Part shown: piece by piece, positions 1 through 64,000 of the stretch
How positions within the stretch are numbered: the stretch's first letter is position 1
How the letters are laid out: each line of letters starts with the position of its first letter
Position numbers and translations under genes: made by a program
Notes under the pieces: model-generated
What the model was told of the DNA's origin: nothing
Seen by the model: the letters and a program-made list of their open reading frames with translations, nothing else
The model's database searches: none
Assembly: GCA_018304025.1 (NCBI GenBank)
Contig: JAGVXA010000006.1
Location: 8,077-72,076 of the forward strand
Length of the DNA: 64,000 bases
Source: Candidatus Pacearchaeota archaeon
GTDB taxonomy: Archaea; Nanobdellota; Nanobdellia; Pacearchaeales; GW2011-AR1
Direction: 5' to 3'

Positions 1-477
1 CTTTAATCTGACTGAGTAGGTCTTTTTGTTTTCCCAACTTAAAAATTTTCTAATAAACTCTGAATAATCTTTAGAATTAACTAAAACTTCAATAGCACCG
101 CCCTTTACATTTTTAATTAAAAACGGATTAAGCTTCAAATTTTTTAATAAATCTATTAAATATTCGCTATAAGCGAGGTCTTTAGATAAGGATAAACTAT
201 ACCGGACTTTATGATGGGAAGATCTTCCATGTTTAGAAACATAGTAAGAACCATCGCCTGCAAAAGCCCCCATAAGTTCACCTAATTTTTCTTCTGTTAA
301 ATTAGCAACAAATTTTTCCTTGCGTCTTGGTCTGAATTTTCTTGTATTATAATAAATAGTCGTAATCCCAACATCTAATATTTTGGATATCTCTCTCAAA
401 CTTTTTCCTTTAAGCACCAAACACTTTATTTTTTCCTTGTCCTCTTTTGAAATTCTTTGATATCTCTTTCTCTTCAT
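1..477 (-). CDS. HTH + LAGLIDADG homing-endonuclease-like protein, C-terminal part cut by the window edge
   Basis: Not in the ORF track because it runs off the window. ATG at 477; translation MKRKRYQRISKEDKEKIKCLVLKGKSLREISKILDVGITTIYYN (HTH-like), then LGELMGAFAGDGSYY (LAGLIDADG motif). The frame stays open to base 1. Confidence 0.6.
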   Translation of the reverse strand, partial: MKRKRYQRISKEDKEKIKCLVLKGKSLREISKILDVGITTIYYNTRKFRPRRKEKFVANLTEEKLGELMGAFAGDGSYYVSKHGRSSHHKVRYSLSLSKDLAYSEYLIDLLKNLKLNPFLIKNVKGGAIEVLVNSKDYSEFIRKFLSWENKKTYSVRLK

Positions 478-532
478 CAAAGCATAAACACACAATGGTT
501 TATATATTTTTAGACCCCGGTTCAAATAAGAG

Positions 533-1150
533 TTAATCTTTCTCTTTCGTTAACTTAATCTTCACCCCAACAAAACCATAAACTCCGTCAAAATCAACAT
601 TTGCATTTCTGGTAAAATTATCTGTAAAATTATATCCCGCCGAACCAATAATTGAAACTCTGTCGTTAATAGGAATCTCCCCGAATAATCCTGCATTCAA
701 ACCCCAGCCGAAAAGTTCATCAGAAGTTTTTTGTTTAAACTCCCCGAGCCCTCCAATCATATCATACTCGCAATAAAATAATTCTCCCCCAAGTTCAAAT
801 CCCCAATTTTTAGAAAAAGGCGCATATTTCAAACCAGTGTTGACTCCGTTAAAACTTCCTCTTCCAAATCCTTCAAAAACAGGATGCGCCGCGCCAACTT
901 CTCCTTTATTGTAATCAACGCCAAAATAACTTTCAAATTTTCCACCCAAATCTATTTTTCTATTAAGCCTTGCTCTTCCCAAAGGAATTATTCTGTCAGC
1001 CTTAAATCCTCTAAAACTTCCCGAAACTTGTCTAGCGGCAATTCCTTCCTCATAACTGTCTGGTTTTATTCTATCAGCTAATTCACCGCACCCGCATGCA
1101 AACCCAATTAATCCAACCGCCAAACTTCTTCCAATTATCTTCATTCTCAT
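533..1150 (-). CDS. secreted/lipobox protein with a beta-rich, OMP-like sequence pattern
   Basis: Signal peptide ending in Cys (MRMKIIGRSLAVGLIGFACGCG). Gly/aromatic-rich alternating segments; C-terminal GVYGFVGVKIKL. Pattern-level call only. Confidence 0.5.
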   Translation of the reverse strand: MRMKIIGRSLAVGLIGFACGCGELADRIKPDSYEEGIAARQVSGSFRGFKADRIIPLGRARLNRKIDLGGKFESYFGVDYNKGEVGAAHPVFEGFGRGSFNGVNTGLKYAPFSKNWGFELGGELFYCEYDMIGGLGEFKQKTSDELFGWGLNAGLFGEIPINDRVSIIGSAGYNFTDNFTRNANVDFDGVYGFVGVKIKLTKEKD

Positions 1151-1200
1151 ATCTTTCTCTCAAGCGAATAGTTTAAAAACCTTCTTGACAAAAAACAAGC

Positions 1201-1428
1201 ATGGGAAGAAAAACAAAAAAATCCAAAGCATTCGGAAAATTCGGCGCAGGTTTCGGCGTCAACATTAGAACGAAATATAACAAAGTAGAATCCTCGCAGA
1301 GAAAAGCCCAAAAATCTCCTTTCCACCCAACAGGAAAAGCAAAGCGATTAGCGTCAGGAATTTGGAAATGCAAAAAAACAGGACGAATTTTCGCAGGCCC
1401 CGCTTACTCCTTGGAAAAAATCGAATAA
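1201..1428 (+). CDS. rpl37ae: ribosomal protein eL43 (L37Ae)
   Basis: MGRKTKKSKAFGKFGAGFG...GIWKCKKTGRIFAGPAY matches the conserved eL43 layout (KKVGxxGKYGxRYG ... GIWxCxxCxxxxAGGAY). Confidence 0.8.
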   Translation: MGRKTKKSKAFGKFGAGFGVNIRTKYNKVESSQRKAQKSPFHPTGKAKRLASGIWKCKKTGRIFAGPAYSLEKIE

Positions 1429-1429
1429 T

Positions 1430-3985
1430 TTAAAGATATTTCCCGTCCTTCTTATAATTAAAATATTTCACCACCTCAAACCAAACCACACTTAATCCCG
1501 CTGCCCCGAATGCAATCAAACCATCCATCAAGTGTAGCTGTTCAAATTTAAAAACCCCTCTTAAAACAGGAACATACAGCGACAATCCTAAAAATATCAA
1601 AGCCCCCAAAGCAACAAACCAAAACGCTTTATTTTTTTCAAAAACAGTTTCGTAAATCGGCTTCGACATCGATCTGCTGCTGAGAATTAAAAGAAGATTA
1701 GAGAATATAAGGGTGCAAAAACTCAGCGCCCGCGCCTCGCTTTCATTATTAGTCAATCTCAAAGTCAAATAAAAAACCAAAGCAACAACGAACAGCATAA
1801 TCAATCCCTGCAAGACGCTAAAAACTAAAGTATTCTTATTAAAAATTTTCTCGCGCGGATTTCGCGGCTTTCTCGACATGATATTTTTTTCTTCTCTTTC
1901 AGCTTCAAAAACAATTGAGCAAGTAGGGTCAATTATTAATTCCAAAAACAAAATATGGACTGGCAGTAAAATAAGAGGCCATCCGAATATAAGCGCAAGA
2001 ACAGTAATTCCAGCTATTGGAATATGCATGGACAAAACATAAGCCATCGCTTTTCTGATGTTGTCGAAAATTCTTCTTCCCATTTTAATTCCGTCAACAA
2101 TCGACGTAAAATCATCATCTAAAAGAACAACCGAAGACGCCTCTCTTGCGACATCAGTTCCGCGCGAGCCCATCGCAATGCCAACACTGGCTGATTTTAA
2201 AGCAGGAGCGTCATTGACTCCGTCTCCAGTCATCGCGACAATTTCACCGTTTGATTTTAACGCATTGACTATCCTGAGCTTTTGTCGGGGAACAACTCTC
2301 ACAAACAAGTTGACTTCCCTAATTTCTTTTTTCAATTGCTCGTCGCTCATTTTTTCTAATTCAGCTCCAGTTATGAATTTTTTAGGGTTCCTAAGCCCAA
2401 TTTCCATCGCAATATTTTGTGCTGTCCCTGGATAATCTCCGGTAATCATAATGACTTTTATCCCCGCGTCATAACATTCCTTAATTGCTTGAGGAACAGT
2501 CGGCCTGACAGGATCTTCAAAACCAACTAACCCCACAAATTCAAAATTAAAATCGTGCTGGTTTTCTGGCAGATTCCCCGCAAATTTTGCAACACCTATT
2601 GCTATCACTCTTAATCCCGAATGCGAAAATTCTGTTGCTTCTTTTAATATTTTTTTCTTCTCCCCAATTCTTAAATGGCACAAATCAATAATCGCTTCCG
2701 GCGCCCCTTTCGCAGCAACAATATGTTCAACTTTATTTGGCCTGTCCCAAACATGCGAAACCGCCAGCAAACCATCGTGTAAAGGATATTCTTTAAGCAG
2801 ATGCCAGGTTTTATGAATAAACTTCTCTTCATTTCCCCGAGACAATTCCTTCAGCGCTTTTTCCATCGGATCAAAAGATTCTTTCTGGCTAGCCAATATT
2901 CCGTATTCAATAACGTCGTGAAACTCGCGCGGAATTTTATTTTTCCCGTCAATAAAGAAAATTTTATTTTCTTGATACAATCTTTTTACAGTCATTTTAT
3001 TCTGGGTAATAGTTCCCGTCTTGTCAGCGCACAGCACCGTCGTAGAGCCAAGTTCTTGTATCGCCTGCTGCCTCCTCGTTAAAACATTTTTCTTGGACAT
3101 TCTCCACGCGCCAAGTCCAAGGAATAAAGTTAAAACAACGGGGAACTCTTCTGGAAGAATCGACATCGCAAGAGTTATTCCAGATAAAAAAGCGTCCAGC
3201 CAGTTCTTCCTTAAAACCCCGTATGCTATAACCACCGCCGCGCACAATATCATCCCATATATAGCAAAATATTTTACAATGGACTTTGTCTCTTTCTGAA
3301 GATTTGTTTTTTCAATTTTTATTTCTTTCAGGGATTTTCCAATTTTTCCCATCTCAGTTTCAATTCCGATTTTTTTGACTATAGCAATTCCTCTTCCGCT
3401 TACAACTAATGTCCCGCTAAAAACAAAAGGAGTATTTTCTCCGCCAGGCGCCTGCATCACTATGCTTAAATTGTCTGTGTGTTCTTTCCTGACAACTGCT
3501 GATTCTCCTGTAAGCAAGCTTTCGTCAGTGCAAAGATTAGTGGAAGCCACAACAATTGCATCAGCCGGAACCCTGTCTCCTTCAGACAAAATAACAACGT
3601 CATTTTCAACAACTTCTTTTCCGGGAATTCTTCTGCTGACTCCTCCTCTGACAACGAGCGCCCGCGGGCTCGACAAATCTCTCAAGGCATCTAAAGATTT
3701 TTCTGTTTTGTTTTCCTGATAAATAGTTATCGTGATTATTACCGCAACAAAACCCAAAAGCATGAACGATTCTTTAACATCTCCGAGCATTAAATAAAAA
3801 ATCCAGCAGGCGATAAGCAAGAGAAACATCGGCTCTTTGAAAACTTCTAAAACAATGCCAAAAAAATTTTTCCTCTTCTCCCGAGGAAGCTCATTGTATC
3901 CGTATTTCTTTATTTTTTCATGAGCTTGTTTCTCGCTTAATCCCTCTAGATGCATCGAACTTAGCGTTTCTGTAATGCTTTGCAT
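1430..3985 (-). CDS. P-type cation-transporting ATPase (P2-like, Ca2+/Mg2+ type)
   Basis: DKTGTITQN phosphorylation motif, MITGDYPGTA, TGDGVNDAPAL hinge, N-terminal cation-ATPase-N segment, about 10 predicted TM segments. Confidence 0.9.
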   Translation of the reverse strand: MQSITETLSSMHLEGLSEKQAHEKIKKYGYNELPREKRKNFFGIVLEVFKEPMFLLLIACWIFYLMLGDVKESFMLLGFVAVIITITIYQENKTEKSLDALRDLSSPRALVVRGGVSRRIPGKEVVENDVVILSEGDRVPADAIVVASTNLCTDESLLTGESAVVRKEHTDNLSIVMQAPGGENTPFVFSGTLVVSGRGIAIVKKIGIETEMGKIGKSLKEIKIEKTNLQKETKSIVKYFAIYGMILCAAVVIAYGVLRKNWLDAFLSGITLAMSILPEEFPVVLTLFLGLGAWRMSKKNVLTRRQQAIQELGSTTVLCADKTGTITQNKMTVKRLYQENKIFFIDGKNKIPREFHDVIEYGILASQKESFDPMEKALKELSRGNEEKFIHKTWHLLKEYPLHDGLLAVSHVWDRPNKVEHIVAAKGAPEAIIDLCHLRIGEKKKILKEATEFSHSGLRVIAIGVAKFAGNLPENQHDFNFEFVGLVGFEDPVRPTVPQAIKECYDAGIKVIMITGDYPGTAQNIAMEIGLRNPKKFITGAELEKMSDEQLKKEIREVNLFVRVVPRQKLRIVNALKSNGEIVAMTGDGVNDAPALKSASVGIAMGSRGTDVAREASSVVLLDDDFTSIVDGIKMGRRIFDNIRKAMAYVLSMHIPIAGITVLALIFGWPLILLPVHILFLELIIDPTCSIVFEAEREEKNIMSRKPRNPREKIFNKNTLVFSVLQGLIMLFVVALVFYLTLRLTNNESEARALSFCTLIFSNLLLILSSRSMSKPIYETVFEKNKAFWFVALGALIFLGLSLYVPVLRGVFKFEQLHLMDGLIAFGAAGLSVVWFEVVKYFNYKKDGKYL

Positions 3986-4098
3986 TTTCCCTCTCTATTC
4001 TCTGTTGAAAAGAGTTTATAAAATTAGAGTCCATCTCTCAATTAAGCAAAACCCTTAAATATCTCAAAAACAATTCTCCCTCGATAAAAGGAGGTAAT

Positions 4099-4365
4099 AT
4101 GATAGACAAAAACAAATGCGGCTTGGCTCTCGGTTTATTCTTCGCAATTGTTCACGCTGTTTGGGCGCTGGCAGTTGCAATAATTCCCGGCAGTTTGCAA
4201 TCATTTTTGGACTGGATATTCGCTCTGCACTTCGTAGCACCCGTATGGAGTTTAACAGCGTTTAATTTCGTCAATGCAATCCTTCTAGTGATAGTAACAT
4301 TCATCACAGGTTATATTCTAGGATGGGTTTTCGCATGGGCGCACAACTTGTGCCACAAGAAATAA
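4099..4365 (+). CDS. small integral membrane protein
   Basis: 88 aa with three hydrophobic helices; GGAGG-like SD (aaaggaggtaat) upstream of the ATG. Confidence 0.5.
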   Translation: MIDKNKCGLALGLFFAIVHAVWALAVAIIPGSLQSFLDWIFALHFVAPVWSLTAFNFVNAILLVIVTFITGYILGWVFAWAHNLCHKK

Positions 4366-4512
4366 ATTTATTTTATTCTTCATTTTTATTATTTCAAACC
4401 AAGCTAAATGCTTTTCTAAAAAGATGCAGAAGTTATCGATATAATTGTAATATCGCAAAATCGACGAGAATGCGAGTCGATTGAGCAAAGCAAATTAGGC
4501 TAAATTTAATCT

Positions 4513-5397
4513 CTATTCTTCACTTTTCTTTCTTTTAATTACTTTAACCGCAGCATTTTTTCCAGCTCTCGCAACCATTACGCCTTTCTTAATCAGCAAT
4601 TCATAAACAGTGAAAAACACAATTATCGAACCGGCAATTGCCGAAAATATAATTGCATAATCTTTGACAATATTTATCGTCGGAATCGCCTTCGCCGCGT
4701 CTAGCTTGTCCTTCTGGTATTCATATTCTTCTATGGCCAGCTTCAAATTCGAATTGGCATTTCTCAAATTTCCGTCGAGAACACTCGCTTCAGCAGTTCT
4801 CAAATATTTCTTCAAGTCATCAAGCGAAATTTTAGAAGTATCATACCCGTTATCTTTTTTATCAGAAATTTCCAGTTCCAGCGAAGCATATCTTCCTTTC
4901 AATTCTTCAATCTGCTGTGAAACATTTTCCAGTTCAATTCTTTCCTTTTCAGCGTCGGTAACATCTTCCTCGTCGGGATTTTCTACAGTTATATTCTTGT
5001 AAAATATCTCTCTGTCAACTCTCAAAGTTAAAGTCACATTCCCGCTTTCTTTTAAATTTCCATAAACCATTATGTAGGACTTTTCTCCAGGAGCGAGAGA
5101 ATCCGCCGGAACAATATCATAACTCGAATACCCTCTCCCTGAAACAAACGCTATCAGATTATTAATCGTCTCGTTCCCGTCATTTTTTATTTGTATATTA
5201 AACTGGACATCTCCTATTTTAGTTTCCGTCGGGAAAAAATTAACCAGAGAAATTCCAGTTGATTCAGTTGAAGTCTCAGATTCTTCTGCGTAAACAGTCC
5301 CAATTAAAAATAATGAAATAATCAAGCACAAAATAAATCTCCTTTTCCAACTTGCTTGGAAAACGAAGGTTGTGTATTCGCATCCTCTTTTCATCAT
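4513..5397 (-). CDS. secreted coiled-coil protein with C-terminal TM anchor
   Basis: Start moved to MMKRG (5397) by homology of the promoter/start region with the neighbouring gene. Signal peptide LIISLFLIGTVYA, Glu/Lys-rich coiled coil, C-terminal helix AIIFSAIAGSIIVFFTVY. Confidence 0.6.
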   Translation of the reverse strand: MMKRGCEYTTFVFQASWKRRFILCLIISLFLIGTVYAEESETSTESTGISLVNFFPTETKIGDVQFNIQIKNDGNETINNLIAFVSGRGYSSYDIVPADSLAPGEKSYIMVYGNLKESGNVTLTLRVDREIFYKNITVENPDEEDVTDAEKERIELENVSQQIEELKGRYASLELEISDKKDNGYDTSKISLDDLKKYLRTAEASVLDGNLRNANSNLKLAIEEYEYQKDKLDAAKAIPTINIVKDYAIIFSAIAGSIIVFFTVYELLIKKGVMVARAGKNAAVKVIKRKKSEE

Positions 5398-5436
5398 ATC
5401 ACAATTCAGAAAGCAAGGAATATAAACCTTTTCAAA
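5393..5436 (-). promoter_or_regulatory. archaeal promoter copy 1 (TATA TTTATATT about 29 nt upstream of the ATG, leaderless layout)
   Basis: 44-nt block atcatatcacaattcagaaagcaaggaatataaaccttttcaaa, identical except 1 nt to 7206..7249. On the minus strand it reads TTTGAAAAGGTTTATATTCCTTGCTTTCTGAATTGTGATATGAT. Confidence 0.6.
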
Positions 5437-7210
5437 CAATCTGCCAATATGCTCTAGTTAAAACACATTGCGTCGGCGGAGTTTCTTCGCATCCCAATCC
5501 GCAAGGATCATAATCTGAAGCGCGCTGATTCGGATAGTCATCACAAGAATCAACTAGTGTACAAGTTGAACACGTTGATGCCTGCCACGAACATTTTACT
5601 AATTCCCCATCACAATCATAATGGCCATTTGAATAAGCATTAGTTCCATCATCAGGAAACCACCCACATCCATAATTCGCTCTGTACGTATCCCACATTT
5701 CTTCACTAAAATCTGACCAGCTTCGATCAGAATCCGGGTAAGGACCTTCCTCTGATAAAGCCCACATATATCTGTCTTGGTAATCAAACAAAGCGCTATT
5801 GTTCCATTCGTCTTTTATATCAAGAACCAACGAGGCCAACAGCCATCCATTCCAACTAGATGTTGTGCTGCCTTGCCTATAAGGCCCAATCCAACTAGGA
5901 TTATCTCGCTCTGGGTATTGAACATGCGCGCCACCATACTCCGGCAACCCTTTATGTTCATTCTCATACGCTCTTATATAAAATGTTGAAGCCCCAACAA
6001 CTGGAATCGTATTCCAACTCTCAGATAAGTTAGCTCTAAAAGGTGGAATTAAACCCGCCCATTTCGCGTCATCTGCTTCAATATATCTTATTTGCCCCGC
6101 ACCAACACCATCAATTATTTCAATATAATTTCCTCTCAAGTTTGTATAACTAGGAATACTACCAACAATAAAATAATCTGGACCGAATTCTGTTATTGTA
6201 ATTTTCTGGATATTATGCTCAAGATCAATGTCTGATTGACTCACATAAAAAGTTTGAGAATCCTCCCCGAATAAATTTTGTTCAGGAAAATATAATTTGC
6301 CAATATTTTTCATATTAGATTCACCAAGCATAAGTCCCGCAAATAAAATCGGGAATTTTCTTCCAGAAGCATGTCCCCCATCTTGTGGCCATGCGCCTCC
6401 ATTTTTAAGAATCCAATAATGATCAATCCCGTTTTGAATTAATGCGTTTCTTACAGTACTTTTATCAGAAGCGTCTTTGTCTAACAGCAAAAAACACGCA
6501 GCCTCTTGAACATCATTAGACAACTCTCTTCCATAATTTGCCATATTATCGACCGGAAAAATGTAGATTCCACCTGTTTGATTTAAATGATCTAGCCATA
6601 CTCTATTAATTGTTGGAAGAATAATATTTGCTTCGGGAGTGCTTACAACAGACGGCAAATTAGGCAATTCAAAATTTGTTTGCGATTCTATGTAAATTGT
6701 CTTTGTGTCTCCAACATAAGCTGGCCTAAATGAATCTACTGGAGGAACTTCTGCCAGGCAAGTTAATACAACTGCAGATTTAAGATACGATGCAGTAGGC
6801 CTTGCTGCGCCTTCTGGCCAGCTCTCAGAAGAAACAAGGGAAACACCAGGATTTAAAATAAATGGAAAGTCAATCCGCTCTGAAGAAGCCCATGATCCCG
6901 CACGTTGGTCAAAAGATTGTTTTCCAGGCATCGGATTTGCCATTGAGCCACTCCTCAAGGATCCACTCACCTCATAAGGCGCAGGATCCACACCTATCAC
7001 ATTCACAATCCCTGTAACCGAATCAATCTTCACCCAATAATCTCCATTCACAAAAGTCCCGCATTCATACGGCTTGTCAAAGAACCAGGTTATCCCATAC
7101 TGCGAAATATTATTCCCGACTGTAACACCACCAGCGCACTCCGCAGAAACACTTCCCAATAAACTAAATAAAAAGATCAAACTAAAAAATAACATAGCCC
7201 TCTTTATCAT
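5432..7210 (-). CDS. secreted protein, unknown function, Cys-rich C-terminus
   Basis: Signal peptide MIKRAMLFFSLIFLFSLLGSVSA. 592 aa with no recognisable catalytic motif. The last about 60 aa contain many Cys. Confidence 0.65.
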   Translation of the reverse strand: MIKRAMLFFSLIFLFSLLGSVSAECAGGVTVGNNISQYGITWFFDKPYECGTFVNGDYWVKIDSVTGIVNVIGVDPAPYEVSGSLRSGSMANPMPGKQSFDQRAGSWASSERIDFPFILNPGVSLVSSESWPEGAARPTASYLKSAVVLTCLAEVPPVDSFRPAYVGDTKTIYIESQTNFELPNLPSVVSTPEANIILPTINRVWLDHLNQTGGIYIFPVDNMANYGRELSNDVQEAACFLLLDKDASDKSTVRNALIQNGIDHYWILKNGGAWPQDGGHASGRKFPILFAGLMLGESNMKNIGKLYFPEQNLFGEDSQTFYVSQSDIDLEHNIQKITITEFGPDYFIVGSIPSYTNLRGNYIEIIDGVGAGQIRYIEADDAKWAGLIPPFRANLSESWNTIPVVGASTFYIRAYENEHKGLPEYGGAHVQYPERDNPSWIGPYRQGSTTSSWNGWLLASLVLDIKDEWNNSALFDYQDRYMWALSEEGPYPDSDRSWSDFSEEMWDTYRANYGCGWFPDDGTNAYSNGHYDCDGELVKCSWQASTCSTCTLVDSCDDYPNQRASDYDPCGLGCEETPPTQCVLTRAYWQIV

Positions 7211-7249
7211 ATCACAATTCAGAAAGCAAGGAATATAAATCTTTTCAAA
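7206..7249 (-). promoter_or_regulatory. archaeal promoter copy 2 (duplicate of 5393..5436)
   Basis: Same 44-nt block, including the TTTATATT box and the ATGAT start context. Confidence 0.6.
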
Positions 7250-7420
7250 ACGCCGAATGATATTATAAGAATATCAGAATATTTGCATTAATCAAATTTC
7301 CAAAACCATACAGCCAGAAACATGAAGTGAATAATACGAATTCAAGATAATTATCTGCGATAGATTCTGTTCTCTTACCAAAGCGCAAAAGTTTATATAC
7401 CATTATTCTCGCACATTTTT

Positions 7421-7999
7421 ATGAGAAGATACAACCCTCTAATCAAAGGCGCAATAATCACAGCATTACTCGGAAGTCCATTGATAGCAAGACAATCATC
7501 ACAACCATCGTATTTAGAAAATCAAACCCAATATCAAACTAATGACTTCAAAAAAGACTCAGATAAAGTTCTGTTAGCAAGAATGCTTTACGGAGAAACA
7601 GGCGGAAGACTTTCCTTGGAAGAAACAGTCGCGATAGCAAACACAGCAGTAAGACGTTCAAAAGACGGAAAAAAATGGAACGGCGAAACACTCAGAGACT
7701 CAATTCTCGCGCCAAAACAATACAGCTGTTTTAATTCAAACGACCCAATGCTGCGACTATTAAAAAATCCCTATGCAAATAACAAAACAGGTTTCGACAG
7801 ATGCTTGGAAATAGCAGAGGGAGTTCTCAACGGAAAATACCAGGACACAAGCAAAGGCGCAACCCATTATTTCAATCCGAAAAAAGCCTCCCCGCCGTGG
7901 CAAAAATCAATGCAAAAAATCGGACATCTCAAAACACCCAAAGGACAAAGCGTCCACGTTTTCTACAAAGAATCGCCGCAAAAAGCCAAGAAAAAATAA
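7421..7999 (+). CDS. SleB/Hydrolase_2-like cell-wall (peptidoglycan) hydrolase domain protein
   Basis: LLARMLYGETGG...AIANTAVRR...PKQYSCFN...GATHYFNP...PPW follows the conserved blocks of the spore-cortex-lytic SleB hydrolase family. N-terminal hydrophobic segment; TATA aagtttatatacc about 30 nt upstream. Confidence 0.75.
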   Translation: MRRYNPLIKGAIITALLGSPLIARQSSQPSYLENQTQYQTNDFKKDSDKVLLARMLYGETGGRLSLEETVAIANTAVRRSKDGKKWNGETLRDSILAPKQYSCFNSNDPMLRLLKNPYANNKTGFDRCLEIAEGVLNGKYQDTSKGATHYFNPKKASPPWQKSMQKIGHLKTPKGQSVHVFYKESPQKAKKK

Positions 8000-8094
8000 T
8001 TAAAATCTTAATTCTAATCTTGGTACATAAAATACCAATTATATGGTATTTTCCACATAGAAAAATATATAAATACCAATTATCTGGTAAAAAT

Positions 8095-8568
8095 ATGGAA
8101 TTGGATTATTTTATCAAGAAAGGATTAGCAAATAAGATATTTGAAACCGAATTACAAAGATACACAGACTTTTTTGCTAATTCCTACAAAGAAAATCTTG
8201 AGCACTGCAAATTTGTCTTAAACACTTTTCCAAGATGGAGCATTATCTCCGGCTATTATGCAATGCACGACATAACAAAATTATTTCTTGTAAAAAAATT
8301 TCAAATCAAGATAGACGCAAAAGTTCATAAGACAGTTATAAAAATAATGGAGACAATTACCAAAGACAAGGAAACATTGAAACTTCTTAAGATTGGCTAC
8401 GAAGAATTTACAAAAATGGCTGCAGACCTTGTCGAAGCAAAAGGACACAGGCAAAAAGCGCAGTATTACACGGGTTCCGAATTCATGAAAGAAAAATACA
8501 GGGAAACTGCCGGCGATTTCCTAAAAAATACAGTTCTTCCATATTTGGAAAAAATAAAAAATCTCTAA
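8095..8568 (+). CDS. HEPN-like domain protein (toxin-like partner of the next gene)
   Basis: Start placed at MELDYFIKK (ATG 8095, TATA aaaaatatataaatacc upstream). Helical protein with SIISGYYAMHDITKLFL and a ...RQKAQYYTG segment resembling HEPN. One-nt gap to the nucleotidyltransferase gene. Confidence 0.5.
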   Translation: MELDYFIKKGLANKIFETELQRYTDFFANSYKENLEHCKFVLNTFPRWSIISGYYAMHDITKLFLVKKFQIKIDAKVHKTVIKIMETITKDKETLKLLKIGYEEFTKMAADLVEAKGHRQKAQYYTGSEFMKEKYRETAGDFLKNTVLPYLEKIKNL

Positions 8569-8569
8569 A

Positions 8570-9124
8570 ATGATATCAAACATATTTGACAAAAGCGTTG
8601 TAAAACTAATTTCTTATTTTCTAATCAGCCCGGGCAGCAGGTACACAAGAAAGGAACTAAAAGAAAAAACTGAAATGAATAATCTTCCTCTTGATAATCT
8701 TCTGACAAAACTTCTTTCTCTTAGAATTCTAAACAAAAAAAACAATCTCTATCAATTCTCGTCGGAAAACGAAGCTTTCTTAGAAATACTTGAAAAGATA
8801 AAACAAGAATACAAAGAATTCGGCGTTCCATATAGGATATTCAATATTCTGGTAGAGACAGCAGAAAAATTATCAAAAAATAAATCAGTAAGCTCAGCCG
8901 TATTATTTGGAAGCTACGCAAAATTAGTCCATACAGAAAATTCAGATATCGATATAGCAGTAGTCACTAAAAGCAAATTTCCAGAAAAACAAATTACAAA
9001 AACAAAAAAAGAAATTGCTAAAATAAGCGATAAAACAGAACTGCACTTTTTTCAGGAAAAAGATCTTCAGGAAAAAGACGCTCTAATCCAGGATATAAAA
9101 CGAAACGGCAAACGTATTCTCTAA
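8570..9124 (+). CDS. wHTH + minimal nucleotidyltransferase (MNT-type)
   Basis: VLFGSYAKLVHTENSDIDIAVV is the GSxx...DxD pol-beta NTase signature. The N-terminal 90 aa look like a winged helix. Confidence 0.7.
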   Translation: MISNIFDKSVVKLISYFLISPGSRYTRKELKEKTEMNNLPLDNLLTKLLSLRILNKKNNLYQFSSENEAFLEILEKIKQEYKEFGVPYRIFNILVETAEKLSKNKSVSSAVLFGSYAKLVHTENSDIDIAVVTKSKFPEKQITKTKKEIAKISDKTELHFFQEKDLQEKDALIQDIKRNGKRIL

Positions 9125-10266
9125 AATCCAAACTTCCTCAACTCAACACTCTTCCTCTTCTTCTGAACATCAGCCAAGAATTCATTAATCTTTTCAATCG
9201 TATATTTCTTCAACTCTCCCGTCGTCATCTCTCCTTTCTTGTACGCCCTCTCAATCTTATTCAACTTAGAATCATCTGGCTCAAAAAACGCCCAGAGATA
9301 TTGAAACGAAACATCAACATCAGGATTACCGCCTAAGCGACGATGCTCTTCCAGCGTATCCCTCCCTCCGGAAAAAGCATATTTATTAATTTTCATTTTA
9401 ACTTCAGCAGGAGAATCAGTCAGAGCAATATACGACGTAGAATCAGAAGCAGACATCTTCCCGCCTTTCAATCCGGGAATAAATTTATGATAAGTCGAAC
9501 TCAAAGGATTAAACTTAAATCCTTTCAATCTCCGCGCCATTCCTCTCGCCAAGCGAATATGGGGGTCTTGGTCAATTCCAACCGGAACCAAAACAGGAAT
9601 TTCTCCCTCAAACTCCGGAAGCTGCGGATGCAGCATATCAGCTCCCTGCAAAAGAGCAGAAACCATTTTGCCCGGCGAAATCTCGCCGTAAACAGCCTTG
9701 AACTCATTAAACGTCGCGTGCCTTGCAAGCAAATTCTGCAATCTATAATAAGCATCCGCTTTCTCCCCCTCTTTCGAACGCTCGCTCTGAAAATAAATCT
9801 CGCAATTCTCCGGCTTCAAGCCCAGAGCAATATAATTCTTAATATATTCTTCAACAGCAATTCTCCTGCTTTCTTCTAAAGACTGCTCGCGCGCATTATA
9901 CGCTTCCAAGTCAGCAACAGCAATATACAATTTAGCCCCAAGTTTCTGGTAAAAAATAAACTGCTGGCAAAGAATCATATGCCCGATATGGAATTTTCCC
10001 GTCGGCATCAAGCCAGTCATCATAACAAATTTTTTCTTTTTCTCGACAGCGTCAGCAATCTGCGCGAAATCCCTGTGCGCAAAAACAATTCCCCTCCTAA
10101 ACAAAACATTATCTGTAAAAACCGAAGGCAAATGCTGCAAAGGTCGAACTCCGAATTCTTTTATCAACTTTGAGTAGTCAACATCTCCCTTAACTTCCCA
10201 CGGAGTAACTTCAAAACCCTTTTTCATTCCCATAAATCGCTTCAAAACCTTATAAACTTGTCGCAT
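9121..10266 (-). CDS. trpS: tryptophanyl-tRNA synthetase (archaeal/eukaryotic type)
   Basis: VTPWEVKGDVDYSKLIKEFG N-terminus, class I HIGH motif (GKFHIGH), KMSAS (KMSKS variant). Confidence 0.85.
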   Translation of the reverse strand: MRQVYKVLKRFMGMKKGFEVTPWEVKGDVDYSKLIKEFGVRPLQHLPSVFTDNVLFRRGIVFAHRDFAQIADAVEKKKKFVMMTGLMPTGKFHIGHMILCQQFIFYQKLGAKLYIAVADLEAYNAREQSLEESRRIAVEEYIKNYIALGLKPENCEIYFQSERSKEGEKADAYYRLQNLLARHATFNEFKAVYGEISPGKMVSALLQGADMLHPQLPEFEGEIPVLVPVGIDQDPHIRLARGMARRLKGFKFNPLSSTYHKFIPGLKGGKMSASDSTSYIALTDSPAEVKMKINKYAFSGGRDTLEEHRRLGGNPDVDVSFQYLWAFFEPDDSKLNKIERAYKKGEMTTGELKKYTIEKINEFLADVQKKRKSVELRKFGF

Positions 10267-10525
10267 TTAATTAATCGTGCACTTACCTTCCTTCGGAAAT
10301 TTCTGTATCATATCAGTTAATCAGTTATCAAATTCTTTTGTCATCATAAAATTCTCGGAAATTAGCCGAAGGCTAATTTCTCGATATTACAACACTAATT
10401 ATTTCCCCAAAATTCTATCTATCTAATTATCTCTCAAAAAAATCTATCCAAATAATCCTCTCCCCTAAAAACCAATTAATTAACATCAAACAAAAATTTA
10501 AATACAAACACTTCCACAAAACAGT

Positions 10526-12457
10526 ATGAACAAAGAGGGAATCTTAATACTCATAGCCTTAATTCTTCTGCCGGCAGTATCAGCAGAAATAATTTCCTCC
10601 CAGCCAAGCTCTCAGTATAACGTCGGAGACCAGTTCAATTTAACAATAGAATTAATCTCCTCAACAGATACAAGAGCATTTTTCATTTCAACTCTAGTTT
10701 GCGACGGAAGAGAAGTCGAGATATACAAATCTCCATTCACTCTAAAACAAGGCGATAAAAAAACAATAAAAATTGAATTGTCGCTGGACAAATTCCTGAT
10801 TGGAGACTCGCAGGGGCAATGCAGCATAAAATCAACATACGACACAGAAGAAGCCGTCTCTTACAGTTTTGAAATAACTTCAAATATTGATACAATAATT
10901 AATATGGAAGGAATAAATTTCAATCCGGGAGAAGAAGTAAAGGCTTCGGGGCAGGCAGTAAAATCCAACGGGCAATTGTTAGACGGGCTTGTAGAAATTT
11001 CTTTTTCAGAAACAGGACTCCACTACGCAAATGAAGTAAAGGCAGGAAAATTCGATTTCAATTTCACTCTTCCAGACAACATAAGGGCAGGGCTTCACGA
11101 CCTTGAAGTAAGCGCTTACGAAAAAGATTCATACGGCGAAATAATAAACTACGGAAATACGAGTACCACAATAAAAGTAAATCAAATACCAAAAAAAATA
11201 GAATTGGAATTCAGTGCTAATACCGTCGTGCCCGGAAACGAATTAACTTACACAGTTCTGGTTGCAGACCAGGCAGGTAATCTTGTCGAAGAAGACGTAG
11301 CCGTTGTAGTCTACAAGCCGGACGAATCTGTCTTTGAAAAAAAACTAGCGAAAGTAAACAAACCAATCTCTATCGCAACAACTTCTGTAACTTCTCCAGG
11401 CTACTGGAAAATCGAATCGACAATGCAGGAATTAACGACGTCAAGAATATTTTACGTCGAAGAGCTGGAACAAGCATCATTCCTTCTGGCAAATACCACA
11501 TTAAGAATAACAAACACAGGAAATGTCCCCTATGAAAAGCCAATTGAAGTTTCTTTCGGCGGAATAAAAGAAATTACAGACATAAAATTAAAACTTAACG
11601 AGTCAAAAGAAATAAGGCTTGTAGCGCCCGACGGCGAATATGAAATTCAGGTTGGCGACGGCGTTCAAAACGCTAATTTCGGAACAGTCGCATTAACCGG
11701 AAACGCAATCGCGCTGAAAGACACGGGCAAGATTATCGCAGGAAGCATCTGGCTCTGGCTCTGGATTTTAATAATTATTATGCTGGCGGCTATCGCAGTC
11801 GTATTAATCCGGCGATATGTAAAAAACAAAAACAAAGTTAGGGGCATTTCTCCAATAAAAGTAAATGTTCCAAGTTCATCAAAAGAATCAGCAAGCAATG
11901 TAATTGATAAAGGAGAAAAACAAGAATCTTCAATAGTCGTGTTAAAGCTGAAAAATTTGGAAGAACTGAATAAATTTGCTCTGCAAGCTGTCGATTCTGC
12001 ATTGTGGAAAGCAAAAGATTCCAAAGCAAAAATTTATTCAGACAGCAATTACAGAATAATAATATTTTCACAGCTGTTGACAAAAACAAAAGAGAATGAT
12101 TACAAGGCAATTTCTCTGGCTCAAACTCTTGAAAGAACTCTCGAACAATATAATAAACACTCCCAGCAAAAAATCAACTTCGGCATCGGAGTTCATAACG
12201 GGGAGTTGATAGTTGAATCAAAAGATGGAAAATTCAAATTTACTTCTTTGGGCACAGCAATAACTCTTCCAAAAAGAATCTCCTCGCACGCAAATAGCGA
12301 AGTCCTTCTCTCCGAAGTCGTGCACAGAAAAACCTCTGCAAAAGTAAAAGCAGAAAAAATTCACAACGCAAATCTCTGGAAAATAAAAAGAATCATTGAT
12401 CGCAGCCAGCACGAAGAATACATCAATAAGTTTATGAAAAAACAGCACGAAAAATGA
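10526..12457 (+). CDS. surface receptor-like protein: signal peptide, Ig-like ectodomain, one TM, cytoplasmic class III cyclase-like (probably degenerate) domain
   Basis: Signal peptide LILIALILLPAVSA; TM GSIWLWLWILIIIMLAAIAVVLI. The C-terminal INFGIGVHNGELIV...TSLGTAITLPKRISSHANSEVLLSEVV resembles the GIHxGxV...G..VN.A.R...A....i..S blocks of nucleotidyl cyclases. Confidence 0.6.
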   Translation: MNKEGILILIALILLPAVSAEIISSQPSSQYNVGDQFNLTIELISSTDTRAFFISTLVCDGREVEIYKSPFTLKQGDKKTIKIELSLDKFLIGDSQGQCSIKSTYDTEEAVSYSFEITSNIDTIINMEGINFNPGEEVKASGQAVKSNGQLLDGLVEISFSETGLHYANEVKAGKFDFNFTLPDNIRAGLHDLEVSAYEKDSYGEIINYGNTSTTIKVNQIPKKIELEFSANTVVPGNELTYTVLVADQAGNLVEEDVAVVVYKPDESVFEKKLAKVNKPISIATTSVTSPGYWKIESTMQELTTSRIFYVEELEQASFLLANTTLRITNTGNVPYEKPIEVSFGGIKEITDIKLKLNESKEIRLVAPDGEYEIQVGDGVQNANFGTVALTGNAIALKDTGKIIAGSIWLWLWILIIIMLAAIAVVLIRRYVKNKNKVRGISPIKVNVPSSSKESASNVIDKGEKQESSIVVLKLKNLEELNKFALQAVDSALWKAKDSKAKIYSDSNYRIIIFSQLLTKTKENDYKAISLAQTLERTLEQYNKHSQQKINFGIGVHNGELIVESKDGKFKFTSLGTAITLPKRISSHANSEVLLSEVVHRKTSAKVKAEKIHNANLWKIKRIIDRSQHEEYINKFMKKQHEK

Positions 12458-13080
12458 TTAAACTAATTATTTTTGATTTCGACGGAACATTAGTAGATAC
12501 AAAGGAAATGATTTTTAAAATAATTAAAGATACCTTTAACAAATTTAATTATCAGATAACTTCCGCCTTAATTAAAGAACATCTCGGAAACAGCCCAATA
12601 AGAGGAACGCTGAAACACCTGGGAATTAACCAAAAACATATAGAATCCGTCGTCAGTCATTCAAACGCGCAGACAATAAAATTATCTAAAAAAATCAAGC
12701 AGGCAGAATCTCTTTTAGTCTTGAAAAAATTAAAGCAAAATAAAATAATCCTTTCAAATAATGTCTCGCAATTTATTAACGCAGTATTGGAGAATCTTGG
12801 CATAACTTTTTTCGACAAAGTTTACGGAGCAGAGGATTTTGAAACAAAAGAACAGAAAATAAAGCAAATCATGAAAAAAGAAAAACTGTTTCCAAACGAA
12901 ATTATTTACGTCGGGGACAAAACCGTTGATGTTGACGTAGCAAGAAGCGTCAGGTGTGTTTCAGTGATTATTTCCCATAAAGCGTCTTGGAGCACAAGAA
13001 AAGAAGTCGCCGCAAAGCACCCAGATTTTATTATCAAAGATTTTTCCGAATTACCGAAGATAGTTAACGAGTTGAATTAA
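12454..13080 (+). CDS. HAD-superfamily phosphatase
   Basis: IIFDFDGTLVDT (motif I) and VGDKTVDVDVA (motif IV). ATGA overlap with the upstream gene. Confidence 0.8.
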   Translation: MIKLIIFDFDGTLVDTKEMIFKIIKDTFNKFNYQITSALIKEHLGNSPIRGTLKHLGINQKHIESVVSHSNAQTIKLSKKIKQAESLLVLKKLKQNKIILSNNVSQFINAVLENLGITFFDKVYGAEDFETKEQKIKQIMKKEKLFPNEIIYVGDKTVDVDVARSVRCVSVIISHKASWSTRKEVAAKHPDFIIKDFSELPKIVNELN

Positions 13081-13110
13081 ATTTATAAAGAGCAATCATT
13101 TACCCAAATC

Positions 13111-13365
13111 ATGGGCGATGCTTTAAGACACAACGGAAAAGATTTAGGTTGGATTCATTCTTATACTGGAGACAGCACGAAAAAATTCGATTTAGAAATG
13201 GAAGGAATCAGCGGAATTGAACAACTGTTCAGATTATCCGACGAAGAAACTTTAGAAGTTGAAGGAATGCCTCCCATGACTTTCAGAGAATTCAAAACTA
13301 AAATTTTAAGAAGAACAAAAAGAATTTATTTATTCCCTCACGAATATGGTTTAAATCTTCACTAA
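13111..13365 (+). CDS. hypothetical protein
   Basis: ORF only, 84 aa. Confidence 0.35.
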   Translation: MGDALRHNGKDLGWIHSYTGDSTKKFDLEMEGISGIEQLFRLSDEETLEVEGMPPMTFREFKTKILRRTKRIYLFPHEYGLNLH

Positions 13366-13677
13366 TTCCTCCCCATCAATATAATACCCTTCGTGCCCTT
13401 CTGTCTCCTCGCCAAACATATCAACTAGCCAGTTCGTTCTCTTCTCATCTAGTTGTATTTCTTTAGATTTTCTCAATGCAAAAGCTTTCAAGCATTTGAC
13501 GCAGCAATGGTGAATTTTCCCCTCTTCAACTTCGCTGACAGCGCAGGCATTTCTCTTCGCAAAATTTTCCAGCTCAGCTAATAAACTATCGGGCAAGCCA
13601 TGCAATATTATCCTGCCCCCAGTTCCTTCTAAAGAAACCGCATGTTCAAGCGCAGGATAAGATTTTTTAAGAATCAT
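13351..13677 (-). CDS. hypothetical protein
   Basis: ORF only, 108 aa; contains HHCCVKC. Confidence 0.4.
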   Translation of the reverse strand: MILKKSYPALEHAVSLEGTGGRIILHGLPDSLLAELENFAKRNACAVSEVEEGKIHHCCVKCLKAFALRKSKEIQLDEKRTNWLVDMFGEETEGHEGYYIDGEELVKI

Positions 13678-14007
13678 TTTGATGTCCTCGCAAGAAACCC
13701 AGAATTTTTGGATTACTTGCAGAATGGCAGAGTAAAAATAGATTTAGAACTATAAGAAAAACTGCACACCATCCAACTTGCTATTCTATTTCCTCTTTGC
13801 ATAATATACCAACTCAATCAAACTTTAAATACATTATGGTTTCAAGATATTGTAAGAATAGCAGTAATTATACATCTTAATTAAATTTCAGGATTTATTA
13901 ATCAGAAGAATATACCGACGAGCAATACAAGTTCAAGATAACTATCTCTCAAATTCCCCCAAATAAAAAATTTCACGCCCCATTAAGTTGACAATATCTG
14001 ATTTCAA

Positions 14008-15045
14008 TTATTCAAATTTCATATAATCACAATGCAATTCTTCCCCGCCATCCCACTGGTCAACACGAAGATAAACAGCTTGCGATGTTACTGTCTCGCC
14101 TAGCGGCAAACCAACGCCGGTAGTTTCAGTTCCGTCAAAATGGAATGTTCTCAACGAACTTTCACTATAAAAATAATCATCTCCGTTGATGTTAATTTTT
14201 CTCTCGCCAGAAGAAATACTTGCAGGCGCGACGCTAATCTTAAATCCGCCCTTATTCCACATTCCCAATAATTTGATTTTATCAAAAGAAGATTTTTGAG
14301 TCGTTGCTATAATATCTGTTGCTCCGCCCCTTACAAATAAATAATCTCTATCCTGGGCGCCAGCAAGACTCAGCCAGTCTCCGCCGCTATTTCCTTGAAC
14401 GTCAGCTTCGTAAGCATAAGGGTTGCTGTTATTTACAGGAGGCAATTCCAAACCTCCGGTTTTCAAGCAGTCGATATGAATCGTATCTGACGAAAATCCA
14501 TAAAGAGGATAAGCTTCAATTTTTACAATTCTTTCATTGCCTCGCCCGATATTAAATCTTATGTCTTTGTCAGAAGAATCGCCCCAAGGATTAGGATTGA
14601 TTTTTTTTTCATCTGTTCTTTCGGAATTAACTGCATACTTCACCGGACCAAGGCCTGCAAGCACAACAGGAGTAACTGCACTGCATTTGACATTCAAAGC
14701 AGCGTGATAGTGGTTTTTTATCCGAATAGTCGAAAACTCTTTGCCAAAACCCACGATTAATTCCAATGGGCTTTCCTTCGTGCATTCAAAAAAACCATAC
14801 TCTCCGTCTCCATTATTCAGGATTTTTTCTTCATCACTAAAAGTATTGTTGCTGTTATAAAATTTATTAGCGTATTTGCTGTTTGATTTCGGCGGCAAAG
14901 AAGCGTCATAGCCATAAGCGTCTTGAATCGGTTCAATATACTCGCTTCCCGGAAGAAAACCAATAACATCCGAGCAGCTCTGCCCAAACGCTCCCGCAAT
15001 AGCTGCAATCAATCCAAATTTAGCGAATCTTCCAGCTCTTTTCAT
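14008..15045 (-). CDS. secreted hypothetical protein
   Basis: N-terminal signal MKRAGRFAKFGLIAAIAGAFGQSC; 345 aa, beta-rich composition. Confidence 0.6.
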   Translation of the reverse strand: MKRAGRFAKFGLIAAIAGAFGQSCSDVIGFLPGSEYIEPIQDAYGYDASLPPKSNSKYANKFYNSNNTFSDEEKILNNGDGEYGFFECTKESPLELIVGFGKEFSTIRIKNHYHAALNVKCSAVTPVVLAGLGPVKYAVNSERTDEKKINPNPWGDSSDKDIRFNIGRGNERIVKIEAYPLYGFSSDTIHIDCLKTGGLELPPVNNSNPYAYEADVQGNSGGDWLSLAGAQDRDYLFVRGGATDIIATTQKSSFDKIKLLGMWNKGGFKISVAPASISSGERKININGDDYFYSESSLRTFHFDGTETTGVGLPLGETVTSQAVYLRVDQWDGGEELHCDYMKFE

Positions 15046-15306
15046 TCTGTTTCTTAGATATTAAACTATTTTAATTTTTCCAATTCTATCTCCATGACAA
15101 GATACTGTAAACTTTTCGGGATAAACCTTCAAGTCGTTATATCTTAATTTGTTTTAAACTTCCAAAAGTATGTCAATAACGACGATAAATCAAATTCAGA
15201 TAATTATTTATAATTCTTTCTTTACTCTGCAAAAATAATTCCCCAAACCAATTCTATCTCCAAGAACAATCAAACTTATAAACTCCTCTTCCTAATATCT
15301 ATTTTG

Positions 15307-16233
15307 ATGAAACTAAAGCATCTTATAGAATCCCAGCAATTAACCGTAGATATTCTCTCTGAATTATTCTCCGTCGCCGATGACATGCGCGCCAACCCAA
15401 AAAAATATTCCGATTCTCTAAAAGGAAAAATTCTTGCAGCGCTTTTTTACGAACCCTCCACAAGAACTCGTTTTTCTTTTGAATCAGCAATTTTAAAATT
15501 AGGCGGGCAGGTTATCGGGACAGAAAACGCGAAAGAATTTTCATCAGCTGTCAAGGGAGAATCCCTGGAAGATTCAATAAGAATAATCTCAGCATATGCA
15601 GACGTGATAGCAATGAGGCACGATGAAGAAGGCTCGGCGAAAAGAGCCTCAGAAGTTTCTTCAGTTCCAATAATCAACGCCGGCGACGGAAAAGGCCAGC
15701 ATCCAACCCAGGCGCTTCTCGACGCATACACAATAAAAAGAGAATTTAATCGTCTGAATAATTTAAAAATTGCAATGGTAGGAGACTTGTCTTCCGGCAG
15801 GACAGTTCGTTCTCTTTGTTATCTCCTGGCAAAATTCAAAGAAGGCATAGAAATAATTTTTGTCTCTCCAGAACATCTGCGAATGCGCGGCGACATAAAA
15901 GAATACCTCCAAAAGCACGATGTTCCCTTCAGAGAATCTTCTGACTTGAATTCTGTCTTGCAGCAGGCAGATATAATTTATATGACTCGAATTCAAAAAG
16001 AAAGAATGTCTTTGGAAGATTACGAAAAAGCAAAAGGAAAATTCATAATTAACAAAGAGAATTTTAATTTAATCAAACCAACCGCAAGAATTCTTCATCC
16101 ATTGCCCCACGTCGAAGAAATTGATCTTCCAATTGAAACAGAAAAACAAGACAAGAGAGTCGCATATTTTAGGCAGGCAGAAAACGGGCTTTATGCGAGG
16201 ATGGCTTTGCTCTTGCATTTGCTCAAGGACTGA
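15307..16233 (+). CDS. pyrB: aspartate carbamoyltransferase catalytic subunit
   Basis: STRTRFSFE carbamoyl-phosphate motif, HPTQALLD, HPLP. ATG at 15307 (the track starts one codon earlier at TTG). Confidence 0.9.
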   Translation: MKLKHLIESQQLTVDILSELFSVADDMRANPKKYSDSLKGKILAALFYEPSTRTRFSFESAILKLGGQVIGTENAKEFSSAVKGESLEDSIRIISAYADVIAMRHDEEGSAKRASEVSSVPIINAGDGKGQHPTQALLDAYTIKREFNRLNNLKIAMVGDLSSGRTVRSLCYLLAKFKEGIEIIFVSPEHLRMRGDIKEYLQKHDVPFRESSDLNSVLQQADIIYMTRIQKERMSLEDYEKAKGKFIINKENFNLIKPTARILHPLPHVEEIDLPIETEKQDKRVAYFRQAENGLYARMALLLHLLKD

Positions 16234-16253
16234 AATTTTCATATTATCAAATT

Positions 16254-16290
16254 TATATATCAATATCGAATCCAAGATAATATTCTCTTC
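16254..16290. repeat. intergenic direct repeat, copy 1
   Basis: tatatatcaatatcgaatccaagataatattctcttc; near-identical to 16347..16382. Confidence 0.7.
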
Positions 16291-16346
16291 TATTTCTTAT
16301 TTCAAATGCATGCTTTTTCAAGATAATTTCTCCCCAATAAAAAATC

Positions 16347-16382
16347 TATATCTCAATATCGAATCCAACATAATTTCTCTTC
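16347..16382. repeat. intergenic direct repeat, copy 2
   Basis: tatatctcaatatcgaatccaacataatttctcttc. Confidence 0.7.
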
Positions 16383-16401
16383 GAACTTCATGTTCTAATA
16401 A

Positions 16402-17142
16402 CTACTTCTTCTTCTTTAACAAATCAAATATCTCTTCTGGAAAAGGCATTACAATCGTAGAATTCTTTTCCTCAGCAATATCATTAAGCGTCTGATAAAA
16501 TCTCAGTTTCATCGCGGAAGAAGATTTTTCAATTATCTTCCCAGCCTCAAGAAGTTTTTGAGCCGCCTGTTTCTCCGCCTCAGCATTAATTACTCTCGCT
16601 CTTCTGTCTCTTTCAGCCTCAGCCTGATGAGCCATCGCCCTCTTCATGTTCTCAGGCAGTTCAATATCTTTTATTTTTACATCTGTAACTTTTATTCCCC
16701 AAGGGTCTGTTTCGTCGTCAACAATCTTCTGAACCTGATTTCCAATTTCTTCTCTCTTCGCCAAAACAGTATCAAGCTCAGCTTTTCCCGCCATGTCTCT
16801 CAGCGCAGATTGAGCAAGCTGTGAAATAGCGAAGGCATAATCTTCAACTTCAAGAATAGCATTCTCAGAATTAGTAACTCTGTAAAAAACAACGCCGTTA
16901 ACTTTCATGGGAACATTGTCTTTTGTAATGACTTCCTGCGAAGGAATATCGACGGCAACAACTCTTATATCTACTTTTTCTACTCTTTCAACAAGCGGGA
17001 TAATCCATCGAAGCCCTGGCTGCAATGTCCTGACATATTTTCCAAGTCTGAACTTAACAGCTCTTTCGTATTGATTCACCACTCTAATTCCTAATACAAC
17101 AATCAAAAAAACTAACGAGCCAATTATCCATCCAACTACCAT
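16402..17142 (-). CDS. SPFH/band-7 (stomatin/prohibitin-like) protein
   Basis: N-terminal TM, then YERAVKFRLGKY...VDIRV...ITKDNVPMKVNGVVFYRV, typical of the stomatin family. Confidence 0.85.
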   Translation of the reverse strand: MVVGWIIGSLVFLIVVLGIRVVNQYERAVKFRLGKYVRTLQPGLRWIIPLVERVEKVDIRVVAVDIPSQEVITKDNVPMKVNGVVFYRVTNSENAILEVEDYAFAISQLAQSALRDMAGKAELDTVLAKREEIGNQVQKIVDDETDPWGIKVTDVKIKDIELPENMKRAMAHQAEAERDRRARVINAEAEKQAAQKLLEAGKIIEKSSSAMKLRFYQTLNDIAEEKNSTIVMPFPEEIFDLLKKKK

Positions 17143-17197
17143 ATTTTTCCAAATAATTGTCCCTATTTAAACCTTCTCAAAAGTTTCTGAAAATTAA

Positions 17198-18100
17198 TTA
17201 CATCCTCCCCAATTTCTCAATTCTCACATCAATCGGCGGATGTGTGCTAAACAATCCAGAAATCTTTTTCTTGAAAGGATCAGAAATAAACAACGGCGCA
17301 ACAGCTTTCGGAAATTTTTTCGTCTCGCGAATTTCAACATGCTCTCTCTTGATTTTTTCCAAAGCTTTCTTCAATCCGGGCGGATATCTCGTGAACTTGA
17401 CAGCAGTTGAATCAGCGCCGAATTCTCTCCGTCGCGAAATTGCTAAAGAAACAAGCTGCGCAGCAATTGGCGCAAGTATCGCAGCGATTACAGCGGCAAG
17501 CATAATCAACAATCCTGCTTTGCTGTCTCTATCGTCGTTCCCAGCAAACCACAAGTTCCTCAAAAACATCTGCGCAATAATTGAAATCATTCCAACCAGA
17601 ACAGCAGTCAAAGTCATAAATCTAATGTCATAATTTGCAATGTGCGACATCTCGTGTGCAATCACTCCCTCTAATTCCTGCTTGTCTAATTTTTCAATTG
17701 CCCCCGAAGTAGCGCAAATAACAGCATTCTCAGGATTTCTTCCCGACGCAAACGCATTTATTTCAGAAGAATTCATAACATACAATTTCGGCACAGGCAG
17801 TCCTGATGCTAAAGCCATATTTTCCGCAGCATTGATAAATTTAGAATGCTCAGCCCGATTCGCAGCCCGCGCATTTACAGACGCCAAAGCAATCTTGTCA
17901 GAATAATAATATCCAACCCAAATATAAACTAAAGAAAATATCGTCGCAAAGATTGTTATGACAAAAAAATAAGAAGGGTCGAGCGCAAGCGCAATCAAGT
18001 ATCCAACAAGAATAAAGAACACAAATATAATAACGATTAGAAAAAATGATTTCAGTTTATTTCTTCTTATGTCGTCCTCAAAATGTATTCTTTCTGCCAT
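17198..18100 (-). CDS. htpX: M48 zinc metalloprotease HtpX
   Basis: HEMSHIANYD (HExxH), four TM segments, C-terminal FSTHPPIDVRI. Confidence 0.85.
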   Translation of the reverse strand: MAERIHFEDDIRRNKLKSFFLIVIIFVFFILVGYLIALALDPSYFFVITIFATIFSLVYIWVGYYYSDKIALASVNARAANRAEHSKFINAAENMALASGLPVPKLYVMNSSEINAFASGRNPENAVICATSGAIEKLDKQELEGVIAHEMSHIANYDIRFMTLTAVLVGMISIIAQMFLRNLWFAGNDDRDSKAGLLIMLAAVIAAILAPIAAQLVSLAISRRREFGADSTAVKFTRYPPGLKKALEKIKREHVEIRETKKFPKAVAPLFISDPFKKKISGLFSTHPPIDVRIEKLGRM

Positions 18101-18141
18101 GTTTTAATTAAAACGAATCTGCTTAAAAAACTTTACTCCAA

Positions 18142-18696
18142 TTAAAATTCAACTTTCGGAACAGCCTTTTCTTCCGTCGGAATATTAAACTGCGGCTTTT
18201 CTTTCTTCCCAAAAATCTTCGCAAAGAAAGCTCCGGGGAATACCTCTACAGAATTATTGTAAACCAATATCGAATCAGTGTAGAACTGCCTTGAATAAGC
18301 AATTTTGTCCTCGATAGCAGCAAGTTCTTGCTGCAAGTGTAAAAAGTTTTCGTTTGCTTTCAATTGCGGATAATTTTCAGCAATCGCAAAAATACTTTTC
18401 AGCGCTTCCTGCAGTTGGCTGCCTGCTTTCATTCTTCCCTTCAAATCTTTTGCGCCAAGCAAAGCTTTTCGCGCGTTAGTGACTTCTGTCATGATTCCTT
18501 TTTCGTGCTTCGCATATCCTTTGACGGTATTAATTAAATTGGGAACTAAGTCAGCTCTTCGTTTCAGCTGAACATCAATCTGCGCCAGCGAATTATCAAT
18601 TCTGTTGTCGAGAACAACGAACCTGTTGTAATAGAAAATAAACATAACTACAAGTAAAGCAATCAGGATAATTATAAGCCATATTGCCCAAATCAT
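18142..18696 (-). CDS. lemA: LemA family protein
   Basis: N-terminal TM + YNRFVVLDNRIDNSLAQIDVQLKRRADLVPNL...ENYPQLKANENF, canonical LemA blocks. Confidence 0.85.
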   Translation of the reverse strand: MIWAIWLIIILIALLVVMFIFYYNRFVVLDNRIDNSLAQIDVQLKRRADLVPNLINTVKGYAKHEKGIMTEVTNARKALLGAKDLKGRMKAGSQLQEALKSIFAIAENYPQLKANENFLHLQQELAAIEDKIAYSRQFYTDSILVYNNSVEVFPGAFFAKIFGKKEKPQFNIPTEEKAVPKVEF

Positions 18697-18841
18697 TCTT
18701 TCATTAAGTTTTTCTCTTTTTTAAATCTTATGATAATCTTCTCTTCGCAACTCTGCAGAAAAACAAAGATTTAAAAATAATCTATGAATAATAGTTCACA
18801 GGTGATGGTAAAGAATCGCCTTAGAATTCTGGAAGATTAAA

Positions 18842-19165
18842 ATGAAAAAACAAAAAGCCACAAAAAACTATTGCAATCCATCAGAAGGATGCAAACAAAA
18901 TGCAGAATCTGAAGAAAGAGGATTACATCAAAGATTAACAGAATTAGGATACGAAAAAGTTATGGAAATATACAGCGACGCTGGAGAAGATCCTAAAATT
19001 ACTAGAGAATACAGACAAAGCATAGGGGATTCGATTTTAGATAACTTAAGATTGAAGATTAGATTTGCAATTATTCCTGCGGAATTGGTTCCGGAAGCAG
19101 CTAGTGTTGGTACATATTTACCCCACACCTGCATCTTTTATCAAATAAAAACTAAAAGAGAGTAA
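18842..19165 (+). CDS. hypothetical protein
   Basis: ORF only. Confidence 0.35.
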   Translation: MKKQKATKNYCNPSEGCKQNAESEERGLHQRLTELGYEKVMEIYSDAGEDPKITREYRQSIGDSILDNLRLKIRFAIIPAELVPEAASVGTYLPHTCIFYQIKTKRE

Positions 19166-19284
19166 CTCGTTACAGAGAGTTGTCTTTTGGATATGTTTGT
19201 TTATACATGCTTTTTTGATTTACTTCTTCCAACCCACTAAATAAAAATAGAAAAGCATTAAAATCCCATTTATCTTAATACAGC

Positions 19285-19662
19285 ATGGAAAAAAGAGTTC
19301 AAGTTCTGATTACATTCATCGTAGCAATTCTTTTAGTCACAGGACTTTACATTTTCACAGACTGGTTTTCAAAAGTCACAGGTTATTTCACTGGCGAAGA
19401 CGAAAAAGCAAAACTCGCGCAATGTCTCAATAAACAAAACGCAGAATTTTATTCAGATACTTTTTGTCCTGATTGCGAAAACCAAAAAAAGATTTTCGGA
19501 AGCCAAATCAAATTAATCAAAATAATCGAATGCGGAAAAGAAATGGAAAATTGTCCGAATATAAGAGAAATCCCAGCATGGTATATTAACAAAACAATCC
19601 ATTACGGTTATTTTAACATCACAGAATTAGACAAACTATCGGGATGTAATTTATTGGAATAA
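19285..19662 (+). CDS. membrane-anchored thioredoxin-fold protein (CxxC)
   Basis: N-terminal TM; FYSDTFCPDCENQKKIFG resembles the Trx-like domains associated with VKOR/DsbA-type oxidoreductases. Confidence 0.6.
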   Translation: MEKRVQVLITFIVAILLVTGLYIFTDWFSKVTGYFTGEDEKAKLAQCLNKQNAEFYSDTFCPDCENQKKIFGSQIKLIKIIECGKEMENCPNIREIPAWYINKTIHYGYFNITELDKLSGCNLLE

Positions 19663-20689
19663 TTAAATTTTCTCAATTAAAGTATTAATTATTTCTTTTT
19701 TGAAATTCTCGCTTAAATTAAATGTATTTGCCCAGCGAGCATACGCCCGCCATCCATCAAAACTATCTTTAACAGATCCAAATTCATAACCACTCTCTTC
19801 AAATGATTTTATTTTATTTTTCATTCCGCGAATATTTCTAGTTCTCAATAGTTTATGGCTGGGAAAATTTCTAAAACCTAAAAAATCTATTCCTCTATAA
19901 ACTGAAATTATTTTAGTTTTGTCTGGATGTAACGATATGCCTAAATTGTCTTTAAGAAAGACATCAATCGCCCCCCCCCCCCGCAGTCAAATCCGCCCGC
20001 CGCCGATTCAAAATAACAAAGTCATCAACATATCTTATATAATATTTTTCTCGCAAAACATATTTGACAAAATAATCCAAGTCATTAAGATAAAGATTAG
20101 CAAAAAATTGCGACGTCAAATTGCCGAGAGGCATTCCAATTCCCTCTTTTTCAGTATTTCTTAAAATCTGAGCAATCAGCCAAATAACTTTTTCATCTTT
20201 TATTTTCCTGCGGATTATTTCAATTAATTTATCATGGCGGATATTTTGAAAATAATGCCTAATATCTGCTTTCAAGCAAAAACCACAATTTGTAAAATTA
20301 TTCGTTACTTTCCTTGAAAATTTATCAAATCTTTTTATAGCAAATAAAGTCCCTTTCCCTTTTTGGTTTGCGCATGAATCAAAGATAAATCCTTTTTCAA
20401 ATATCGGGCCAATTATTTTAATTAAACTATGATGAACAACTCTATCTCGAAAATCCGACTTTGAAATCACTCTTGTCTTCGGGTCTCTATGAACAAATGT
20501 TATTAGAGGTTCGGGCTGATAACTCTTCTTCTTAAGTTCATAATGCAGCATAAGAAGATTTTTTACTAAATCTTTCTCAAATTCAATTACATCCTCCCGC
20601 GTAGTTTTCCCCTTTCTTGCTTTGCGCCAGGCCAAGGTTAAATTTCCTAAAGAACAAATCTTATCATATAAATTATTATACGTTTTCAT
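19663..20689 (-). CDS. DGR reverse transcriptase, interrupted by a +1-nt frameshift in a G12 (plus-strand C12) tract
   Basis: Start MKTYNNLYDKICS (ATG 20689). Motifs RVISKSDFRDRVVHH, DIRHYFQNI, MPLGNLTSQFFANLYL ((I/L/V)GxxxSQ, DGR-specific) and YVDDFVI. After the 19971..19982 homopolymer the protein continues in another frame as AIDVFLKDNLGISLHPDKTKIISVYRGIDFLGFR...WANTF. Length 1027 nt = 342 codons + 1 nt. Confidence 0.85.
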
Positions 20690-20713
20690 GAGTATTCCTA
20701 GCCAAAAAATCTG

Positions 20714-20801
20714 AACTATTCGACCATTCGCGTTGGAGTTAGACAGCCTATTGTTGTTGGAGTTCAAATTGCGGTTACTATTAAGGTTGAACCTGGAAAT
20801 G
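20714..20801 (-). repeat. DGR template repeat (TR)
   Basis: 88 nt, 24 nt upstream of the RT ATG. 29 adenines in coding sense; in VR frame it would read ...ISRFNLNSNRNLNSNNNRLSNSNANGRIV (AAY-rich). The 59 non-A positions are identical to both VRs. Confidence 0.9.
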
Positions 20802-21045
20802 GATAGCCATTTACTTTTCAAAGCCACCATCACTTCATATTTCACTGCGATACAAAAGCAGTTACTTAATGTCGTGATTGAATTTTATATTCTTGCAAAG
20901 CAAGAACGTAAGCAAACGACGTGTAGCCCAGCCATTTAATTGACTAGGAATCTTTAAAGAACGGAGAGGTATTTATTTCTTCCTATTCAAAGTTCGCATT
21001 TTTGCCAAGAAGTTTTAAGAAGGCAATTATTTCAGCGACGTGCCT

Positions 21046-21855
21046 TCAACGCCCAGTAATCTGGCGATGTATGGGGCTGTACTCAGCACCTTCGGCACGA
21101 ACGCAAACTACCCGACCATCCGCGTTGGAGTCAGACAGCCCATTGTAGTCGGAGTACAAATCGCGGCCACTATTAAGGTCGAACCTGGAAATGCCTAAAT
21201 TATCTTCTGAAGGTTTATTTTGTGTTGAGTTATATAGTCTTCTTTTTCCACTACCAAGTTTTGAAGGCAATCCTGTTCTAATTAGTTCTGAATCATTTTC
21301 ATCAAAATTATTCGTCGGTTCAGCAAGAATTTTAGCTGTTCGCAGTTCTGTTCCTCTTTGGAATTTTGGCATTACTCCATAATCTCCAAATTTTGTATTT
21401 CTTAATCCATATCCAATCATAACAGCAGGCAATCTATCAAAATCTCTTAACTCTTTAGGCAGGCCTTCAAAAGTTTGTACAGCTAACTCATGATTGTTTC
21501 CAGAAAAATCTAAAACAAGACCCATATCAACATAATGATTTCCTTGAATTCGGATGGGGTCGCCTTCTTGAAGAGTTCTTTCTAATTCCTCTGGTTTGAT
21601 AATTCTAAACTCCGGAGCAATAATTTGATTTACAACAGGCAAAATTAAAGGATTTGAACCGAAGGTAGTCGGGACTTCATTAATCTCTCCCGATCTTAAA
21701 ACTTTCAGATTATCATTTCCATTATACTTTGAATCAATAACATTATTAATTTCTTTTAGAGTCGCAAGGGCATTTTTTCCTTTTAGAATATAAGGAGTTA
21801 CAGTTAGTTGCGGAATTGCTGGTTCAAGTCCTATTTGTGATTTTGTTTTTTTCAT
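21046..21855 (-). CDS. DGR target protein 1 (VR near the C-terminus, putative C-type-lectin-fold ligand-binding end)
   Basis: 269 aa with no signal peptide or TM. The C-terminus ...GISRFDLNSGRDLYSDYNGLSDSNADGRVVCVRAEG contains VR1. Confidence 0.8.
   Translation of the reverse strand: MKKTKSQIGLEPAIPQLTVTPYILKGKNALATLKEINNVIDSKYNGNDNLKVLRSGEINEVPTTFGSNPLILPVVNQIIAPEFRIIKPEELERTLQEGDPIRIQGNHYVDMGLVLDFSGNNHELAVQTFEGLPKELRDFDRLPAVMIGYGLRNTKFGDYGVMPKFQRGTELRTAKILAEPTNNFDENDSELIRTGLPSKLGSGKRRLYNSTQNKPSEDNLGISRFDLNSGRDLYSDYNGLSDSNADGRVVCVRAEGAEYSPIHRQITGR
21106..21193 (-). repeat. DGR variable repeat VR1
   Basis: 88 nt collinear with the TR. 12 substitutions, all at TR-A positions (plus-strand T to C or A). 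Confidence 0.9.
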
Positions 21856-22724
21856 TATTTCTTTCCTTCTAATTGACTAACAATTTGATTAAGACAGTTT
21901 CTTGTTCCCCTTAAACTTTCTAAAAGTTCGCTTCTTCGTTGTTGTTCTAAGATATTTTCATAATTCGGCGCGCCGCCTTCGGCGGAAACAAGAACTACCC
22001 GACCATACGCGACGGAGCCAGACAGCCCATCGTAGTAGGAGCTCAAATTGCGGTAACTATTAAGGACGAACCTGGAAATGCCATCTTTTCTTGTATACCA
22101 TATTCTTTTTCCTCTTTCTTTATCAAGTCCAACAGGCATTCCAATTTCATCTATTTCATCAAATTTCCATCCACTATATTTTCCTAAAAATCTCTCGTCG
22201 TAATGAACATTAAATCCTTTAGATGGAACAGCAATAAATCCATATCCTTCATCTTCATTTGGCCGAATGTCAAATCCTGTGATTAAAGCAGGTTCTCTAG
22301 AAATTTTCACAGTGTCAATTTTCCCGCTTTCTGCAATCAATTCAGCTATTCTATTATTGTCTTCATTATAACCATCTTGTAGACTTCTAAAAACTAAAGC
22401 ATTCGCTGTAGTATAATGTTTCCCGTCAGTCATTCGCATAAACTCTTCATTCCAATCTTTCGGCAATGAAACTCTCACACCATATCGTCTGACAACTTGG
22501 TCTATGAGATTAGCATCAGGAACATTTGCGCCGACAACTTCGTCTCCTTTTCTTTCTAATTGAAAATGTTTGTTCCCATTAAATCTTTCTGCTTTCGCTT
22601 CCTGATAAGCTTCGTAAATTATTCGTCCTGCTTCGCCAACTAAAAACGAAGGTGTCTGAACTATCATTCCATTTTTTCTAGGGACAAATACAATTTGTCC
22701 AAGTTTTTTTGCTGTTTCTGTCAT
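21855..22724 (-). CDS. DGR target protein 2 (paralogue of target 1)
   Basis: 289 aa with no signal peptide or TM. ...GISRFVLNSYRNLSSYYDGLSGSVAYGRVVLVSAEG contains VR2. One-nt overlap with target 1. Confidence 0.8.
   Translation of the reverse strand: MTETAKKLGQIVFVPRKNGMIVQTPSFLVGEAGRIIYEAYQEAKAERFNGNKHFQLERKGDEVVGANVPDANLIDQVVRRYGVRVSLPKDWNEEFMRMTDGKHYTTANALVFRSLQDGYNEDNNRIAELIAESGKIDTVKISREPALITGFDIRPNEDEGYGFIAVPSKGFNVHYDERFLGKYSGWKFDEIDEIGMPVGLDKERGKRIWYTRKDGISRFVLNSYRNLSSYYDGLSGSVAYGRVVLVSAEGGAPNYENILEQQRRSELLESLRGTRNCLNQIVSQLEGKK
21993..22080 (-). repeat. DGR variable repeat VR2
   Basis: 88 nt collinear with the TR. 15 substitutions, all at TR-A positions. Confidence 0.9.
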
Positions 22725-22872
22725 GCGTTTCTAAAAAATCCTCCCTATTTAAACTTTGCGCTATTGTAACTCCTTTGCAAAAGTAACTAATCAATTCGTT
22801 CATTTATTAAAATAAAATTTTAAATAAACTTCTTTGGAATAAATATTTAAACCTTTTTTTCATCTAACAAAC

Positions 22873-23472
22873 ATGCCAAAGAAAAAAACAAAAGAAGAAT
22901 TTGAAAAAGAACTCCAGGAAACTTTAATCCAGGTAGGATTAAGAATAGCAAAAAGAGGAGAAGGAGCGTTATTTGTCGTCGGAGAAGTGAAATACAAGTT
23001 GTTGGTGGATCAAGATGTTCCCCCATTCAATGTTACAAAAAATCCAAAACTTCTCGAATCTTTGGCGATAATGGACGGAGCAGTAATCATAGACAGCGAC
23101 GGAAAAATGAAAGCATACGGCGCGATGATTAAATCAACCAGAACTTTCAAGAATTTCGGAACAAGGCATTCTGCAGGAATCTCCGCGTCAAAAAAAGGAA
23201 ACCTCGTCGTCATAATCTCAGAAGAAGACAAAAAAGTCCGCGTGTTAAAAGAAGGAAAAATGATTTTGCAGATTGACGCATTGCAGAAAGGAGTTGAAAA
23301 ATCCGTTCCGCAGGCAGTTAATTTATTGGAATCAATCGGCGCAGGCACTCTCGGTGCAATCGGAACTTCAATTTTAGTTCCAACTCTTGGAATAACTCTC
23401 GGCCCCGGAATTCTCGTCTTCGGCTCCGCGTATTATCTGACGAAGATTCTCTCGCAAAAGTTGAGGAAATAA
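22873..23472 (+). CDS. DisA_N/DAC-domain protein (diadenylate cyclase-like) with C-terminal TM helices
   Basis: GEGALFVVGE...MDGAVIIDSDGKMKAYGAMI...FGTRHSAGISASKKGNLVVIISEEDKKVRVLKEG follows the DAC blocks (DGA, GTRHRAA, vSEE.g.v). RHR is changed to RHS. Confidence 0.7.
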   Translation: MPKKKTKEEFEKELQETLIQVGLRIAKRGEGALFVVGEVKYKLLVDQDVPPFNVTKNPKLLESLAIMDGAVIIDSDGKMKAYGAMIKSTRTFKNFGTRHSAGISASKKGNLVVIISEEDKKVRVLKEGKMILQIDALQKGVEKSVPQAVNLLESIGAGTLGAIGTSILVPTLGITLGPGILVFGSAYYLTKILSQKLRK

Positions 23473-23497
23473 TTAGATATTCAAAAAATATAATAAA

Positions 23498-23605
23498 ATG
23501 AAAAAAAAGAACTTATTTATAATGCAATTAATCGCATGGACACTCGGTTTTATCGCCCTCGCTCTTCTGATTTTTGGTATAATTAGAGAATTATTCTTAA
23601 AATGA
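23498..23605 (+). CDS. small membrane peptide (35 aa)
   Basis: MKKKNLFIMQLIAWTLGFIALALLIFGIIRELFLK; ATGA overlap with the next ORF. Below the track threshold. Confidence 0.3.
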   Translation: MKKKNLFIMQLIAWTLGFIALALLIFGIIRELFLK

Positions 23606-23784
23606 GAATCGGGGGAGCTTTATCAATATTTTCGCACATCATTAACTTTGTAATATTTCTTTATTTTACTGTAACTTTATTAAATCTAAATGTTCTTGAT
23701 ATTTTTGGATTGTTAATTAGTGCATTCGGGTTGCTAGCTTCTTTGGTAGCTAACATCGTCTCTGTTTTAGAATCGAAAGGATAG
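23602..23784 (+). CDS. small membrane protein (60 aa)
   Basis: Two hydrophobic helices; ORF only. Confidence 0.35.
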   Translation: MRIGGALSIFSHIINFVIFLYFTVTLLNLNVLDIFGLLISAFGLLASLVANIVSVLESKG

Positions 23785-23865
23785 CAACTTTTAAAAACCA
23801 ACTTTTCTGAATACTAACATGATAATTCCAGTAAGATAATCTAAAATAGAAAAGTATAAATACAA

Positions 23866-25191
23866 ATGTTCGTTCTTTTCGCTATGAAGAATAGAGATGA
23901 TTTAATGCTGCGATTAAATCCAAAATTTCAAAAAATTATTTTTCAAAAAACCCTTGACAAATACGGAGATTCCCTCAAGGCAGGTTCAATTTTAAAAATT
24001 CCTGCAAGTTCAGTCAGAGGGTATAAGAATCTTTATTTTGATAGTGTGCCCAAAAATTTAATTAACGAATTAATCAGATTAAAAATAACTACACAAGGAG
24101 AAATTAAATTAAACACCTTATCCTCATTTATCAAAAGTCAGAAAGTAAAAGAAATATTAGGCAAAGGAAGGGAAAAAAGAAACGAAATCTTCCAAACAAT
24201 AAGAAAAGAAATTCCCCCTGTTAAAAAAATAATCAACAGTGGTAACTTAGAATTTTATAGATGGTTTGATAAATATAAATTATTATTAGATGCGCCTTTT
24301 AGAAGGATTCAAGTTAAAAACAACGATGATTTCATTATTGTCGAATATACAAACCACACAAGACATGGAAATAAACACTTTAAGGTAAACTTGCCTAAAA
24401 AAATAAAACTTGATTCAGAATTCTTTTATTTTTTCGGATTATGGTGCGGCGACAGATCAGGCGGAAAAAGATTTGGAATCGCCAATAAAAATAATGAGAT
24501 TATTAATTTTACAGAATATTTTTTAAAACAGAATAAACAAAGAGTAGAAAAGATATTATACATCACAAAAGGTTTAGAAATTCCTCGAATTAAATACGAC
24601 AAAAAATTCGAATTAGAGAACGAGAAAAAAGGATGGGTGCTGTCAGTACATTCGAACAATGGGATTCTAGCCTCTTTTTTTTATTATCTTCAGTCGCATA
24701 TCACAGAGATATTAACATCAGAAAAAAGCAAATATTCTTTTTTTGCTGGACTTTTTGATGCCGAAGGAAACGTTTCATTATATAATAAATCATTTAGATG
24801 GGCCTGTAAAAACGAGAATTTAATTAAGATATACACTGAAATCATGAAAGGGATTAATTTATACAGTAGATACGACGGCTCAAGTATTGTATCCTACAAT
24901 TCTGAAAAATTTTATAATAAAATTCTCCCTTTTTTAAAGCACAGCGAAAAGATTAACAATACTAACTTTTTATATAACGGAGCAGGGAGATTGCCAAAAG
25001 GATTCGGAGAGATTTTGAATTATATCAACAAAAATCCTAAACTGTCTGCTAAAGACATAGCGGAAGGTTTAAAAAAGAACAAAGTTTACTCCGAATTGAA
25101 ATTGCTGAATGATTTTGGCTTTATCAAGCCTAGCAATTACCCGAAGGAGTTTGATATAACAACTAAGGGATTAAAATCATTAGGAGAATAA
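23866..25191 (+). CDS. free-standing double-motif LAGLIDADG homing-endonuclease-like protein with DNA-binding extensions
   Basis: FFGLWCGDRSGG and FFAGLFDAEGNVS are the two LAGLIDADG motifs. The TATA aaagtataaataca lies so close to the first ATG that the real start may be ATG 23884 (MKNRDD). Confidence 0.7.
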   Translation: MFVLFAMKNRDDLMLRLNPKFQKIIFQKTLDKYGDSLKAGSILKIPASSVRGYKNLYFDSVPKNLINELIRLKITTQGEIKLNTLSSFIKSQKVKEILGKGREKRNEIFQTIRKEIPPVKKIINSGNLEFYRWFDKYKLLLDAPFRRIQVKNNDDFIIVEYTNHTRHGNKHFKVNLPKKIKLDSEFFYFFGLWCGDRSGGKRFGIANKNNEIINFTEYFLKQNKQRVEKILYITKGLEIPRIKYDKKFELENEKKGWVLSVHSNNGILASFFYYLQSHITEILTSEKSKYSFFAGLFDAEGNVSLYNKSFRWACKNENLIKIYTEIMKGINLYSRYDGSSIVSYNSEKFYNKILPFLKHSEKINNTNFLYNGAGRLPKGFGEILNYINKNPKLSAKDIAEGLKKNKVYSELKLLNDFGFIKPSNYPKEFDITTKGLKSLGE

Positions 25192-25213
25192 CATTATAAT
25201 ACCAATCAGATGC

Positions 25214-25390
25214 ATGAGTTGCGGGAAGCCAATCGGCCACCTCTGGGAAGAATACAAAAAAAGAACAGAAGCAGGCGAAGACGCAGGCAAAGTCCTCGAC
25301 GATTTAGGATTAGACAGATATTGCTGCAGGGCGGTTTTGCTCGGACACGCCGACATGCTCCCAGAAATCACGAAATTCAAGAAAGCGTAA
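25214..25390 (+). CDS. rpoN: RNA polymerase subunit N (Rpo10/RpoN); conserved coding extends upstream to about 25193 without a canonical start
   Basis: MSCGKPIGHLWEEYKKRTEAGEDAGKVLDDLGLDRYCCRAVLLGHADMLPEI matches Rpb10/RpoN (CxxC...RYCCR). The in-frame upstream codons encode IIIPIRC, the conserved N-terminus. Below the track size cut-off. Confidence 0.8.
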   Translation: MSCGKPIGHLWEEYKKRTEAGEDAGKVLDDLGLDRYCCRAVLLGHADMLPEITKFKKA

Positions 25391-25638
25391 TTCTTTTTCG
25401 TAAGTTCAAAGATTCGCGGGGCGTTATTTCTCTTATCGACGATAAAGCATTTTTGGGCTTCGGGGGGCACTTAACTATGTGTTTTTTATCGACGGAGAAA
25501 AATTAAGAAAAATTTGATGAATTTTGAAAGCTGTTTGTTATGATTTAGTGATGATAGAATTGCGGGGGCACTTAACTAACAAAGTTAACTTTTTATATAG
25601 CCGTTCTTTAATATTATCATATCTTAAAAAGAGGAAAA

Positions 25639-27522
25639 ATGAGATATAAATTTTTAGCAGCTATAGTGGGAATAGTATTACTTATCTTTCTAGTTTCTGC
25701 AGTCCCTCAATTATTAGTTAATTCTCCTTCCTCATCTCCATTTTACACAACAAACACTTCTGTTGAATTAAATTTTTCAATAATAGAAAGCAATTTAGGA
25801 AGCTTAATCTATAACTGGAATGGAACAAACTTTACTTTTTATGATTCTTCTTTAGTATTAATGATGAATTTTGATAATAGAAGCGGTTTGGGAGAAAATG
25901 ATACCTATGCTATTGATGTTTCAAGATATGGAAACAATGGCACGTTAATTAACGGGACTATTTGGAACTCCTCTGGGAAATATAATGGTGCTCTTGAGTT
26001 TGATGGAGTTGATGATTATATGGGGGTTGTAAATAGTGAATCCCTAAATACGGCTAATTCTAATTCTTCAAATTACACAATTTCCTTCTGGACAAAAACA
26101 ACTATGAATGGAGCAGATATTTGGACTCAACCCACATTTATTGATTTTAGAAATACTGGCGATGATCCTTATGAAGGTTGGGTTTTCTCTATTTTCCTTA
26201 ACGCACAAAATACAACTGGATTCTTAACAGGAGGGGCAATTTCTCCAGCTTATCCGGCTGGATATTGGGATATAATAAATGGTTCGACAATTATTAATGA
26301 TGGAGATTGGCATCACATAAGTGTTGTTAAAAAGAATACAGAATCAATAAAAATATATGTAGATGGATTTGAAGATGCAACAGGTTCTTCCGATAAGAAT
26401 TTTTCTACAAATGAGTTAATGACTATTGGATGCAGAAGAAACGATGCAGGAGGATATAGAGATTATTTTAATGGCTCAATAGATGAAGTCCGAATCTGGA
26501 ACAGAAGTTTATCTGCTTCAGAAATATACCAACAATATGCTTCTAATTTAAATAAATTCAATTTAACACAATGGAATTTTTATGTTAATCAATCTAAAAA
26601 TGCAACAGCAGGATTAGATTACGGAATCTATACCTATCAAACATTTGCAACAAATACCAGCGGAAGTTTGAATTCTACAGATTTGAGAACAATTAAAATA
26701 CAGTCAGATATTATTTTTCCACTTGTTAATTTCACTTCTCCAACACCTCAGAATGCAACAACAACCTCAAACACTTCTTTTATTGTTAATGTTTCTATCA
26801 ATGAACAGAATTTAAATTCTGTGATTTACAATTGGAATGGAACAAACTTTACTTTTTATAATTCTTCTTTAGTCTTGATGATGAATTTTGATAATAGAAG
26901 TGAATTAGGAGAGAATGATACTTATGTTATTGATGTTTCAGGATATGAAAATAATGGAACTTTAGGAAATTTGAGCACCATAACTCAACCTACTTGGAAC
27001 TCTTCTGGGAAATATAATGGTGCTTTTGAATTTGGTGGAAATAAAAGTTATATAAAAATTTCTAATTCTCAATTTAAATTTGGGTCTAATCCTTTTAGTG
27101 TCTCTTTTTGGTTTAATGCTAATGAATTTGGAAATGGTAACACTAAAAAATTAATTTCATGTACAGAATCGGGTGGATGGTCCGTCGGTTTTGAAAGCTC
27201 TTATCTTCAATTTGTATTTCATAATGGTTCTTATATGAGAACTTTTTATCCTGAATCAAGTTTAACAACGAATGAGTGGTACTATGTAACTGGAATTTGG
27301 AACACTACAAATATTTTATTATATGTGGATGGAATTTTAGTTGATACAAATTCTACTACTGGTTCATTAACTTCTCATGCGACTGCTCCACTATGTATTG
27401 GCTCTGAAGCAACATCTACTGGATGTGAATTTTCTACTTGGTATTTTAATGGTTCAATAGATGAAGTAAGGATTTGGAATAGAACTTTATCTACCGCTGA
27501 AATTTATCAGCAATATGCTTAA
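25639..27522 (+). CDS. secreted protein with two LamG/ConA-like lectin domains (internal tandem duplication), probably the 5' part of a disrupted larger gene
   Basis: Signal peptide AAIVGIVLLIFLVSA. GSIDEVRIWNRSLSASEIYQQYA and GSIDEVRIWNRTLSTAEIYQQYA are LamG_3-type ends. About 340-aa repeat unit; many NxS/T sequons. Confidence 0.75.
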   Translation: MRYKFLAAIVGIVLLIFLVSAVPQLLVNSPSSSPFYTTNTSVELNFSIIESNLGSLIYNWNGTNFTFYDSSLVLMMNFDNRSGLGENDTYAIDVSRYGNNGTLINGTIWNSSGKYNGALEFDGVDDYMGVVNSESLNTANSNSSNYTISFWTKTTMNGADIWTQPTFIDFRNTGDDPYEGWVFSIFLNAQNTTGFLTGGAISPAYPAGYWDIINGSTIINDGDWHHISVVKKNTESIKIYVDGFEDATGSSDKNFSTNELMTIGCRRNDAGGYRDYFNGSIDEVRIWNRSLSASEIYQQYASNLNKFNLTQWNFYVNQSKNATAGLDYGIYTYQTFATNTSGSLNSTDLRTIKIQSDIIFPLVNFTSPTPQNATTTSNTSFIVNVSINEQNLNSVIYNWNGTNFTFYNSSLVLMMNFDNRSELGENDTYVIDVSGYENNGTLGNLSTITQPTWNSSGKYNGAFEFGGNKSYIKISNSQFKFGSNPFSVSFWFNANEFGNGNTKKLISCTESGGWSVGFESSYLQFVFHNGSYMRTFYPESSLTTNEWYYVTGIWNTTNILLYVDGILVDTNSTTGSLTSHATAPLCIGSEATSTGCEFSTWYFNGSIDEVRIWNRTLSTAEIYQQYA

Positions 27523-27536
27523 ATGCAACAGCAGGA

Positions 27537-28640
27537 TTGGATTATGGGACATATAATTATCAAATATTTGCGACTGATGATTCTGGGAATTTAAATTCAA
27601 CTGAACAAAGAATTATTACCGCTGGTGCTATCTATCCTATTTTTTCCAATTATAGCGACAACAATGCTTCTTTAACTGGAAGTGGAATTGGTTTGTTTAA
27701 TGTAACTGTATTAAACACAAATGGAACCGTCTGGCTTAGAATTAATAATACAAATTATACTGCTAGTAATTTAACTTCAAATATTTATAATGTTTCAGTA
27801 AATTTGACTTCAGGAATTTATAATTATACCTGGTATTCATATGGTAATGGTTCAACAAATCTGTTAAATAATTCTGAAACAAAATATTATACTGTGAATG
27901 CGACTTCTGTTACACCAACAACTGAAACTATTGCAGAATCCCCTAAATCTTCTTCAGGAGGGGGCGGAGGAAATTATATTTTAGAGCAGAATACAAAAAC
28001 AGAAGAATTGAGAATTAGAACTTGGATTTCACCAAATAAAACAGTGACTACAAAAATAAAAGAGGATAAAAGGACGGGAATAAAAGAAATTGAATTAAAA
28101 TCAAAGAACTGGCTTTCTGGGGCAATTTTAATTGTTGCGTACAACGAAACACCTGATTTCTGCTCAATTGAATACGGAGATGAACATAAAGTCTACAAAG
28201 TTCTTGATTTTAATAATACAATAAAAAGCAACTCAATTGATTCTGGAAGGTTGAAAATAGGAATACAAAAAAACTGGATTTATGGAAATAATATTTCAGA
28301 GATAAAATTTGTAAGATGCTATCCTCAGTATGAAGAAATGAAATCTTCTTATGAATCTGAAACTGATTCTGAAGGTATTTACAATGTTTATATTAGTGGT
28401 TTTTCAGCTTATGCTATTCTAGGAACTCTTGCAATAAATAAAAATAAGTCTACAAGTGAAGAAAAAAAGTGGAGTGCTGAATCTAAAAATTATAATTTAG
28501 ACAAGATATTTTTATGGATTCTAATAGGTGTTGTTATAATCGTATTGATTCTCCTTTTAGTAAAGCATAGAATCTATTTGAAAGAGAAAATTCATAGTAA
28601 ATTCTTTGATTTTGAGTTTAAGTTTAGAATTGGGAAGTAG
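27537..28640 (+). pseudogene. 3' fragment of the LamG surface protein (Ig-like region + C-terminal TM anchor), separated by a 55-nt deletion/frameshift
   Basis: The frame is open from 27501. NATAGLDYGTYNYQIFATDDSGNLNSTEQ parallels KNATAGLDYGIYTYQTFATNTSGSLNSTD of repeat 1 but in the -1 frame. No ATG or signal peptide; C-terminal anchor IFLWILIGVVIIVLILLLV. Confidence 0.6.
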
Positions 28641-28990
28641 CCAAAAAATATAAATTCAGGTCAGGGGAGCACCTAATTCCTATTTTCCCCAAAAATTTAA
28701 CTTAAATTTAGGAAATCTGCAGGGGTGTTTAACCAGTCATAAAAAATAAAAAATCAATTTTAAACCATAACTTTTTTAGTGAAAAAACCTTATCGTCGAT
28801 AAACCTCTCAGAAATCTCGTGCTAACCTTAACCTAAGGTTAAATATCTCGTGGGGACATTAATCTCCTCAATCAATTTTATTCACTTAAAATAATTATCA
28901 ATCATCCAAAACAATATCTTCAAAGGTTCTACAAGAGTTAGTATAAGATTATTAAATATCATGTTGGTAGAATTATAACTTTAGTTACAA

Positions 28991-30271
28991 TTAAAGTTTC
29001 TTAGCTTTGATTTCAATGCAGACACCAGCAGCAACTGTTGCACCAGCGTCTCTGATTGCAAAACGCGACATGTGAGGATTAACAGCCTGTGTTTCCAAAA
29101 CCAAGTTGCCCATTGGCTTGATTCTAACTTTAGCAACATCTTGGTTCTTCAAGAAATCAGGATTTGCTTGTTTCTTTCCGTCAGGATGAGTAACTTCAAT
29201 CAATTCAATAAATTGGCAAGGCACTTGCGCTGTGTGAACGTGGAATACTGGTGTGTAACCCTTTGCAATAACAGTCGGGTGATTAATAACAGCTACTTGC
29301 GCCACAAATTCTTCAACAACTGAAGGCGGGCTTGCAGCGTCGCAGATAACATCTCCACGAGCAATATCTTTCTTTCCAAGTCCTCGAACGTTAACACCAA
29401 CATTATCCCCCGGCTCAGCCTGAGTTAATTGTTCATGGTGCATTTCAATTGTTTTGACTTCTCCCAAAACTCCTGTTCCAGTTCTTCCCGGCAAGACTAT
29501 AATTTTTTGCCCTGGTTTCATAATTCCAGTTTCAATTTTTCCGACAGGAACAGTTCCAATTCCTGTAATTTCATAAGCATCCTGAACAGGCATTCTCAGA
29601 GGCAATTGCGTTGGTTTTTCAGGCATCTTGAAGTTATCCAATTGGTCCAATAATGTCGGTCCTTTGTACCAAGGCATTTTATCAGATTTCTTAGTAAGAT
29701 TTTCTCCCTTCAATCCAGATATAGGAATAAATGTAACTCCGTCTGTTTTATAGCCAGCTTCATTCAAGATTTTAGAAACATCTGCAACAACTTTTTTGAA
29801 AACATCTTCTTTGTAATCAGCTGTGTCCATTTTGTTTACAAGAACAGCAACTTCTCCAACACCCATTGTTCTCAAAAGCCAAACGTGTTCCTTTGTCTGT
29901 GGCTGGACTCCTTCTTTTGCAGCAACGCACAAGAATGCAGCGTCTGCCTGTGAAGCTCCAGTAATCATGTTCTTGATAAAGTCTCTGTGTCCAGGCGCGT
30001 CAATGATTGTGACTTCATATTTGTTCGTCGGCAATTTCTGGTAGGACAAGTCAATAGTAACTCCTCTTTCTCTTTCTTCCTTGAATCTGTCCATGAAGTA
30101 TGCGAATTCAAAACCAATTTTTCCGTGCTTTTCAGCCTCTGCTTTTAACTTGTCTAAATTCTGTTGTGTAAGCTTGCCGCTAAGAAACATCAAGTGTCCA
30201 ATTGTAGTGGACTTTCCGTGGTCTACGTGTCCAACGAATGCTACGTTGATAACAGGTTTTTGCTTCGCCAT
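28991..30271 (-). CDS. tuf: translation elongation factor aEF-1alpha
   Basis: [30 protein letters not shown]; 426 aa archaeal/eukaryotic type. Confidence 0.95.
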
Positions 30272-30458
30272 TGTAATCTGTCTTATTTTTTCGGGTATTT
30301 AAACATTTCGTTTTCTATGGGAAATAAATATTTTTTTATTCTGTCGTCGGTAAAATTATTAATTTCCCGTTGACAATTAATCAGAAATTTATCTTGACTC
30401 AAGGTTTATCGACTTGTTGTAATTTAGAAGTATTATCAATTGCAAGAATACTTAAATA

Positions 30459-31742
30459 ATGCTATTAGTTACCCAAAGCATGGGCGGAGAAAATGAAAAT
30501 TTAAGGCAGGCGGTTGCAAGAATGACTCTCGAAAATATTTCATTAAGGGAAGATATGGAAGCAGAAAGAAAATTCAGAGATAAAATAGCTTCAGCCGGTC
30601 ATTCGACTTTTTCTATAGATGAATTTTTTGGAACTATATTTGAAGAGGTATTAAATTTAATGAATTCTTCAAGAGGTTCAATCGCTTTAATGAGTCAGAA
30701 TCCTTTAGACGAAAAGAACCAATTTTATTTGGTAGCTTTTAATGGCGTTAATGACAGGAGCGTCGGCACAAGATTAATAAGTTTTGACGAAGGAGAAAAA
30801 ATTAGGCAAGCCTTGTCTTTTGGACAAAGTTTGACAATTAATGATATACGTCGTGGGCACTACACAAGTTCTATGATTCGACCTTTTTATCTTGGAGATA
30901 AGCCTGTAGGAGCAATTTGCATTTCAAATAAAAAAGACGGCAAGGATTTTAACAGCCAAGATGAGTCTAAATTAGGAAATTGTGTGGCAGAAATAGAGGG
31001 GCAAATTAAAAATATAAACGCAAAGCGGGAAGGGTTTTTTAATTTCCTTACTTGTGTCGAAGCAAGAGATTTCTACACGGCAGTTCATTCTGTAAGAGTC
31101 GGAGCTCTTGCCAGAATAATTGCAGATGAACTTAGAATGAACGTGCGGGAACAGAGAATTATAGAAGAGTACGGCTGTTTGCACGATCTTGGAAAGCTGG
31201 CTATACCTGATGCGATTTTATTAAAAGAAGGCAAACTGGACGAAAAAGAATACGAGTGGATGAAAGAGCATCCTGCTCGGGGAGTGCACATGCTTGGGAG
31301 AAGCAGCGATACAAATACAACCGACATTGGAATAGGAATTGTAGGATTCCACCACGAAAGATGGGACGGAACAGGTTATCCTAAGCGAATTTCAGGAGAA
31401 GAAATTCCTTACGAAGCGAGAATAATTGCTGTTGCAGATGCATTTGATGCCATGAACAGTAATCGAACCTACAGACAAAGACTAGAGGCTCAGCAGATTC
31501 AGAGAATACTTAGTGAAAATAAGGAAACTCAATTTGACAGGCATCTCTCTCAATTATTTCTGGATGTGCTGCCAAGCATAGTCTACACTCAAATTAACGA
31601 CGGAGAAGCCGGATCACTCTTTCACAGCCCCTTTTGCGGGCAAACAATGAGAATTCTCCCTGGAGAATTTGTAGCAACAACAAGACATCGTTCCGAAAAA
31701 TTTAAAGGTTATTTTCCTTGTCCAGATTGCCTCGGAGATTAA
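30459..31742 (+). CDS. GAF + HD-GYP domain protein with C-terminal Cys4 zinc-ribbon-like tail
   Basis: HSVRV...LHDLGKLAIPD...HHERWDGTGYPKR (HD-GYP signature). The N-terminal GAF-like region contains SSRGSIALM...GAICISNKKDG. C-terminal CGQ...CPDC. Confidence 0.85.
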   Translation: MLLVTQSMGGENENLRQAVARMTLENISLREDMEAERKFRDKIASAGHSTFSIDEFFGTIFEEVLNLMNSSRGSIALMSQNPLDEKNQFYLVAFNGVNDRSVGTRLISFDEGEKIRQALSFGQSLTINDIRRGHYTSSMIRPFYLGDKPVGAICISNKKDGKDFNSQDESKLGNCVAEIEGQIKNINAKREGFFNFLTCVEARDFYTAVHSVRVGALARIIADELRMNVREQRIIEEYGCLHDLGKLAIPDAILLKEGKLDEKEYEWMKEHPARGVHMLGRSSDTNTTDIGIGIVGFHHERWDGTGYPKRISGEEIPYEARIIAVADAFDAMNSNRTYRQRLEAQQIQRILSENKETQFDRHLSQLFLDVLPSIVYTQINDGEAGSLFHSPFCGQTMRILPGEFVATTRHRSEKFKGYFPCPDCLGD

Positions 31743-31771
31743 CTATTTATCTACTCTAACGTCGGTAAAAT

Positions 31772-31942
31772 TCATTTCTCTCTAGAAACAGTTACTAATT
31801 CTGTTACGACTGCAAGAATCAATGCCGCTAAAGACAAATTAATATCAAAGGAATTAAAACAAGCCGTATTCAACGATTTCAATCCAATAAATGAAATAAC
31901 AGCAAAATTAATTACTAAACTCAAAACCCTTAATGATTTCAT
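31772..31942 (-). CDS. small membrane protein (56 aa)
   Basis: MKSLRVLSLVINFAVISFIGL...; its ATG immediately follows the stop of the upstream 31-aa ORF. ORF only. Confidence 0.3.
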   Translation of the reverse strand: MKSLRVLSLVINFAVISFIGLKSLNTACFNSFDINLSLAALILAVVTELVTVSREK

Positions 31943-32038
31943 TTAGATTATTCCAAATCCTCTTAATGTCAATGCAATTATAATAATAACTCCAAGTATC
32001 CATAACAAAATATCTATCCAACTCATCTTCTTTTTCAT
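31943..32038 (-). CDS. small membrane peptide (31 aa)
   Basis: MKKKMSWIDILLWILGVIIIIALTLRGFGII; ORF only. Confidence 0.25.
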   Translation of the reverse strand: MKKKMSWIDILLWILGVIIIIALTLRGFGII

Positions 32039-32079
32039 AACTAATTAGCGTACCAAAAGTATTTATAATTACTGATTCT

Positions 32080-32427
32080 CTAATCTTTTCCAGAGCTTAC
32101 TCTGAATTCCGCAACTTCCCCAATTATTTCTAACTTCCTGTCGGCTTGGGGAAGTCTATAAACATCCAGATTGCTCTCTCCATAATATCTTTGAGCCTCT
32201 TCTAATAATCTTGAAGGACTATCTGCCTGCCCGCAAAACACGCCTTTATGGAAAGCAACGCCGCTGCCAGCATAGTATCTTTTGAATCCGCCGCTATTCA
32301 GCCGCACAAGAAAACTGGCGTCGTTGACTTCTGTCCCGCTGCCAATCTCGTCATACTTTGAAAGTTCTCCGTGGCTAAATAAAAAATTCCGAAGGTCTAC
32401 TTTTTTGATGTCCTCGTCTGCAGCCAT
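32080..32427 (-). CDS. hypothetical protein
   Basis: 115-aa ORF, no motif recognised. Confidence 0.45.
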   Translation of the reverse strand: MAADEDIKKVDLRNFLFSHGELSKYDEIGSGTEVNDASFLVRLNSGGFKRYYAGSGVAFHKGVFCGQADSPSRLLEEAQRYYGESNLDVYRLPQADRKLEIIGEVAEFRVSSGKD

Positions 32428-32532
32428 AAATAACTTTTTCTCAAGAAGTTAATAAATATTTATGTTCTCGGGTTTACTGATTCTCCGCCAACCAACCAAA
32501 AAAATTATATACTTAAAAAACATAAACTCGTC

Positions 32533-32769
32533 ATGGAAGAACAAAGAATCGTAATAAATCAAAAAGTTATGGCAGGCAAGCCAATTATCAGGGGAACACG
32601 AATTCCTGTTGATTTAATAGTCAGACTTATGGCGCAAGGTTCAACAATTAACGAGATAATCGAAGATTATCCCAATCTAACTAAAGAAGATATCAAAGCA
32701 GCATTATTATACGCGGCACTAATAGCAAAAGGGGAAACAATATTTCCAATAAAAGCGGAAGATGATTAG
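32533..32769 (+). CDS. DUF433-family antitoxin-like protein
   Basis: MAGKPIIRGTRIPVDLIVRLMAQG...DYPNLTKEDIKAAL is the DUF433 signature. Confidence 0.75.
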   Translation: MEEQRIVINQKVMAGKPIIRGTRIPVDLIVRLMAQGSTINEIIEDYPNLTKEDIKAALLYAALIAKGETIFPIKAEDD

Positions 32770-33115
32770 GTTCTTAGTCGATGAATGCTCCGGCAGCAAA
32801 GTTTTTGAAATGCTTAAAGAAAAAGGATATGACGCAAAATTTGTTTCCGAAATAATGTCTGGCGCATCTGACGAAGAAGTTCTTGAATTTGCAGAGAAAG
32901 AAAATAGAATTCTTATCACAAACGACAAAGATTTCGGAGAATTAATATTCAGGTTAAGAATGCCCTCGTCTGGTGTTATTCTGTTTAGATTAAACCTCGA
33001 CACATCAAAACAAAAAATAAAATATTTATCTTATTTGCTCGAAAACTTTCAAGATAAACTGCAGGAAAATTTTGTTGTGATTACCGAAGGACAGGTTAGA
33101 ATAAGGAAGATTTGA
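32762..33115 (+). CDS. DUF5615/PIN-like (Mut7-C-like) putative toxin
   Basis: FLVDECSG...ILITNDKDFGEL; 8-nt overlap with the DUF433 gene, the usual pairing. Confidence 0.7.
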   Translation: MIRFLVDECSGSKVFEMLKEKGYDAKFVSEIMSGASDEEVLEFAEKENRILITNDKDFGELIFRLRMPSSGVILFRLNLDTSKQKIKYLSYLLENFQDKLQENFVVITEGQVRIRKI

Positions 33116-36100
33116 TTACTGATTCTCCGCGAGCCCCTTTCTATCCCTAATCTTCCTAACAACATTAATCTGCAATTCCCGAGGCAATCTCTGGAATTCC
33201 TGATCCGCCAGAGAAGAAACTCCTCTCCCCTCAGTAGCAGAACGTAAATCATTAGACCATCCAATCATTTCTGCGACAGGAATTTTAGCGACGATAATTG
33301 TATCCGAGCCTTCCTGCTGCGCGTCAAGTATAACTCCTCTCTTGCTTCCGACCAACTGCGTGGCAGCGCCCATAAATTCCATCGGCACTTCAATTCTGTG
33401 AGTCTGAATTGGTTCAAAAATTGAAGCTCCGCCATTCTTCATCGTCTCAAACATTCCCTGTCTTACAGCCGGATAAATCTGCGCAGGTCCTCGATGCATG
33501 TGGTCAACGTGCAATTTAGCGTCGTGCAAAACAAATTTCGTGTTCATCAACGGCTCTTTAGCCAAGGGTCCTGCGTCGACAACCATTTCCCAGCCGTCCA
33601 TTACAGAATCAATTACTTCGCTGAGCAAAACAAGCCCTCTTGTTCTGTCTTCGAAAACATTTCCTTTGTAAATTTCCCGATACTGCCGCGCCTCTTCGTT
33701 GCTTACCCCCAGCTCAGATAATTTCTTCCACGTTATTTCAGCCCTTTTCTTCAATCTTTCTTCAGGCAAGTCGCCGTTTTCAATCGCCTTGAAAACTTCC
33801 GGCTCCAACGGCTCAATCGTAAAGAAGAAAATATTATGCCCGTTCGGAGTTCTGACTTCCACTTCTTTGCTCGGTCCTGCAACAGTTTCTCTGTAAACAA
33901 CAATCGGCTGTCCTGTCTTGACTTCAAGTCCTTTCTCGCTCTTGATTCTTCCCTCGATAATTTCCAAATGGAGCTCTCCCATTCCGGAAATTAAATTCTC
34001 CCCCGTCTCTTCATTAATTTCGATTTTAATCGACGGATCTTCTTTTCCAACCTTTCGAAGCACTTCAATTAATTTCGGCAAGTCAGCGGAACGGGTAGCT
34101 TCAATAGACTTGGTAATAACTGGCTGGAACAAATGCCTTATTTCTTCAAACGCAGTTTGAGGTTCCTCAGTTATAGTATCTCCGACGTCAACATTCAGTC
34201 CTGTAATCGCAAGAACATTTCCGGCAGGAACTTCTTCCAACTGCTCTGGCTTGATTCCGTTGTAAACGAGAACTTGCTGAATCCTGTATTTTTTCTTTAC
34301 AGTATTAGAATAAACTTCCATTCCGTTTTTCAAAGTTCCGGAATATAATCTTCCCGCGCAAATTTCTTTTCCAGAACGCGGATCAATTACAATATTCGTG
34401 ATTACAAAACCAACTTCTCCACTTTCGTCGCAATGAAGCAAGTCTTTTCCAAATTTGCTTTCAATATCCCCTCTCCAAATTTTTGGAATCCTGTATTTTT
34501 GCGCGTCAACAGGATTCGGCAGGTGCTTTACAGCCATGTCAAGAATAACTTCATTCAACGGAGCATTTTCCTGAGCCCATTTCTTTCTTTCTGCTTCTCC
34601 CAAAGTCTCGTCGTAAATTTTGTAAATGTCCTTGAAGCTGACATTTTTCTTTTTCATGAACGGCATGGACAAAGCCCAGTTGTCTCTCGCAGAGCCGAAA
34701 GCAACACTTCCGTCCATAACATTAACTTTCCATTTCTCTTTGTATTCTTGCTCGGCAATTCTCATAATCAGGTTGTTAAAATCATTGATAATTTTCATAA
34801 ACCTCTCCTGCATTTGTTCAGGAGTTAGCTTTAATTCTTTAATCAGTCTGTCAACTTTGTTGATAAATAAAATCGGTTTTACTCTTTCCCTTAATGCTTG
34901 TTTCAAAACAGTTTCAGTCTGGGGCATTATTCCTTCTGATGCGCAGACAAGAACGAAGGTTCCGTCAATAGCTCTCATGGCTCTCGTAACGTTTCCGCTG
35001 AAGTCAACGTGCCCCGGCGTGTCAATTAAATTAATTAAATATTCCTGTCCTTGGTACGAGTGCCCCATCGAAACATTCGCAGCGTCGACAGTCATCAGTC
35101 TTTCCTGCTCGTCAGAATGCTGCCACGTCGTCATTCCTTCTTCCAAGTCCCCTGCATTTTTCGAAGCCATCATTCCGGCTGCAGCTAAAAGGTTGTCAGT
35201 AAACGCCGTGTTATGAATAACCATTCCTTCTGCAATAAAATTATGTGTTTCAGGAACAGTAAAATCGTAAACAACATTCTCAAATCCCGATTCTATTTTC
35301 TTTACCTCGATATAAGCAAGTTCCTCACTGGCAAATTCCTTTAATCTTTTGTTCATCAGCATGACTTGGTTGCCAACTTTGATTGTATCACACACATTAC
35401 TTCCGCCGACTTTTGAAACCAGGATTTTTAATTTTTCTATTTTTTCTTTTAATCCAAAACCAATATTTCTCTCAAAATTTATCGCAGAGATTCCAGATAT
35501 TGACAGCGTGTTATCTTTTTCTTTAATTGAAACACAGCCAAATCTCAATAATAGCAAATGCAAATCATCAATCATTTTTTTGCTTACTGAAGATATTGTA
35601 ACAGCTCTTCTCGATTTTTCAACGCATCCGTCTGTATCAAAATACCCTCTCAATAATTGCGCAACATAAACATTTTCATTTGCCAGGACAAAATCTGAGA
35701 TTTTAATATTATGAGATTTTTGTTTTAATGGATAATCAAACAAGCTGTTAAACATTTCAATAAGAGTTAAGTTCGTATGTATCTCAGGAGTTCTGTCTCG
35801 ATTATCAACTCTCTTGGTCTCAAAACCAAGATTTTTGCATATCTCCTGTACTTTATCTGCAAGTTGTTCTTTTCCAGCAATAAATTTTTTTCCAGAGCCG
35901 TCTCCGAGGAATAATCCAGCCAAGTAAAAAAACTCTTCAAAATTCTGCGGCAATTTCATAAAAAGAGAATTCTGCCCTCGCTGTTTTCCTGTTCTAAAAT
36001 AAATCACATCTATCATGTCATACATCTCTTCAGCCCCGATATTAAACAATCCAGAAATCTCCAGCAATTCTTTTAACGGATACCGATTTTGCCAGATTCC

Positions 36101-36733
36101 ATGATAAAACGATTTGATTTTTATAGACGTTTTTATATTCTCAATTCCATGCTCAAGGATTTTCTTTTTAAAATTCTCAGCAAAATCTTTTTTTAATTTA
36201 GCATAAAAATTCTTTTGAGAAAGATTATTTAAAATAGATTCCTTGATTTTTAAATTACTCTCGTATTTAATCGTGCGCGGGCATACAACCCTTTCTCCAA
36301 TTTTAATATCTTTCGCTTCAACATCTTCAAAACCTTCTCTAAAAACAATATATTTATGTTCGGGAGTCGTCGTTATCTCAAAACCATTTCGCAAGGTTAT
36401 CTTCAGCGTTTCTCCCCCGCAAAGTCTCCACGCAAATTGAATTGGCTTCTTTTCTATTTTTCTTGTTTCCTTATTAAGCGAGAATATACTTAATTCTTTT
36501 TTAGGAGTAAAAATTACATACTCTTCATTTTCTTCTTTTACTATTCCAGATTTAGCAACTTCTTCAAATATCTCTCGGGCAGTTCTCATACGCCCATCAG
36601 CCAAGAGCACTCTTGAGTTTTCACTAATGCATTTGCCGTGGTGAATGTGCGCGCTCGTCGCTACGTTTCTGATGTTCTTCTGATTGGTTGTCAATCGTTT
36701 AATCTTCGCTAAACTTGTTTCTTTTTCTGCCAT
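33116..36733 (-). CDS. fusA: translation elongation factor aEF-2 containing an intein
   Basis: Exteins NVATSAHIHHGK | TAFTDNLLAAAG, DTPGHVDF, NKVDR, and domains II-V through ...HRGPAQIYPA...GWSNDLRSATEGR. 1205 aa, against about 730 expected without the intein. Confidence 0.95.
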   Translation of the reverse strand: MAEKETSLAKIKRLTTNQKNIRNVATSAHIHHGKCISENSRVLLADGRMRTAREIFEEVAKSGIVKEENEEYVIFTPKKELSIFSLNKETRKIEKKPIQFAWRLCGGETLKITLRNGFEITTTPEHKYIVFREGFEDVEAKDIKIGERVVCPRTIKYESNLKIKESILNNLSQKNFYAKLKKDFAENFKKKILEHGIENIKTSIKIKSFYHGIWQNRYPLKELLEISGLFNIGAEEMYDMIDVIYFRTGKQRGQNSLFMKLPQNFEEFFYLAGLFLGDGSGKKFIAGKEQLADKVQEICKNLGFETKRVDNRDRTPEIHTNLTLIEMFNSLFDYPLKQKSHNIKISDFVLANENVYVAQLLRGYFDTDGCVEKSRRAVTISSVSKKMIDDLHLLLLRFGCVSIKEKDNTLSISGISAINFERNIGFGLKEKIEKLKILVSKVGGSNVCDTIKVGNQVMLMNKRLKEFASEELAYIEVKKIESGFENVVYDFTVPETHNFIAEGMVIHNTAFTDNLLAAAGMMASKNAGDLEEGMTTWQHSDEQERLMTVDAANVSMGHSYQGQEYLINLIDTPGHVDFSGNVTRAMRAIDGTFVLVCASEGIMPQTETVLKQALRERVKPILFINKVDRLIKELKLTPEQMQERFMKIINDFNNLIMRIAEQEYKEKWKVNVMDGSVAFGSARDNWALSMPFMKKKNVSFKDIYKIYDETLGEAERKKWAQENAPLNEVILDMAVKHLPNPVDAQKYRIPKIWRGDIESKFGKDLLHCDESGEVGFVITNIVIDPRSGKEICAGRLYSGTLKNGMEVYSNTVKKKYRIQQVLVYNGIKPEQLEEVPAGNVLAITGLNVDVGDTITEEPQTAFEEIRHLFQPVITKSIEATRSADLPKLIEVLRKVGKEDPSIKIEINEETGENLISGMGELHLEIIEGRIKSEKGLEVKTGQPIVVYRETVAGPSKEVEVRTPNGHNIFFFTIEPLEPEVFKAIENGDLPEERLKKRAEITWKKLSELGVSNEEARQYREIYKGNVFEDRTRGLVLLSEVIDSVMDGWEMVVDAGPLAKEPLMNTKFVLHDAKLHVDHMHRGPAQIYPAVRQGMFETMKNGGASIFEPIQTHRIEVPMEFMGAATQLVGSKRGVILDAQQEGSDTIIVAKIPVAEMIGWSNDLRSATEGRGVSSLADQEFQRLPRELQINVVRKIRDRKGLAENQ
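35210..36631 (-). mobile_element. intein (474 aa) with LAGLIDADG homing endonuclease, inserted in the EF-2 P-loop (GHxxHGK/T)
   Basis: Starts CISENSRVLLADG (block A), TTTPEHKY (block B, TxxH), LAGLFLGDGSG and LRGYFDTDGCV (endonuclease), and ends VYDFTVPETHNFIAEGMVIHN followed by the +1 Thr. Confidence 0.85.
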
Positions 36734-36874
36734 TTTATCTCGAATATTTTGTTATCACAAATATGGTTTTTAAACTTGATGTTTCCAGGATTGTCGCAGA
36801 TGTCGAATTAAATAATAACGTCGCATGACGAGGATTATACAAAGATACTTAAATATTAATGATATAATTTTAGA

Positions 36875-37675
36875 ATGGCTAAGAAAGAGAGCGCAAAAAG
36901 AGGGTATGTGACACGTGCAGAGATTGAGAGCCATATAAACAATAAAAAGATTTCACCCGAAGAAAAAAGAAAATATTTGGCACGATTTCTGAAACATAAA
37001 AATCTTCTTTCAAATAACACTCGAAAAGAAGTCTTGAAAATGTATGGAGATTTAATGAATGAACACGCAGAAAAACTTATGGAAAGAAATATCTTTTGGA
37101 TGAATCATACAGATTATTATTCTGACGGAGCTAAAGATTATTTGGTTGCTGCAAGAGCTTATGAAGAGGCAGGGGAATTAAAAAAAGCAGAAATAGCATA
37201 TCTTCACGCGTCGACTTACGGAACGGATGCCCTCAATGGTGAAGATAGGTCAACAAGAAAGGAAAGTCTTCCTCACAGAGACGATGTAGAACAAGCTACG
37301 AATAAATTTCGTGAATTACATGGGCCGACAAAATTTTACACAAAGAAATTTATGGCTTTTCTTGATTCTGTCGAGCATAAAAAAGGTTATGAAGGTTTAA
37401 GGAAAGCAGAAGAAGAGTTTCAAAAATCAGGAGAGGAGTTATTTGAAAAGCCACATACTAAACGAGATAAGAAAAAGAAAGACTTAGATTCTCTTCTTTC
37501 TTTAATTATTTCAATTGCAGGACTTGGTGCGGGAATATTTTTTTTATCTTCTAATCTAACTGGAAATGTTACTGGAAACCTAAATCCCACTTCTTCAAAC
37601 GGAATTGGAATAATTTTATTTATTATCGGAATAGTTGGAGCATTTGTTTATTTCAGAAAAAATAGAATTTCTTAA
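36875..37675 (+). CDS. hypothetical tail-anchored membrane protein
   Basis: Charged helical N-terminal part and two C-terminal TM helices; ORF only. Confidence 0.5.
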   Translation: MAKKESAKRGYVTRAEIESHINNKKISPEEKRKYLARFLKHKNLLSNNTRKEVLKMYGDLMNEHAEKLMERNIFWMNHTDYYSDGAKDYLVAARAYEEAGELKKAEIAYLHASTYGTDALNGEDRSTRKESLPHRDDVEQATNKFRELHGPTKFYTKKFMAFLDSVEHKKGYEGLRKAEEEFQKSGEELFEKPHTKRDKKKKDLDSLLSLIISIAGLGAGIFFLSSNLTGNVTGNLNPTSSNGIGIILFIIGIVGAFVYFRKNRIS

Positions 37676-37681
37676 TCTTCA

Positions 37682-38284
37682 TTATCGAGCAGAATCCGCT
37701 TGTTTTTCAGCGTCATTCGCTTTATTCTTCGAATAGCTTTCCATGTTCCCTTCGCTAGCCTTGATTATTTCCTCAGCCAAAGACTGAACCATTTTCTTTT
37801 TCTTTCCAAAGCATCTTTGGTAAGAACCTTGAATCATCCATCTTATCGCCAAGTCTACACGACGGTAAGGAGAGCAGTCAACTGCCTGAGGATATCTTGC
37901 TCCAGCGTGTTCAATAACTGTAATCTCGTCTCGTGGCGAACCGTTTTCAATCGCAGTAACCAAAACCTGCACAGGATTCTTCCCCGTTTTCTTTTCAACC
38001 ATATCAAGTGCGTCCAGAATTATTCCCATGTTCTTTGTATATTTCCCGCTCGACCACGATGTAATTATTTTGTGCTTCTTTCCAACGTGCCCTGAAGTCC
38101 CTAATCTATTAGCAAATCTCTCAAGGATATTAACTTTCGTCTTGGAAAATTTCCCGGTATTTCGCCCGTGCATTTTCAGCAATAAACGCGGAGTCAGATT
38201 AATGTAAGGAATTAAAGCCGGATCTTTTATTTCAATGTTAGAAACATCGTACTTATCCATTAATTTGAAATTCTGTTCTGTCAT
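37682..38284 (-). CDS. rps7: ribosomal protein uS7
   Basis: Archaeal S7 blocks (PRLLLKMHGRNTGKF..., NPVQVLVTAIENGSPRDE, GARYPQAVD). ATG at 38284 (the track starts at an upstream TTG). Confidence 0.9.
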   Translation of the reverse strand: MTEQNFKLMDKYDVSNIEIKDPALIPYINLTPRLLLKMHGRNTGKFSKTKVNILERFANRLGTSGHVGKKHKIITSWSSGKYTKNMGIILDALDMVEKKTGKNPVQVLVTAIENGSPRDEITVIEHAGARYPQAVDCSPYRRVDLAIRWMIQGSYQRCFGKKKKMVQSLAEEIIKASEGNMESYSKNKANDAEKQADSAR

Positions 38285-38285
38285 T

Positions 38286-38519
38286 TTAAGCAACTGCCTC
38301 CAATCTTGAAAATTTAACTTTTATTTTATATTCGCCGGAGTGATTGAGATATTCTAAATGGGCTTGCCTGCTTTTTCCGGCACAAACAAGATGAAGAGTA
38401 TTTTTATCTGTCCTGGCTGGTTCATATCCTTTTTCTATTAAAGTATGAATAACATTCAGCAATCCAACATCTCTCGAAGAAATTTCTGTCTCGCCGCAAT
38501 AATTTTCTCTGCCTTCCAT
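38286..38519 (-). CDS. unknown 77-aa protein inserted between rps12 and rps7
   Basis: MEGRENYCGETEISS...KIKVKFSRLEAVA. Fills the whole S12-S7 gap, with TAAAATG junctions on both sides. Confidence 0.45.
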   Translation of the reverse strand: MEGRENYCGETEISSRDVGLLNVIHTLIEKGYEPARTDKNTLHLVCAGKSRQAHLEYLNHSGEYKIKVKFSRLEAVA

Positions 38520-38520
38520 T

Positions 38521-38943
38521 TTATCTCCTTCCCTTCTCAATCTTTCCCTTCACAAGTCTTCGCAAAGGCTGATCATTTACTTTAATTACTCTGAATCTAA
38601 TCCCTCGAATATCTCCCTTTGAACGTCCCTGCTTCCCGCCGATTCGTTCTATAATAACTTCGTCGTGTTCGTCAATAAATCTCTGCGCCAAATTCCCTGG
38701 AATAAACGCTCCAATCTGAATAGAATTTTTCACAAGCTGAACCTTGCAGCATTTTCTCATCGCAGAGTTCGGCTGCGCAGCTTCTTTTTGAAATTTCGAA
38801 ATAACAATTCCCTTTGCCTGGCTGGAACGCCCGAGAGGATCAGACTTAATCTTCAGATTTTTCATTCGCGCGTTATATTTCTTATTGCTCCATCTAAATT
38901 TCGCGCGCTTCTTCACTAGCTTTCTTGCATTTAACAAACCCAT
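38521..38943 (-). CDS. rps12: ribosomal protein uS12
   Basis: QPNSAMRKCCKVQL...AFIPGN...DEHDEVIIERIGG...GDIRGIRFRVIKVN. Confidence 0.9.
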   Translation of the reverse strand: MGLLNARKLVKKRAKFRWSNKKYNARMKNLKIKSDPLGRSSQAKGIVISKFQKEAAQPNSAMRKCCKVQLVKNSIQIGAFIPGNLAQRFIDEHDEVIIERIGGKQGRSKGDIRGIRFRVIKVNDQPLRRLVKGKIEKGRR

Positions 38944-38980
38944 GAATATAACTTGAAAAATCCTTTTTTAAATATTCCTA

Positions 38981-39397
38981 TTACACAATTTTCAAATCCA
39001 AATTAAAATAATCCTGGACAATTTTCTTCAGTTCTTCAAATCGTCTCCGATTGCGTCCGATTAAAGACGCTTTGTTCTGGTTGCTTCCGGCAGTTATTAT
39101 AATTTCCCCGTTCTTAATCTCTAAAGATTTGAACCTAACCGGCGCTACAATGCTTCCGATAAATCTTTGTGCATTTTCAATTCCATTTGCTTCTTCAACA
39201 ATCTTGACTCTTTTTCCAGTCCCATTCTGAATTTTTTGGATATTAACTGCGCCAGGTCCAATTGCCCTCGATACTTGCCCCCTGTCAACCGCAAAAAAAA
39301 CCGTGTTGTTATGAACAAAGCACTTTCGCGTTTTAACTCCTGTTACTTTATCCAGGAGGTTAATGTAGCGAATTGTTTGCATGCTTATTACTGCCAT
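38981..39397 (-). CDS. nusA: archaeal NusA-like KH-domain transcription factor
   Basis: 138 aa with two KH-like segments (AIGPGAVNIQKIQNGTGKRV, LIGRNRRRFEELKKIV), in the canonical position upstream of rps12. Confidence 0.8.
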   Translation of the reverse strand: MAVISMQTIRYINLLDKVTGVKTRKCFVHNNTVFFAVDRGQVSRAIGPGAVNIQKIQNGTGKRVKIVEEANGIENAQRFIGSIVAPVRFKSLEIKNGEIIITAGSNQNKASLIGRNRRRFEELKKIVQDYFNLDLKIV

Positions 39398-39446
39398 CTT
39401 AAAAGTATTATAATCTCTCTTCCGCAGCCTAGTTTATAAATTTATC

Positions 39447-40076
39447 TCAACGCTTGCGGGATTCAACATCGTCAATTTCTTTTTTTAATACGCCCATGAT
39501 GTTCTCCGGAAAAAAACAAGTCCAGTGGCTTCCACGGATAAATTTCGGCGCGCTGAATCTTCTGTCTTCTTTTGCAGCAGTTTCAATTTTTTTAATATCT
39601 CCTCTGGCCCAGAACAAAACGTCTAATTTATCAGTTGAAAAATATGTTCGGATTTCACCGACATTGTCCGGAATATCAACAGGACTGTATGACGTATAAA
39701 ATGGGTCAAACAAGCAGATTCTATCAATAAAAATTCCTTCCTCTTCGCATTTTTTAGCAGTCAGCCTGACTTGATCACAGCCAGCACTCAATGCAAAAAG
39801 CAGGATTGGTTTTTTTTCGTTATACGCTTTCCGAATATTTGGCATGCTTCTCTCCCAGTAATGCACGCTTTCAACATCTATTCCAGCGCCTGTTTCTTTT
39901 GCCAGGTCATTTGCAATTTTATGCACGCTGCCGCTGCACCATCCGTCAATTCCCTCAGCATAAACATTAATTCCAGAAGATTCGTGGCTAATCCGCGGTC
40001 TTGCGCACCCGCCAATCGGCATTAATGAAACTAAACCTGCAAGCGCGCACGAAACTGCGCAATATTTTCTGTCCAT
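39447..40076 (-). CDS. lipobox alpha/beta-hydrolase-like protein (paralogue of 56885..57481)
   Basis: Start at MDRKYCAV (40076). Lipobox-like LMPIGGC; LLFALSAGC nucleophile-elbow-like motif. Collinear similarity to the 198-aa ORF (VYAEGIDGW/VFVAGVDGF, ICLFDPF/LMVFYDP). Confidence 0.6.
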   Translation of the reverse strand: MDRKYCAVSCALAGLVSLMPIGGCARPRISHESSGINVYAEGIDGWCSGSVHKIANDLAKETGAGIDVESVHYWERSMPNIRKAYNEKKPILLFALSAGCDQVRLTAKKCEEEGIFIDRICLFDPFYTSYSPVDIPDNVGEIRTYFSTDKLDVLFWARGDIKKIETAAKEDRRFSAPKFIRGSHWTCFFPENIMGVLKKEIDDVESRKR

Positions 40077-40145
40077 CTTCTTAAAAAAAACTAATTCCTT
40101 ATAAACATATATAGAATAGACTATCTCGAATTCCGAATAACAATC

Positions 40146-40450
40146 TTTAAATAAATCCTCCCCCTCAATAAAAAATGAAGAGGCTGACATTTGTTTTTAT
40201 TCTAATCTTATTTGTATTAATCTTTTCCTACTCAAAACCAAATGTAACAGGACAAGCCACAGAAACTCAATTTTGCGACGGTAAAATATTTCATTATGCA
40301 ACAGGGCAGTTCACCTGCACAGAAGGATGCGACGCAGAAAAAGGCTGCTGCGGAGCAATGAATGAACCCTGCTGTACAGAAGAAAATTCAGAACATGAAG
40401 AATGCAAATCAGGATTAACTTGTGTTAATTACTTTTGCAAAGATATAACC
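40146..40450 (+). repeat. duplicated promoter + signal peptide + Cys-rich N-terminal module, copy A
   Basis: tttaaataaatc...aaaaATGAAGAGGCTGACATTT... through ...ggattaacttgtgttaattacttttgcaaagatataacc; collinear with 44904..45214. Confidence 0.8.
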
Positions 40451-42676
40451 AAAGACTCAAAATCCTCAAGAAAAACAAGCGGACTAAGAGGATGCAACCC
40501 AGGCTCATTTACAAAAGTCTGCGGGCAAAACATCGGTTTAATTTCAGGACATCAATATCAATGCCAAAGAAATCCAGACAGCACAACTTACTGGCAAGAT
40601 ATCGGAGAAAGCGAAGCTTGTAAAGTTTCAACAATCACTCCTTCTCAACCGTCTTCGGGCGCAGGCTGCGCAAGTCCTGCAAACGAAATCCCTCAGCAAA
40701 ATAACCAGCAATGTTCTTACACAAATCTAGATTATTTTTTAATAGACGCATATTACCAAAATTATTACATTCCCCTAGCCCTAAGAAAAAACAACAATCA
40801 AATCTCTTTCTCTTACGAAGGAAATTCTGCAATAGAATTGCCAGCCACAGCAAACTTAGTTGCAAATGTAAATCAAGAGTTAGTAAAATCAGACAATCAA
40901 AATTGCTTCTACTACAAAGTCCATTATCACCAAGACGCAATAGCTAAAAACTATTTTGTCGACGGCAAAAAAGACGCGTCAGGAAAATGCACCTATACTC
41001 TTCCGGACACAAGCAATAAGAATTTTCCGCCGCAGACAGAAATATGCCAAGATGATCCAGGCAACGCATTAAGATGCGCTTCTAATTACAACGAATTTAT
41101 TTGCAATTTCTTCTCCCCATCTGTTGACCAAGATTTCGGAGTCTTAGTAGAAAATTGCGGAAATTCTTATAACGTCGCTGTAGACAACAATCAAGAAATT
41201 TATGAAGAATGCCTCGCAAGACATCCGCAAGAAAACGTCTGCCAGGAAAAATGCAAAGAATTTGGAAAACAAAAGATTGCAGTAAAATATCCAAACATAG
41301 CTCAAACAAATCTCGAACAAATTCAAGGCGAATGTATGAAAAGTTTGGGTATTACCAAGAAAGAACCTCTTGGCGAATTTGACAATAGAGGATTCACATT
41401 AAAAGAAATTCCAACCGCAGAACAAAAAGAAATCTATTCACAAATTCCTAAAGAATTTTGGCTCAAAGACGAACAATGGGGATGGTACGACGCAGGGCTT
41501 TTTGGAGGAGTAAGTCAAACTTACACTTACAAAGACAACAAAGCGTGGTTTAGTATAAGAGAATATGACGCAAAAGATGAAGCAGATAATTATTGCGACA
41601 AAAATTCAAAAGAAGATTACGATTGCGTTTGCAGCGCGCCGCTAAAATGTCCTGATAATGACAAAGACGGCTCTCCAAATAGCAAGGGTGTTCTCGTAGC
41701 ATGCACCTCTCTTATGGGCGAGGAGAGCACAGGAGAGGTCATCTTTGATTGTGATGATAACAACGAAAAAGTTAGCCCAAAAAATAAAGAGTCGTATATT
41801 CCTGGCGCAAAAGAAGATGTGTGCGCAGACAAATTAGATAATGACTGTGATGGCGCAAAAGATTGCGAAGAAAACGATTGTCAAGAATCTTCTAACTGCT
41901 TTTGTAATTTATTTTCTTTCACTCCGCCAGACTCTTCAAAGAAAATTCAATTTGCGAGATACGAAGGACTTTCTTACGAAATTGAAAAATCTGTTAGTGT
42001 CGCGCTTGCGGGGAAATTCGGAGCAAAGGCGCATTCAAGTATTTCGCGCGGAATAATCATTCAAGACAAGGTTCCAAAACCAGAAGAACCTGTTGAACAA
42101 ATTAGAATTTCGGTTGATTACATTGGAAGTGTGAGCGACAAGAACTTTGTGCCCGACGGCTCAAAGCCGGCAAGAAATGTTTTAGATGAAAAGCTTTCGG
42201 GTTTTGTAAGCCGGACAGATATCGATGAAATTTTAAATATTATTGAAAAAAATTTCAAAGCAGAAAACGAAATTATTATTTTTACATATAGTGACAAGAT
42301 GATTTTCCAGATAAAAAATAAAAAGTCTGGCAATTTTGTAGCGGCCAAAACATACAGCACAGGAAGCTCCTCTTCTGATAAGAACTTGAACATAAAAAAT
42401 ATCAAAGATTACCTGAAAAATAAGCCGGTGCTGGATTCGCAGACAAAGACCAATACGCTGCTTACTTCGTTAACCACCAAGGACCGCGTAGATAACAAAG
42501 GAGTTAAGCAGTCCATCGGGTTTGATTTCTTAAAAGTCAGTATCTTAGGGAGAGATTATTCAACCTACGAAGACATAAAAAAGAATGTCTATGAAGAATA
42601 TATTTTGAAGATATTTGAAGACGTAGACGGAAAGTTGGAAAGAGCCGCGCAAAAATACAACTCAAAATGTAAATAG
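40175..42676 (+). CDS. large secreted Cys-rich protein with a MopE-like DNDCDG metal-binding-type motif
   Basis: Signal peptide MKRLTFVFILILFVLIFSYS. DCDDNNEKVSP...EDVCADKLDNDCDGAKDCEENDC resembles the Cys-rich DxDCDG repeat. Confidence 0.7.
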   Translation: MKRLTFVFILILFVLIFSYSKPNVTGQATETQFCDGKIFHYATGQFTCTEGCDAEKGCCGAMNEPCCTEENSEHEECKSGLTCVNYFCKDITKDSKSSRKTSGLRGCNPGSFTKVCGQNIGLISGHQYQCQRNPDSTTYWQDIGESEACKVSTITPSQPSSGAGCASPANEIPQQNNQQCSYTNLDYFLIDAYYQNYYIPLALRKNNNQISFSYEGNSAIELPATANLVANVNQELVKSDNQNCFYYKVHYHQDAIAKNYFVDGKKDASGKCTYTLPDTSNKNFPPQTEICQDDPGNALRCASNYNEFICNFFSPSVDQDFGVLVENCGNSYNVAVDNNQEIYEECLARHPQENVCQEKCKEFGKQKIAVKYPNIAQTNLEQIQGECMKSLGITKKEPLGEFDNRGFTLKEIPTAEQKEIYSQIPKEFWLKDEQWGWYDAGLFGGVSQTYTYKDNKAWFSIREYDAKDEADNYCDKNSKEDYDCVCSAPLKCPDNDKDGSPNSKGVLVACTSLMGEESTGEVIFDCDDNNEKVSPKNKESYIPGAKEDVCADKLDNDCDGAKDCEENDCQESSNCFCNLFSFTPPDSSKKIQFARYEGLSYEIEKSVSVALAGKFGAKAHSSISRGIIIQDKVPKPEEPVEQIRISVDYIGSVSDKNFVPDGSKPARNVLDEKLSGFVSRTDIDEILNIIEKNFKAENEIIIFTYSDKMIFQIKNKKSGNFVAAKTYSTGSSSSDKNLNIKNIKDYLKNKPVLDSQTKTNTLLTSLTTKDRVDNKGVKQSIGFDFLKVSILGRDYSTYEDIKKNVYEEYILKIFEDVDGKLERAAQKYNSKCK

Positions 42677-42678
42677 TT

Positions 42679-43044
42679 TTACTCAGCCGCATTTAACTCG
42701 TTTTTTTCTGAATCAATCTCATAATTTCTTACAAATCTCTTTTTACCTTTTTTATCAACAATCCACAAGCCATAAATTCCTCTTGGAAGTCCTTCAGGGA
42801 GATAGCCAGAACGATGATTTCCTTCAGATTTTTCTTTTTCAGAAAATAGCTCTATTCTGTTTCCGTCTGAATTTTGTAAAAACGCCCCTTCTGCTTTGTA
42901 AGTGCGATAAATTGCATTTGGCCCAATTTGTTTTATCGAGGTCATATCAGCGTCGCTTATCTCGCTAATCGTCGGGCGAATGCATCCGGCAAAAGCTAAA
43001 AGAGAAGTCAATGCAGATGTTGCAAGTGTTCTCGTGTTTTTCAT
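42679..43044 (-). CDS. lipobox protein, unknown function
   Basis: MKNTRTLATSALTSLLAFAGC (lipobox LAFAGC). Confidence 0.55.
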   Translation of the reverse strand: MKNTRTLATSALTSLLAFAGCIRPTISEISDADMTSIKQIGPNAIYRTYKAEGAFLQNSDGNRIELFSEKEKSEGNHRSGYLPEGLPRGIYGLWIVDKKGKKRFVRNYEIDSEKNELNAAE

Positions 43045-43137
43045 GAGATTAATGCACTTACAAACTATTTAAACCTTCCGTTTGTAACTACTATTAGATT
43101 ACACAAAAATATAAAAACTTTCAAATCAAATAATAAA

Positions 43138-43875
43138 ATGCTTTCCCCAATAATTTTCAAAATTGGTTCAATCCAAGTCTCTTATTATGTTTTAGTTTAC
43201 ATCGCCGGTTTCATTGCAACTCTCTTTCTCCTTCTCCATTATAAAAAAGAATTAAAATTAAAACCAGAGCAATGCTACAATTTAACTTTCTATCTTCTCG
43301 TTGGTGTAACACTCTGCGCAAGAATTTTCCATATATTTTTCTGGGGACTGGACTACTATCTAAAAAATCCGATAAAAATGATTTATATTTGGCAGGGCGG
43401 CTTGAGTTTTCACGGCGGACTAATAGGCGCAATTCTCGTCGTATTCTTCTTCTCAAAAATTGACAAAATAAATTTCTTTAAATTAGCAGACCTTTTGTCT
43501 CTCCCAGCAGTTCTCGCCCACGCGTTTCAAAGAATCTCAAATTTAATTAATCAGGAAATCGTCGGAACAATTACCTCTTCAAAATTCTGCATGTATTTTG
43601 ATTATTTCGACGGATGCCGTCATCCTGTCCAAATTTACGCTTCAATAGGTAATTTTCTCCTCTTCTTCTTTTTGCTTTTCCTCTACTTCAAAAAACCATC
43701 TCGCAAACTAGGCTTAATTTTCTGGCTCATGATTTTTCTCACAGGCATCGGCAGATTTTTATTGGATTTCATCAGGGAAGACGCAGTTTATCTTGGATTA
43801 AAATCCGGGCAATGGCTCTCGATTCCAATGATAATTATTGGAGCTTATGTTCTGATAAAATATTATAAGAAATAA
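43138..43875 (+). CDS. lgt: prolipoprotein diacylglyceryl transferase (bacterial-type Lgt)
   Basis: IWQGGLSFHGGLIGAIL (Lgt signature), FQRISNLINQEIVG (GRxGNFxNxE), RHPVQIY, GRFLLDFIRED, about 7 TM segments. Confidence 0.85.
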   Translation: MLSPIIFKIGSIQVSYYVLVYIAGFIATLFLLLHYKKELKLKPEQCYNLTFYLLVGVTLCARIFHIFFWGLDYYLKNPIKMIYIWQGGLSFHGGLIGAILVVFFFSKIDKINFFKLADLLSLPAVLAHAFQRISNLINQEIVGTITSSKFCMYFDYFDGCRHPVQIYASIGNFLLFFFLLFLYFKKPSRKLGLIFWLMIFLTGIGRFLLDFIREDAVYLGLKSGQWLSIPMIIIGAYVLIKYYKK

Positions 43876-43933
43876 TCATTTCTTCTTAGAACTCTTCCCC
43901 CTATTAATCTAACCCGCCAAATCCAAGAAACCT

Positions 43934-44818
43934 CTAAAAATTTATTTCATCAGCAATTTCTAAAATTCTCTTTCTTTTCTTCTTTAACTTTTCAGGCGCA
44001 TCCAAGAAATTTTCATCAGTAACAATGCTCTCCCCAGTCTTTTCTTCCAATTCTTTTCTCGCATTCCCTGCAACCTCCCCGCCCTGCCGCGCAGCAGTTT
44101 TATTTTCTTCCATTCCTTCAGCATCTTTTACTTTCGCGATTCTTGTTGTTGCAGCTTCTCCCAGCATCGTAAATATAAGTTCAAGGTCATCCATATGGTC
44201 TCTCAAATTTTCTCGTTTTAATTTTTTAAGCTTCTTGTATTCTTCCACAGTTTTTCCAAAAGTCGCCTTGCTTATTTCATTAGTCAAAATTGCAAATTCT
44301 ATCTCTTCTTTCACTCCCCGATTTTTCCATTCATCTGTGAGCTCTTGTCTTATTGCTATCCCTCTCAATCTTTTTTCAATCCAATTTTTAAAATATCCTT
44401 TCAATTCATACAATTTTTTCATTCGTTCTTGTGCTAATTCAGGGTTTTCAATTTCCTGAACTCTCTCATAACCAACCTTTGCAAGCCATCTTTTAAACGG
44501 CTCTGCTTTTTTCGAGGGAATAGACTGAATTATCCTTAAAATTAATTCTGTGTCTGCGCAGTCAGTTTCATATTCTTTCCCGTCTCCTGATTTTAATTTC
44601 AGTTGTACGATTTTATCGTACAACTCAAAACCCTCTTCTTTTAATTTTATTTTTAAATCAGACCAATATCTTCGAGGAATAGAACTATCTGTTAAAACTT
44701 CTATAATGTCTACAACAGAAAAAAACCATTTATCATCAACAAGTTTTCTCCTTATAGATTTTCCATTAAAAATAGCGATATGCGTTTCACCTTCCTCCTT
44801 CTCTGTTTCTTCAGTCAT
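43934..44818 (-). CDS. Bro-N domain (phage antirepressor/DinD-like) DNA-binding protein
   Basis: IAIFNGKSIRRKLVDDKWFFSVVDIIEVLTDS...PRRYWSDLK...KAEPFKRWLAKVGYERV are typical Bro-N blocks. ATG at 44818. Confidence 0.7.
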   Translation of the reverse strand: MTEETEKEEGETHIAIFNGKSIRRKLVDDKWFFSVVDIIEVLTDSSIPRRYWSDLKIKLKEEGFELYDKIVQLKLKSGDGKEYETDCADTELILRIIQSIPSKKAEPFKRWLAKVGYERVQEIENPELAQERMKKLYELKGYFKNWIEKRLRGIAIRQELTDEWKNRGVKEEIEFAILTNEISKATFGKTVEEYKKLKKLKRENLRDHMDDLELIFTMLGEAATTRIAKVKDAEGMEENKTAARQGGEVAGNARKELEEKTGESIVTDENFLDAPEKLKKKRKRILEIADEINF

Positions 44819-44903
44819 TATTATCAAAACCAATACAAGTTTTTAATATTTGTCTTTTACATTTTGTTATGTTAAAAAAATAAGATCTAAACGCATCCAA
44901 ATA

Positions 44904-45214
44904 TTTAAATAAATCATCCCCTTCAATAAAAAATGAAGAGGCTGACATTTATTTTAATTCTAATCTTATTTGCATTAATCTTCTCCTACTCAAAACCAAC
45001 CATCACAGCTCAGGCCACAGAAGGAAATTATTACTGCGACGAAAATAATATCTTTTATTTTCCAGGCGGACAATTTCCTTGCTCAGAAGGCTGCGACAAA
45101 ATAAAAGACTGTTGTGGGGCGTTAGATGAAGATTGTTGCACAGCAGAAAATTCCGACGACGCAGAATGCAAAGAAGGATTAACTTGTGTTAATTACTTTT
45201 GCAAAGATATAACC
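44904..45214 (+). repeat. duplicated promoter + signal peptide + Cys-rich N-terminal module, copy B
   Basis: Collinear with 40146..40450; the last 39 nt are identical. Confidence 0.8.
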
Positions 45215-45481
45215 GAAGAAGAAACTCCAAGCGACGAAAAAAGAACAACCAGAACAGCAAGAAAAATAACCCAAGAAAACTGCAGCAATATTATATGTGC
45301 AAACCTCAACGAAGATTCCTGCCTTGAAGGAGATAATGTCTATTGTTGCGACTGGGATTTTGAAAATGAAGTAACTGAGACAATTCCAAAAAAACCCGGC
45401 TGCACTACCCCGGAAGGAAGCATCACAAAAAATATTCCTGTCTGCAAAAATAAACCCGAACCCCTCGTCAAAATATGGTAA
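44933..45481 (+). CDS. small secreted Cys-rich protein (shares its N-terminal module with the 833-aa protein)
   Basis: MKRLTFILILILFALIFSYSKP...CSEGCDKIKDCCGALDEDCCTAENSDDAECKEGLTCVNYFCKDIT. Confidence 0.6.
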   Translation: MKRLTFILILILFALIFSYSKPTITAQATEGNYYCDENNIFYFPGGQFPCSEGCDKIKDCCGALDEDCCTAENSDDAECKEGLTCVNYFCKDITEEETPSDEKRTTRTARKITQENCSNIICANLNEDSCLEGDNVYCCDWDFENEVTETIPKKPGCTTPEGSITKNIPVCKNKPEPLVKIW

Positions 45482-46974
45482 AGAGCAAAATAAAATTAGA
45501 TAAATATTTTTTCTGGATAGCTATAATCTTAATTATCTTCATAGGATTTGCCCTTGTCAAGAGTTCTTTGACTGGAAAAGCGGGATGGGACCACACAGAT
45601 GGAGTTGTCAGAGACGACGAGACGGCAAATGAAAACGGCGATCCAGAGGTAACGATTTATAATCCTCCACGAATATGGTATCCGCCTAAAGCAGCTTCTA
45701 AAAACGGATGCAGGCCGAACCAAGAAAATGAAGTTGTCAGAACACTTTATAATGAAAAATGCGAGCAATGCAAAAAGAATAATCAAAACGAATTTTCTTT
45801 CGTGCAAATATCAATCTCAAACGAAAAATGTGTAGGAGATTGTGTTGATAGCGACGAAAACTTAAGTCCCGAAGAACAACTTAAAACTGCAGGAAGCGCA
45901 AAAACATTCGATAAAGAAATAAAAGATAGTTGTCTTCTTGTCGGAGGAAGCCAGATATACGAAGCTGTTTGTGGCGAAGATAATGAACCAAAAGGTAATA
46001 TAGCTCTCTGCCCTATTGGAACAAGCTGTTTATTAAACAAAGATGGAATCGCATTTTGCGGAACCGAAGAGCAAAAAGCAAAATGCGGCGAAGCGTGTTA
46101 TGAAAGCATAATGTGCCAGAATTATCCAAACTCTCTCTGTATCCACAACAAATGCGAAATCCTTTGCGATTCAAGAAATAATTTGAAAGCAGATTCAACT
46201 AAATGTAATTGCATTGATATTTGCGACGATGAGAATCCCTGCACAGAAGAGAGAAAAGAACAGTTTGGCTGTGTAAACGACCCGGAACCTCTTCACAAAA
46301 AAAACTGTATCGACTTAAAAAATGGAATCTCTGATGGGCTTTGCCTTTTAGGAACTTGTACAAACAAAGGAGAACGCTGCGAACCAAACTGCATTTATCT
46401 AAAAGATACAGACGAGTCTATCAAAAATTTAGTTTCCTGCGCAAAAAATAAAGTTAATTCAAAAAGCGAGCCCTGCTTTAAAGATTTTGAAATATTTGAA
46501 ATTTGCACAGGGTATTCCGGGCTTGCAAGTTCTTCAACCGGAACAATTATTCTCTGTGAAAATAGTCCGGTTTACCAATACAAAAATACAGCTTCTACTT
46601 TAATCAAGCACGAATTGATTCACATGATAGATTTATGCCGGCAGCAAGGCACTTGTTCTCCGGGATTAGTTACATTCACCCCCTATAAACCAATTTCAAA
46701 ACTTCCTAAATTTGATAGTTGCGCATTTAATAAACTGTCTCTTGAATTTACAGCTTATCTTTGTTCTGGTGAGTGTTCTACAAAAGAATCTTGTTTGAAT
46801 AGAGCACTATATAGCGTCGATTTCGGGTCAGATTTTGAATACGGAAATTATGGATGGAATACTTTCACAGCCGTTGTTTATAATAATTATAATTCTTGGC
46901 TGGATGAATGGTGGGAGCATAACGGACCAGAGTCAGAAGATTACGTCTGCGATAAAATTCTTAGCGGTTGTTAA
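45475..46974 (+). CDS. membrane-anchored Cys-rich protein with C-terminal Atp23/M76-like HExxH metalloprotease domain
   Basis: N-terminal TM FFWIAIILIIFIGFALV. ...IILCENSP...LIKHELIHMIDLCR...CAFNKLSLEFTAYLCSGEC parallels the Atp23 blocks (LC.N, HELxHxxDxxR, ACSEIRA..LSGEC). Confidence 0.65.
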   Translation: MVKSKIKLDKYFFWIAIILIIFIGFALVKSSLTGKAGWDHTDGVVRDDETANENGDPEVTIYNPPRIWYPPKAASKNGCRPNQENEVVRTLYNEKCEQCKKNNQNEFSFVQISISNEKCVGDCVDSDENLSPEEQLKTAGSAKTFDKEIKDSCLLVGGSQIYEAVCGEDNEPKGNIALCPIGTSCLLNKDGIAFCGTEEQKAKCGEACYESIMCQNYPNSLCIHNKCEILCDSRNNLKADSTKCNCIDICDDENPCTEERKEQFGCVNDPEPLHKKNCIDLKNGISDGLCLLGTCTNKGERCEPNCIYLKDTDESIKNLVSCAKNKVNSKSEPCFKDFEIFEICTGYSGLASSSTGTIILCENSPVYQYKNTASTLIKHELIHMIDLCRQQGTCSPGLVTFTPYKPISKLPKFDSCAFNKLSLEFTAYLCSGECSTKESCLNRALYSVDFGSDFEYGNYGWNTFTAVVYNNYNSWLDEWWEHNGPESEDYVCDKILSGC

Positions 46975-46984
46975 AACTCCCAAA

Positions 46985-47317
46985 TTAGTAAATCGGACTA
47001 TAATGAGCTGTCGGATGCTCTTTAAGAATAAAATCGTAAATATTCTTATATTTGTTTTCAAGGCGTATTTGATTTTCCAATTTTCTTGCTTCGTCTAAAC
47101 TTTCAGGATGATATTTTTTTCCGCGGACAGTTACTTCTGTTCTATACCAATAATTACCCTCTTGCTTCCATCTCTCTCCCCTCTCTCTTTCAGAGAACTC
47201 TTGCTTTTCAACAATAATTTGCGGAGGTATACCAATAGAATTATTCGACTGGCATCCTGCACTAGCCAAAGCTATCAATCCTGATACTCCTGCCCTAATT
47301 AATTTTTTTGTTTCCAT
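46985..47317 (-). CDS. lipobox protein
   Basis: METKKLIRAGVSGLIALASAGC; weak similarity to the next ORF. Confidence 0.5.
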   Translation of the reverse strand: METKKLIRAGVSGLIALASAGCQSNNSIGIPPQIIVEKQEFSERERGERWKQEGNYWYRTEVTVRGKKYHPESLDEARKLENQIRLENKYKNIYDFILKEHPTAHYSPIY

Positions 47318-47337
47318 AAAAAATTTCTAACAATCCC

Positions 47338-47634
47338 CTATTTAAACTTTTCTTCCGCCCTCACATTTCCGGAGCGAGATTTATGAAATAATCTTTCCTG
47401 CAATTTTTCTGCTTCTTCAAGACAGTGCATTTCCGTCGGCATATTCATCCTTATCCCGGCAAATTCTGTTTCAAGAATAAAATTACGACGATACTGTCGT
47501 CCGTCTTCTTTTATCCAACCCCTATCAGGCTCATCAGCACAATGCTTCACTATCGTGTTGTCATAAAAACAGCCTGTGCAAGTCAAACCAATTCCAAAAC
47601 CAACCGCCCGCATCGTCAAATAATTTCTTTTCAT
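47338..47634 (-). CDS. lipobox protein
   Basis: MKRNYLTMRAVGFGIGLTCTGC. Confidence 0.5.
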   Translation of the reverse strand: MKRNYLTMRAVGFGIGLTCTGCFYDNTIVKHCADEPDRGWIKEDGRQYRRNFILETEFAGIRMNMPTEMHCLEEAEKLQERLFHKSRSGNVRAEEKFK

Positions 47635-48104
47635 AATTTTCTCTTTTCGTTATCTTGACTCTCATCAGACACTTCAACCAAAAGACCTTTTTCAACCATA
47701 GAATGGAGCAGTTCTTCCATTTCTTCTTCAGGACAAAAAGAATTTCCTTTCGGGAGAATAACATCTTCAATACTAAGAGACGTTTTGCAGGCAACTCTTC
47801 CTTTTCCTGTTTCCAAACCGTTAAACTCTCCCAACCATAATCCAGAAGAACTATCAAATCGAAGTTCATATTTTATTAATTCTTCCCCCCGAGAGTCATA
47901 TTTTTTTGTAAATATCAGTGATGTTTCAGGACGCATATTTCCATCAATAATCGAGGATCCATAAAAATCAACTAACATTCCATTAATATTATCTTCAAAT
48001 GGAGAATTTCCAATACCTTTTCCAAAAAAGAAAAAACCTCCGAAAGAAACCCCGTATTTGTAAGAATCATTTAAGAACCCTGCAATTGAGTATAAATCTG
48101 CCAT
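47631..48104 (-). CDS. hypothetical protein
   Basis: ATG at 48104 (MADLYS...); 4-nt overlap with the downstream lipobox gene. Confidence 0.45.
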   Translation of the reverse strand: MADLYSIAGFLNDSYKYGVSFGGFFFFGKGIGNSPFEDNINGMLVDFYGSSIIDGNMRPETSLIFTKKYDSRGEELIKYELRFDSSSGLWLGEFNGLETGKGRVACKTSLSIEDVILPKGNSFCPEEEMEELLHSMVEKGLLVEVSDESQDNEKRKL

Positions 48105-48219
48105 AAACAAAAATAACAAAAAGAGGTTTAAAATAATTACTATACTCTGAGGAGATTATCAAACTCTTTATTTCTTTTTCTTCTCACTCTTCTGCTCTCT
48201 CGCCAACAACCAAACATTT

Positions 48220-49515
48220 TCAACCAATAAGAATCCATTTCCATACAGGAAGTATTGTTATCTTTTTGCCTTCAATTATTCTTTCTTCTTCCTGCTCCTC
48301 TGTCAAAATCATTCCTTCCCTTAATTTATGTTCTTTCATAGCTTCCATTAATCCATTAATCTCTCTCTTTTCATTGTCTTCGTCTAATTTTTTCGTTACT
48401 TGTACAGCCAAAACAGGTTTATTTTTTCTGACAATTAAAAAATCACATTCATAATTTTTTCTGAAATAATAAACTTGTTCGTTTCTTCTTCTTAGTTCAA
48501 TAAACGCAAGATTCTCTAATAATTTGCCCGAGTCTTCCGAAAACTTAAAACTAACAGAGTTTAATAAACCATTATCAATGCAATATAATTTTTTAATCGA
48601 ACCCAGCTGTTTTGCTAAAGAGTATTCATATTTCAAATTTTGGAAAAATAAATATGCATCTTCGAAATGCGAAAGATGTTCTATAACAGTATTCTTGCTT
48701 ATTTTGAATCCGATTGAATTTAATTTATTTGCAAGTTTGCTGTATGATATTTCTTTTGAAACCGATTCAAAAAGTAAATTCGCAAGAGTTCTAAGCTTGT
48801 TGACGTCTTCTATTTTATATCTTTCAACTATATCTTTGAGAATCATAGATTCATAATAACTTTGTAAAATATTTTCTTTTTGCAAATTTTGGGAAATTAC
48901 TGCCGGAAATCCACCATTAGACACAAACGAAGTAAAGAGCTTTTTTATTTGAGTTTTATCTTTGCTGTATGAAATTGTTTTTATATCGTATTTTATATTC
49001 TCCCAATTAAGTATCTCTCTAAAACTAAGAGGAAAAATCTCGTAATTTAAAACTCTCCCTCGTAATTTGGTGGATATTTCCTTGCTTAATAATTTAGAAC
49101 TTGAGCCAGTTATGACGAGTTGGATATTTTTTCTTGTATCATTAACTGTTCTTACCCACGAATCCCAATTTTTAACTGTTTGAATCTCGTCTAAAAACAA
49201 GTATATTTTTTGTTTCTTATTTATTTGAGACATCTCAAAATAAAATTCTATTAATTTATCTAAATCTTTTGAATCAGCTCCTAAAAGTTTGTTATCTTCA
49301 AAATTAATGTAAAAAACATTTTCTTTCGATATTCCTTTCTCAAATAGCTGATTAATCATCTGAAAACAAAAATAAGTTTTTCCCGCTCTTCTTGGACCGG
49401 TTATCGTTATAACAAAATCTGTATTTTCTGTTATCTTAGTTGACCTTTCCAGAACTTTTGGAATAACAACCTCCTTCCAAAAAATTATTATTTGCCTATA
49501 ATCCATGTTATTCAT
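48220..49515 (-). CDS. AAA-family ATPase with DUF4143-type C-terminal domain
   Basis: Walker A ITGPRRAGKTYF, Walker B YLFLDEIQ, C-terminal ECDFLI (restriction-endonuclease-like fold typical of this family). Confidence 0.8.
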   Translation of the reverse strand: MNNMDYRQIIIFWKEVVIPKVLERSTKITENTDFVITITGPRRAGKTYFCFQMINQLFEKGISKENVFYINFEDNKLLGADSKDLDKLIEFYFEMSQINKKQKIYLFLDEIQTVKNWDSWVRTVNDTRKNIQLVITGSSSKLLSKEISTKLRGRVLNYEIFPLSFREILNWENIKYDIKTISYSKDKTQIKKLFTSFVSNGGFPAVISQNLQKENILQSYYESMILKDIVERYKIEDVNKLRTLANLLFESVSKEISYSKLANKLNSIGFKISKNTVIEHLSHFEDAYLFFQNLKYEYSLAKQLGSIKKLYCIDNGLLNSVSFKFSEDSGKLLENLAFIELRRRNEQVYYFRKNYECDFLIVRKNKPVLAVQVTKKLDEDNEKREINGLMEAMKEHKLREGMILTEEQEEERIIEGKKITILPVWKWILIG

Positions 49516-49602
49516 TGAACAAATCTATTTAAATTTGTATTTTGGATAATACAAATTAGTATATAAATCTTTTCGTTATAAGAATAATTTCAAGAAAAAT
49601 AA

Positions 49603-52600
49603 TCATTTCTTCTTAGAGCTCTTCTCACTCTTAATTTCCCTCGCCAGCGGCCCAGTAACCTCAACCAAAAGTCCAGGCAAACCAGTTCCAACAGGAATCG
49701 CCTGATTCAAAAGAATATTTTCAATAACAGAATTCAATTCATCTTTAGCTCCTTGTATAGTCGCATTAACAAATTGTTTATCCGGCGTTTCGAATGTAGC
49801 TCGGGCTAAAACAGAAGCTTTCTGCGTGATAATTCCCATACGAGTAACTCCCTTAACCATTCCAGTCGAAGTCATCGCGTCAGCAACCAATTTCAAATGT
49901 CTCTCGTCGATATCCATTCCCTGCGTTTCAATAACTTTGTTAATCTCGTTGATAATTGTCTGCCGCGCAGCTTCAATTCCCAAAATCTTCGCAACGTCGT
50001 GAATATCGTTTGAGGTGATTCTGTTAGCGTCAACGCCCTTGACTTCTCTGATTCCTTTCAAATTAGAACCCGAAGCCAAAATAACATACTCAGGTCCTCT
50101 TTTGACAACAACAACCTGCCCCACGCCCTTTACTCCTGAAATCGAAGTCTCTTTCAATTTTTCTTTCAGCTTGTAAATTTCTCTAAACTCCAAGTCAGGA
50201 AGATTGATAGTTATCTTCAAGTCATTGCTCTTAATCTTAAATCCTTTTTCTTCCAGTCTCTCTGCAATTTTCGCAGCCCCCGCGTGCACGCTTTTCAGCG
50301 CTTTGCTGTCCAGCTCGATTTCGATTTTTTTATTGCCAAAATCAATTCCGATTTCAGAAAGAATCTCAATCAATTTAACCTCTTTAATCTTCTCGGCAAT
50401 TATTCTGGAATCTTTTTCGTTATTATTTTCTTTGTCAAGATAAATTTCCATCATCGGCGTTGAAGGTGATTTTCTGGCATCTAAAATTTCAATCAGTCTA
50501 GGCAATCCCAGTGTAATCTGCATCTGTGCAACACCAGCGTGGTGGAATACGTTCAGAACCATCTGCGTCGAAGCTTCCCCGAAAGATTGCGCAGTCACAA
50601 CGCCGGCAGCCTCTCCCGGACAAATCTTGTCATCCTTCAAATGCAGCTTGGAAACATCTTTCCCATCGTCGCCGTAAGCAAACTGGACAATATTTTCAGA
50701 CGCGTCTCGCAGTGTTCCGTCATATTCAACTTTCAAGTCCTGCAGCGCCGAAACCAATCGCCTGTACAAATAACCAGACTTAGGAGTTCGAAGAGCAGTA
50801 TCCATCATCGAGTCTCTTCCTGTAATTGCGCCGAAGAAAAATTCAGTCGGTTTCAGTCCCTGGAAAAACGAGCTCTTGATAAATCCTCTTGACTCAGGTT
50901 TCAAATCTCCTTTTTTGAAGAAAGACAAAGTTCTGTCTTTGTATCCAAAGTTAATTCTCTGGTTCCACAAAGACTGCTGTCCAACGCAGCAGCCCATCTG
51001 TGTAACATTAAGCATATTTCCCGCGCTCTCAGATTTAATCATCTTGATAATATTTCCGTCGGCAGGGAAATTTTCTTTGACAACTTCTCCAACCTCTGTT
51101 CTTACTCCGTTCAAAATTTGCAGTATCTTTGTTTCTCTTGTTTCGTCAGCAGTTTTTCCGGGCATAGCTTCAAGCGAGCCGGATTCAAACTCTTTGATAA
51201 CTTCGTCTGTTTTTTTCTCCGCCTTCTGGATTATCTCCCGCGAAATTTCTTTCAGTCTTTCGGGAACATCCAAATCCCTCAGCGACAAAGTGTATCCCTT
51301 TCTTGACAGATAAATCATTCCTAAATTAAATGCGTTGTTTATGCAGTCAACAGTCACAGCTCTTCCAAACTCTCTGTCAATAATTTTGACCATTTCCCCG
51401 TCTTCAGCGCCGAATGTCTTGCTCCCGATAATCAAGGAAGGAACTTTTATACTGGAGCCCTTCGGCAAAACCTGCGCGAAAATTTCTCCTCCGTCTATTT
51501 CTTTTTTCTTTATGGAATTAATAATATGGGATGAAAACAAAAGCTGGTTCGCGTCGCTGTTGCTGACTTTTTCTTTTCCAAGCAAATAGACTCCTGTAAC
51601 AGCGTCGGCAATTGTTCCAACAAGATTGATATTATTCTTTGAAGAAATAATGTTGTTGTCAATATTCAGCAAAACTTTTGCCTCGGACAGCGCCTCTTCA
51701 TTTTGCGGGCTGTGCAGGTTCATTTCGTCTCCGTCATAGTCGGCGTTGTAAGGCGCAGCTGCTGCAGGATGAAGTCTGAACGTTCTTCCCGGAAGAACTT
51801 TTACAAAATGAGCCATTAATCCCTGCTTGTGCAGTGTAGGGTGTCTGTTAAACAAAACAATGTCCCCATCTCTCAAGTGTCTTTCAATTTTATAGCCCGG
51901 CTCAATCTCCGCAACAATCTCGTCTTTCAAATCCTCGCTGATTCTTTTCTTTCTTCCGTCGCTTCTGATAACATAATTTGCGCCAGGATAATTCGAACCT
52001 CTCTTGACAAGCTCTTTCATAACTTCCAAATTTGTCGTCGTAACAGCTTCTGCTACGGTAATAATCTCGGCAATTTCCAAAGGCACGCCAAGTTCATTAA
52101 TTTTCAAGTAAGGATCAGGAGATACAACAGAACGCGCAGAATAATTAACTCTCTTTCCTGCAAGATTATGTCTTATTCTTCCTTCTTTTCCTTTAATTCT
52201 TTCAGTGATTGTTTTCAAGGGCTGCCCTGAACGATGCCTTGCCGGAGGAATTCTTGTAATATTATTGTCAAAGAAAGTTGTAACGTGGTATTGAAGCAAA
52301 TCCCACAAATCCTCGATGATAACTTCCGGCGCTCCGGCGTTTAAATTTTCCCACAATCTTTGGTTTGCTCTGATGATGTCGCTTAATTTATGAGTCAAGT
52401 CGTCTTCGCTTCTCTCTCCGCTTTCCAAAGTAATGGACGGGCGGACAGTTACAGAAGGAACCAATAACAAAGACATGACAGCCCATTCAGGGCGGGCGCT
52501 CACGCCGTTTATTCCGATTTTTTTCAATTCTTCCGTCGGAATATTGACTAATCTTTCTCTTACTTCAATCGGTCCAAGTCTTCTCTTCTCAATATAAAAA

Positions 52601-53049
52601 TTAGTCGGCTTCTCTAATTTGACTCTGCTTAATTTCTCTTTGCAATGCGGACAGACTTTCGCGTCGCGTGCTTTTTTCGATCTTTCAACAGGCAGGTATT
52701 TTGCCTGCTTTTCTTCGCTCAATGTCAGCTTCCCGCAATGCGGACAAAAACTTCTAAGGCAGAGTTCTATCAGGGGAATATATTTGATATGCAAAATCGG
52801 ACGGGCTAATTCTATCGAGCCAGGATGCCCCGGACATTCTTTAACTCTTTTTCCGCAGGTTCTGCATCTGACTCCAGGATCAATTGCCCCAAGTCTCAGG
52901 TCCATCAATCCGCCGTCGACAGGAAATCCGTCGATATCATACAATTCCGGCGTAACAACTTTTACAGAACTCAGTTTTTTAATCTGCTCAGGGCTAAGCA
53001 AAGTGAACTTCAGCGCCTTGATTTGTTTTCTGAATATTTTTCGCATCAT
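49603..53049 (-). CDS. rpoA: RNA polymerase subunit A, single fused A'+A'' polypeptide
   Basis: N-terminal zinc sites (CRTCGK...CPGH), catalytic NADYDGDEMN, then in the same ORF the A''-type GEAAGVVTAQSFGEASTQMVLNVFHHAGV and terminal NQAIPVGTGLPGL. Confidence 0.9.
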   Translation of the reverse strand: MMRKIFRKQIKALKFTLLSPEQIKKLSSVKVVTPELYDIDGFPVDGGLMDLRLGAIDPGVRCRTCGKRVKECPGHPGSIELARPILHIKYIPLIELCLRSFCPHCGKLTLSEEKQAKYLPVERSKKARDAKVCPHCKEKLSRVKLEKPTNFYIEKRRLGPIEVRERLVNIPTEELKKIGINGVSARPEWAVMSLLLVPSVTVRPSITLESGERSEDDLTHKLSDIIRANQRLWENLNAGAPEVIIEDLWDLLQYHVTTFFDNNITRIPPARHRSGQPLKTITERIKGKEGRIRHNLAGKRVNYSARSVVSPDPYLKINELGVPLEIAEIITVAEAVTTTNLEVMKELVKRGSNYPGANYVIRSDGRKKRISEDLKDEIVAEIEPGYKIERHLRDGDIVLFNRHPTLHKQGLMAHFVKVLPGRTFRLHPAAAAPYNADYDGDEMNLHSPQNEEALSEAKVLLNIDNNIISSKNNINLVGTIADAVTGVYLLGKEKVSNSDANQLLFSSHIINSIKKKEIDGGEIFAQVLPKGSSIKVPSLIIGSKTFGAEDGEMVKIIDREFGRAVTVDCINNAFNLGMIYLSRKGYTLSLRDLDVPERLKEISREIIQKAEKKTDEVIKEFESGSLEAMPGKTADETRETKILQILNGVRTEVGEVVKENFPADGNIIKMIKSESAGNMLNVTQMGCCVGQQSLWNQRINFGYKDRTLSFFKKGDLKPESRGFIKSSFFQGLKPTEFFFGAITGRDSMMDTALRTPKSGYLYRRLVSALQDLKVEYDGTLRDASENIVQFAYGDDGKDVSKLHLKDDKICPGEAAGVVTAQSFGEASTQMVLNVFHHAGVAQMQITLGLPRLIEILDARKSPSTPMMEIYLDKENNNEKDSRIIAEKIKEVKLIEILSEIGIDFGNKKIEIELDSKALKSVHAGAAKIAERLEEKGFKIKSNDLKITINLPDLEFREIYKLKEKLKETSISGVKGVGQVVVVKRGPEYVILASGSNLKGIREVKGVDANRITSNDIHDVAKILGIEAARQTIINEINKVIETQGMDIDERHLKLVADAMTSTGMVKGVTRMGIITQKASVLARATFETPDKQFVNATIQGAKDELNSVIENILLNQAIPVGTGLPGLLVEVTGPLAREIKSEKSSKKK

Positions 53050-53294
53050 CTTCGCGTAGCCCCCGCGGAATCAAATTTAAATCGTCTCAAATCACCAAGT
53101 ATTTCATTAACAGTTCCCATAAAGCATTCTCTATTTTCTACTTTTTTTATTAATTCAATTTGTCTCGAGTCGCTTCCTAAAACACTTACTTCTCCATTAT
53201 CTAAAAATCCAACAGCAATATATCTGTCTCCATATTTGGCTCTAAGTACTTTTTCGTTTCCTATTACATACTGTTTTATTTTATTGTCTTCCAT
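53046..53294 (-). CDS. unknown 82-aa protein inserted between rpoB and rpoA
   Basis: MEDNKIKQYVIGNEKVLRAKYGDRYIAVGFLDNGEVSVLGSD.... TAAAATG junction with rpoB and ATGA overlap with rpoA. Confidence 0.45.
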   Translation of the reverse strand: MEDNKIKQYVIGNEKVLRAKYGDRYIAVGFLDNGEVSVLGSDSRQIELIKKVENRECFMGTVNEILGDLRRFKFDSAGATRR

Positions 53295-53295
53295 T

Positions 53296-56200
53296 TTATT
53301 GTTCGTATTTGTTCTTTAAGTCAAACGAAGTATGAACTCCTAGTCCGAGTAATTCATCAATCAATAATTTGAAACCGTATGAAACTTCAATCGGTTCTGT
53401 TTCGTTGTGCCCGCATAAGGCGCAGGTTGTCTTGCCCCGTATGACGTCTTCATATCCCATGTTCCCGCACTCTTTGCAAACTTGTATAACTGTCTTGTCA
53501 GATTCATATCTTTCCTTAAGCAGTAAAGAAGCGCCGTGCCCCGCCAATGCCTGCTGCTCCATTTCTCCAAGTCTTAATCCTCCTCCCCTTGAACGTCCTT
53601 CAATCGGCTGTCTAGTCAGCAAAGCAACTTTTCCAGAAGCCCGCGCGTGAATCAAATTCTTAACCATTCTTTCCAGTTTTAGATAATACATATTCCCGAC
53701 GTAAATCTTCGCCTCCATTTTCTTTCCAGTTATTCCGTTGTACATGTCTTCTTTGCCGTCGTAGCTAAAGCCCATTTTTTTCAGTTGCTCTTCAAATTCT
53801 TCAACTTTTCCTCCGGTAAACGAAGTTCCGTCGGAAATTTTTCCGCTTAAAGCAGCTGTCTTGCTCGCAAGCAATTCTATTAAGTATCCAACAGTCATTC
53901 TTGACGGAATACCGTGCGGATTAAACATCAAGTCAGGCCTGACTCCTTTTGACGTGAAAGGAATATCGTTGTTGTCTGCAAGAAGTCCAATAACTCCTTT
54001 CTGTCCGTGCGGCGAAGAAAATTTGTCTCCTGCTTCCGGCAGTCTCAAGTCTCTTGTCCTGACATGCACAATCTTGTTTCCTTCGCTGTCAGCAGTTATA
54101 AAAACGCCGTCGACAATTGCTCTCTCGCCTTGTCTTACAATAGCGCTCGCTTCTTTTTTTGTCTGTATGCTCAAGTCTTTTGCTTCGGATAAAAATTTCG
54201 GAGGCGTAACTTTTCCGATAACAGCGTCGCCGGATTTCAAGTCAGCTTCCGGGAAGGCAATGCCGTCGTCTTCCAAATTTTTGTAAACTTCTTCTGTTCT
54301 GTATCCGGAAACATCTTTGTCAGGAACAGTAATCTCGTCAGTTAATCCGCCGGCATACTGCAGTTCAACAGTTGAATACGGCCTGAAGTAAGTGCTTCTT
54401 CCTAGTCCTCTGTCAACACTTGCTTTGTTCAAAACGATCGCGTCTTCTAAATTATATCCTTCAAATGGAATTATAGCGACGACAATATTTTGCCCGGAAG
54501 GATAAACGTCAAGCGTGTCATAAATAAAACTTCTAACTAGCGGCTTTTGCGGGTAATGCAGGATAGAAACATTCGTGTCAATTCTCATAAGATAATTTGC
54601 AGCGTAAATTCCCAAGCCCTGCGTCAGCGTTTTCGAACCTCTCAAAAGTCTAGGGCCCTGGTCATGGTCAGCAAATGAAACCAGCGAAGTAATTAATCCG
54701 AGAACATCAACAGGATGAACTTCTAAATGCGTGTGCTCGTTAGTCAATTCTTCTTCTTTCAACGCGACAAAAACGTTTTCTTCTTCAGCAGCGTCGATAT
54801 ACTCAATTATTCCCTGCGCAATCAAATCAGTCCACGTCATTTTTCCTTCTCCAAGCAAAACAAGATGCTCGTCCTTTAATCTGGATGCGCCGCCATCAAC
54901 AATAACCAGCGGCCGCAAAACTCTTCCAACTTCCGTCGACATTGTAATCTGCTCCAGCATTTCATCCCATCTAACACTCAAAACATTCGGCAGCTCTTTC
55001 TTCCTTCTTATTTCTCTGACTTTGCCGGCAAAATCATTAGGATTCTCGACAAACCCGATAAATCTTCCATTAAGAAAAACATTTTTTCCATTTTCTCTGT
55101 TCAATCCAAAACTTTCAAATTTTTTAATCGCCGCGTTTTCGTCAAACTCAACAGCCGTTGAAATCTTAGCCATCAGCGCAAGATTTTTTCTCAGGCCAAT
55201 CTCAGTTCCTTCTGGTGTTTCAGTCGGGCAGAATCTTCCATAGTGCGTCGGATGCAGAGTTCTCGCCGCAAAATTTTCCTGTTCTCCAGGCAGCATCGAA
55301 GAAACTCTCTGGAGCTGCGACAAAACTCTCAGGTAATTTGTCTTGTTCATGTTTTGCGTGACGCCTGCTCTTTCTCCAATCCACGAGCCAGTTGCAATCG
55401 CGCTTCCAATTCTGTGAGTAAATAAAGTAGACTTGGCAATCGTCTTCAATGAATAAAATTTCTTTCTCTTTGAAATTTTCTGCAGGGAATATTGAATGTC
55501 TCGAATAAGAATATTTATGTTAACTCTGAACAAGTCAGCCATTAAGTCTCCTGATAATTTAACTCGCTTGTTTGCGTAATGGTCTTTGTCAGTTCTTATT
55601 CCTTTGTCTTCCTTCGATCTCAGATAAATTCTGACTAATCTGCACAAAGTTAATGCTTTGTCATTTCGCATGTTTTTTCCTGTGCCAATGTGCGGCAATA
55701 AAAACGAGTCAATTCTCTGCTTGACTCTGTCCAGAATTTCTTTTTTCGTTCCCTGAATTCCAGATTTTTCCGCGATATACATCATCGCATCTTCGCTGTT
55801 TTGCAAGTTTGTATATTCATATAAATTAACAATCAAGCAGTCGCTTTCATGCCCGATATTTTTCGCGATGTCAGATTCTTTGCACATTCCAAGAGCTTTC
55901 AAAACAACGAGGACCGGAATGTTTCTCAGTCTGCTGAATGTTACTTCCAAGATTCCTTCGTTTGTTTCGCTTATTGTCGTCGGAATTCTATAGGAGCCCC
56001 TTTCAGAAAAAATTCTTAATATCAGTCCTTTCTGCTTTCCTTCTTCGATGAATGGCTGGTTCGGGGCGAGGTCTTCGGACATTACAATGATTCTTTCATT
56101 TCCGTTTATAATAAAATATCCGCCGGTGTCTTTGGAGTCCATATAATTTTCTCTCAGTTCTTCTTTGCTCATCCCGTACATATTGCACGCCGCGCTTTTG

Positions 56201-56544
56201 ACAATAATTGGAATTCTTCCTATCTCAACTTCTGTGCTGTCAGATTGCCCTTCGTATTTTACAGAAATCTCGACAAAAATCGGCGCAGCATAAGTCAGGC
56301 TTCTTAGTCTTGCAATTGCAGGCGTCATTTCGCTTATGCTTCCGTCTGCTTCAATAATATTCGGCTTGTCGACTCTAACTTTTCCAAGTTTGATTTCAAC
56401 TTCGTCTCCTTCCAAGTTTTCGTTAATCTCGTTGATAATCTGCTGAATTCTGTTCTTGATAAAATCATTGAACGAAAGGATATTAGATTCAACTAAAGAA
56501 TGCTGTTCTAGATATTTTTCAACTAAGATATTTTTTTTCTCCAT
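53296..56544 (-). CDS. rpoB: RNA polymerase subunit B (unsplit)
   Basis: Conserved blocks GGYFIINGNERI, PFxxHNQSPRNTYQ-like region, SPHGQKGVIG, GEMEQQALAGHGAS, C-terminal Zn ribbon CKECG...CALCG. ATG at 56544. Confidence 0.95.
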   Translation of the reverse strand: MEKKNILVEKYLEQHSLVESNILSFNDFIKNRIQQIINEINENLEGDEVEIKLGKVRVDKPNIIEADGSISEMTPAIARLRSLTYAAPIFVEISVKYEGQSDSTEVEIGRIPIIVKSAACNMYGMSKEELRENYMDSKDTGGYFIINGNERIIVMSEDLAPNQPFIEEGKQKGLILRIFSERGSYRIPTTISETNEGILEVTFSRLRNIPVLVVLKALGMCKESDIAKNIGHESDCLIVNLYEYTNLQNSEDAMMYIAEKSGIQGTKKEILDRVKQRIDSFLLPHIGTGKNMRNDKALTLCRLVRIYLRSKEDKGIRTDKDHYANKRVKLSGDLMADLFRVNINILIRDIQYSLQKISKRKKFYSLKTIAKSTLFTHRIGSAIATGSWIGERAGVTQNMNKTNYLRVLSQLQRVSSMLPGEQENFAARTLHPTHYGRFCPTETPEGTEIGLRKNLALMAKISTAVEFDENAAIKKFESFGLNRENGKNVFLNGRFIGFVENPNDFAGKVREIRRKKELPNVLSVRWDEMLEQITMSTEVGRVLRPLVIVDGGASRLKDEHLVLLGEGKMTWTDLIAQGIIEYIDAAEEENVFVALKEEELTNEHTHLEVHPVDVLGLITSLVSFADHDQGPRLLRGSKTLTQGLGIYAANYLMRIDTNVSILHYPQKPLVRSFIYDTLDVYPSGQNIVVAIIPFEGYNLEDAIVLNKASVDRGLGRSTYFRPYSTVELQYAGGLTDEITVPDKDVSGYRTEEVYKNLEDDGIAFPEADLKSGDAVIGKVTPPKFLSEAKDLSIQTKKEASAIVRQGERAIVDGVFITADSEGNKIVHVRTRDLRLPEAGDKFSSPHGQKGVIGLLADNNDIPFTSKGVRPDLMFNPHGIPSRMTVGYLIELLASKTAALSGKISDGTSFTGGKVEEFEEQLKKMGFSYDGKEDMYNGITGKKMEAKIYVGNMYYLKLERMVKNLIHARASGKVALLTRQPIEGRSRGGGLRLGEMEQQALAGHGASLLLKERYESDKTVIQVCKECGNMGYEDVIRGKTTCALCGHNETEPIEVSYGFKLLIDELLGLGVHTSFDLKNKYEQ

Positions 56545-56596
56545 TATGCGAAGCAATACCTTCTATTGCGAGTATTTTGGTAATCTTTGATTTCCA

Positions 56597-56803
56597 TTAG
56601 ACAACCACCCTGTAATATGTCTGAATTTTATCCTCTTCTTTTCTCTCCAGCTTGATAACTTCTCCAGGAACGCATCCTTCAGGCAAGCCAGGGTCATCTG
56701 ATTTTATCTTCGGTAATTGGGACAAAGAAATATTGTACTTTTCTATTAACTTTTTAATCTCTTCGTGCTTTAATTTTGTATGTTTTGGCTGTAAAACGTG
56801 CAT
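56597..56803 (-). CDS. rpoH: RNA polymerase subunit H
   Basis: LQPKHTKLKHEEIKKLIEKYNISLSQLPKI...DP...GEVIKLER...YYRVVV (Rpb5 C-terminal domain). Confidence 0.85.
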   Translation of the reverse strand: MHVLQPKHTKLKHEEIKKLIEKYNISLSQLPKIKSDDPGLPEGCVPGEVIKLERKEEDKIQTYYRVVV

Positions 56804-56884
56804 GGGCTTTCTATTTAACTATGAAAATTTAGTTACGGTTGCGGACAATAATTTCTTGTGAAATTCGGTTTTTAAACCTTTCTG

Positions 56885-57481
56885 TTATTTTTCCTTTCTT
56901 ATTCTTTCAATATCCGACGTCCAATCTTTCTTTAAATCATTCCAATCAACCAATTCAAAGTGATTTCTTGGAGAATCTCTAATTTCAATTTCTCCACGCA
57001 GATTTTTTTTGTTTCCTGCAAAAGGTCCTAATGAAAAATAAGCAACGCATCTGCGCACATTTTCCGGCTTGTACATCGGTTCTGTTTCGGTAAACGTAGG
57101 ATCATAAAATACCATCAAGTCGATTTTAATTCGTTCTTTTGAGCATTGTTCCGCTAGCGAATATGTTCTCTTGCATCCCATGCTGTAAGCTACTAAAGCG
57201 ATTTTTTCTCCACTCTCATGCGCCTTTCTTATCTTATCTATATTTTTTCCTTCTAAATCGACGCTGTTCACGACGACAGTTGCATTGCACTCTTCATGTA
57301 TGTTATGCCCTAATTTGTGAAGGTCGTTTTCTAAAACAGCATCCATAAATCCATCAACACCCGCGACAAAAACCTTTTTATCTCTGTCTTCATTTCTTTG
57401 CAAATAAAGTTCAGGTGACGCACAGCTTCCCAAACTCAAAAAACCAGCCAATGCGCCTCCAGTAATTTTTCTTAATTTCAT
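56885..57481 (-). CDS. lipobox alpha/beta-hydrolase-like protein (paralogue of 39447..40076)
   Basis: MKLRKITGGALAGFLSLGSC lipobox; IALVAYSMGC nucleophile-elbow-like motif. Confidence 0.6.
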   Translation of the reverse strand: MKLRKITGGALAGFLSLGSCASPELYLQRNEDRDKKVFVAGVDGFMDAVLENDLHKLGHNIHEECNATVVVNSVDLEGKNIDKIRKAHESGEKIALVAYSMGCKRTYSLAEQCSKERIKIDLMVFYDPTFTETEPMYKPENVRRCVAYFSLGPFAGNKKNLRGEIEIRDSPRNHFELVDWNDLKKDWTSDIERIRKEK

Positions 57482-57595
57482 ATCTAAAAAATTACTTTCA
57501 ACCTTTTAAATCTTTGGAATATTTACTATTAGATAGTTACGATAAAAAAGTAAGTGACCCCTCATTTGAATAACCTCAAATCTATTTCGAATAAA

Positions 57596-57669
57596 TGACC
57601 CCGATGGGATTTGAACCCACGACACCTGGCTTAAAAGGCCAGTGCTCTACCAGGCTGAGCTACGGAGCC
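57596..57669 (-). tRNA. tRNA-Lys (anticodon UUU)
   Basis: Minus strand GGCTCCGTAGCTCAGCCTGGTAGAGCACTGGCCTTTTAAGCCAGGTGTCGTGGGTTCAAATCCCATCGGGGTCA folds as a cloverleaf by hand: 7-bp acceptor stem with G-U pairs, anticodon loop CUUUUAA, GGTTCAAATCC T-arm. No encoded CCA. Confidence 0.85.
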
Positions 57670-57723
57670 ATATTGACGACACAATAGCGAAGACTGGTTT
57701 GAGTCCTTTCCTTCGTGGACGAT

Positions 57724-57747
57724 TACCAGGCTGAGCTACGGAGCCAT
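57724..57747 (-). repeat. duplicate of the first 22 nt of tRNA-Lys (plus 2 nt of 5' flank), 76 nt upstream of the gene copy
   Basis: taccaggctgagctacggagccat occurs at 57648..57671 and again at 57724..57747. The upstream copy lacks the rest of the tRNA. Confidence 0.7.
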
Positions 57748-57938
57748 TTCGTTTGCCGCAGCGAGTACCCGAGCAAGAGCAAATCGAAATTTCCCTTCTC
57801 TGTTTGCCGCAACGAACACAAAATCAAAAAAGAAAATTCCTATTTAAACCTAACCAATCTGTAAATTAAGCATCCTCCAGTTTATTTGCTCAGTCTTAAT
57901 GCAGAATTGTCTGAAAATTAATTTTCTTCTTAACGCAA

Positions 57939-58256
57939 TTACAACTCTTTAATCTTTTTAATAAGTTCTGACTTGGACATCCCGCCGCCAACCCTGTCAA
58001 CTTGCTGCCCGTCCTTAAAAAATAAAATCGTCGGCACACTCATAACCTGAAATCTCTGCGCCAGTTCAACCCCGTCGTCAACATTAACCTTTCCGAATAC
58101 TACTTTGTCTTTCATTTCATTTCCAACTTCATCAAAAATCGGCCCAAACATCTGGCACGGCCCGCACCACTCAGCCCAAAAATCAATTACAACTCTCGTT
58201 TCGCTTTTAATAAATTTGTCAAAAGTTTTAGAATCTAAGTTTTTAACACCAGCCAT
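57939..58256 (-). CDS. trxA: thioredoxin
   Basis: FWAEWCGPCQMF active site; 105 aa. Confidence 0.9.
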   Translation of the reverse strand: MAGVKNLDSKTFDKFIKSETRVVIDFWAEWCGPCQMFGPIFDEVGNEMKDKVVFGKVNVDDGVELAQRFQVMSVPTILFFKDGQQVDRVGGGMSKSELIKKIKEL

Positions 58257-58342
58257 ATCCTATTTTATTTCTGTTCTTTTAAAAACATTTCGTTAATAGC
58301 CGATAATTAATACTTCTTTTAATTAATCTGCCGTGAACAAAC

Positions 58343-58540
58343 CTAGTTAAAACTTTTTTCAAAAGCAATCAAGATTAAAATTCCAACAACCGCAACAATT
58401 AAAGCCCCGGCGAAAAATCCCGACGCATTATCCAGCACAGGAAGTTCTGAAATAGCATTGCTGTTTCGCCAGTCAACAAAGATAACTAAGCTAAATAGAA
58501 TTACTAAAACAAACGCCAAGACAATCACCTGTTTTTTCAT
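58343..58540 (-). CDS. small membrane protein
   Basis: Two TM helices; ORF only. Confidence 0.4.
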   Translation of the reverse strand: MKKQVIVLAFVLVILFSLVIFVDWRNSNAISELPVLDNASGFFAGALIVAVVGILILIAFEKSFN

Positions 58541-58673
58541 TTTACTAAATGGAAAACGCAGGTTGCGTATTCGCGTCCTCTTTTTTCATCTATAACTAAG
58601 CAATTAAAGAAATTTAAACTTATCCCATGACTAAATCGATAATTATTTAATAGCAAAATCTCTTACAGTCTAA

Positions 58674-58910
58674 ATGGAAAAAAACATGAACATTTACTAC
58701 GATGAAGAAGCAGATTATCTCACCATTTTTGTAGGCGGGCCCAGACCAAATTACGGCGAAGATGTCGGAGAAGACGTCACGATTTTTAGAGACGAACAAA
58801 CAAACGAAATAATTGGAGTTGGAATTATGAACTTCCGCGCAAGAACACGAAATTTAGATGAAATCCAGCTCAAATTGCCTTTCTCAATTAATTTCTCGTC
58901 GCTTAAATAG
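58674..58910 (+). CDS. DUF2283-family small protein
   Basis: YYDEEADYLTIF...DVTIFRDEQTNEIIGVGIMNF is the DUF2283 pattern. Confidence 0.6.
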   Translation: MEKNMNIYYDEEADYLTIFVGGPRPNYGEDVGEDVTIFRDEQTNEIIGVGIMNFRARTRNLDEIQLKLPFSINFSSLK

Positions 58911-58924
58911 TTTCTGAAAAAAGA

Positions 58925-61780
58925 TTATTCCCCGCACCCGCCCCGCGTCGTCTGCTTGCAGGAAGTGCAAACTTTAGAACAGCTTCCAATTCTTTTAGCC
59001 GGCCCCCCGCAAATCGGGCAAGTCAATCCCTCATTTCCAAATTCTTCCAAAGAAGCCTGCTCCTCGCTAACCTCTTCAAAATCTTTGATTTCAGTTTCAA
59101 CTTTCGGAATGCTTTCAGCAAAATTAGCAAGCATGAACTGCGCGACATAATCTACAATCGACGAGGCGGATTTTATCTGGCTAATTTTCCCGTCAATAGA
59201 ACCACCGTTGACGTTTTTTACAAATCCCGACGGCTCAAATTTCTGGTGCCTGAATTTGTTGAACAAATCTTTTACAGACGCGCCATACTGCAGGTTTAAA
59301 GAAACAGTAGTCGCCCACGCATCAATCAATCCTCTGATAGTAGAGCCCTGCTTGTGCATCGTTACAAAAATCTCCCCTGGCTTGTCGTCGTCATACAATC
59401 CGACAGTAATATATCCTTCATGCCCTGAAATATCAAACTTGTGCGTGATTGACTTGCGAGTCTGCGGCAGTTTTTTTCTTTCAATCGCATTTTTCTTTTC
59501 TTTTCTTATAATTTCTCCTTCTGTTTTTTGCGTCGTCAAAGGCTGAGCCGCCTTGCTGTTCTCCCTGTAAATTGCAACAGCTTTCAGTCCCTCTTCCCAC
59601 GCAAACACATAAGCATCAGCAATATCTTTGACAGAAGCACTTTCTCCCATATTCACAGTCTTGCTTATCGCCCCCGACAAAAACGGCTGGACAGCTCCCA
59701 TTAATTTAATATGCCCCTTGTAATGAATGCTCCTTTCTCCTTTCACCGGCTTAAACGCGCAGTCAAAAACAGCCAGATGCTCGTCTCTCAAGCCGGGCGC
59801 GCCTTCAATCATATCCTTCTCGTCGATATAATCAATAATATTCTTGATTTGTTTTTCATTATATCCTAAAGTTTCCAATCCTTTTGCGACGCTGTTGTTC
59901 ACAATTTTCAGCATTCCTCCGCCGGCCAAAACTTTGTATTTAACTAAAGCAATATCAGGTTCAATTCCAGTGGTGTCGCAGTCCATCATGAACGCAATTG
60001 TTCCCGTCGGCGCCAAAAGAGTAGTTTGGGCATTTCTATATCCATTTTTCTTTCCGAGCTCAATCGCCTCAACCCAGCTGTCCCAGGCATCATTAATCAA
60101 ATATCTCAAATCCGAGGGCATTGCTTCAACATCTATTTTTTTAATTTCATCGATGTGCATTTTCATAACATCCAGCATACATTCTTTATTTTCTTCAAAT
60201 CTTGGAAAAGTTCCAATCATCCCTGCTAGTTCAGCGGAAGTTTTGTATGCTTCTCCCGTCATTAAAGCAGTTATAGCAGCAGCCACAGCCCGCCCTGAAT
60301 CAGAATCATACGGCAAACCAAGCGACATTAGCAGTGCACCCAAATTAGCGTATCCTAATCCAAGCGCCCTGAAGTCATGGGAGTTCCGCGCAATTTTTTC
60401 CGTCGGATAACTTGCGCCGTCAATAATCAAATCCATTGAAATAATAAATGTCCGGATAACTTTTTTGAATTTTTCAACATCAAACTTTCCGTTTCCGTTG
60501 GCAAACTTCATCAAATTAATAGAAGCCAAATTGCAGGCGCTGTCGTCTAAAAAAATATATTCACTGCACGGATTAGACGCGTTAATTCTCCCGCTGTTCT
60601 TGCAGGTATGCCATTTGTTTATTATCGTGTCAAACTGCATTCCAGGATCCCCGCAGATGTGCGTTCCCTCCGCAATTTTATTCAAAATCTCTCTCGCTTT
60701 GAATGTCTCGCAAACTTCTCCACCCTTTACAAAAATAGTTTTCCATTCGCCGTCCTCTTTGACTTTTTTCATAAAATCATCGCCCGCCCGAACACTCATG
60801 TTGCAATTTTGAAAGCCGACACTGCTGTACGCCTCGCCGTTCACTCCGCCGGAATATCCCTGCGCTATCAACGCCCACGCTTTTTTCTCTTCTCTTTGTT
60901 TTGACATGATAAAATCCATGATGTCCGGATGGCTAACGTTTAGTATTTCCATTTTTGCAGCTCTTCTGGTTTTGCCGCCGGATTTTATAATTCCAGCGTA
61001 AGCATCGTAGCCCTTCATAAAACTCACGGGCCCCGAGCATTTTCCGCCGCCTGTTAAATTTTCTTTCGAGCTTCTTAATGAAGAGCGGTTTGTTCCTGTT
61101 CCGCTTCCAGCTTTGAACAAGTTTGCTTCAGCAACCTGCACCTCCATAATCGAGTCCATGTCATCTTTAATGCTCTGGATGAAACACGCAGAACATTGCG
61201 GCCTGTCGTCTGTTTTATTAGCTTTGACAATTCTGCCAGCGGAACCATCCCATTTGAACATAGAAACCCCTCCAGCTTCCTTGTCATATTCTTGAATTCC
61301 AGCGTTAAACCAAACAGGAGAATTAAAAACCCCCAGCTGATTCAGGCAAATAGCAGCAACCTCATCTCCTAAAATGCCTGCCCTCTCTTCGTTAAAATAA
61401 TTTTGTTTTACTGCTTGTCTTGTAAAAAATCTCGACACTCTTCCAATCAATTGTTCAATACTGCTTTCTCTGATTCCTTTGTTAATATTTCCCCAAAAAT
61501 ATTTGCTGGCAACAACTTTGACTGCAAGAGGCGTCCAAAACTCCGGCCGCTCAACATTCTTTTGCGTAAAAATAACTTTTCCGACGTCATCTGTAACTTT
61601 TACTTCTTCAGAAACCCATTTAATCGGATTGCCATAAATATCAAACCTGAACGGATTCTTTCCGGGGAATGTAAAATATCTATTCATTTCCATTTTAGGC
61701 AGGGACATTTGAGGCTTGGCAGAATTAGGATTTATCCAAGGCTCTTTTTCCACAAAAATATCTCCGTTAAATCCGTTCAT
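58925..61780 (-). CDS. nrdJ: ribonucleotide reductase, class II (B12-dependent) type large protein with C-terminal zinc ribbon
   Basis: NPCSEYIFLDDSACNLASINL active-site block, TGIEPDIALVKYK, C-terminal CPICGG...CTSCK. No NrdB nearby. Class assignment is by pattern only. Confidence 0.8.
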   Translation of the reverse strand: MNGFNGDIFVEKEPWINPNSAKPQMSLPKMEMNRYFTFPGKNPFRFDIYGNPIKWVSEEVKVTDDVGKVIFTQKNVERPEFWTPLAVKVVASKYFWGNINKGIRESSIEQLIGRVSRFFTRQAVKQNYFNEERAGILGDEVAAICLNQLGVFNSPVWFNAGIQEYDKEAGGVSMFKWDGSAGRIVKANKTDDRPQCSACFIQSIKDDMDSIMEVQVAEANLFKAGSGTGTNRSSLRSSKENLTGGGKCSGPVSFMKGYDAYAGIIKSGGKTRRAAKMEILNVSHPDIMDFIMSKQREEKKAWALIAQGYSGGVNGEAYSSVGFQNCNMSVRAGDDFMKKVKEDGEWKTIFVKGGEVCETFKAREILNKIAEGTHICGDPGMQFDTIINKWHTCKNSGRINASNPCSEYIFLDDSACNLASINLMKFANGNGKFDVEKFKKVIRTFIISMDLIIDGASYPTEKIARNSHDFRALGLGYANLGALLMSLGLPYDSDSGRAVAAAITALMTGEAYKTSAELAGMIGTFPRFEENKECMLDVMKMHIDEIKKIDVEAMPSDLRYLINDAWDSWVEAIELGKKNGYRNAQTTLLAPTGTIAFMMDCDTTGIEPDIALVKYKVLAGGGMLKIVNNSVAKGLETLGYNEKQIKNIIDYIDEKDMIEGAPGLRDEHLAVFDCAFKPVKGERSIHYKGHIKLMGAVQPFLSGAISKTVNMGESASVKDIADAYVFAWEEGLKAVAIYRENSKAAQPLTTQKTEGEIIRKEKKNAIERKKLPQTRKSITHKFDISGHEGYITVGLYDDDKPGEIFVTMHKQGSTIRGLIDAWATTVSLNLQYGASVKDLFNKFRHQKFEPSGFVKNVNGGSIDGKISQIKSASSIVDYVAQFMLANFAESIPKVETEIKDFEEVSEEQASLEEFGNEGLTCPICGGPAKRIGSCSKVCTSCKQTTRGGCGE

Positions 61781-62220
61781 TTTTTAATTATCTCCCTTAT
61801 TTCTTTTTTGAAATCATCAAGCTCTGTAAAATCTTTGTAAACAGAAGCAAATCTTATGTAAGCAACTTTGTCAACTTTTTTTAATTCCCGCGCAACCAAA
61901 TCTCCAATAAATCTGGACTCAACTTCCTTTCCCTTCCGCCTTAATTTTTCTTCCACGTTCATTATTATTTTATCGATTTTTTCTGATTCAACAGGCCTTT
62001 TTTCGCACGCCTTTGTAATTCCACGTTTTATTTTTTCGTAATCAAAACTTTCCCGTTTCCCGTCTTTTTTGATAACTCTTAATTCCGCAAGCTCAACACC
62101 CTCTTTCGTGTTAAATCTTTTCTCGCATTTCAGGCATTCCCGCCTTCTTTTTACCATTCCCTCCACATCTCTCTTGTCAATAACCTTTGTTTCTTTATGG
62201 AGACAGTAAGGGCATAGCAT
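61777..62220 (-). CDS. nrdR: transcriptional repressor NrdR (zinc ribbon + ATP-cone)
   Basis: MLCPYCLHKETKVIDKRD...RRRECLKCEKRFNTKE + ATP-cone (VIKKDGKRESFDYEKIKRGI...). 4-nt overlap with nrdJ. Confidence 0.9.
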   Translation of the reverse strand: MLCPYCLHKETKVIDKRDVEGMVKRRRECLKCEKRFNTKEGVELAELRVIKKDGKRESFDYEKIKRGITKACEKRPVESEKIDKIIMNVEEKLRRKGKEVESRFIGDLVARELKKVDKVAYIRFASVYKDFTELDDFKKEIREIIKK

Positions 62221-62229
62221 TTTAATTTA

Positions 62230-62245
62230 ACACAATATCTTGTGT
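62230..62245. promoter_or_regulatory. NrdR box 1
   Basis: ACACAATATCTTGTGT, a perfect 16-nt palindrome matching the acaCwAtATaTwGtgt consensus, 10 nt upstream of the nrdR ATG. Confidence 0.75.
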
Positions 62246-62260
62246 TTTTACCTCTTTTTT

Positions 62261-62276
62261 ACACAATCTCTTGTGA
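62261..62276. promoter_or_regulatory. NrdR box 2
   Basis: ACACAATCTCTTGTGA; 31 nt start-to-start from box 1 (about three helical turns), the usual tandem arrangement. Confidence 0.75.
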
Positions 62277-62448
62277 ATATCTTCACTCCAGCCAGTTTTC
62301 TTATTTAAACATTTCCGTACTCTTTTTTTTCACGTCGGCAAAATCCGAAAAATAAAATTCTTGACGTTAGAGTGACAAAAGATATAAGTTCTGTTAATTT
62401 GTCACAAACTAGCTAAATCTTTAAAAATAGAAAAAATATCTCCAGCTT

Positions 62449-62691
62449 ATGAAATCAGCAATTTTTCTAAGAGTAGATCACCCCGCATTTAAAGAACTTG
62501 TAGATTCTTTTGAAGGCGAAGTTACCAATGCAAATGTGGACGCCCTAACGCAGCGAGCAGTAGATTTAGGAATAGAGATGACTTATGGTTTTGGATATGA
62601 CTTGTGTTTTGCTAGTTCTCAAAGATTTAAGGAATTAGAGCACGATGAGCGATATGTGCAAAGAATTTACAATCCACATAAAGAAAAATAA
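62449..62691 (+). CDS. hypothetical protein
   Basis: ORF only. Confidence 0.35.
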   Translation: MKSAIFLRVDHPAFKELVDSFEGEVTNANVDALTQRAVDLGIEMTYGFGYDLCFASSQRFKELEHDERYVQRIYNPHKEK

Positions 62692-62720
62692 TTTTTTATC
62701 TCGATTTAACCCTTACAAAT

Positions 62721-63356
62721 TTATCTCTTCAATTTCCTAAACAGAAAATAAGAATAAACTATCAAATAAATAGAAAAAGTCAAAACAGGAACAATCGCAA
62801 ACCACATAGCATAACCCGGCAAAATAATTCCAGCAAAAGAAATAACTCCTGCAATTTTAAACAATCTCGAGCCAAGCAAATGTGTTTTGTCCCAGACTTT
62901 GTCGCTGCTCAAAGTCCACGGTGTTCTTATTCCAACAAACCAATTTCTCTTCGCCTTCTTCAAAACAATCCCTATAAAATAAAATAAAATTCCCAGCGCA
63001 GGCATCATCATCTGAGTCATGTTAAAATCATAGCCCAAATTAGCAAAAATGCTCAGCAGATTCAAATAAAACAAAAACAATACAATCGCAAGTATCAGTC
63101 CGATATAGTAACCCATAAACTTCTTGATATTCTTCCTCAACGGATCTATCTTGACAATAAAAATAAAAAGTAAAACCATCAGAACAGAAACCACCGGCAT
63201 CAAGAACAATCCGTAATTTTTGGACATGTAGTCATCTACTTCTCCTGCGTAATTCCAGTGCGAAGCCATTTGCTCAGGCACAGCGTTATAAAAATAAATC
63301 CCGATTGCAAACGAAGCGAGAATAATTCCTGAAATCACTAGCACACCAGTTTTCAT
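62721..63356 (-). CDS. DUF1648/SdpI-family membrane protein
   Basis: MASHWNYAGEVDDYMSK (DUF1648 pattern) and about 6 TM segments. Confidence 0.65.
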   Translation of the reverse strand: MKTGVLVISGIILASFAIGIYFYNAVPEQMASHWNYAGEVDDYMSKNYGLFLMPVVSVLMVLLFIFIVKIDPLRKNIKKFMGYYIGLILAIVLFLFYLNLLSIFANLGYDFNMTQMMMPALGILFYFIGIVLKKAKRNWFVGIRTPWTLSSDKVWDKTHLLGSRLFKIAGVISFAGIILPGYAMWFAIVPVLTFSIYLIVYSYFLFRKLKR

Positions 63357-63462
63357 TTCCTCTTAACAAATTCTAATTTTATAAACTTTCTTCTTTTCTT
63401 ATTCTGTAATCCTGCGAAACGTATAAATACTTAGAAATATTAAGAATCCAAGGAATACTAAA

Positions 63463-63654
63463 ATGCGTTCAATCGATGACTTTCCACTGGCAGAACAGCA
63501 AGCCCTTTACGAAAGAGTGCTTGCCCGTATTTCTGCAGGCTCGGAAGAAACTTTTTTGAGAGAATCACTAAAACCTACAAACCATAAAACAAAGAATTAT
63601 AGTCTTTCCTATCAGCAAAATCAAACAGCGGCAATCACGCCAAATACTAAATAA
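63463..63654 (+). CDS. hypothetical protein
   Basis: ORF only. Confidence 0.3.
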   Translation: MRSIDDFPLAEQQALYERVLARISAGSEETFLRESLKPTNHKTKNYSLSYQQNQTAAITPNTK

Positions 63655-63720
63655 TTCACTACTCAAATCTACAAATTTTATCACAACAAAATTTATAAAT
63701 CTCTTTATGACTTTAAATTT

Positions 63721-63996
63721 ATGAAGCTTAAACCACTCGGCGAGAGAGTAATTCTAAAACCAATTGAATCAGAAGAAAAAACAAAGTCAGGAATTTATCT
63801 GCCAAAATCAGAAGATAAAAAACAAGGGAGAGTTGTCGAAATCGGAACAATGAAAGACGGCACGCTCATGCCTCTGCAAAAAGGTGATACGGTTCTTTAC
63901 GGTGGATATTCAAACGAAGAAATCGAACTCGACGGAGAGAAATTTCTTATTGTAGAATTCAAGGATATTTTAGCAAAAATTGAGGGAGAAAAATAA
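63721..63996 (+). CDS. groES: co-chaperonin GroES (Cpn10)
   Basis: MKLKPLGERVILKPIESEEKTKSGIYLP...GDTVLYGGYS. An ATG at 63998 probably begins groEL at the window edge. Confidence 0.9.
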   Translation: MKLKPLGERVILKPIESEEKTKSGIYLPKSEDKKQGRVVEIGTMKDGTLMPLQKGDTVLYGGYSNEEIELDGEKFLIVEFKDILAKIEGEK

Positions 63997-64000
63997 GATG

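Follow-up and report, generated by a model that had tools for sequence, protein, structure and literature searches.

The accessory protein Avd is essential in the diversity-generating retroelement (DGR) of Bordetella. DGRs of DPANN archaea, including Nanoarchaeota, are said to have been described by Paul et al., in Nat Commun in 2015 and in Nat Microbiol in 2017. More specifically, DGRs have been reported from Pacearchaeota and Woesearchaeota (PMC6349945), so that the class was already known in these archaea, as a reading made earlier from the DNA letters (termed here the sequence-only reading) had said. In the DGR of Bordetella phage BPP-1, which has the layout mtd-avd-TR-Sp-brt, synthesis is primed in cis from Sp A56, and both TR:Sp and avd:Sp duplexes are formed (PMC7826257; bioRxiv 10.1101/2023.10.23.563531). 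A further described element is the Rfam RNA motif RT-16 (RF03019; Weinberg et al. 2017, PMC5737381), which was published only as lying near reverse transcriptase (RT) genes and for which a retron or a DGR function was suggested.

Here a DGR cassette from a Candidatus Pacearchaeota archaeon is compared with these systems. The DNA analysed is a single stretch of 64 kb (termed here the window). All features of the cassette lie on its minus strand and follow one another, in the coding direction, as target 2, target 1, RT-16, template repeat (TR) and RT; each target contains one variable repeat (VR). The principal features are:

21855..22724, minus strand: target gene 2, a 289-aa ORF; the protein has a globular domain and, not far from its C-terminus, an internal VR, and is predicted to end in a helix of 34 residues
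21993..22080, minus strand: VR2, 88 nt, in which 15 TR adenines are altered (9 A>G, 6 A>T) and no other base
21046..21855, minus strand: target gene 1, a 269-aa ORF, paralogue of target 2, with a family profile match of 4.9e-52
21106..21193, minus strand: VR1, 88 nt, in which 12 TR adenines are altered (10 A>G, 2 A>T) and no other base
20714..20801, minus strand: TR, 88 nt, with 29 A and 11 AAY codons
19663..20689, minus strand: DGR RT gene, frameshifted here; 341 aa if its poly-G tract is read as G11

The cassette is embedded in the chromosome, as the sequence-only reading had claimed: its neighbours encode, among others, ribosomal proteins S7 and S12, thioredoxin, NrdR, tRNA-Lys, RNA polymerase subunit N, LemA and an M48 peptidase. 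It is very probable that the cassette is a chromosomal DGR of this archaeon, that it belongs to a large clade of DPANN DGRs and that it diversifies its targets by copying the TR into the VRs, as proposed below. At least 592 relatives of its RT occur in GTDB genomes, the best 80 of which are labelled DPANN archaea almost throughout; the layout of target(s), TR and RT, with VRs, was seen at 65 of the 80 related RT loci that were fetched, 16 of which carry two or three VRs. A DGR in a Pacearchaeota chromosome is expected biology, the prevalence of DGRs among DPANN archaea being known and the proteins of this very locus being already in GenBank (as 'uncultured archaeon' AQS31742-44 and AQS31843-46, and as Ca. 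Pacearchaeota MBS3088540-42). The value of the locus is that of a clean reference copy of the dominant type of DPANN DGR.

A repeat search of the window recovered a single three-copy family (20697-20803, 21089-21195 and 21976-22082); no fourth copy was found within the 64 kb. When the TR, VR1 and VR2 are compared without gaps (as 20801..20714, 21193..21106 and 22080..21993, respectively), the 59 non-A positions of the TR are identical in all three, and the differences fall on TR adenines in 12 of 12 cases for VR1 and in 15 of 15 for VR2, the probability of which by chance is 2.5e-7 and 2.4e-9, respectively. The realignment that the sequence-only reading had named as a possible refutation therefore turned up no mismatch at a non-A position, and its central claims--one TR with two adenine-mutagenised VRs in tandem paralogous targets, and differences confined to the 29 TR adenines--hold. 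So does its description of the TR as rich in Asn codons and stop-avoiding: in the VR frame the TR reads ISRFNLNSNRNLNSNNNRLSNSNANGRIV, and it has a coding capacity of ~10^15.8 protein variants, among which stop codons are impossible. From the end of the VR to the stop codon there are 20 codons in target 1 and 46 in target 2. The same pattern extends over the 65 related loci, whose 83 VRs hold 1168 A-site changes (A>G 765, A>T 350, A>C 53).

The two targets are paralogous (25% identity, E 1e-14 by BLASTP), and target 2 has no sequence match in Pfam, NCBIfam or the PDB. Its family comprises 696 clusters at 50% identity and accounts for 40 of the 83 VR-bearing ORFs of the related loci; this previously unclassified family of ~250-290-aa proteins constitutes a major DPANN DGR target. 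When the AF2 model of target 2 (pLDDT 93.6) is searched with Foldseek against the PDB, the top matches are nearly all C-type lectins, together with the DGR protein TaqVP (E 0.1-2, TM-score at most 0.5), and when it is searched against BFVD, crAss-like/tail-collar fibre and FGE-like proteins are on top (E 0.008-0.02). These fold matches to C-type lectins fall short of significance, and a C-type-lectin fold of the targets is only weakly indicated.

Between target 1 and the TR there is no ORF. This apparent gap, the content of which the sequence-only reading had missed, is filled by an RT-16 RNA, which, together with its putative promoter and the sequences that pair with it, is specified as follows:

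20970..20976, minus strand: ATAAATA, a putative promoter of the archaeal TATA-box type, located 22-28 nt before the 5' end of RT-16
20798..20948, minus strand: RT-16 RNA motif (Rfam RF03019), scoring 90.9 bits (gathering score 50) over all 158 positions of the model
20940..20951, minus strand: long-range helix A, 5' arm AUUCCUAGUCAA, which pairs with 20705..20694 in the MFE and centroid folds
20694..20705, minus strand: long-range helix A, 3' arm UUGGCUAGGAAU, in the TR-RT spacer and overlapping a possible ribosome-binding AGGA
20924..20931, minus strand: long-range helix B, RT-16 strand CUGGGCUA, which pairs with 20718..20711
20711..20718, minus strand: long-range helix B, TR 3'-end strand UAGUUCAG, partner of the RT-16 GGCYA strand

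At 71 of the 78 related GTDB loci RT-16 ends where the TR starts, as it also does in the sister lineage. We propose that RT-16 forms a structured domain at the 5' end of the DGR RNA. A promoter is suggested by the region upstream of RT-16, where 67 related loci have an A/T block (93-100% A+T) at -29..-23 and where TATA-like starts cluster at -30..-27 from the start of the motif.

Comparison across the clade shows, through covariation of the paired strands, that the 5' part of RT-16 is tied both to the spacer and to the 3' end of the TR by two long-range helices. For helix A, the complementarity between arm and spacer ranks within the top 1% in 28 of 69 loci and within the top 5% in 43 of 69, and the helix is present in the MFE fold of 56 of 66 full RNAs, versus 7 of 66 controls; its covariation count, which is MAFFT-based, is moderate, with 73% paired. 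(Helix A and the local P1 hairpin, which is part of the curated Rfam model for RT-16, cannot form at the same time.) For helix B, covariation over 67 loci is seen both at one pair (U:A 27, C:G 33, U.G 4, C-A 3; Fisher 2e-11, phylogenetic non-independence being ignored) and at another (A:U 14, G:C 40, G.U 7, A-C 2; Fisher 3e-7, likewise with phylogenetic non-independence ignored), and all 6 base pairs are formed in 43 of the 67. The adenine that closes the RT-16 strand of this helix (A 20924) occurs in all but two of the loci searched, with a motif search that itself required that A. Across the clade, both the TR/VR homology and the adenine mutagenesis end exactly at the helix B duplex: of the two adenines 5' of it, one is changed in 72 and the other in 70 of 77 VRs, versus 1 of 39 for the A inside it. 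The GAAUAG of the TR is replaced by GGGUAG in more than 90% of the VRs of the clade loci.

The VRs are set apart from the TR by what follows them:

21973..21985, minus strand: hairpin 3' of VR2, CCGCC-GAA-GGCGG in the coding sense
21086..21098, minus strand: hairpin 3' of VR1, GUGCC-GAA-GGUGC, with two G-U pairs

No such GC hairpin follows the TR at the window locus, and in the related loci a hairpin follows 71 of 83 VRs, as opposed to 3 of 83 TRs and 7.5% of random windows. Marks of a target site (the hairpin and an IMH-like difference) are present 3' of the VRs and missing from the TR.

These features suggest the following mechanism. A single transcript, starting probably at the TATA box ~25 nt upstream of RT-16, would comprise RT-16, the 88-nt TR, the 24-nt spacer (which separates the TR from the RT start codon at 20689) and the RT ORF. 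By analogy with the TR:Sp duplex of the Bordetella phage, the GGCYA:UAGYY duplex would be the template:primer duplex, in which A 20924, at the end of the GGCYA motif, would prime cDNA synthesis at TR adenines 20719 and 20720; the RT would then copy the TR while misreading template adenines (with an outcome, in the sense strand, that is mostly A>G and then A>T), until synthesis is stopped by the basal helix of RT-16, which abuts the 5' end of the TR. In either of the tandem paralogous targets, each of which is marked by a GC hairpin with GAA loop just 3' of its VR, the cDNA would take the place of the homologous 88-nt VR close to the 3' end of the gene, and each such replacement would re-randomise up to 17 codons (11 of them AAY) of a putative ligand-binding surface. 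Thus, if the duplex and the basal helix act as primer and as stop, the upstream RNA would do the job of the downstream spacer, and possibly that of Avd, within a retron-like topology. On this analogy we infer an upstream, Avd-independent mode of cis-priming from RT-16, which, if true, would explain how reverse transcription starts in those DGRs that lack Avd and have almost no TR-RT spacer. An orphan Rfam motif would thereby gain a function and a position: it would be the 5' domain of the DGR RNA, clamping both ends of the template and probably supplying the primer. In a literature search that did not cover Paul et al. 2017, no published description was found of the link to RT-16, of the long-range helices or of the poly-G tract considered below.

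The SQ motif in RT domain 4 ([LIV]GxxxSQ) is diagnostic of DGR RTs. The RT of the window matches Pfam RVT_1 (4.5e-20) and contains both PLGNLTSQ and YVDD, which are invariant across 29 close homologues; the DGR-specific LGNLTSQ and the YVDD named by the sequence-only reading are thus both there. Its best PDB match is 8ub7, the brt of Bordetella phage BPP-1 (E 2.7e-49, 171 bits), with group II-type RTs at 69 bits or less. Judged from its motifs and homology, the RT is of the DGR type. Pfam gave no Avd-like match for the neighbouring genes or for 24 small ORFs of the window, Avd being so poorly conserved that the lack of a match does not amount to absence; and even its absence would not exclude a DGR, because an accessory protein, be it Avd, HRDC, MSL or CH1, is not obligatory (accessory genes are missing from 29% of curated DGRs, and Avd-less architectures have been described; PMC5758913). 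The repeats might instead be ordinary paralogous sequence under gene conversion and the RT that of a retron or group II intron, given that the best NCBIfam match, although below threshold, is the group II intron RT/maturase model TIGR04416 (134 bits versus a cutoff of 300) and that the proposed RNA topology is like that of retron a1/a2. Neither class fits the locus further: there are no intron RNA domains, no maturase or endonuclease domains and, by Rfam, no group II intron RNA family in the window, while no retron family reaches its cutoff (the model for the retron St85 RT scores 46 bits versus 235), bRT stands much nearer than any other solved RT, and only the topology of the RNA resembles a retron. 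Moreover, the differences between repeats occur exclusively at TR adenines, and the TR is non-coding, lies directly before the RT and lacks the hairpin of the VRs. The adenine-only pattern in 83 VRs of 65 related loci effectively refutes this alternative, the probability of which is vanishingly small.

A further feature lies within the RT gene itself:

19971..19982, minus strand: poly-G tract (G12 in the coding sense; a C run on the plus strand), inside the RT gene between YVDD and LHPDK

Because of G12, the RT frame is shifted, which splits the gene into an N-terminal ORF of 241 aa and a C-terminal piece that ends at 19663; removing one G restores a 341-aa RT. The claim that this DGR is complete therefore does not hold literally for the window: the RT is not one open frame here, but sibling assemblies of the same strain, in contigs that are 100% identical, have G11 and G14, both of which are in frame (341-aa and 342-aa RT, respectively). 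Differences in tract length could be nothing but homopolymer noise from sequencing or assembly, with the true gene intact (G11) and nothing regulated. Short-read platforms make errors in long G runs, and over ~6 kb the assemblies differ solely in the tract (G11, G12, G14 and GGTG9), one version carrying an error-like G>T within the run. Such noise does not readily account for the conservation of the tract, which recurs at the same codon positions in the 77%-identical sister lineage (G9 or G10) and in two further related RT genes (L023 and L025; G9, in frame), nor for the confinement of G runs of 9 or more to RT genes (6 in 81 kb of RT coding sequence versus 0 in 465 kb of flanks), nor for the sister lineage, in which the RT was in frame in 0 of 13 contigs fetched, with no full-length version among 5.8 billion proteins. 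Nevertheless, noise must be given a probability only slightly below one half. A different possibility is that the DGR is decaying or has been switched off, with the RT a permanently frameshifted pseudogene and the VRs fossils of past mutagenesis. In its favor are G12 itself, the out-of-frame RT of further assemblies (P0001 and P0123) and the lack of variation in the VRs, the VR1 protein being identical in 24 public contigs of the strain and the VR2 protein in 22, with zero VR variants. This possibility appears improbable, given that 100%-identical contigs have the in-frame tracts, that there is no non-A difference between TR and VRs and no other lesion, that neither RT-16 nor the helices nor the hairpins are damaged, and that the sister lineage, the assemblies of which carry out-of-frame tracts only, still shows VR turnover, that is, A-site replacement of VRs between near-identical contigs. 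(Protein variants that differ only in the VR also occur in sister lineages.) Hence, the claim that the DGR is apparently active holds over evolutionary time only: VR1 and VR2 are invariant in the strain, although sister lineages do show VR turnover.

G tracts of 9 or more, which recur only inside the RT genes of the clade, may be either a switch or homopolymer noise. In the tract-bearing lineages the codons TGG AAA AAA GAA of their relatives correspond to TGG GGG GGG GCG. One can imagine a clade that lacks Avd, in which RT-16 serves as primer and scaffold (a retron-like permutation of the Bordetella DGR RNA) and the G tract as an on/off contingency switch, the tract having possibly arisen through collateral A-to-G mutagenesis of the A-rich codons of the RT; in this full form the idea is speculative and rather unlikely to be correct throughout. 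Long G tracts are a repeated feature of the RT genes of this clade and disrupt the frame in many assemblies, and hypermutation may thus itself be subject to switching. To our knowledge, a homopolymer contingency tract has been described neither for a DGR RT nor in DPANN archaea, and a literature search for a G-tract switch in either found nothing. The likeness is to bacterial phase-variable contingency loci, which also have a long coding G run, the length of which varies between assemblies and toggles the frame; the variation of the Pacearchaeota tract, however, is known from assemblies alone and not in vivo.

With regard to the BPP-1 DGR, the Pacearchaeota DGR shares the adenine-specific transfer from TR to VR, a homologous RT, a hairpin 3' of the VR, the apparent placing of the TR 3' end within a short RNA duplex right beside the first nucleotide copied, and pairing between the sequences that flank the TR (bioRxiv 10.1101/2023.10.23.563531). 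It differs in that no Avd was found at the locus, whereas BPP-1 has one; in that its TR-RT spacer is 24 nt rather than 140 nt; in that the partner of the TR 3' end lies not downstream but upstream, within the structured RT-16 (~150 nt); in that it has two targets; and in that the substitution spectrum of its clade is dominated by A>G. With the msr-msd RNA of retrons it would have a topology in common--a structured non-template RNA 5', the template 3' and the ends closed by an a1/a2-like helix that sets a conserved purine beside the 3' end of the template--but its RT is of the DGR type and far under the cutoffs of the NCBIfam retron models, and its product is proposed to home into VRs, so that the resemblance comes from RNA topology alone and not from msDNA. 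As for RT-16 as published, the locus provides a full-length match, and the motif is found to adjoin DGR TRs precisely at their 5' edge; both the conserved CUACAC/GGCYA region, modelled as unpaired, and the 5' arm of P1 prove to have distal partners around the TR. The targets recall AvpA (Handa et al. 2016, PMC5006420), which likewise has an internal VR near its C-terminus, followed by a helical extension whose DNA carries a hairpin, although by sequence the target family is not detectably related either to AvpA or to anything in the PDB. Among the closest systems are the DGRs of DPANN archaea and Nanoarchaeota, which fall within the same RT clade (the RT of Nanoarchaeota SCGC AAA011-G17, locus L024, is 60% identical to that of the Pacearchaeota locus) and share with it the layout of target(s), TR and RT.

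All features of the diversity-generating retroelement (DGR) lie on the minus strand of the window. A repeat search of the window returned a single three-copy family (20697-20803, 21089-21195 and 21976-22082), and an ungapped comparison of the 88-nt template repeat (TR, 20801..20714) with the two variable repeats (VR1, 21193..21106; VR2, 22080..21993) reproduced exactly the coordinates and counts of the sequence-only reading. VR1 and the TR disagree at 12 sites (10 A>G and 2 A>T), VR2 and the TR at 15 (9 A>G and 6 A>T). As that reading had also held, all 27 differences fall on the 29 adenines of the TR, and the other 59 positions are the same in all three copies; the hypergeometric probability of adenine-only differences is 2.5e-7 for VR1 and 2.4e-9 for VR2. 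Translation of the TR in the frame of the VRs gives ISRFNLNSNRNLNSNNNRLSNSNANGRIV; with 11 AAY codons and 17 adenine-containing codons, about 10^15.8 variants without a stop are possible. The ORFs that carry the VRs (269 aa and 289 aa) adjoin and are paralogues (25% identity, E 1e-14), and the identification of the element as a genuine DGR with two tandem targets is correct. Neither further TR/VR copies nor remote VRs were found elsewhere in the 64-kb window. Both VRs, unlike the TR, are followed by a GC hairpin:

21973..21985, minus strand: GC hairpin after VR2
21086..21098, minus strand: GC hairpin after VR1

The reverse transcriptase (RT) gene starts at 20689, 24 nt past the TR. Its product contains an RVT_1 domain (Pfam, E 4.5e-20) and the motifs PLGNLTSQ and YVDD, which had been picked out by eye (the first as LGNLTSQ); alignment with 28 close homologues shows no variation in either motif. 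The best solved relative is PDB 8ub7 (E 2.7e-49, 171 bits), a chain verified to be 100% identical to brt of the Bordetella phage BPP-1; the next PDB matches are group II-type RTs, at no more than 69 bits. The RT passes none of the NCBIfam models, the top one being a group II RT model (134 bits versus a cutoff of 300). The element had been described as complete, but the RT gene is not intact in the window: its frame is broken by a run of 12 G (a C run on the plus strand, 19971..19982) between YVDD and LHPDK. Removing one G yields a 341-aa RT, the length and sequence of which are consistent with the family.

The truncated RT and both targets match exactly the Candidatus Pacearchaeota MAG proteins MBS3088540-42, and they match also 'uncultured archaeon' entries AQS31742-44 and AQS31843-46; contig names (ANAN16-1, SAMN0320...) indicate the Rifle aquifer metagenome series as the source. 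DGRs are prevalent in Pacearchaeota and Woesearchaeota (PMC6349945), and the AQS records most likely stem from a published DGR survey of these archaea. The neighbourhood is chromosomal, as had been proposed: it includes tRNA-Lys, ribosomal proteins S7 and S12, thioredoxin, NrdR, RNA polymerase subunit N, LemA, an M48 peptidase and a DAC (diadenylate cyclase) domain protein. The last of these (22873..23472, plus strand) has a hydrophobic C-terminus, is transcribed divergently from target 2 and occurs in all sibling contigs. Likewise kept in all sibling contigs is a 441-aa ORF adjoining the DGR region (23866..25191, plus strand), which has weak LAGLIDADG_3 and HTH_24 matches, below the Pfam cutoffs, and which may be a free-standing homing-endonuclease-like gene. 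Farther along, a 627-aa protein (25639..27522, plus strand) carries an internal duplication, each half of which ends in ...FNGSIDEVRIWNR(S/T)LS(A/T)(S/T)EIYQQYA; N-x-S/T motifs are abundant in both halves, and the product is probably a lectin-like protein that is secreted or displayed on the surface.

The element belongs to a known, abundant archaeal DGR clade and has itself already been deposited publicly. A pattern scan of GTDB representative genomes gathered at least 592 RT relatives, the best 80 of which are nearly all labelled DPANN (Woese-, Pace- and Nanoarchaeota and unclassified archaea), a few carrying other labels; among these 80 is Nanoarchaeota SCGC AAA011-G17, the genome of the original archaeal DGR report. 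Across 65 related loci 83 VRs were found, each located 5' of the RT gene on the same strand: one VR in 49 loci, two in 14 and three in 2. Sixteen of the 65 loci thus carry two or three VRs; the two-target layout is a common variant, and the window's element is a typical member. The 83 VRs contain 1168 changes at adenine sites (765 A>G, 350 A>T and 53 A>C) and 164 at other sites, the latter mostly at the ends of the search windows, which were permissive there. A GC hairpin follows 71 of the 83 VRs (with a GAA loop in 43), as compared with 3 of 83 TRs and 7.5% of random windows, and 40 of the 83 ORFs with a VR are members of the protein family to which the window's two targets belong.

That the element is 'apparently active' can be retained in a historical sense only. 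Within the window's strain the VR1 protein is identical in 24 public contigs and the VR2 protein in 22, and about 6 kb around the DGR are the same in four assemblies, the G tract excepted; hence past activity is what the lack of non-adenine TR/VR differences shows. In a sister lineage (a close relative with a 77% identical RT and one target), two contigs (L012 and L011) differ at 33 positions in 6.4 kb, of which 18 lie inside the VR of 88 nt, while the neighbouring 5.4 kb are free of differences; each of these VRs differs from the same TR at adenines. Moreover, the protein clusters of two related targets hold variants that differ at VR codons only.

Searches of the targets against Pfam, NCBIfam and PDB, using both a single sequence and a 104-sequence profile, gave no significant sequence match, nor did they show any sequence relation to AvpA. 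A profile search delineated a target family of 696 clusters at 50% identity. An initial AF2 model (11 sequences, pLDDT 80) was dropped, its Foldseek matches being meaningless; a weak SNORD47 match inside target 2 (E 0.067) was likewise set aside as chance. The replacement model (104 sequences, pLDDT 93.6) predicts a mixed alpha/beta globular domain in which the VR occupies the strands and loops at 216-247 and a C-terminal helix of 34 residues comes after it; the predicted target thus resembles AvpA (PMC5006420) in having an internal VR and a helical tail that encodes the hairpin. A C-type-lectin fold had been suggested as something to look for, and the top Foldseek matches in PDB are indeed nearly all C-type lectins (SP-A, SP-D, CD23, MBP, ASGR1) together with the DGR protein TaqVP, but at E values of 0.1-2. 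Against viral models the best matches (E 0.008-0.02, probability 0.82) are crAss-like or tail-collar fibre proteins and FGE-like proteins. These matches lean towards a possible divergent CLec-like fold. Neither target, read by eye, has an obvious signal peptide or membrane segment.

The added interest of this element lies in its frameshifting G tract and in the architecture of its RNA upstream of and within the TR, both of which are clade-level features. The G12 tract sits where the GC content is 69%, against 37% for the genome; a 45-50-nt patch here (19960..20010) is 11% A and 53% G, whereas the rest of the RT gene is about 37% A. Versions from the same strain include G11 (341 aa, in frame), the window's G12, G14 (342 aa, in frame), GGTG9 and one without 'GC'. 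At the same codons the sister lineage has G9 in 6 and G10 in 7 fetched contigs, both out of frame, and no in-frame RT protein of this lineage was found in a 5.8-billion-protein collection. Two other loci (L023 and L025) have an in-frame G9 at the same site, after YVDD, and four (L031, L036, L060 and L072) have G9-G11 at a second site, in the loop preceding PLGN. Runs of at least nine G in the 80 GTDB loci number 6 per 81 kb of RT coding sequence versus 0 per 465 kb of flanks. A metagenome scan for more length variants returned one contig only, previously included, and exact look-up of two entries (P0001, an out-of-frame RT version, and P0121) returned no contigs on record.

The G tract is a real, recurrent feature of the clade's RT genes. 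Its length may vary in cells, as a contingency switch, or the tract may be bypassed in expression or mis-called by sequencing. One contig (L007) has at its end (1-37) a 22-nt poly-G run preceded by GGTGGGG repeats; terminal poly-G runs of this kind are a typical artefact of two-colour sequencing, so that G runs in these assemblies need care. As to origin, relatives have A-rich Lys/Glu codons (TGG AAA AAA GAA ATT) where G-tract lineages have TGG GGG GGG GCG ATT, and thus the tract is derivable from an A-rich stretch by adenine-only changes. The patch may stem from collateral mutagenesis of adenines in the RT gene itself; scanning both strands of the window for A-only mismatches revealed no second template for it.

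Target 1 and the TR are separated by a gap of 245 nt, which holds an RNA motif published solely as an RNA near RT genes (RT-16; PMC5737381), from which two long-range helices extend:

20970..20976, minus strand: TATA-like A/T block, at -29..-23 from the first nucleotide of RT-16 in 67 loci
20948..20798, minus strand: RT-16 (Rfam RF03019), 90.9 bits
20951..20940 with 20705..20694, minus strand: helix A, CCUAGUCAA/UUGGCUAGG
20931..20924 with 20718..20711, minus strand: helix B, GGCUA/UAGUU

RT-16 ends where the TR starts in 71 of 78 related loci, and it does so in the sister lineage too; the exceptions are mostly loci cut short on the upstream side. The position of the TATA-like block suggests that the DGR RNA transcript begins at the RT-16 motif. 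In two loci RT-16, and presumably the TR too, is encoded downstream of the RT but on the other strand (L074, 5152-5300, minus; L084, 2777-2890, minus), and one locus has a second copy 3 kb upstream (L022, 671-888, plus).

Helix A pairs the first 9-12 nt of RT-16 with the spacer just upstream of the RT AUG. Its sequences are clearly unlike between loci, and a MAFFT-based count (73% paired cells, reached by 1 of 500 shuffles) is blurred by register shifts between subfamilies; reliance is therefore placed on an alignment-free duplex rank test and on whole-RNA folds. Relative to random windows of the same locus, the arm-spacer duplex ranks at or below 1% in 28 of 69 loci and at or below 5% in 43; the helix is present in the MFE fold of 56 of 66 full RNAs versus 7 of 66 controls with swapped 3' ends, and for the window as well as the sister lineage both the MFE and the centroid fold contain it. 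Helix A and the Rfam model's local P1 compete, so two alternative RNA states are possible. An extra pairing in the window's MFE fold (20921-20912 with 20731-20721, i.e., RT-16 P2 to the TR interior) was rejected: it clashes with the curated P2 and has no cross-locus support.

Helix B forms between GG(G/A)C(U/C)A, a conserved stretch of RT-16 that is nominally unpaired, and U(A/G)G(C/U)YY, the likewise conserved 3' end of the TR. Its two varying positions covary (U:A 27, C:G 33, U.G 4, C-A 3, Fisher 2e-11; A:U 14, G:C 40, G.U 7, A-C 2, Fisher 3e-7), and six of six pairs form in 43 of 67 loci; the base pairing as such is well supported. TR/VR homology and mutagenesis end exactly at helix B. Of 77 VRs, 72 and 70 have a change, nearly always to G, at the two adenines immediately 5' of it (20719..20720), whereas for the adenine within the duplex the figure is 1 of 39, and past this point similarity is lost. 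Across the clade, more than 90% of VRs have G at these last two TR adenines (those of GAAUAG), as against an adenine-site mean of 53% (77 TR/VR pairs: L003, L015-L094), which reflects either an RT initiation bias or an IMH/IMH*-like donor/recipient mark.

In BPP-1, cDNA is cis-primed from Sp A56, at the end of a short TR:Sp duplex that abuts the nucleotide copied first; the stop is a second duplex, formed by sequences from either side of the TR; and Avd is required (PMC7826257; bioRxiv 10.1101/2023.10.23.563531). In the window's clade, by contrast, Avd was not found and the spacer is 24 nt; within the window, neither the ORFs nor Pfam searches of neighbours and small ORFs revealed Avd. Accessory genes are missing from about 29% of curated DGRs (PMC5758913). 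From the short spacer, the missing Avd and this proportion, we infer by analogy a priming role for RT-16, in which helix B would be the template:primer duplex, its terminal A (20924) the primer, and A20719 and A20720 the first templated bases. An equivalent of A20924 is present in all but two loci searched, although the motif search itself required this A. The RT-16 basal helix, abutting the TR 5' end, would be the stop, and helix A would close the whole RNA unit; because helix A overlaps the RT's likely ribosome-binding site, it may also couple RNA folding to RT translation. With a structured RNA 5' and the template 3', the RNA so proposed would be a retron-like permutation of the Bordetella arrangement.

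Follow-up and report, generated by a model that had tools for sequence, protein, structure and literature searches.

The reverse transcriptase of a DGR is interrupted at a poly-G tract

The 64-kb window (the whole stretch of DNA analysed here; GC content 37%) carries, on its minus strand, a reverse transcriptase (RT) gene with an ATG start codon at position 20689, an 88-nt template repeat (TR; 20714..20801) that contains 29 adenines and ends 25 nt upstream of this ATG, and two tandem target genes (21046..22724) encoding proteins of 269 aa (21046-21855) and 289 aa (21855-22724). The 3' parts of the target genes harbour the variable repeats VR1 (21106..21193) and VR2 (21993..22080), respectively. 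All 12 mismatches between VR1 and TR fall at TR adenines (10 A>G, 2 A>T), as do all 15 mismatches of VR2 (9 A>G, 6 A>T), and both VRs are C-terminal, with the ORF stop codon found approximately 20 codons past the end of VR1 and approximately 46 codons past that of VR2. By its TR/VR signature, the element is a canonical diversity-generating retroelement (DGR). Neither target protein had a match in Pfam, and a PDB sequence search, conducted for the 21046-21855 product only, also returned none. No ORF, and no avd-like gene, was evident between the first target gene and TR, and two small neighbouring ORFs (107 and 125 aa) had no Avd match in Pfam, though no structure search was conducted with these.

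The RT frame as written (19964..20689, minus strand) comprises 241 codons and a TGA stop, and encodes the fingers/palm motifs 1-5, including LGNLTSQ and YVDD. A run of 12 C residues on the plus strand at 19971-19982 (...ATCG CCCCCCCCCCCC GCAGTC...), hence G12 on the coding strand, begins 12 codons past YVDD and terminates this frame, the 241-aa product ending in ...LTAGGGGD. The C-terminal third of the RT (AIDVFLKDNL...IEKI, approximately 101 codons and a stop; 19663..19971, minus strand), containing the conserved GIDFLGF motif and the thumb, is reached only in another frame, via G11 or G14. Translation of tract length variants gave full RTs of 341 aa with G11 and 342 aa with G14, and products of 248 aa with G10 and 249 aa with G13, such that lengths of 3n+2 (G8, G11, G14) are in frame whilst G10, G12 and G13 are not. 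The initial annotation had proposed that this run displaces the RT by one base, stopping at ...AGGGGD with 12 G residues and reading ...AGGGAIDVFLKDNLGISLHPDKTKIISVYRGIDFLGFR... through to the stop at 19663 with 11; re-reading of the window matched the run and its position exactly, and reproduced both readings. A change of frame is possible only from 4 nt 5' to 7 nt 3' of the tract, a region of 23 nt.

The RT repaired to G11 matched the Pfam family RVT_1 over residues 70-273 (E value 4.5e-20) and aligned to PDB 8ub7_A, an RT of the BPP-1 type and its best match among solved structures, over residues 2-326 (E value 2.7e-49), without gaps across the tract. Together with the presence of the (I/L)GxxxSQ motif as LGNLTSQ and of YxDD as YVDD, these matches satisfy the criterion for an RT of the DGR clade.

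Apart from the tract, no G or C run in the window exceeds 6 nt, and three runs reach that length; an independent and identical distribution of bases at the composition of the window would be expected to produce approximately 4e-4 C12 runs over the 64 kb. The RT tract was also essentially the only G/C run of at least 7 nt in approximately 130 kb of related loci. Of the glycine codons in the window, 16% are GGG and 54% GGA. In an AlphaFold model (mean pLDDT 86.7), the glycine triplet formed by residues 237-239 resides in the middle of a helix (residues 231-249; block pLDDT 94-95), at the place where relatives lacking the tract have a conserved ...EW(K/R)E(K)I... sequence. Selection at the tract appears to act on the nucleotide sequence rather than on the protein.

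Tract length varies between otherwise identical contigs

Searches retrieved a 90%-identity protein cluster with members of 241, 241, 248, 341 and 342 aa, including MBS3088540.1 (Candidatus Pacearchaeota archaeon J4402) and AQS31742 and AQS31844 ('uncultured archaeon'), the latter two being proteins deposited with the groundwater DGR study of Paul et al. 2017 (Nat Microbiol 2:17045). The 241-aa product of the G12 allele corresponds to the protein entry P0122 (MBS3088540.1, AQS31844.1). Truncated 241-aa products are labelled 'hypothetical protein' in GenBank.

The population represented by the window, hereafter lineage A, was found in six assemblies with five tract states between them. Two of these are in frame, with G11 (L001; SAMN03202998) and G14 (L002; SAMN03842451). 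The remaining four are out of frame, and comprise the window itself (G12), a contig with GGTG9, which amounts to 12 nt with a G>T substitution inside the tract (L004), a contig with G14 followed by ATTG, equivalent to 12 nt with a C>G substitution beside the tract (L003; Logan SRR2090173), and a JGI contig, available only as its protein (P0001), in which the tract is 2 nt shorter than that of the window. All three frames are thus represented. Over approximately 10.7 kb shared by the window and L001-L004, differences were confined to the columns of the tract, and contigs of 83,780, 83,781 and 83,783 bp correspond to tracts of 11, 12 and 14 nt. The same region has many A/T runs of 6-9 nt, none of which varied among the five sequences. 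Both VRs were identical in all five DNA sequences regardless of tract state, and no link between an in-frame tract and VR diversification was visible in the consensus sequences of these five lineage A assemblies.

These and all other lineage comparisons were made with assembly consensus sequences and predicted proteins, without read, RNA or protein data, and some contigs that seem independent derive from the same Rifle samples, having been deposited again or re-assembled. PCR and Illumina stutter is considerable at G11-G14. The substitution variants of L003 and L004 look like base-calling noise, and for this reason the variation within lineage A is probably in part technical. It could further be supposed that the true tract of the window is an in-frame G11, encoding a tolerated Gly-Gly-Gly, and that G12 is merely a miscall or the consensus of PCR stutter. 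Homopolymers of at least 11 nt are error-prone on Illumina platforms, contigs with G11 and G14 do exist for this population, and substitutions in or beside the tract hint at base calls of low quality, all of which are compatible with such an artefact. We nonetheless regard it as improbable, given that the 12-nt equivalent recurs in several assemblies and with more than one assembler (NCBI MAG, AQS records, Logan, ANAN16), that the form extended by three nucleotides (G14) is atypical of stutter, and that frame-disrupting tracts in related lineages are of G8-G10, lengths at which consensus calls are reliable. An artefact would also leave unexplained the retention, or renewed evolution, of consecutive GGG codons, which are rare, at this position of an AT-rich genome.

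The tract and the downstream frame are retained in a sister lineage

A sister lineage (lineage B) was identified in which the RT is 77% identical to that of the window at the amino acid level and is located in another genomic neighbourhood, with the tract at exactly the same codons. In the megahit-style k141 contigs and the ANAN16 and JGI assemblies from which this lineage was recovered, at least nine contigs had a G9 tract and at least seven a G10 tract, and none of the 16 was in frame. The two strain types distinguished within the lineage (L005-type and L014-type) were each found with G9 and with G10. When set to G11, the lineage A and lineage B RTs are both of 341 aa and have a common stop.

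Comparison of the two RTs by the Nei-Gojobori method gave pN 0.12 and pS 0.76 upstream of the tract, and pN 0.19 and pS 0.68 downstream of it, the latter equating to a dN/dS of approximately 0.12, whilst the remaining two frames of the downstream region contained 6-16 stops. This low ratio and the stops in the other frames argue that the C-terminal third is translated in the G11 frame and is under purifying selection. Synonymous sites are saturated between the lineages (pS 0.68-0.76), and, judged from these distances, the homopolymer has outlasted a divergence of that extent.

The possibility that the DGR is dying in this lineage, with the RT a recent pseudogene and the tract an incidental mutational hot spot, was weighed against the same data. 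The VR consensus is invariant in the five lineage A assemblies and an avd-like accessory gene is not evident between the target genes and TR, as might be anticipated of a decaying element. The window RT, however, has no other inactivating lesions, its C-terminal frame is open and has a dN/dS of approximately 0.12 across a divergence that saturates synonymous sites, and in-frame alleles are present in the same population. In addition, 16 of 16 out-of-frame lineages (see below) keep a C-terminal frame of 93-116 codons, where alternative frames have 6-16 stops per 100 codons. The initial annotation had held that orthologues without a tract, in combination with other lesions here, would mark a plain pseudogene; with the C-terminal frame intact and under purifying selection this combination was not met, and we consider a pseudogene very improbable.

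Lineage B, seen only out of frame, offers sequence evidence suggestive of DGR activity. Two VR alleles, both adenine-derived from TR, were found in backgrounds more than 99.9% identical in pairwise BLAST comparisons, and six of 12 contigs end at a VR. Leaky expression by transcriptional slippage would explain how a lineage that is never in frame could bear such signs. The absence of in-frame alleles from lineage B fits expression based on slippage at least as well as switching at the level of DNA.

Tracts recur at the same codons in other RT lineages

Metagenome contigs were scanned with a DNA pattern (GATGAYTTTGT, then 28-38 nt, then G8). Most matches were noise, yet, among the matches listed, G8-G11 occupied this site in approximately 18 distinct lineages of RT that share 44-64% identity with the RT of the window. 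Three of these were in frame and 14 out of frame by one or two extra nucleotides, again among the matches listed, and all retained an open downstream frame of 93-116 codons with a conserved I(E/D)xFL..LKLELHPxKSKII.LSxG(I/V)D sequence. This frame was open in all 16 of the out-of-frame lineages tested, and the post-tract pN/pS of 120 pairs of out-of-frame lineages had a median of 0.40 and a maximum of no more than 0.65 (uncorrected, with pS saturated).

A search unbiased with respect to the C-terminus was conducted with only the N-terminal 227 aa as the query, and the 120 closest 90%-identity clusters were scored. Full-length proteins without a glycine run made up 89 of these clusters, 22 ended directly after ...GGG(D/R/N), nine were short for other reasons, and none was full length with a glycine run. 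The tract therefore occupies the same codons in approximately 20% of the closest RT clusters, with all 22 tract-bearing representatives out of frame. Beyond lineage A, tract-bearing lineages comprise the 77%-identical sister and at least 20 more distant lineages. The initial annotation had proposed that orthologous RTs be compared for the tract, and orthologues do carry a homopolymer at this site.

Approximately three-quarters of the tract-bearing alleles were out of frame, with both shifted frames represented. In-frame alleles accordingly constituted about one-quarter of those seen, close to the one-third expected under free drift of tract length. In- and out-of-frame alleles were found in near-identical backgrounds in seven lineages (assembly consensus). 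In lineages D, E, F and G both frame classes occurred among cluster members with identical N-termini. Two contigs of lineage C, L057 (G10) and L140 (G9), had identical local flanks (approximately 50 nt 5' and 20 nt 3') and differed in the tract. Between L218, out of frame with G10, and L102, in frame with G9, the only difference in 7,196 bp was the tract, and in a second pair, of 8.3 kb, the poly-G tract was likewise the sole difference. In one assembly, ERZ28564304, the lineage A allele was in frame and that of lineage F was not. Out-of-frame consensus sequences were also encountered at tracts of just G8, in L029, L081, L122 and L127; a simple assembly error is insufficient to account for these and for the recurrence of the tract. 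The reproducible G9 and G10 calls of lineage B, and the differing frames of lineages A and F in ERZ28564304, speak likewise against a purely technical origin.

The distribution of the tract was inferred with a rough neighbour-joining tree built with our own code from 215 aa, upon which any count of origins depends. Tract-bearing RTs formed 12 groups on this tree and absence of the tract was ancestral, suggesting repeated gain, or repeated loss, of the tract at a single position. Amongst the best 80 matches of a GTDB scan, most relatives were without a tract; the scan can show no more than this, because the best 80 matches are biased towards intact genes. A scan of viral contigs gave one match, which was not an RT.

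Possible recoding and other routes to a full-length RT

The prevalence of out-of-frame alleles raises the possibility of programmed recoding, in which out-of-frame DNA would be the normal condition, stuttering of the RNA polymerase on the C-run and/or slipping of the ribosome on G GGG GGG would yield a small fraction of full-length protein and so dose the RT at a low level, and variation of the DNA length would be a by-product. Such a mechanism could accommodate the approximately three-quarters of tract alleles and 22 of 22 cluster representatives that are out of frame, as well as lineage B, in which 16 of 16 contigs are out of frame yet the C-terminus shows purifying selection and two VR alleles derived at adenines are present. 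It is also consistent with the restriction of the frame-change region to 23 nt around the tract, and homopolymers of at least 8 nt are typical motifs of transcriptional slippage (PMC3711429, PMC1088944). Programmed frameshifting would be expected to show a conserved direction of shift and no in-frame DNA alleles, and this criterion was not met: both shifts occur, even within one lineage (+1 and +2 nt in lineage A, G9 and G10 in lineage B), so that no single direction is conserved, and an in-frame DNA consensus was present in at least seven lineages, which is unexpected if in-frame DNA is harmful. Nor was a stable RNA structure found flanking the tract (fold z = -0.33), and the 0-frame stop varies in position between lineages, 6-66 nt past the tract. 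We view recoding as the main route to be possible but rather unlikely, whilst acknowledging that recoding and switching at the DNA level can coexist.

Several other readings of the locus were considered and rejected. A split gene with re-initiation was discounted, as in the window the C-terminal frame has no ATG, GTG or TTG until 40 codons past the tract, which is beyond GIDFLGF, such that independent initiation cannot yield the conserved segment; among lineages, moreover, the start codon ranges in position from -21 to +65 codons. A conserved alternative C-terminal extension was not apparent, since the tails of the shifted frames (GGGGD followed by a stop, GGGRLMSFLKTI followed by a stop, and GGGRLTFFSE...) are short and unrelated. 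A poly-G read-end artefact of two-colour chemistry was dismissed by argument rather than from reads, in that colinear coding sequence flanks the tract on both sides, the tract recurs across many data sets, and alleles in frame can be aligned to relatives without gaps. Generation of the G run by the adenine mutagenesis of the DGR itself was set aside, since the neighbouring adenines are unchanged.

The tract as a probable phase-variation locus

We consider it probable, with some reservation, that the G12 run is a real, selectively maintained and hypermutable homopolymer that acts as a contingency (phase-variation) locus. Three criteria for such loci are satisfied, namely that a homopolymer of at least about 7-8 nt lies within an ORF and sets its frame by its length, that this length varies among otherwise identical genomes with alleles of both frame classes, as judged from consensus sequences, and that the tract is commoner than composition predicts, is kept in orthologues and is made up of a rare codon (GGG). 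The initial annotation had put forward an assembly error, slipped-strand phase variation, and transcriptional or translational slippage as alternatives; a switch is favoured by the variation of tract length among otherwise identical contigs, in-frame alleles included, albeit as seen in consensus sequences and not in reads.

Under the proposed mechanism, slipped-strand mispairing during replication would add or remove G residues. At lengths of 3n+2 (G11, G14) a 341- or 342-aa RT would be produced, and the DGR could copy TR, with mutagenesis at adenines, into both target genes. At other lengths, including the G12 of the window, translation would stop within a few codons of the tract; the resulting 241-aa product, lacking the thumb, is presumably inactive, and the present VR sequences would then be frozen. 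The population would hence be a mixture of subclones in which a targeted mutator is heritably but reversibly ON or OFF. Replication slippage in vivo, frequent and reversible switching, inactivity of the truncated RT and the dependence of DGR activity on tract state are at present inferences only. Slippage at the level of RNA or the ribosome may contribute, and cannot be excluded without reads.

On the broader proposition, that DGR RTs of DPANN archaea have repeatedly acquired a poly-G contingency tract at one and the same codon position, rendering hypermutation phase-variable so that hosts could diversify and then lock their targets, we judge the balance to be only slightly in favour.

To our knowledge, the regulation of DGRs is largely unknown. 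Unregulated retrohoming would keep overwriting useful variants, whereas a heritable and reversible RT switch, if confirmed, would allow mutation in a subpopulation followed by freezing of the outcome. It would join two classic 'evolvability' devices, contingency loci and DGRs, and would represent the first described genetic regulator of a DGR as well as a clear example, in ultra-small archaea, of phase variation by a simple sequence. Among the closest DPANN DGR RT clusters, about one-fifth bear annotations as truncated 'hypothetical proteins', and will be misjudged by surveys in which DGR activity is scored or an intact RT is demanded.

Comparison with known systems

A full-text literature search combining DGR with homopolymer, frameshift or phase variation returned nothing relevant, though a mention in Paul et al. 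2017 is not excluded. Two large DGR surveys (PMC5758913, PMC8144416) mention no frameshifted or homopolymer-bearing RT, nor any recurrence of one, and two papers on recoding and frame transitions do not cover DGR reverse transcriptases. What is new here is a simple-sequence switch on a targeted-mutator polymerase, recurrent in ultra-small archaea, if our reading is correct; DGRs of DPANN organisms and homopolymer switches were both already known.

The window element resembles the DGR of the Bordetella phage BPP-1, the bRT of which is represented by the PDB 8ub7 series, in the homology of its RT over residues 2-326, in the (I/L)GxxxSQ and YxDD motifs, in TR/VR mismatches restricted to adenines and in the location of the VRs at the 3' ends of target genes. 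It differs in that bRT has no homopolymer, and instead has ...EELRAVFYRLRDF... at this place, inside a helix. The window DGR further differs from that of BPP-1 in its archaeal host (Pacearchaeota/DPANN), in its two tandem targets of unknown fold, in the TR abutting the start of the RT and in the lack of an evident avd gene. With the DGRs of DPANN and CPR organisms from groundwater it shares the RT clade, the Rifle aquifer populations and the layout of the cassette.

Frameshifts in poly-A tracts of endosymbionts are reportedly rescued by transcriptional slippage, as described by Tamas et al. in 2008. Rescue of this kind in IS elements (PMC1088944) is similar to the present case in that a long homopolymer occupies the sole overlap of the frames and the downstream frame is conserved. 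Such cases, however, involve A or T runs and usually a fixed shift, whereas the tract described here is a G run with both shifts and with in-frame DNA alleles.

Homopolymer phase variation is well known in prokaryotes (PMC2831843, PMC11868660), and the closest likeness of the tract is to the poly-G/C contingency loci of Campylobacter jejuni, Neisseria and Haemophilus, with which it shares an intragenic tract of G8-G14 in an AT-rich genome (PMC2831843, PMC5084427, PMC11868660). As in those bacterial loci, length is polymorphic in otherwise identical genomes, both frame classes occur and the tract far exceeds the expectation from composition. The bacterial loci mostly encode surface structures, restriction-modification systems and transporters of host-associated bacteria, whereas the switch proposed here would act on a targeted-mutator polymerase in free-living or episymbiotic DPANN archaea. 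A final difference is that the DPANN tract, unlike those of the bacterial loci, appears to have arisen repeatedly at one homologous codon position.

A possible second kind of variable homopolymer associated with a DGR

A separate DGR was identified in two metagenome contigs from different samples, L025 (Ga0209542_10000656) and L058 (Ga0209541_10001695), with a GC content of approximately 40% and an RT sharing 40% identity with that of the window. This DGR also carries a poly-G tract, located in the interval between TR and RT, 51 nt 5' of the RT ATG. The tract is G12 in L025 (6977-6988, reverse-complement coordinates) and G15 in L058 (3892-3906, forward strand), and this was the sole difference between the two contigs across 8,307 aligned bp. 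On sequence comparison alone, it appears to represent another type of variable homopolymer tied to a DGR RT, this one occupying the 5' leader, or spacer between TR and RT.

Sequence context of the RT tract and reading frame

The 51 nt spanning the poly-G tract within the window RT gene (19960-20010) have a GC content of 69%, compared with 37% for the genome, and within this GC-rich patch the residues NRRRADLTAGGGA are encoded by codons beginning CGG CGG CGG GCG. The sister lineage B lacks such a patch 5' of its own tract. Across the approximately 130 kb flanking the tract-bearing RTs, the only further G/C run of at least seven nucleotides was a G8 at 13965-13972 of metagenome contig L123.

Upstream of its ATG, the window RT frame remains open on the reverse strand (20689-20845) across the entire TR, starting from a GTG at 20845, hence gene callers at times return N-terminally extended RTs in which TR is translated. 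Such extended predictions were found in related lineages (predicted proteins P0130, P0185 and P0186). The frame is probably open merely because TR retains the open frame of the VR.

Genomic neighbourhood and sequences downstream of the VRs

The forward strand of the window (1-64000) displays a strongly and near-uniformly negative GC skew (C 13,629 vs G 10,073), which reverses briefly at 24-28 kb and again at 30-32 kb, and a single tRNA gene, Lys-TTT (57595-57670), was found in the 64 kb. Directly upstream of the DGR target genes, on the opposite strand, lies a gene (22873-23472, forward strand) whose product has a DAC domain (DisA_N, di-adenylate cyclase) and a hydrophobic C-terminal tail. Beyond it, approximately 1.1 kb past the end of the outermost target gene (22724), is a free-standing ORF of 441 aa (23866-25191, forward strand), which may be a homing-endonuclease-like gene; its weak LAGLIDADG_3 (E 9e-4) and winged-helix matches both fall under the Pfam cut-offs.

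In lineage B, two strain types are distinguished by five clustered SNPs (4608-4628 in contig L005) located 30-50 nt past the VR (4483-4577). These positions are not part of the TR homology, and ordinary adenine mutagenesis therefore does not account for the SNPs. A GC-rich hairpin, CCGCC-GAAG-GGCGG, also follows the VR in L005 (approximately 4578-4600) and is found in the window directly 3' of VR2 (approximately 21970-21986, reverse strand), with a weaker copy following VR1. A target-recognition hairpin has been described for the Bordetella phage DGR, and the post-VR hairpins of the window and L005 are similar to it.

Follow-up and report, generated by a model that had tools for sequence, protein, structure and literature searches.

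In this study, we show that a DNA stretch of 64 kb from a small, uncultured archaeon of DPANN type, hereafter called the window, carries a genuine, full-length and canonical bacterial-type prolipoprotein diacylglyceryl transferase (Lgt), which judging from its sequence is apparently functional. The contig is unquestionably archaeal. The explanation which best accounts for the data taken together, and which we consider probable, is that a DPANN archaeon of Woesearchaeota/Pacearchaeota type has inherited a functional Lgt vertically and encodes it in a plastic surface locus. Lgt has been stated to be absent from archaea by the discovery paper of AliA/AliB (Nat Commun 2025, PMC12462473) and by a phylogenomic Lgt survey (mBio 2026, PMC13251419), both based on RefSeq or arCOG genomes with few DPANN metagenome bins among them. 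An earlier note on this DNA started from the same absence, which agrees with the literature but not with the databases, where archaeal Lgts are already named. Among the matches listed, 14 are named prolipoprotein diacylglyceryl transferase by NCBI under DPANN-type or generic archaeal organisms and one under Thermoproteota, though no discussion of archaeal Lgt genes was found in the searchable literature. The kind of system is thus not new: the family of enzymes is well established, and the genes have been named by automatic annotation.

Table 1. Features of the lgt locus and further lipobox proteins of the window.
Feature	Coordinates	Strand	Basis or remark
205-aa lipobox protein (..GFACG/C), outside the island	533..1150	-	lipobox rule
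Archaeal NusA-like factor, left flank	38981..39397	-	TIGR01952 E=1.8e-19, 70.4 bits, slightly under the 74.35 cutoff
209-aa lipobox protein, MDRKYCAVSCALAGLVSLMPIGG/C, alpha/beta-hydrolase fold	39447..40076	-	start is an internal ATG
833-aa Cys-rich exported protein, N-terminal hydrophobic anchor, weak MopE-type metal-binding motif	40175..42676	+	
121-aa lipobox protein, MKNTRTLATSALTSLLAFAG/C (..LAFAGC)	42679..43044	-	PROSITE-like lipobox rule; divergent from lgt
Divergent spacer between lgt and 121-aa lipoprotein gene, 93 nt	43045..43137	.	read from sequence
lgt, prolipoprotein diacylglyceryl transferase homologue, 245 aa	43138..43875	+	PF01790, TIGR00544
Decayed rpoA 3'-end copy, 61 nt	43859..43919	-	direct repeat D3, 79% identical
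Bro-N / DinD-like phage-type protein, 299 aa	43934..44833	-	PF02498 30 bits; phrog_15286 E=2.2e-89, full length
Cys-rich exported pair, 182 aa and 499 aa, 7-nt overlap	44933..46974	+	
Two small lipobox-type proteins, 110 aa (..LASAG/C) and 98 aa (..LTCTG/C)	46985..47634	-	lipobox rule
162-aa protein, last gene of first inserted block	47631..48119	-	
Second decayed rpoA 3'-end copy, LLAREQKSEKKKK-stop	48179..48227	-	repeat D7
AAA_14 / DUF4143 ATPase, 431 aa, GC 0.28	48220..49515	-	PF13173 136.6 bits, PF13635 80.4 bits
Fused RNA polymerase subunit A'/A'' (rpoA), 1148 aa, right flank	49603..53049	-	NF006336 1014 bits, TIGR02389 372 bits
198-aa lipobox alpha/beta-hydrolase (..FLSLGS/C), outside the island	56885..57481	-	paralogue of 39447

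The Lgt ORF (Table 1) scores 198.5 bits against PF01790 (cutoff 24.9), spanning profile positions 1-239 of 240, and 154.5 bits against TIGR00544 (cutoff 118.9), which bears out the earlier description of an unambiguous Lgt homologue. Its sequence matches E. coli Lgt (5azb) at E=1.6e-30. In the AF2 model (pLDDT 91.4, pTM 0.86) the protein is predicted to take the Lgt fold of PDB 5AZB, with seven TM segments and a central cavity; this entry is the sole PDB fold match at E<=0.001 (E=1.1e-12, TMq 0.79). The protein thus belongs to the family of E. coli Lgt (5AZB/5AZC) by curated HMM thresholds as well as by predicted fold, and shares with it the HGGL motif, the signature R-x-x-N-x-x-N-x-E-x-x-G and the residues Y26, H103, R143, N146, E151, G154, R239 and R246 (E. 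coli numbering). It differs from it by its archaeal host, its length (245 vs 291 aa), its shorter periplasmic head and the replacements E202A, Y235T, E243D, Y80W and G142Q.

A loss of catalytic residues, which the earlier note had considered, did not emerge on alignment. Y26, H103, R143, N146, G154 and R239 have been called absolutely required in E. coli Lgt (mBio 2026, PMC13251419); all six are kept in the window Lgt, as Y17, H92, R132, N135, G143 and R206. Of 124 sequences of the archaeal clade, all keep Y26, H103, G154 and R239; position 146 is N in 123 of them, and position 143 is occupied by R in 119 and by K in 5. The buried hydrogen-bond network is altered: R246 is kept, while positions 202, 235 and 243 of the window Lgt are unlike those of 74 of 74 sampled bacterial enzymes. 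Clade-wide, five replacements lie in or beside the donor-glycerol pocket as defined in PMC4728403, namely E202A/G, Y235I/L/T/V, E243D, Y80W and M100L, at positions which are invariant or almost so in the 74 bacterial Lgts, a sample biased to Proteobacteria, Nitrospirota and Desulfobacterota. In E. coli Lgt, Y235T and E202A retain partial activity only, and E243A/Q/R did not complement in one study (PMC4728403); E243A is reported as non-essential in a delta-lgt delta-lpp background, and Bacteroides Lgt also has Y235I (PMC13251419).

The phylogeny which the earlier note had suggested for finding a donor was made by neighbour joining and set the archaeal enzymes apart from the bacterial ones. The window Lgt falls in a deep archaeal clade of more than 100 sequences, whose named members are mostly Woesearchaeota, Pacearchaeota or Nanoarchaeota; this clade was split from the 74 sampled bacterial Lgts in 200 of 200 bootstraps and reaches an internal divergence of 0.94 substitutions per site. 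Compared with an 84%-identical homologue, lgt gave dN 0.094 and dS 1.08, a dN/dS of about 0.09, and is under purifying selection; with dS near 1 even to the closest relative, the gene must have resided there for long. No anomaly in tetranucleotides, GC or codon usage was found; the composition of lgt is typical of the genome and fits the window better than that of 97% of segments of equal length. The comparison of island and flanks likewise gave no difference. That lgt belongs to a recently acquired island is not supported. An ancestor of the archaeal clade probably acquired lgt from bacteria long ago.

The interval of about 10 kb between nusA and rpoA is confirmed; in the relative L005 it measures about 0.9 kb and contains nothing but lgt (nusA-lgt-rpoA). 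L006 has the order nusA, Cys-rich pair, lipoprotein, lgt, rpoA. In both relatives nusA is the kept neighbour, the gap between lgt and rpoA is 4 nt (L005) or 3 nt (L006), and the Lgts are 55-59% identical to that of the window. Lgt is a conserved resident of the nusA-rpoA slot and the anchor of the region; in the window lineage it is encoded on the opposite strand between these genes. The gene is chromosomal, single-copy in the window and surrounded by genes for transcription and translation. The identical gene order recurs in at least 23 independent contigs from several samples and assemblers, so that the locus is not chimeric, against the concern raised before about the island borders. That an assembly chimera or bacterial contamination put a bacterial lgt into an archaeal contig has a negligible probability: no evidence in its favour was found, relatives carry lgt between the same archaeal genes, and the closest named homologues among the matches listed are nearly all DPANN-type archaeal.

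Demonstrably, only 43920..49585, between lgt and rpoA, is inserted DNA; this 5.7-kb stretch is missing from both L005 and L006. Its left border is the first decayed copy of the rpoA 3' end, which abuts the lgt stop codon and reads ..LAG-stop-INRGKSSKKK-stop against ..PLAREIKSEKSSKKK-stop in the functional gene; its local alignment with the rpoA 3' end scores 63, the maximum for random windows being 28. The second decayed copy scores 36 against a random maximum of 28, and the ATPase ORF ends inside it. The 3' end of rpoA is itself the sequence repeated at the borders of the inserted DNA. The Bro-N protein, whose similarity to DinD is weak, is encoded by the first gene of the inserted block, and no family match was found for the 162-aa product of the last gene of the first block; the ATPase gene is a single-gene second insertion adjoining rpoA and bracketed by rpoA 3' copies. 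The identifications of the Bro-N protein and of the DUF4143 ATPase given earlier are both upheld. No ORF of 43920..49585 has an integrase or recombinase domain, and the tetranucleotide distance of the stretch (71st percentile of background) is not deviant. It would have been inserted stepwise, in two steps, into the rpoA 3' end, each step leaving one decayed copy. Like integrative elements which duplicate gene 3' ends, blocks 43920..48178 and 48228..49585 are bounded by partial copies of a target that is intact. The classical targets of such elements are tRNA genes; here, in contrast, the target is the protein-coding rpoA, integrase and recombinase are missing and the cargo consists mostly of surface-protein genes. 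The rpoA-bounded blocks may equally be the product of recombination between related genomes.

Of the 10-kb acquired accessory island described earlier, the right part thus stands as inserted DNA, but lgt does not belong to it. We regard it as very improbable that the entire interval including lgt is a recently acquired island which brought a lipidation system together with its substrates. The difference in length from L005, the phage-type Bro-N gene and the very low-GC ATPase gene inside, and the direct repeats bracketing the right 5.7 kb would fit such an event; lgt, however, is not within the insertion delimited by the repeats and occupies this site in L005 and L006 too, its archaeal clade is deep and apart from the sampled bacteria, and the typical composition of the gene and its dS to the closest relative speak against it too. 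The whole of 39447..49515 as a mobile island was likewise rejected, as lgt is present at this site in relatives and L006 also has the Cys-rich pair and the small lipoprotein.

The left part, 39447..43044, is made up of genes for lipoproteins and Cys-rich exported proteins which are duplicated and probably turn over fast. Three Cys-rich secreted proteins (833, 182 and 499 aa) are encoded in the interval, instead of the two counted before, and their genes are duplicated: the N-terminal 105 aa of the 833-aa protein are 62% identical to the 182-aa protein, its paralogue, and at the DNA level 40142-40455 repeats 44900-45219 (76-89% identical). The 182/499-aa pair matches the pair of L006 (204 aa and 499 aa; E=9e-21 and 7e-9). 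Searches of Pfam, PHROG and PDB gave no match for the 182-aa and 499-aa proteins; close to the C-terminus of the latter there is a HELIH (HExxH) motif. The 10-kb interval is not a single acquired island but probably a plastic cell-surface locus around lgt.

Lipobox proteins adjoin lgt, and the earlier observation of Lgt side by side with candidate substrates on an archaeal contig holds true. The 121-aa lipobox protein, encoded divergently from lgt, is the most likely candidate for a dedicated Lgt substrate. TATA-like A/T-rich boxes lie about 26 nt upstream of both start codons (aaaaatataaaa for lgt; tttaaatag on the minus strand), and from the usual archaeal TATA position the box upstream of lgt would be an archaeal-type promoter. 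In L087/L088 (GVVGC), L090 (AVAGC) and L006 (APVSC) a small lipobox gene is likewise placed and oriented relative to lgt, with mature parts only 23-27% identical to the 121-aa protein; the lipobox signal is thus kept beside lgt despite diverged mature parts. In all, a lipobox gene adjoins lgt in five lineages (the window, L087/88, L090, L006 and L007), and none was found near lgt in more distant DPANN loci.

Among the four island lipobox proteins reported earlier, those at 42679, 46985 and 47338 stand as described, whereas the one at 39447 has its lipobox only when started from the internal ATG at 40076 (MDRKY..PIGGC), a start called in one assembly and for a 209-aa cluster in the collection. 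This protein has a Ser97/Asp124/His184 triad, and its AF2 model (pLDDT 66.8) gave thioesterase/esterase fold matches at a TM of about 0.5; it is paralogous to the 56885..57481 product (E=5e-22), and lipobox Cys and triad are conserved in their alpha/beta-hydrolase family. BLASTP gave no match at E<0.01 between the 110-aa and 98-aa lipobox proteins, though their mature parts are alike by eye. Outside the island, the lipobox proteins at 533 and 56885 were found again, and a weak lipobox-type N-terminus at 14008 was added. Lipobox-type N-termini accordingly number 6 or 7 among 62 window genes (4 in the island, 2 or 3 elsewhere). Called by a regular expression rule and not by SignalP or another trained predictor, lipobox genes make up 4 of 11 island genes vs 2 of 51 in the remaining window (Fisher p=0.007). 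The enrichment expected by the earlier note appeared within the window, 6 of 62 genes having a lipobox vs 29 of 1231 in bacterial loci under the same rule. A SignalP 6.0 survey has found lipoproteins to be prevalent in DPANN (PMC12462473).

The most likely function of the enzyme is thioether lipidation of lipobox proteins. Lgt would recognise exported precursors with a signal peptide ending in [A/G/S]-Cys and move a glyceryl-lipid moiety from a membrane phospholipid to the Cys thiol, using an Arg143/Arg239/His103/Tyr26 machinery as in E. coli Lgt. Candidate substrates are the divergently encoded 121-aa lipoprotein, the alpha/beta-hydrolase lipoproteins at 39447 and 56885 and other lipobox proteins of the window. 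A further difference from the E. coli system is that the window and about 200 kb of related archaeal loci yielded neither an Lsp (Peptidase_A8) nor an Lnt partner: a Pfam scan of 60 window proteins gave no Lsp or Lnt match, and tblastn with two Lsp queries, run without a positive control, returned nothing in window or related loci. One might hence take the Lgt homologue for a relic or for an enzyme with a non-lipidation function, and the lipobox-like N-termini for ordinary signal peptides ending by chance in Cys; the changed hydrogen-bond network would agree with this, and AliA-type enzymes present in some DPANN (PMC12462473) could substitute. Such a reading is nonetheless quite improbable in view of the dN/dS of 0.09, the (near-)invariance of the required residues across 124 sequences, the lipobox Cys kept in fast-diverging orthologues beside lgt and the enrichment of lipobox genes.

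If the enzyme lipidates, two donors come into question. Phosphatidylglycerol (PG), the canonical donor, has a glycerol stereochemistry opposite to that of archaeal lipids. The enzyme could act as in bacteria on scavenged bacterial-type PG, in which case the lineage would have a bacterium as host or as source of lipids; we consider this possible but rather unlikely. Tyr26, which in E. coli Lgt hydrogen-bonds the sn-2 ester oxygen of PG (PMC4728403), is invariant in the archaeal clade, and so are H103 and R239. Further products of the window are a bacterial-type peptidoglycan hydrolase (PF07486, 46 bits) and lipoprotein-anchored esterase-like hydrolases, which fit an interaction with bacterial envelopes, and no lipid-synthesis gene, archaeal or other, was found within its 64 kb. 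On the other hand, to our knowledge all known hosts of DPANN archaea are archaeal. Alternatively, Lgt might be adapted to ether lipids (archaetidylglycerol) and install a diphytanylglyceryl-type thioether, comparable to AliA/AliB in Haloferax, a conceivable reading which we consider marginally less unlikely than the former. In its favour are the clade-wide changes of the donor pocket and the diphytanylglyceryl group which archaeal lipoproteins bear on Cys+1 (as cited in PMC13251419). The Y235I of Bacteroides Lgt, however, means that the pocket changes are not unique to archaea, and the bacterial sample they were compared with is skewed.

AliA/AliB (arCOG02177) are the lipoprotein lipidation factors of Haloferax volcanii and have two conserved arginines in common with Lgt (PMC12462473). 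The presumed end product of the archaeal Lgt is like theirs, an exported archaeal protein bearing a lipid in thioether linkage at its lipobox Cys. Among the unassigned window proteins scanned with NCBIfam, none matched an HVO_2859-type membrane protein. In Firmicutes, plasmid-borne second lgt copies are linked to lipoprotein genes (PMC13251419); the archaeal lgt is likewise physically linked to genes of likely substrates, but unlike those copies it is chromosomal, single-copy in the window and at a conserved site.

From the window, its syntenic relatives and more than 100 homologues it is clear that at least one large DPANN radiation is an exception to the stated absence of Lgt from archaea. 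In this radiation, at the level of the sequences compared, the enzyme is conserved and under selection, and its gene is linked to lipobox genes. We give an even chance to the wider proposition that a whole DPANN branch (Woesearchaeota, Pacearchaeota and relatives) lipidates its proteins by a canonical bacterial-type Lgt, replacing or supplementing AliA/AliB, with an ether lipid or bacterial PG as donor. If retuned to archaeal sn-glycerol-1-phosphate ether lipids, this would be the first known Lgt with such donors, and the clade-wide pocket changes E202A, Y235x and E243D would be the signature. If instead the membranes hold bacterial PG, bacterial hosts or lipid sources would be indicated for the lineage. 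Together, lgt and the adjoining 121-aa lipoprotein gene form a compact pair for heterologous expression. The finding bears on the use of ether lipids by Lgt-fold enzymes and on the membrane lipids of host-dependent DPANN cells, as well as on how the signal peptide would be removed if Lsp is absent and on a possible mutual exclusion of Lgt and AliA across archaea.

The 64-kb window is archaeal. It encodes a fused RNA polymerase A'/A'' subunit, RpoB and an archaeal NusA-like factor, together with S12 and S7, EF-2 and EF-1alpha, and has a GC content of ~0.37. The named closest relatives of its genes are labelled Woesearchaeota, Pacearchaeota, Nanoarchaeota or plain 'archaeon', which places the window in the DPANN group. 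The A'/A'' fusion is also present, at 1145-1146 aa, in L005 and L006, two homologous lgt-bearing loci from other genomes. EF-2 of the window owes its length to an intein (Intein_splicing and LAGLIDADG_3, precomputed Pfam matches of an identical gene); the EF-2 of L005 is intein-free and has 724 aa.

Table. Features of the window discussed in the text; "interval" denotes the ~10 kb between nusA and rpoA, and a slash precedes the lipobox Cys.
Feature	Position	Strand	Remarks
Lipobox gene	533		Outside interval
Exported cell-wall hydrolase, 192 aa	7421..7999	+	PF07486 Hydrolase_2, 46.4 bits vs cutoff 27; weak SleB similarity
Lipobox gene	14008		Outside interval; weak signal
Reverse transcriptase (RT) ORF, 293 aa	19964..20845	-	RVT_1; best NCBIfam similarity group II intron RT, weaker retron and Drt RTs
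RT-16 RNA motif	20798..20948	-	Rfam RF03019, 90.9 bits vs gathering score 50; overlaps start of RT ORF
Two unassigned ORFs	21046..21855; 21855..22724		Adjoin RT ORF
Diadenylate cyclase (DAC) domain protein	22873..23472	+	
Secreted protein	25639..27522	+	Two Laminin_G_3 domains
PGF-pre-PGF ORF	27537..28640	+	Weak domain, TIGR04213 25.5 bits, below cutoff 28
Overlapping ORF pair	32533..33115	+	78-aa ORF and 117-aa DUF5615/Mut7-C/PIN-like nuclease ORF
EF-2	33116..36733	-	1205 aa
Archaeal NusA-like factor	38981..39397	-	TIGR01952 70.4 bits, cutoff 74.35 narrowly missed
Lipobox gene	39447..40076		..MPIGG/C, only with internal ATG start at 40076, called so in one assembly
Lipobox gene, 121 aa	42679..43044	-	..LAFAG/C
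lgt	43138..43875	+	
Decayed rpoA 3' copy 1	43859-43919		Abuts lgt; translation ..LAG(stop)INRGKSSKKK(stop)
Cys-rich exported protein, 499 aa	45475..46974	+	HELIHMID (HExxH) at residues ~385-395, near C-terminus
Lipobox gene	46985		..LASAG/C
Lipobox gene	47338		..LTCTG/C
Decayed rpoA 3' copy 2	48179-48227		Between 162-aa ORF and ATPase gene; translation LLAREQKSEKKKK(stop)
Functional rpoA 3' end	49586..49668		Translation ..PLAREIKSEKSSKKK(stop)
Fused RNA polymerase A'/A'', 1148 aa	49603..53049	-	NF006336 1014 bits, TIGR02389 372 bits
rpoB	53296..56556	-	
Lipobox gene	56885..57481		Outside interval
Class II (B12-type) ribonucleotide reductase and NrdR	58925..62220	-	Adjoining; NrdR bacterial-type (Zn_ribbon_NrdR and ATP-cone)

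One ORF of the interval between nusA and rpoA matches the Pfam family LGT with 198.5 bits over 239 of 240 profile positions, lies above the NCBIfam equivalog cutoff (154.5 vs 118.9) and is alignable to 5AZB, the PDB entry of the E. coli enzyme, with E=1.6e-30, which bears out the prolipoprotein diacylglyceryl transferase (Lgt) homologue announced in an earlier note made from the sequence alone. An AlphaFold2 model built with 25 homologues as input reaches a mean pLDDT of 91.4 and has 5AZB as its sole significant PDB match (TM 0.79). A 2026 study names six residues of E. coli Lgt as absolutely required, namely Y26, H103, R143, N146, G154 and R239 (PMC13251419), and the window protein keeps all six. 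Among 124 homologues of the archaeal clade Y26, H103, G154 and R239 are invariant, R143 is kept in 119 sequences and replaced by K in the other 5, the N146 position holds N in 123, and R246, E151, N149 and D129 are near-invariant too; the E. coli sequence used for numbering is consistent with the PDB alignment over the aligned parts. Compared with an 84%-identical homologue, lgt has a dN/dS of 0.09 at a dS of ~1.1. Every sequence and predicted-fold criterion applied assigns the window protein to the Lgt family.

In the buried hydrogen-bond network by the donor glycerol, three positions are unlike all 74 sampled bacterial Lgts. The window protein has Ala (A168) at the E202 position (Ala or Gly in 99/124 archaeal sequences), Thr (T202) at the Y235 position, which is variable among archaeal sequences and Tyr in only 29/124, and Asp (D210) at the E243 position (Asp in 106/124). 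Since Y235T and E202A leave partial activity in the E. coli enzyme (PMC4728403) and Y235I is present in Bacteroides Lgt (PMC13251419), these changes are no argument for inactivity. We conjecture that they might go with another lipid donor.

According to the earlier note, lgt was acquired and lies in an accessory island. The gene order seen here was assembled in no fewer than 23 contigs of several samples and relatives are syntenic, which rules out contamination or a chimeric assembly. In L005 (Lgt 55% identical) the interval consists of nusA, opposite-strand lgt and rpoA alone, with a lgt-rpoA gap of 4 nt. In L006 (59% identical) nusA is followed by two Cys-rich genes (204 and 499 aa), a minus-strand gene for a 144-aa lipobox protein, lgt and rpoA, the Cys-rich pair being similar to the 182- and 499-aa proteins of the window (E=9e-21 and 7e-9). 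Short contigs of closer relatives (Lgt 84% and 68% identical) carry a small minus-strand lipobox gene immediately upstream of lgt. In more distant DPANN genomes, among them archaeon GW2011_AR20, lgt is at other sites; in genomes of the GW2011_AR20 type (L091/L092, 4378..9921, minus strand) a 1847-aa secreted subtilase with CARDB domains is divergent beside lgt, a surface-protein neighbour that differs from that in the window lineage. Because the same site is occupied in relatives, lgt is the conserved element of the slot and not its cargo.

Composition and phylogeny both agree with this reading. GC, GC3, codon usage and tetranucleotides revealed no anomaly indicating foreign origin in lgt or in the left or right part of the interval, all of which fall within the window's own range. 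In a distance-based tree (neighbour-joining, own code), 58 archaeal or unnamed Lgts were split from 74 bacterial ones in 200/200 bootstraps, with a mean distance of 0.94 substitutions per site inside the archaeal/unnamed clade; the bacterial sample was biased by the search pattern towards Proteobacteria, Nitrospirota and Desulfobacterota, and the tree identified no donor lineage. Recent transfer of lgt into the window genome is excluded. Of the proposed acquired Lgt with its substrates, the enzyme and the probable substrates hold up; a recent arrival of the interval as a whole does not, as lgt is resident in L005 and L006. One member of the archaeal clade, P0072 (39% identical to the window Lgt), is labelled 'Thermoproteota archaeon' at NCBI and is either a mis-binned contig or an Lgt outside DPANN.

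The 5.7 kb between the stops of lgt and rpoA are missing in L005 and L006. Two degenerate repeats of the final 45-80 nt of rpoA mark this block, with local alignment scores of 63 and 36 (maximum of ~1470 random windows, 28). One functional and two decayed rpoA 3' ends accompany inserted DNA in which no integrase gene is present, and the three copies point to repeated insertion at the end of a protein-coding gene that is essential. The simplest reading would be two successive insertions, the reading frame of rpoA being restored each time; the first would have brought the Bro-N gene, the Cys-rich pair of 182 and 499 aa, the genes of two small lipobox proteins and the 162-aa ORF, the second the DUF4143 ATPase alone. 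Recombination with a related genome is just as likely a route as a self-mobile element. As first described, the interval encodes a Bro-N protein (phrog_15286, E=2e-89), an AAA_14/DUF4143 ATPase and Cys-rich exported proteins. The stop of the ATPase ORF falls inside a decayed rpoA 3' copy.

The Cys-rich genes share a duplicated stretch that covers their promoter and N-terminal region (40142-40455 and 44900-45219, 76-89% identical). A simple tandem duplication as source of the right block was ruled out by the repeat spacings (4760 vs 5727 nt) and by differing gene contents. Neither the Cys-rich proteins nor the small lipoproteins nor the 162-aa ORF had a match in Pfam (E<=5), PHROGs or a PDB sequence search. 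The HExxH motif of the 499-aa protein is suggestive of a putative zinc metalloprotease domain, for which Pfam and the PDB sequence search gave no match.

Lipobox calls were rule-based, one relaxed rule being applied alike to the window and to bacterial loci. By this rule 6 of 62 window genes carry a lipobox signal as compared to 29 of 1231 genes of bacterial loci (p=0.005), and four of the six lie within the interval's 11 genes (p=0.007 vs the rest of the window). The lipobox proteins initially reported, four inside the interval and two outside, were all recovered, that of gene 39447 from its internal start only. Their signals have moderately hydrophobic Ala/Gly-rich cores and by eye stand apart from the N-terminal anchors of the Cys-rich proteins, which are very hydrophobic. 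A small lipobox protein gene is divergent from lgt in four lineages (window, L087/L088, L090 and L006), across a spacer of 93 nt in the window; in L007, a fifth lineage, a lipobox gene is convergent and downstream of lgt. These five lineages are related and do not count as five independent observations. A homologue search with the 121-aa lipoprotein matched only itself because its divergence is too fast for the word index, and positional orthologues were compared in place of search matches. The mature parts of the divergent lipobox proteins are only 23-27% identical to that of the window (L087-L090 pair, ~35%), and all retain a basic N-terminus, an uncharged core and [G/S]-Cys. A/T-rich TATA-like boxes lie in the spacer ~26 nt before both start codons, a layout suggesting archaeal-type leaderless transcription.

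Genes 39447 and 56885 are paralogous (E=5e-22) and belong to a small family, in which the lipobox Cys is kept in all N-terminally complete members and Ser97, Asp124 and His184 are invariant. A model of the 39447 protein, of moderate confidence (pLDDT 66.8), has an alpha/beta-hydrolase fold resembling thioesterases/esterases (TM ~0.5).

As in bacteria, Lgt would move glyceryl-lipid from membrane phospholipid onto the lipobox Cys of precursors after their export. Candidate lipid donors are archaetidylglycerol and bacterial-type diacyl-PG, the latter scavenged from a partner. No Peptidase_A8 (Lsp) or CN_hydrolase (Lnt) domain was found among 60 window proteins scanned with Pfam, and no Lsp in the window or ~200 kb of related archaeal DNA. 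A tblastn search with E. coli and B. subtilis LspA, run without a positive control, had no match in 1.5 Mb including the bacterial loci and is uninformative beyond the window. The 192-aa exported protein has a bacterial-type cell-wall hydrolase domain, a peptidoglycan-lytic enzyme type in an archaeon; it fits, and may hint at, contact with bacteria, and it proves nothing on lipids.

Elsewhere in the window, the reverse transcriptase locus may represent an element of retron, DRT or domesticated-RT type, here in a DPANN archaeon, and the DAC protein suggests c-di-AMP signalling in this organism. The PGF-pre-PGF domain is tied to archaeosortase-type C-terminal anchoring; its ORF and the secreted protein upstream have a very low GC3 (~0.19-0.20). 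The ORF pair with the PIN-like nuclease looks like a toxin-antitoxin arrangement, and a bacterial-type NrdR adjoins the class II ribonucleotide reductase.

That archaea lack Lgt, the general view cited in the earlier note, is asserted in two recent papers (PMC12462473; PMC13251419). The Haloferax lipidation factors AliA and AliB are not detectably homologous to Lgt according to their discoverers (PMC12462473), and the window Lgt is not of the AliA/AliB type. In the literature we found no paper tying Lgt or signal peptidase II to Woesearchaeota/DPANN, or describing such genes. Among the matches listed, the NCBI name 'prolipoprotein diacylglyceryl transferase' stands on at least 14 DPANN-type or generic archaeal entries and on one Thermoproteota entry, further ones being JGI-named without organism. 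Since databases name the genes and the literature searched is silent, these Lgts extend a known family into an unexpected domain, unrecognised in the literature, and are not a new kind of system. The result contradicts the current textbook-level statement that archaea are without Lgt, and offers a compact system for experiments on lipoprotein biogenesis in archaea and on DPANN membrane composition.
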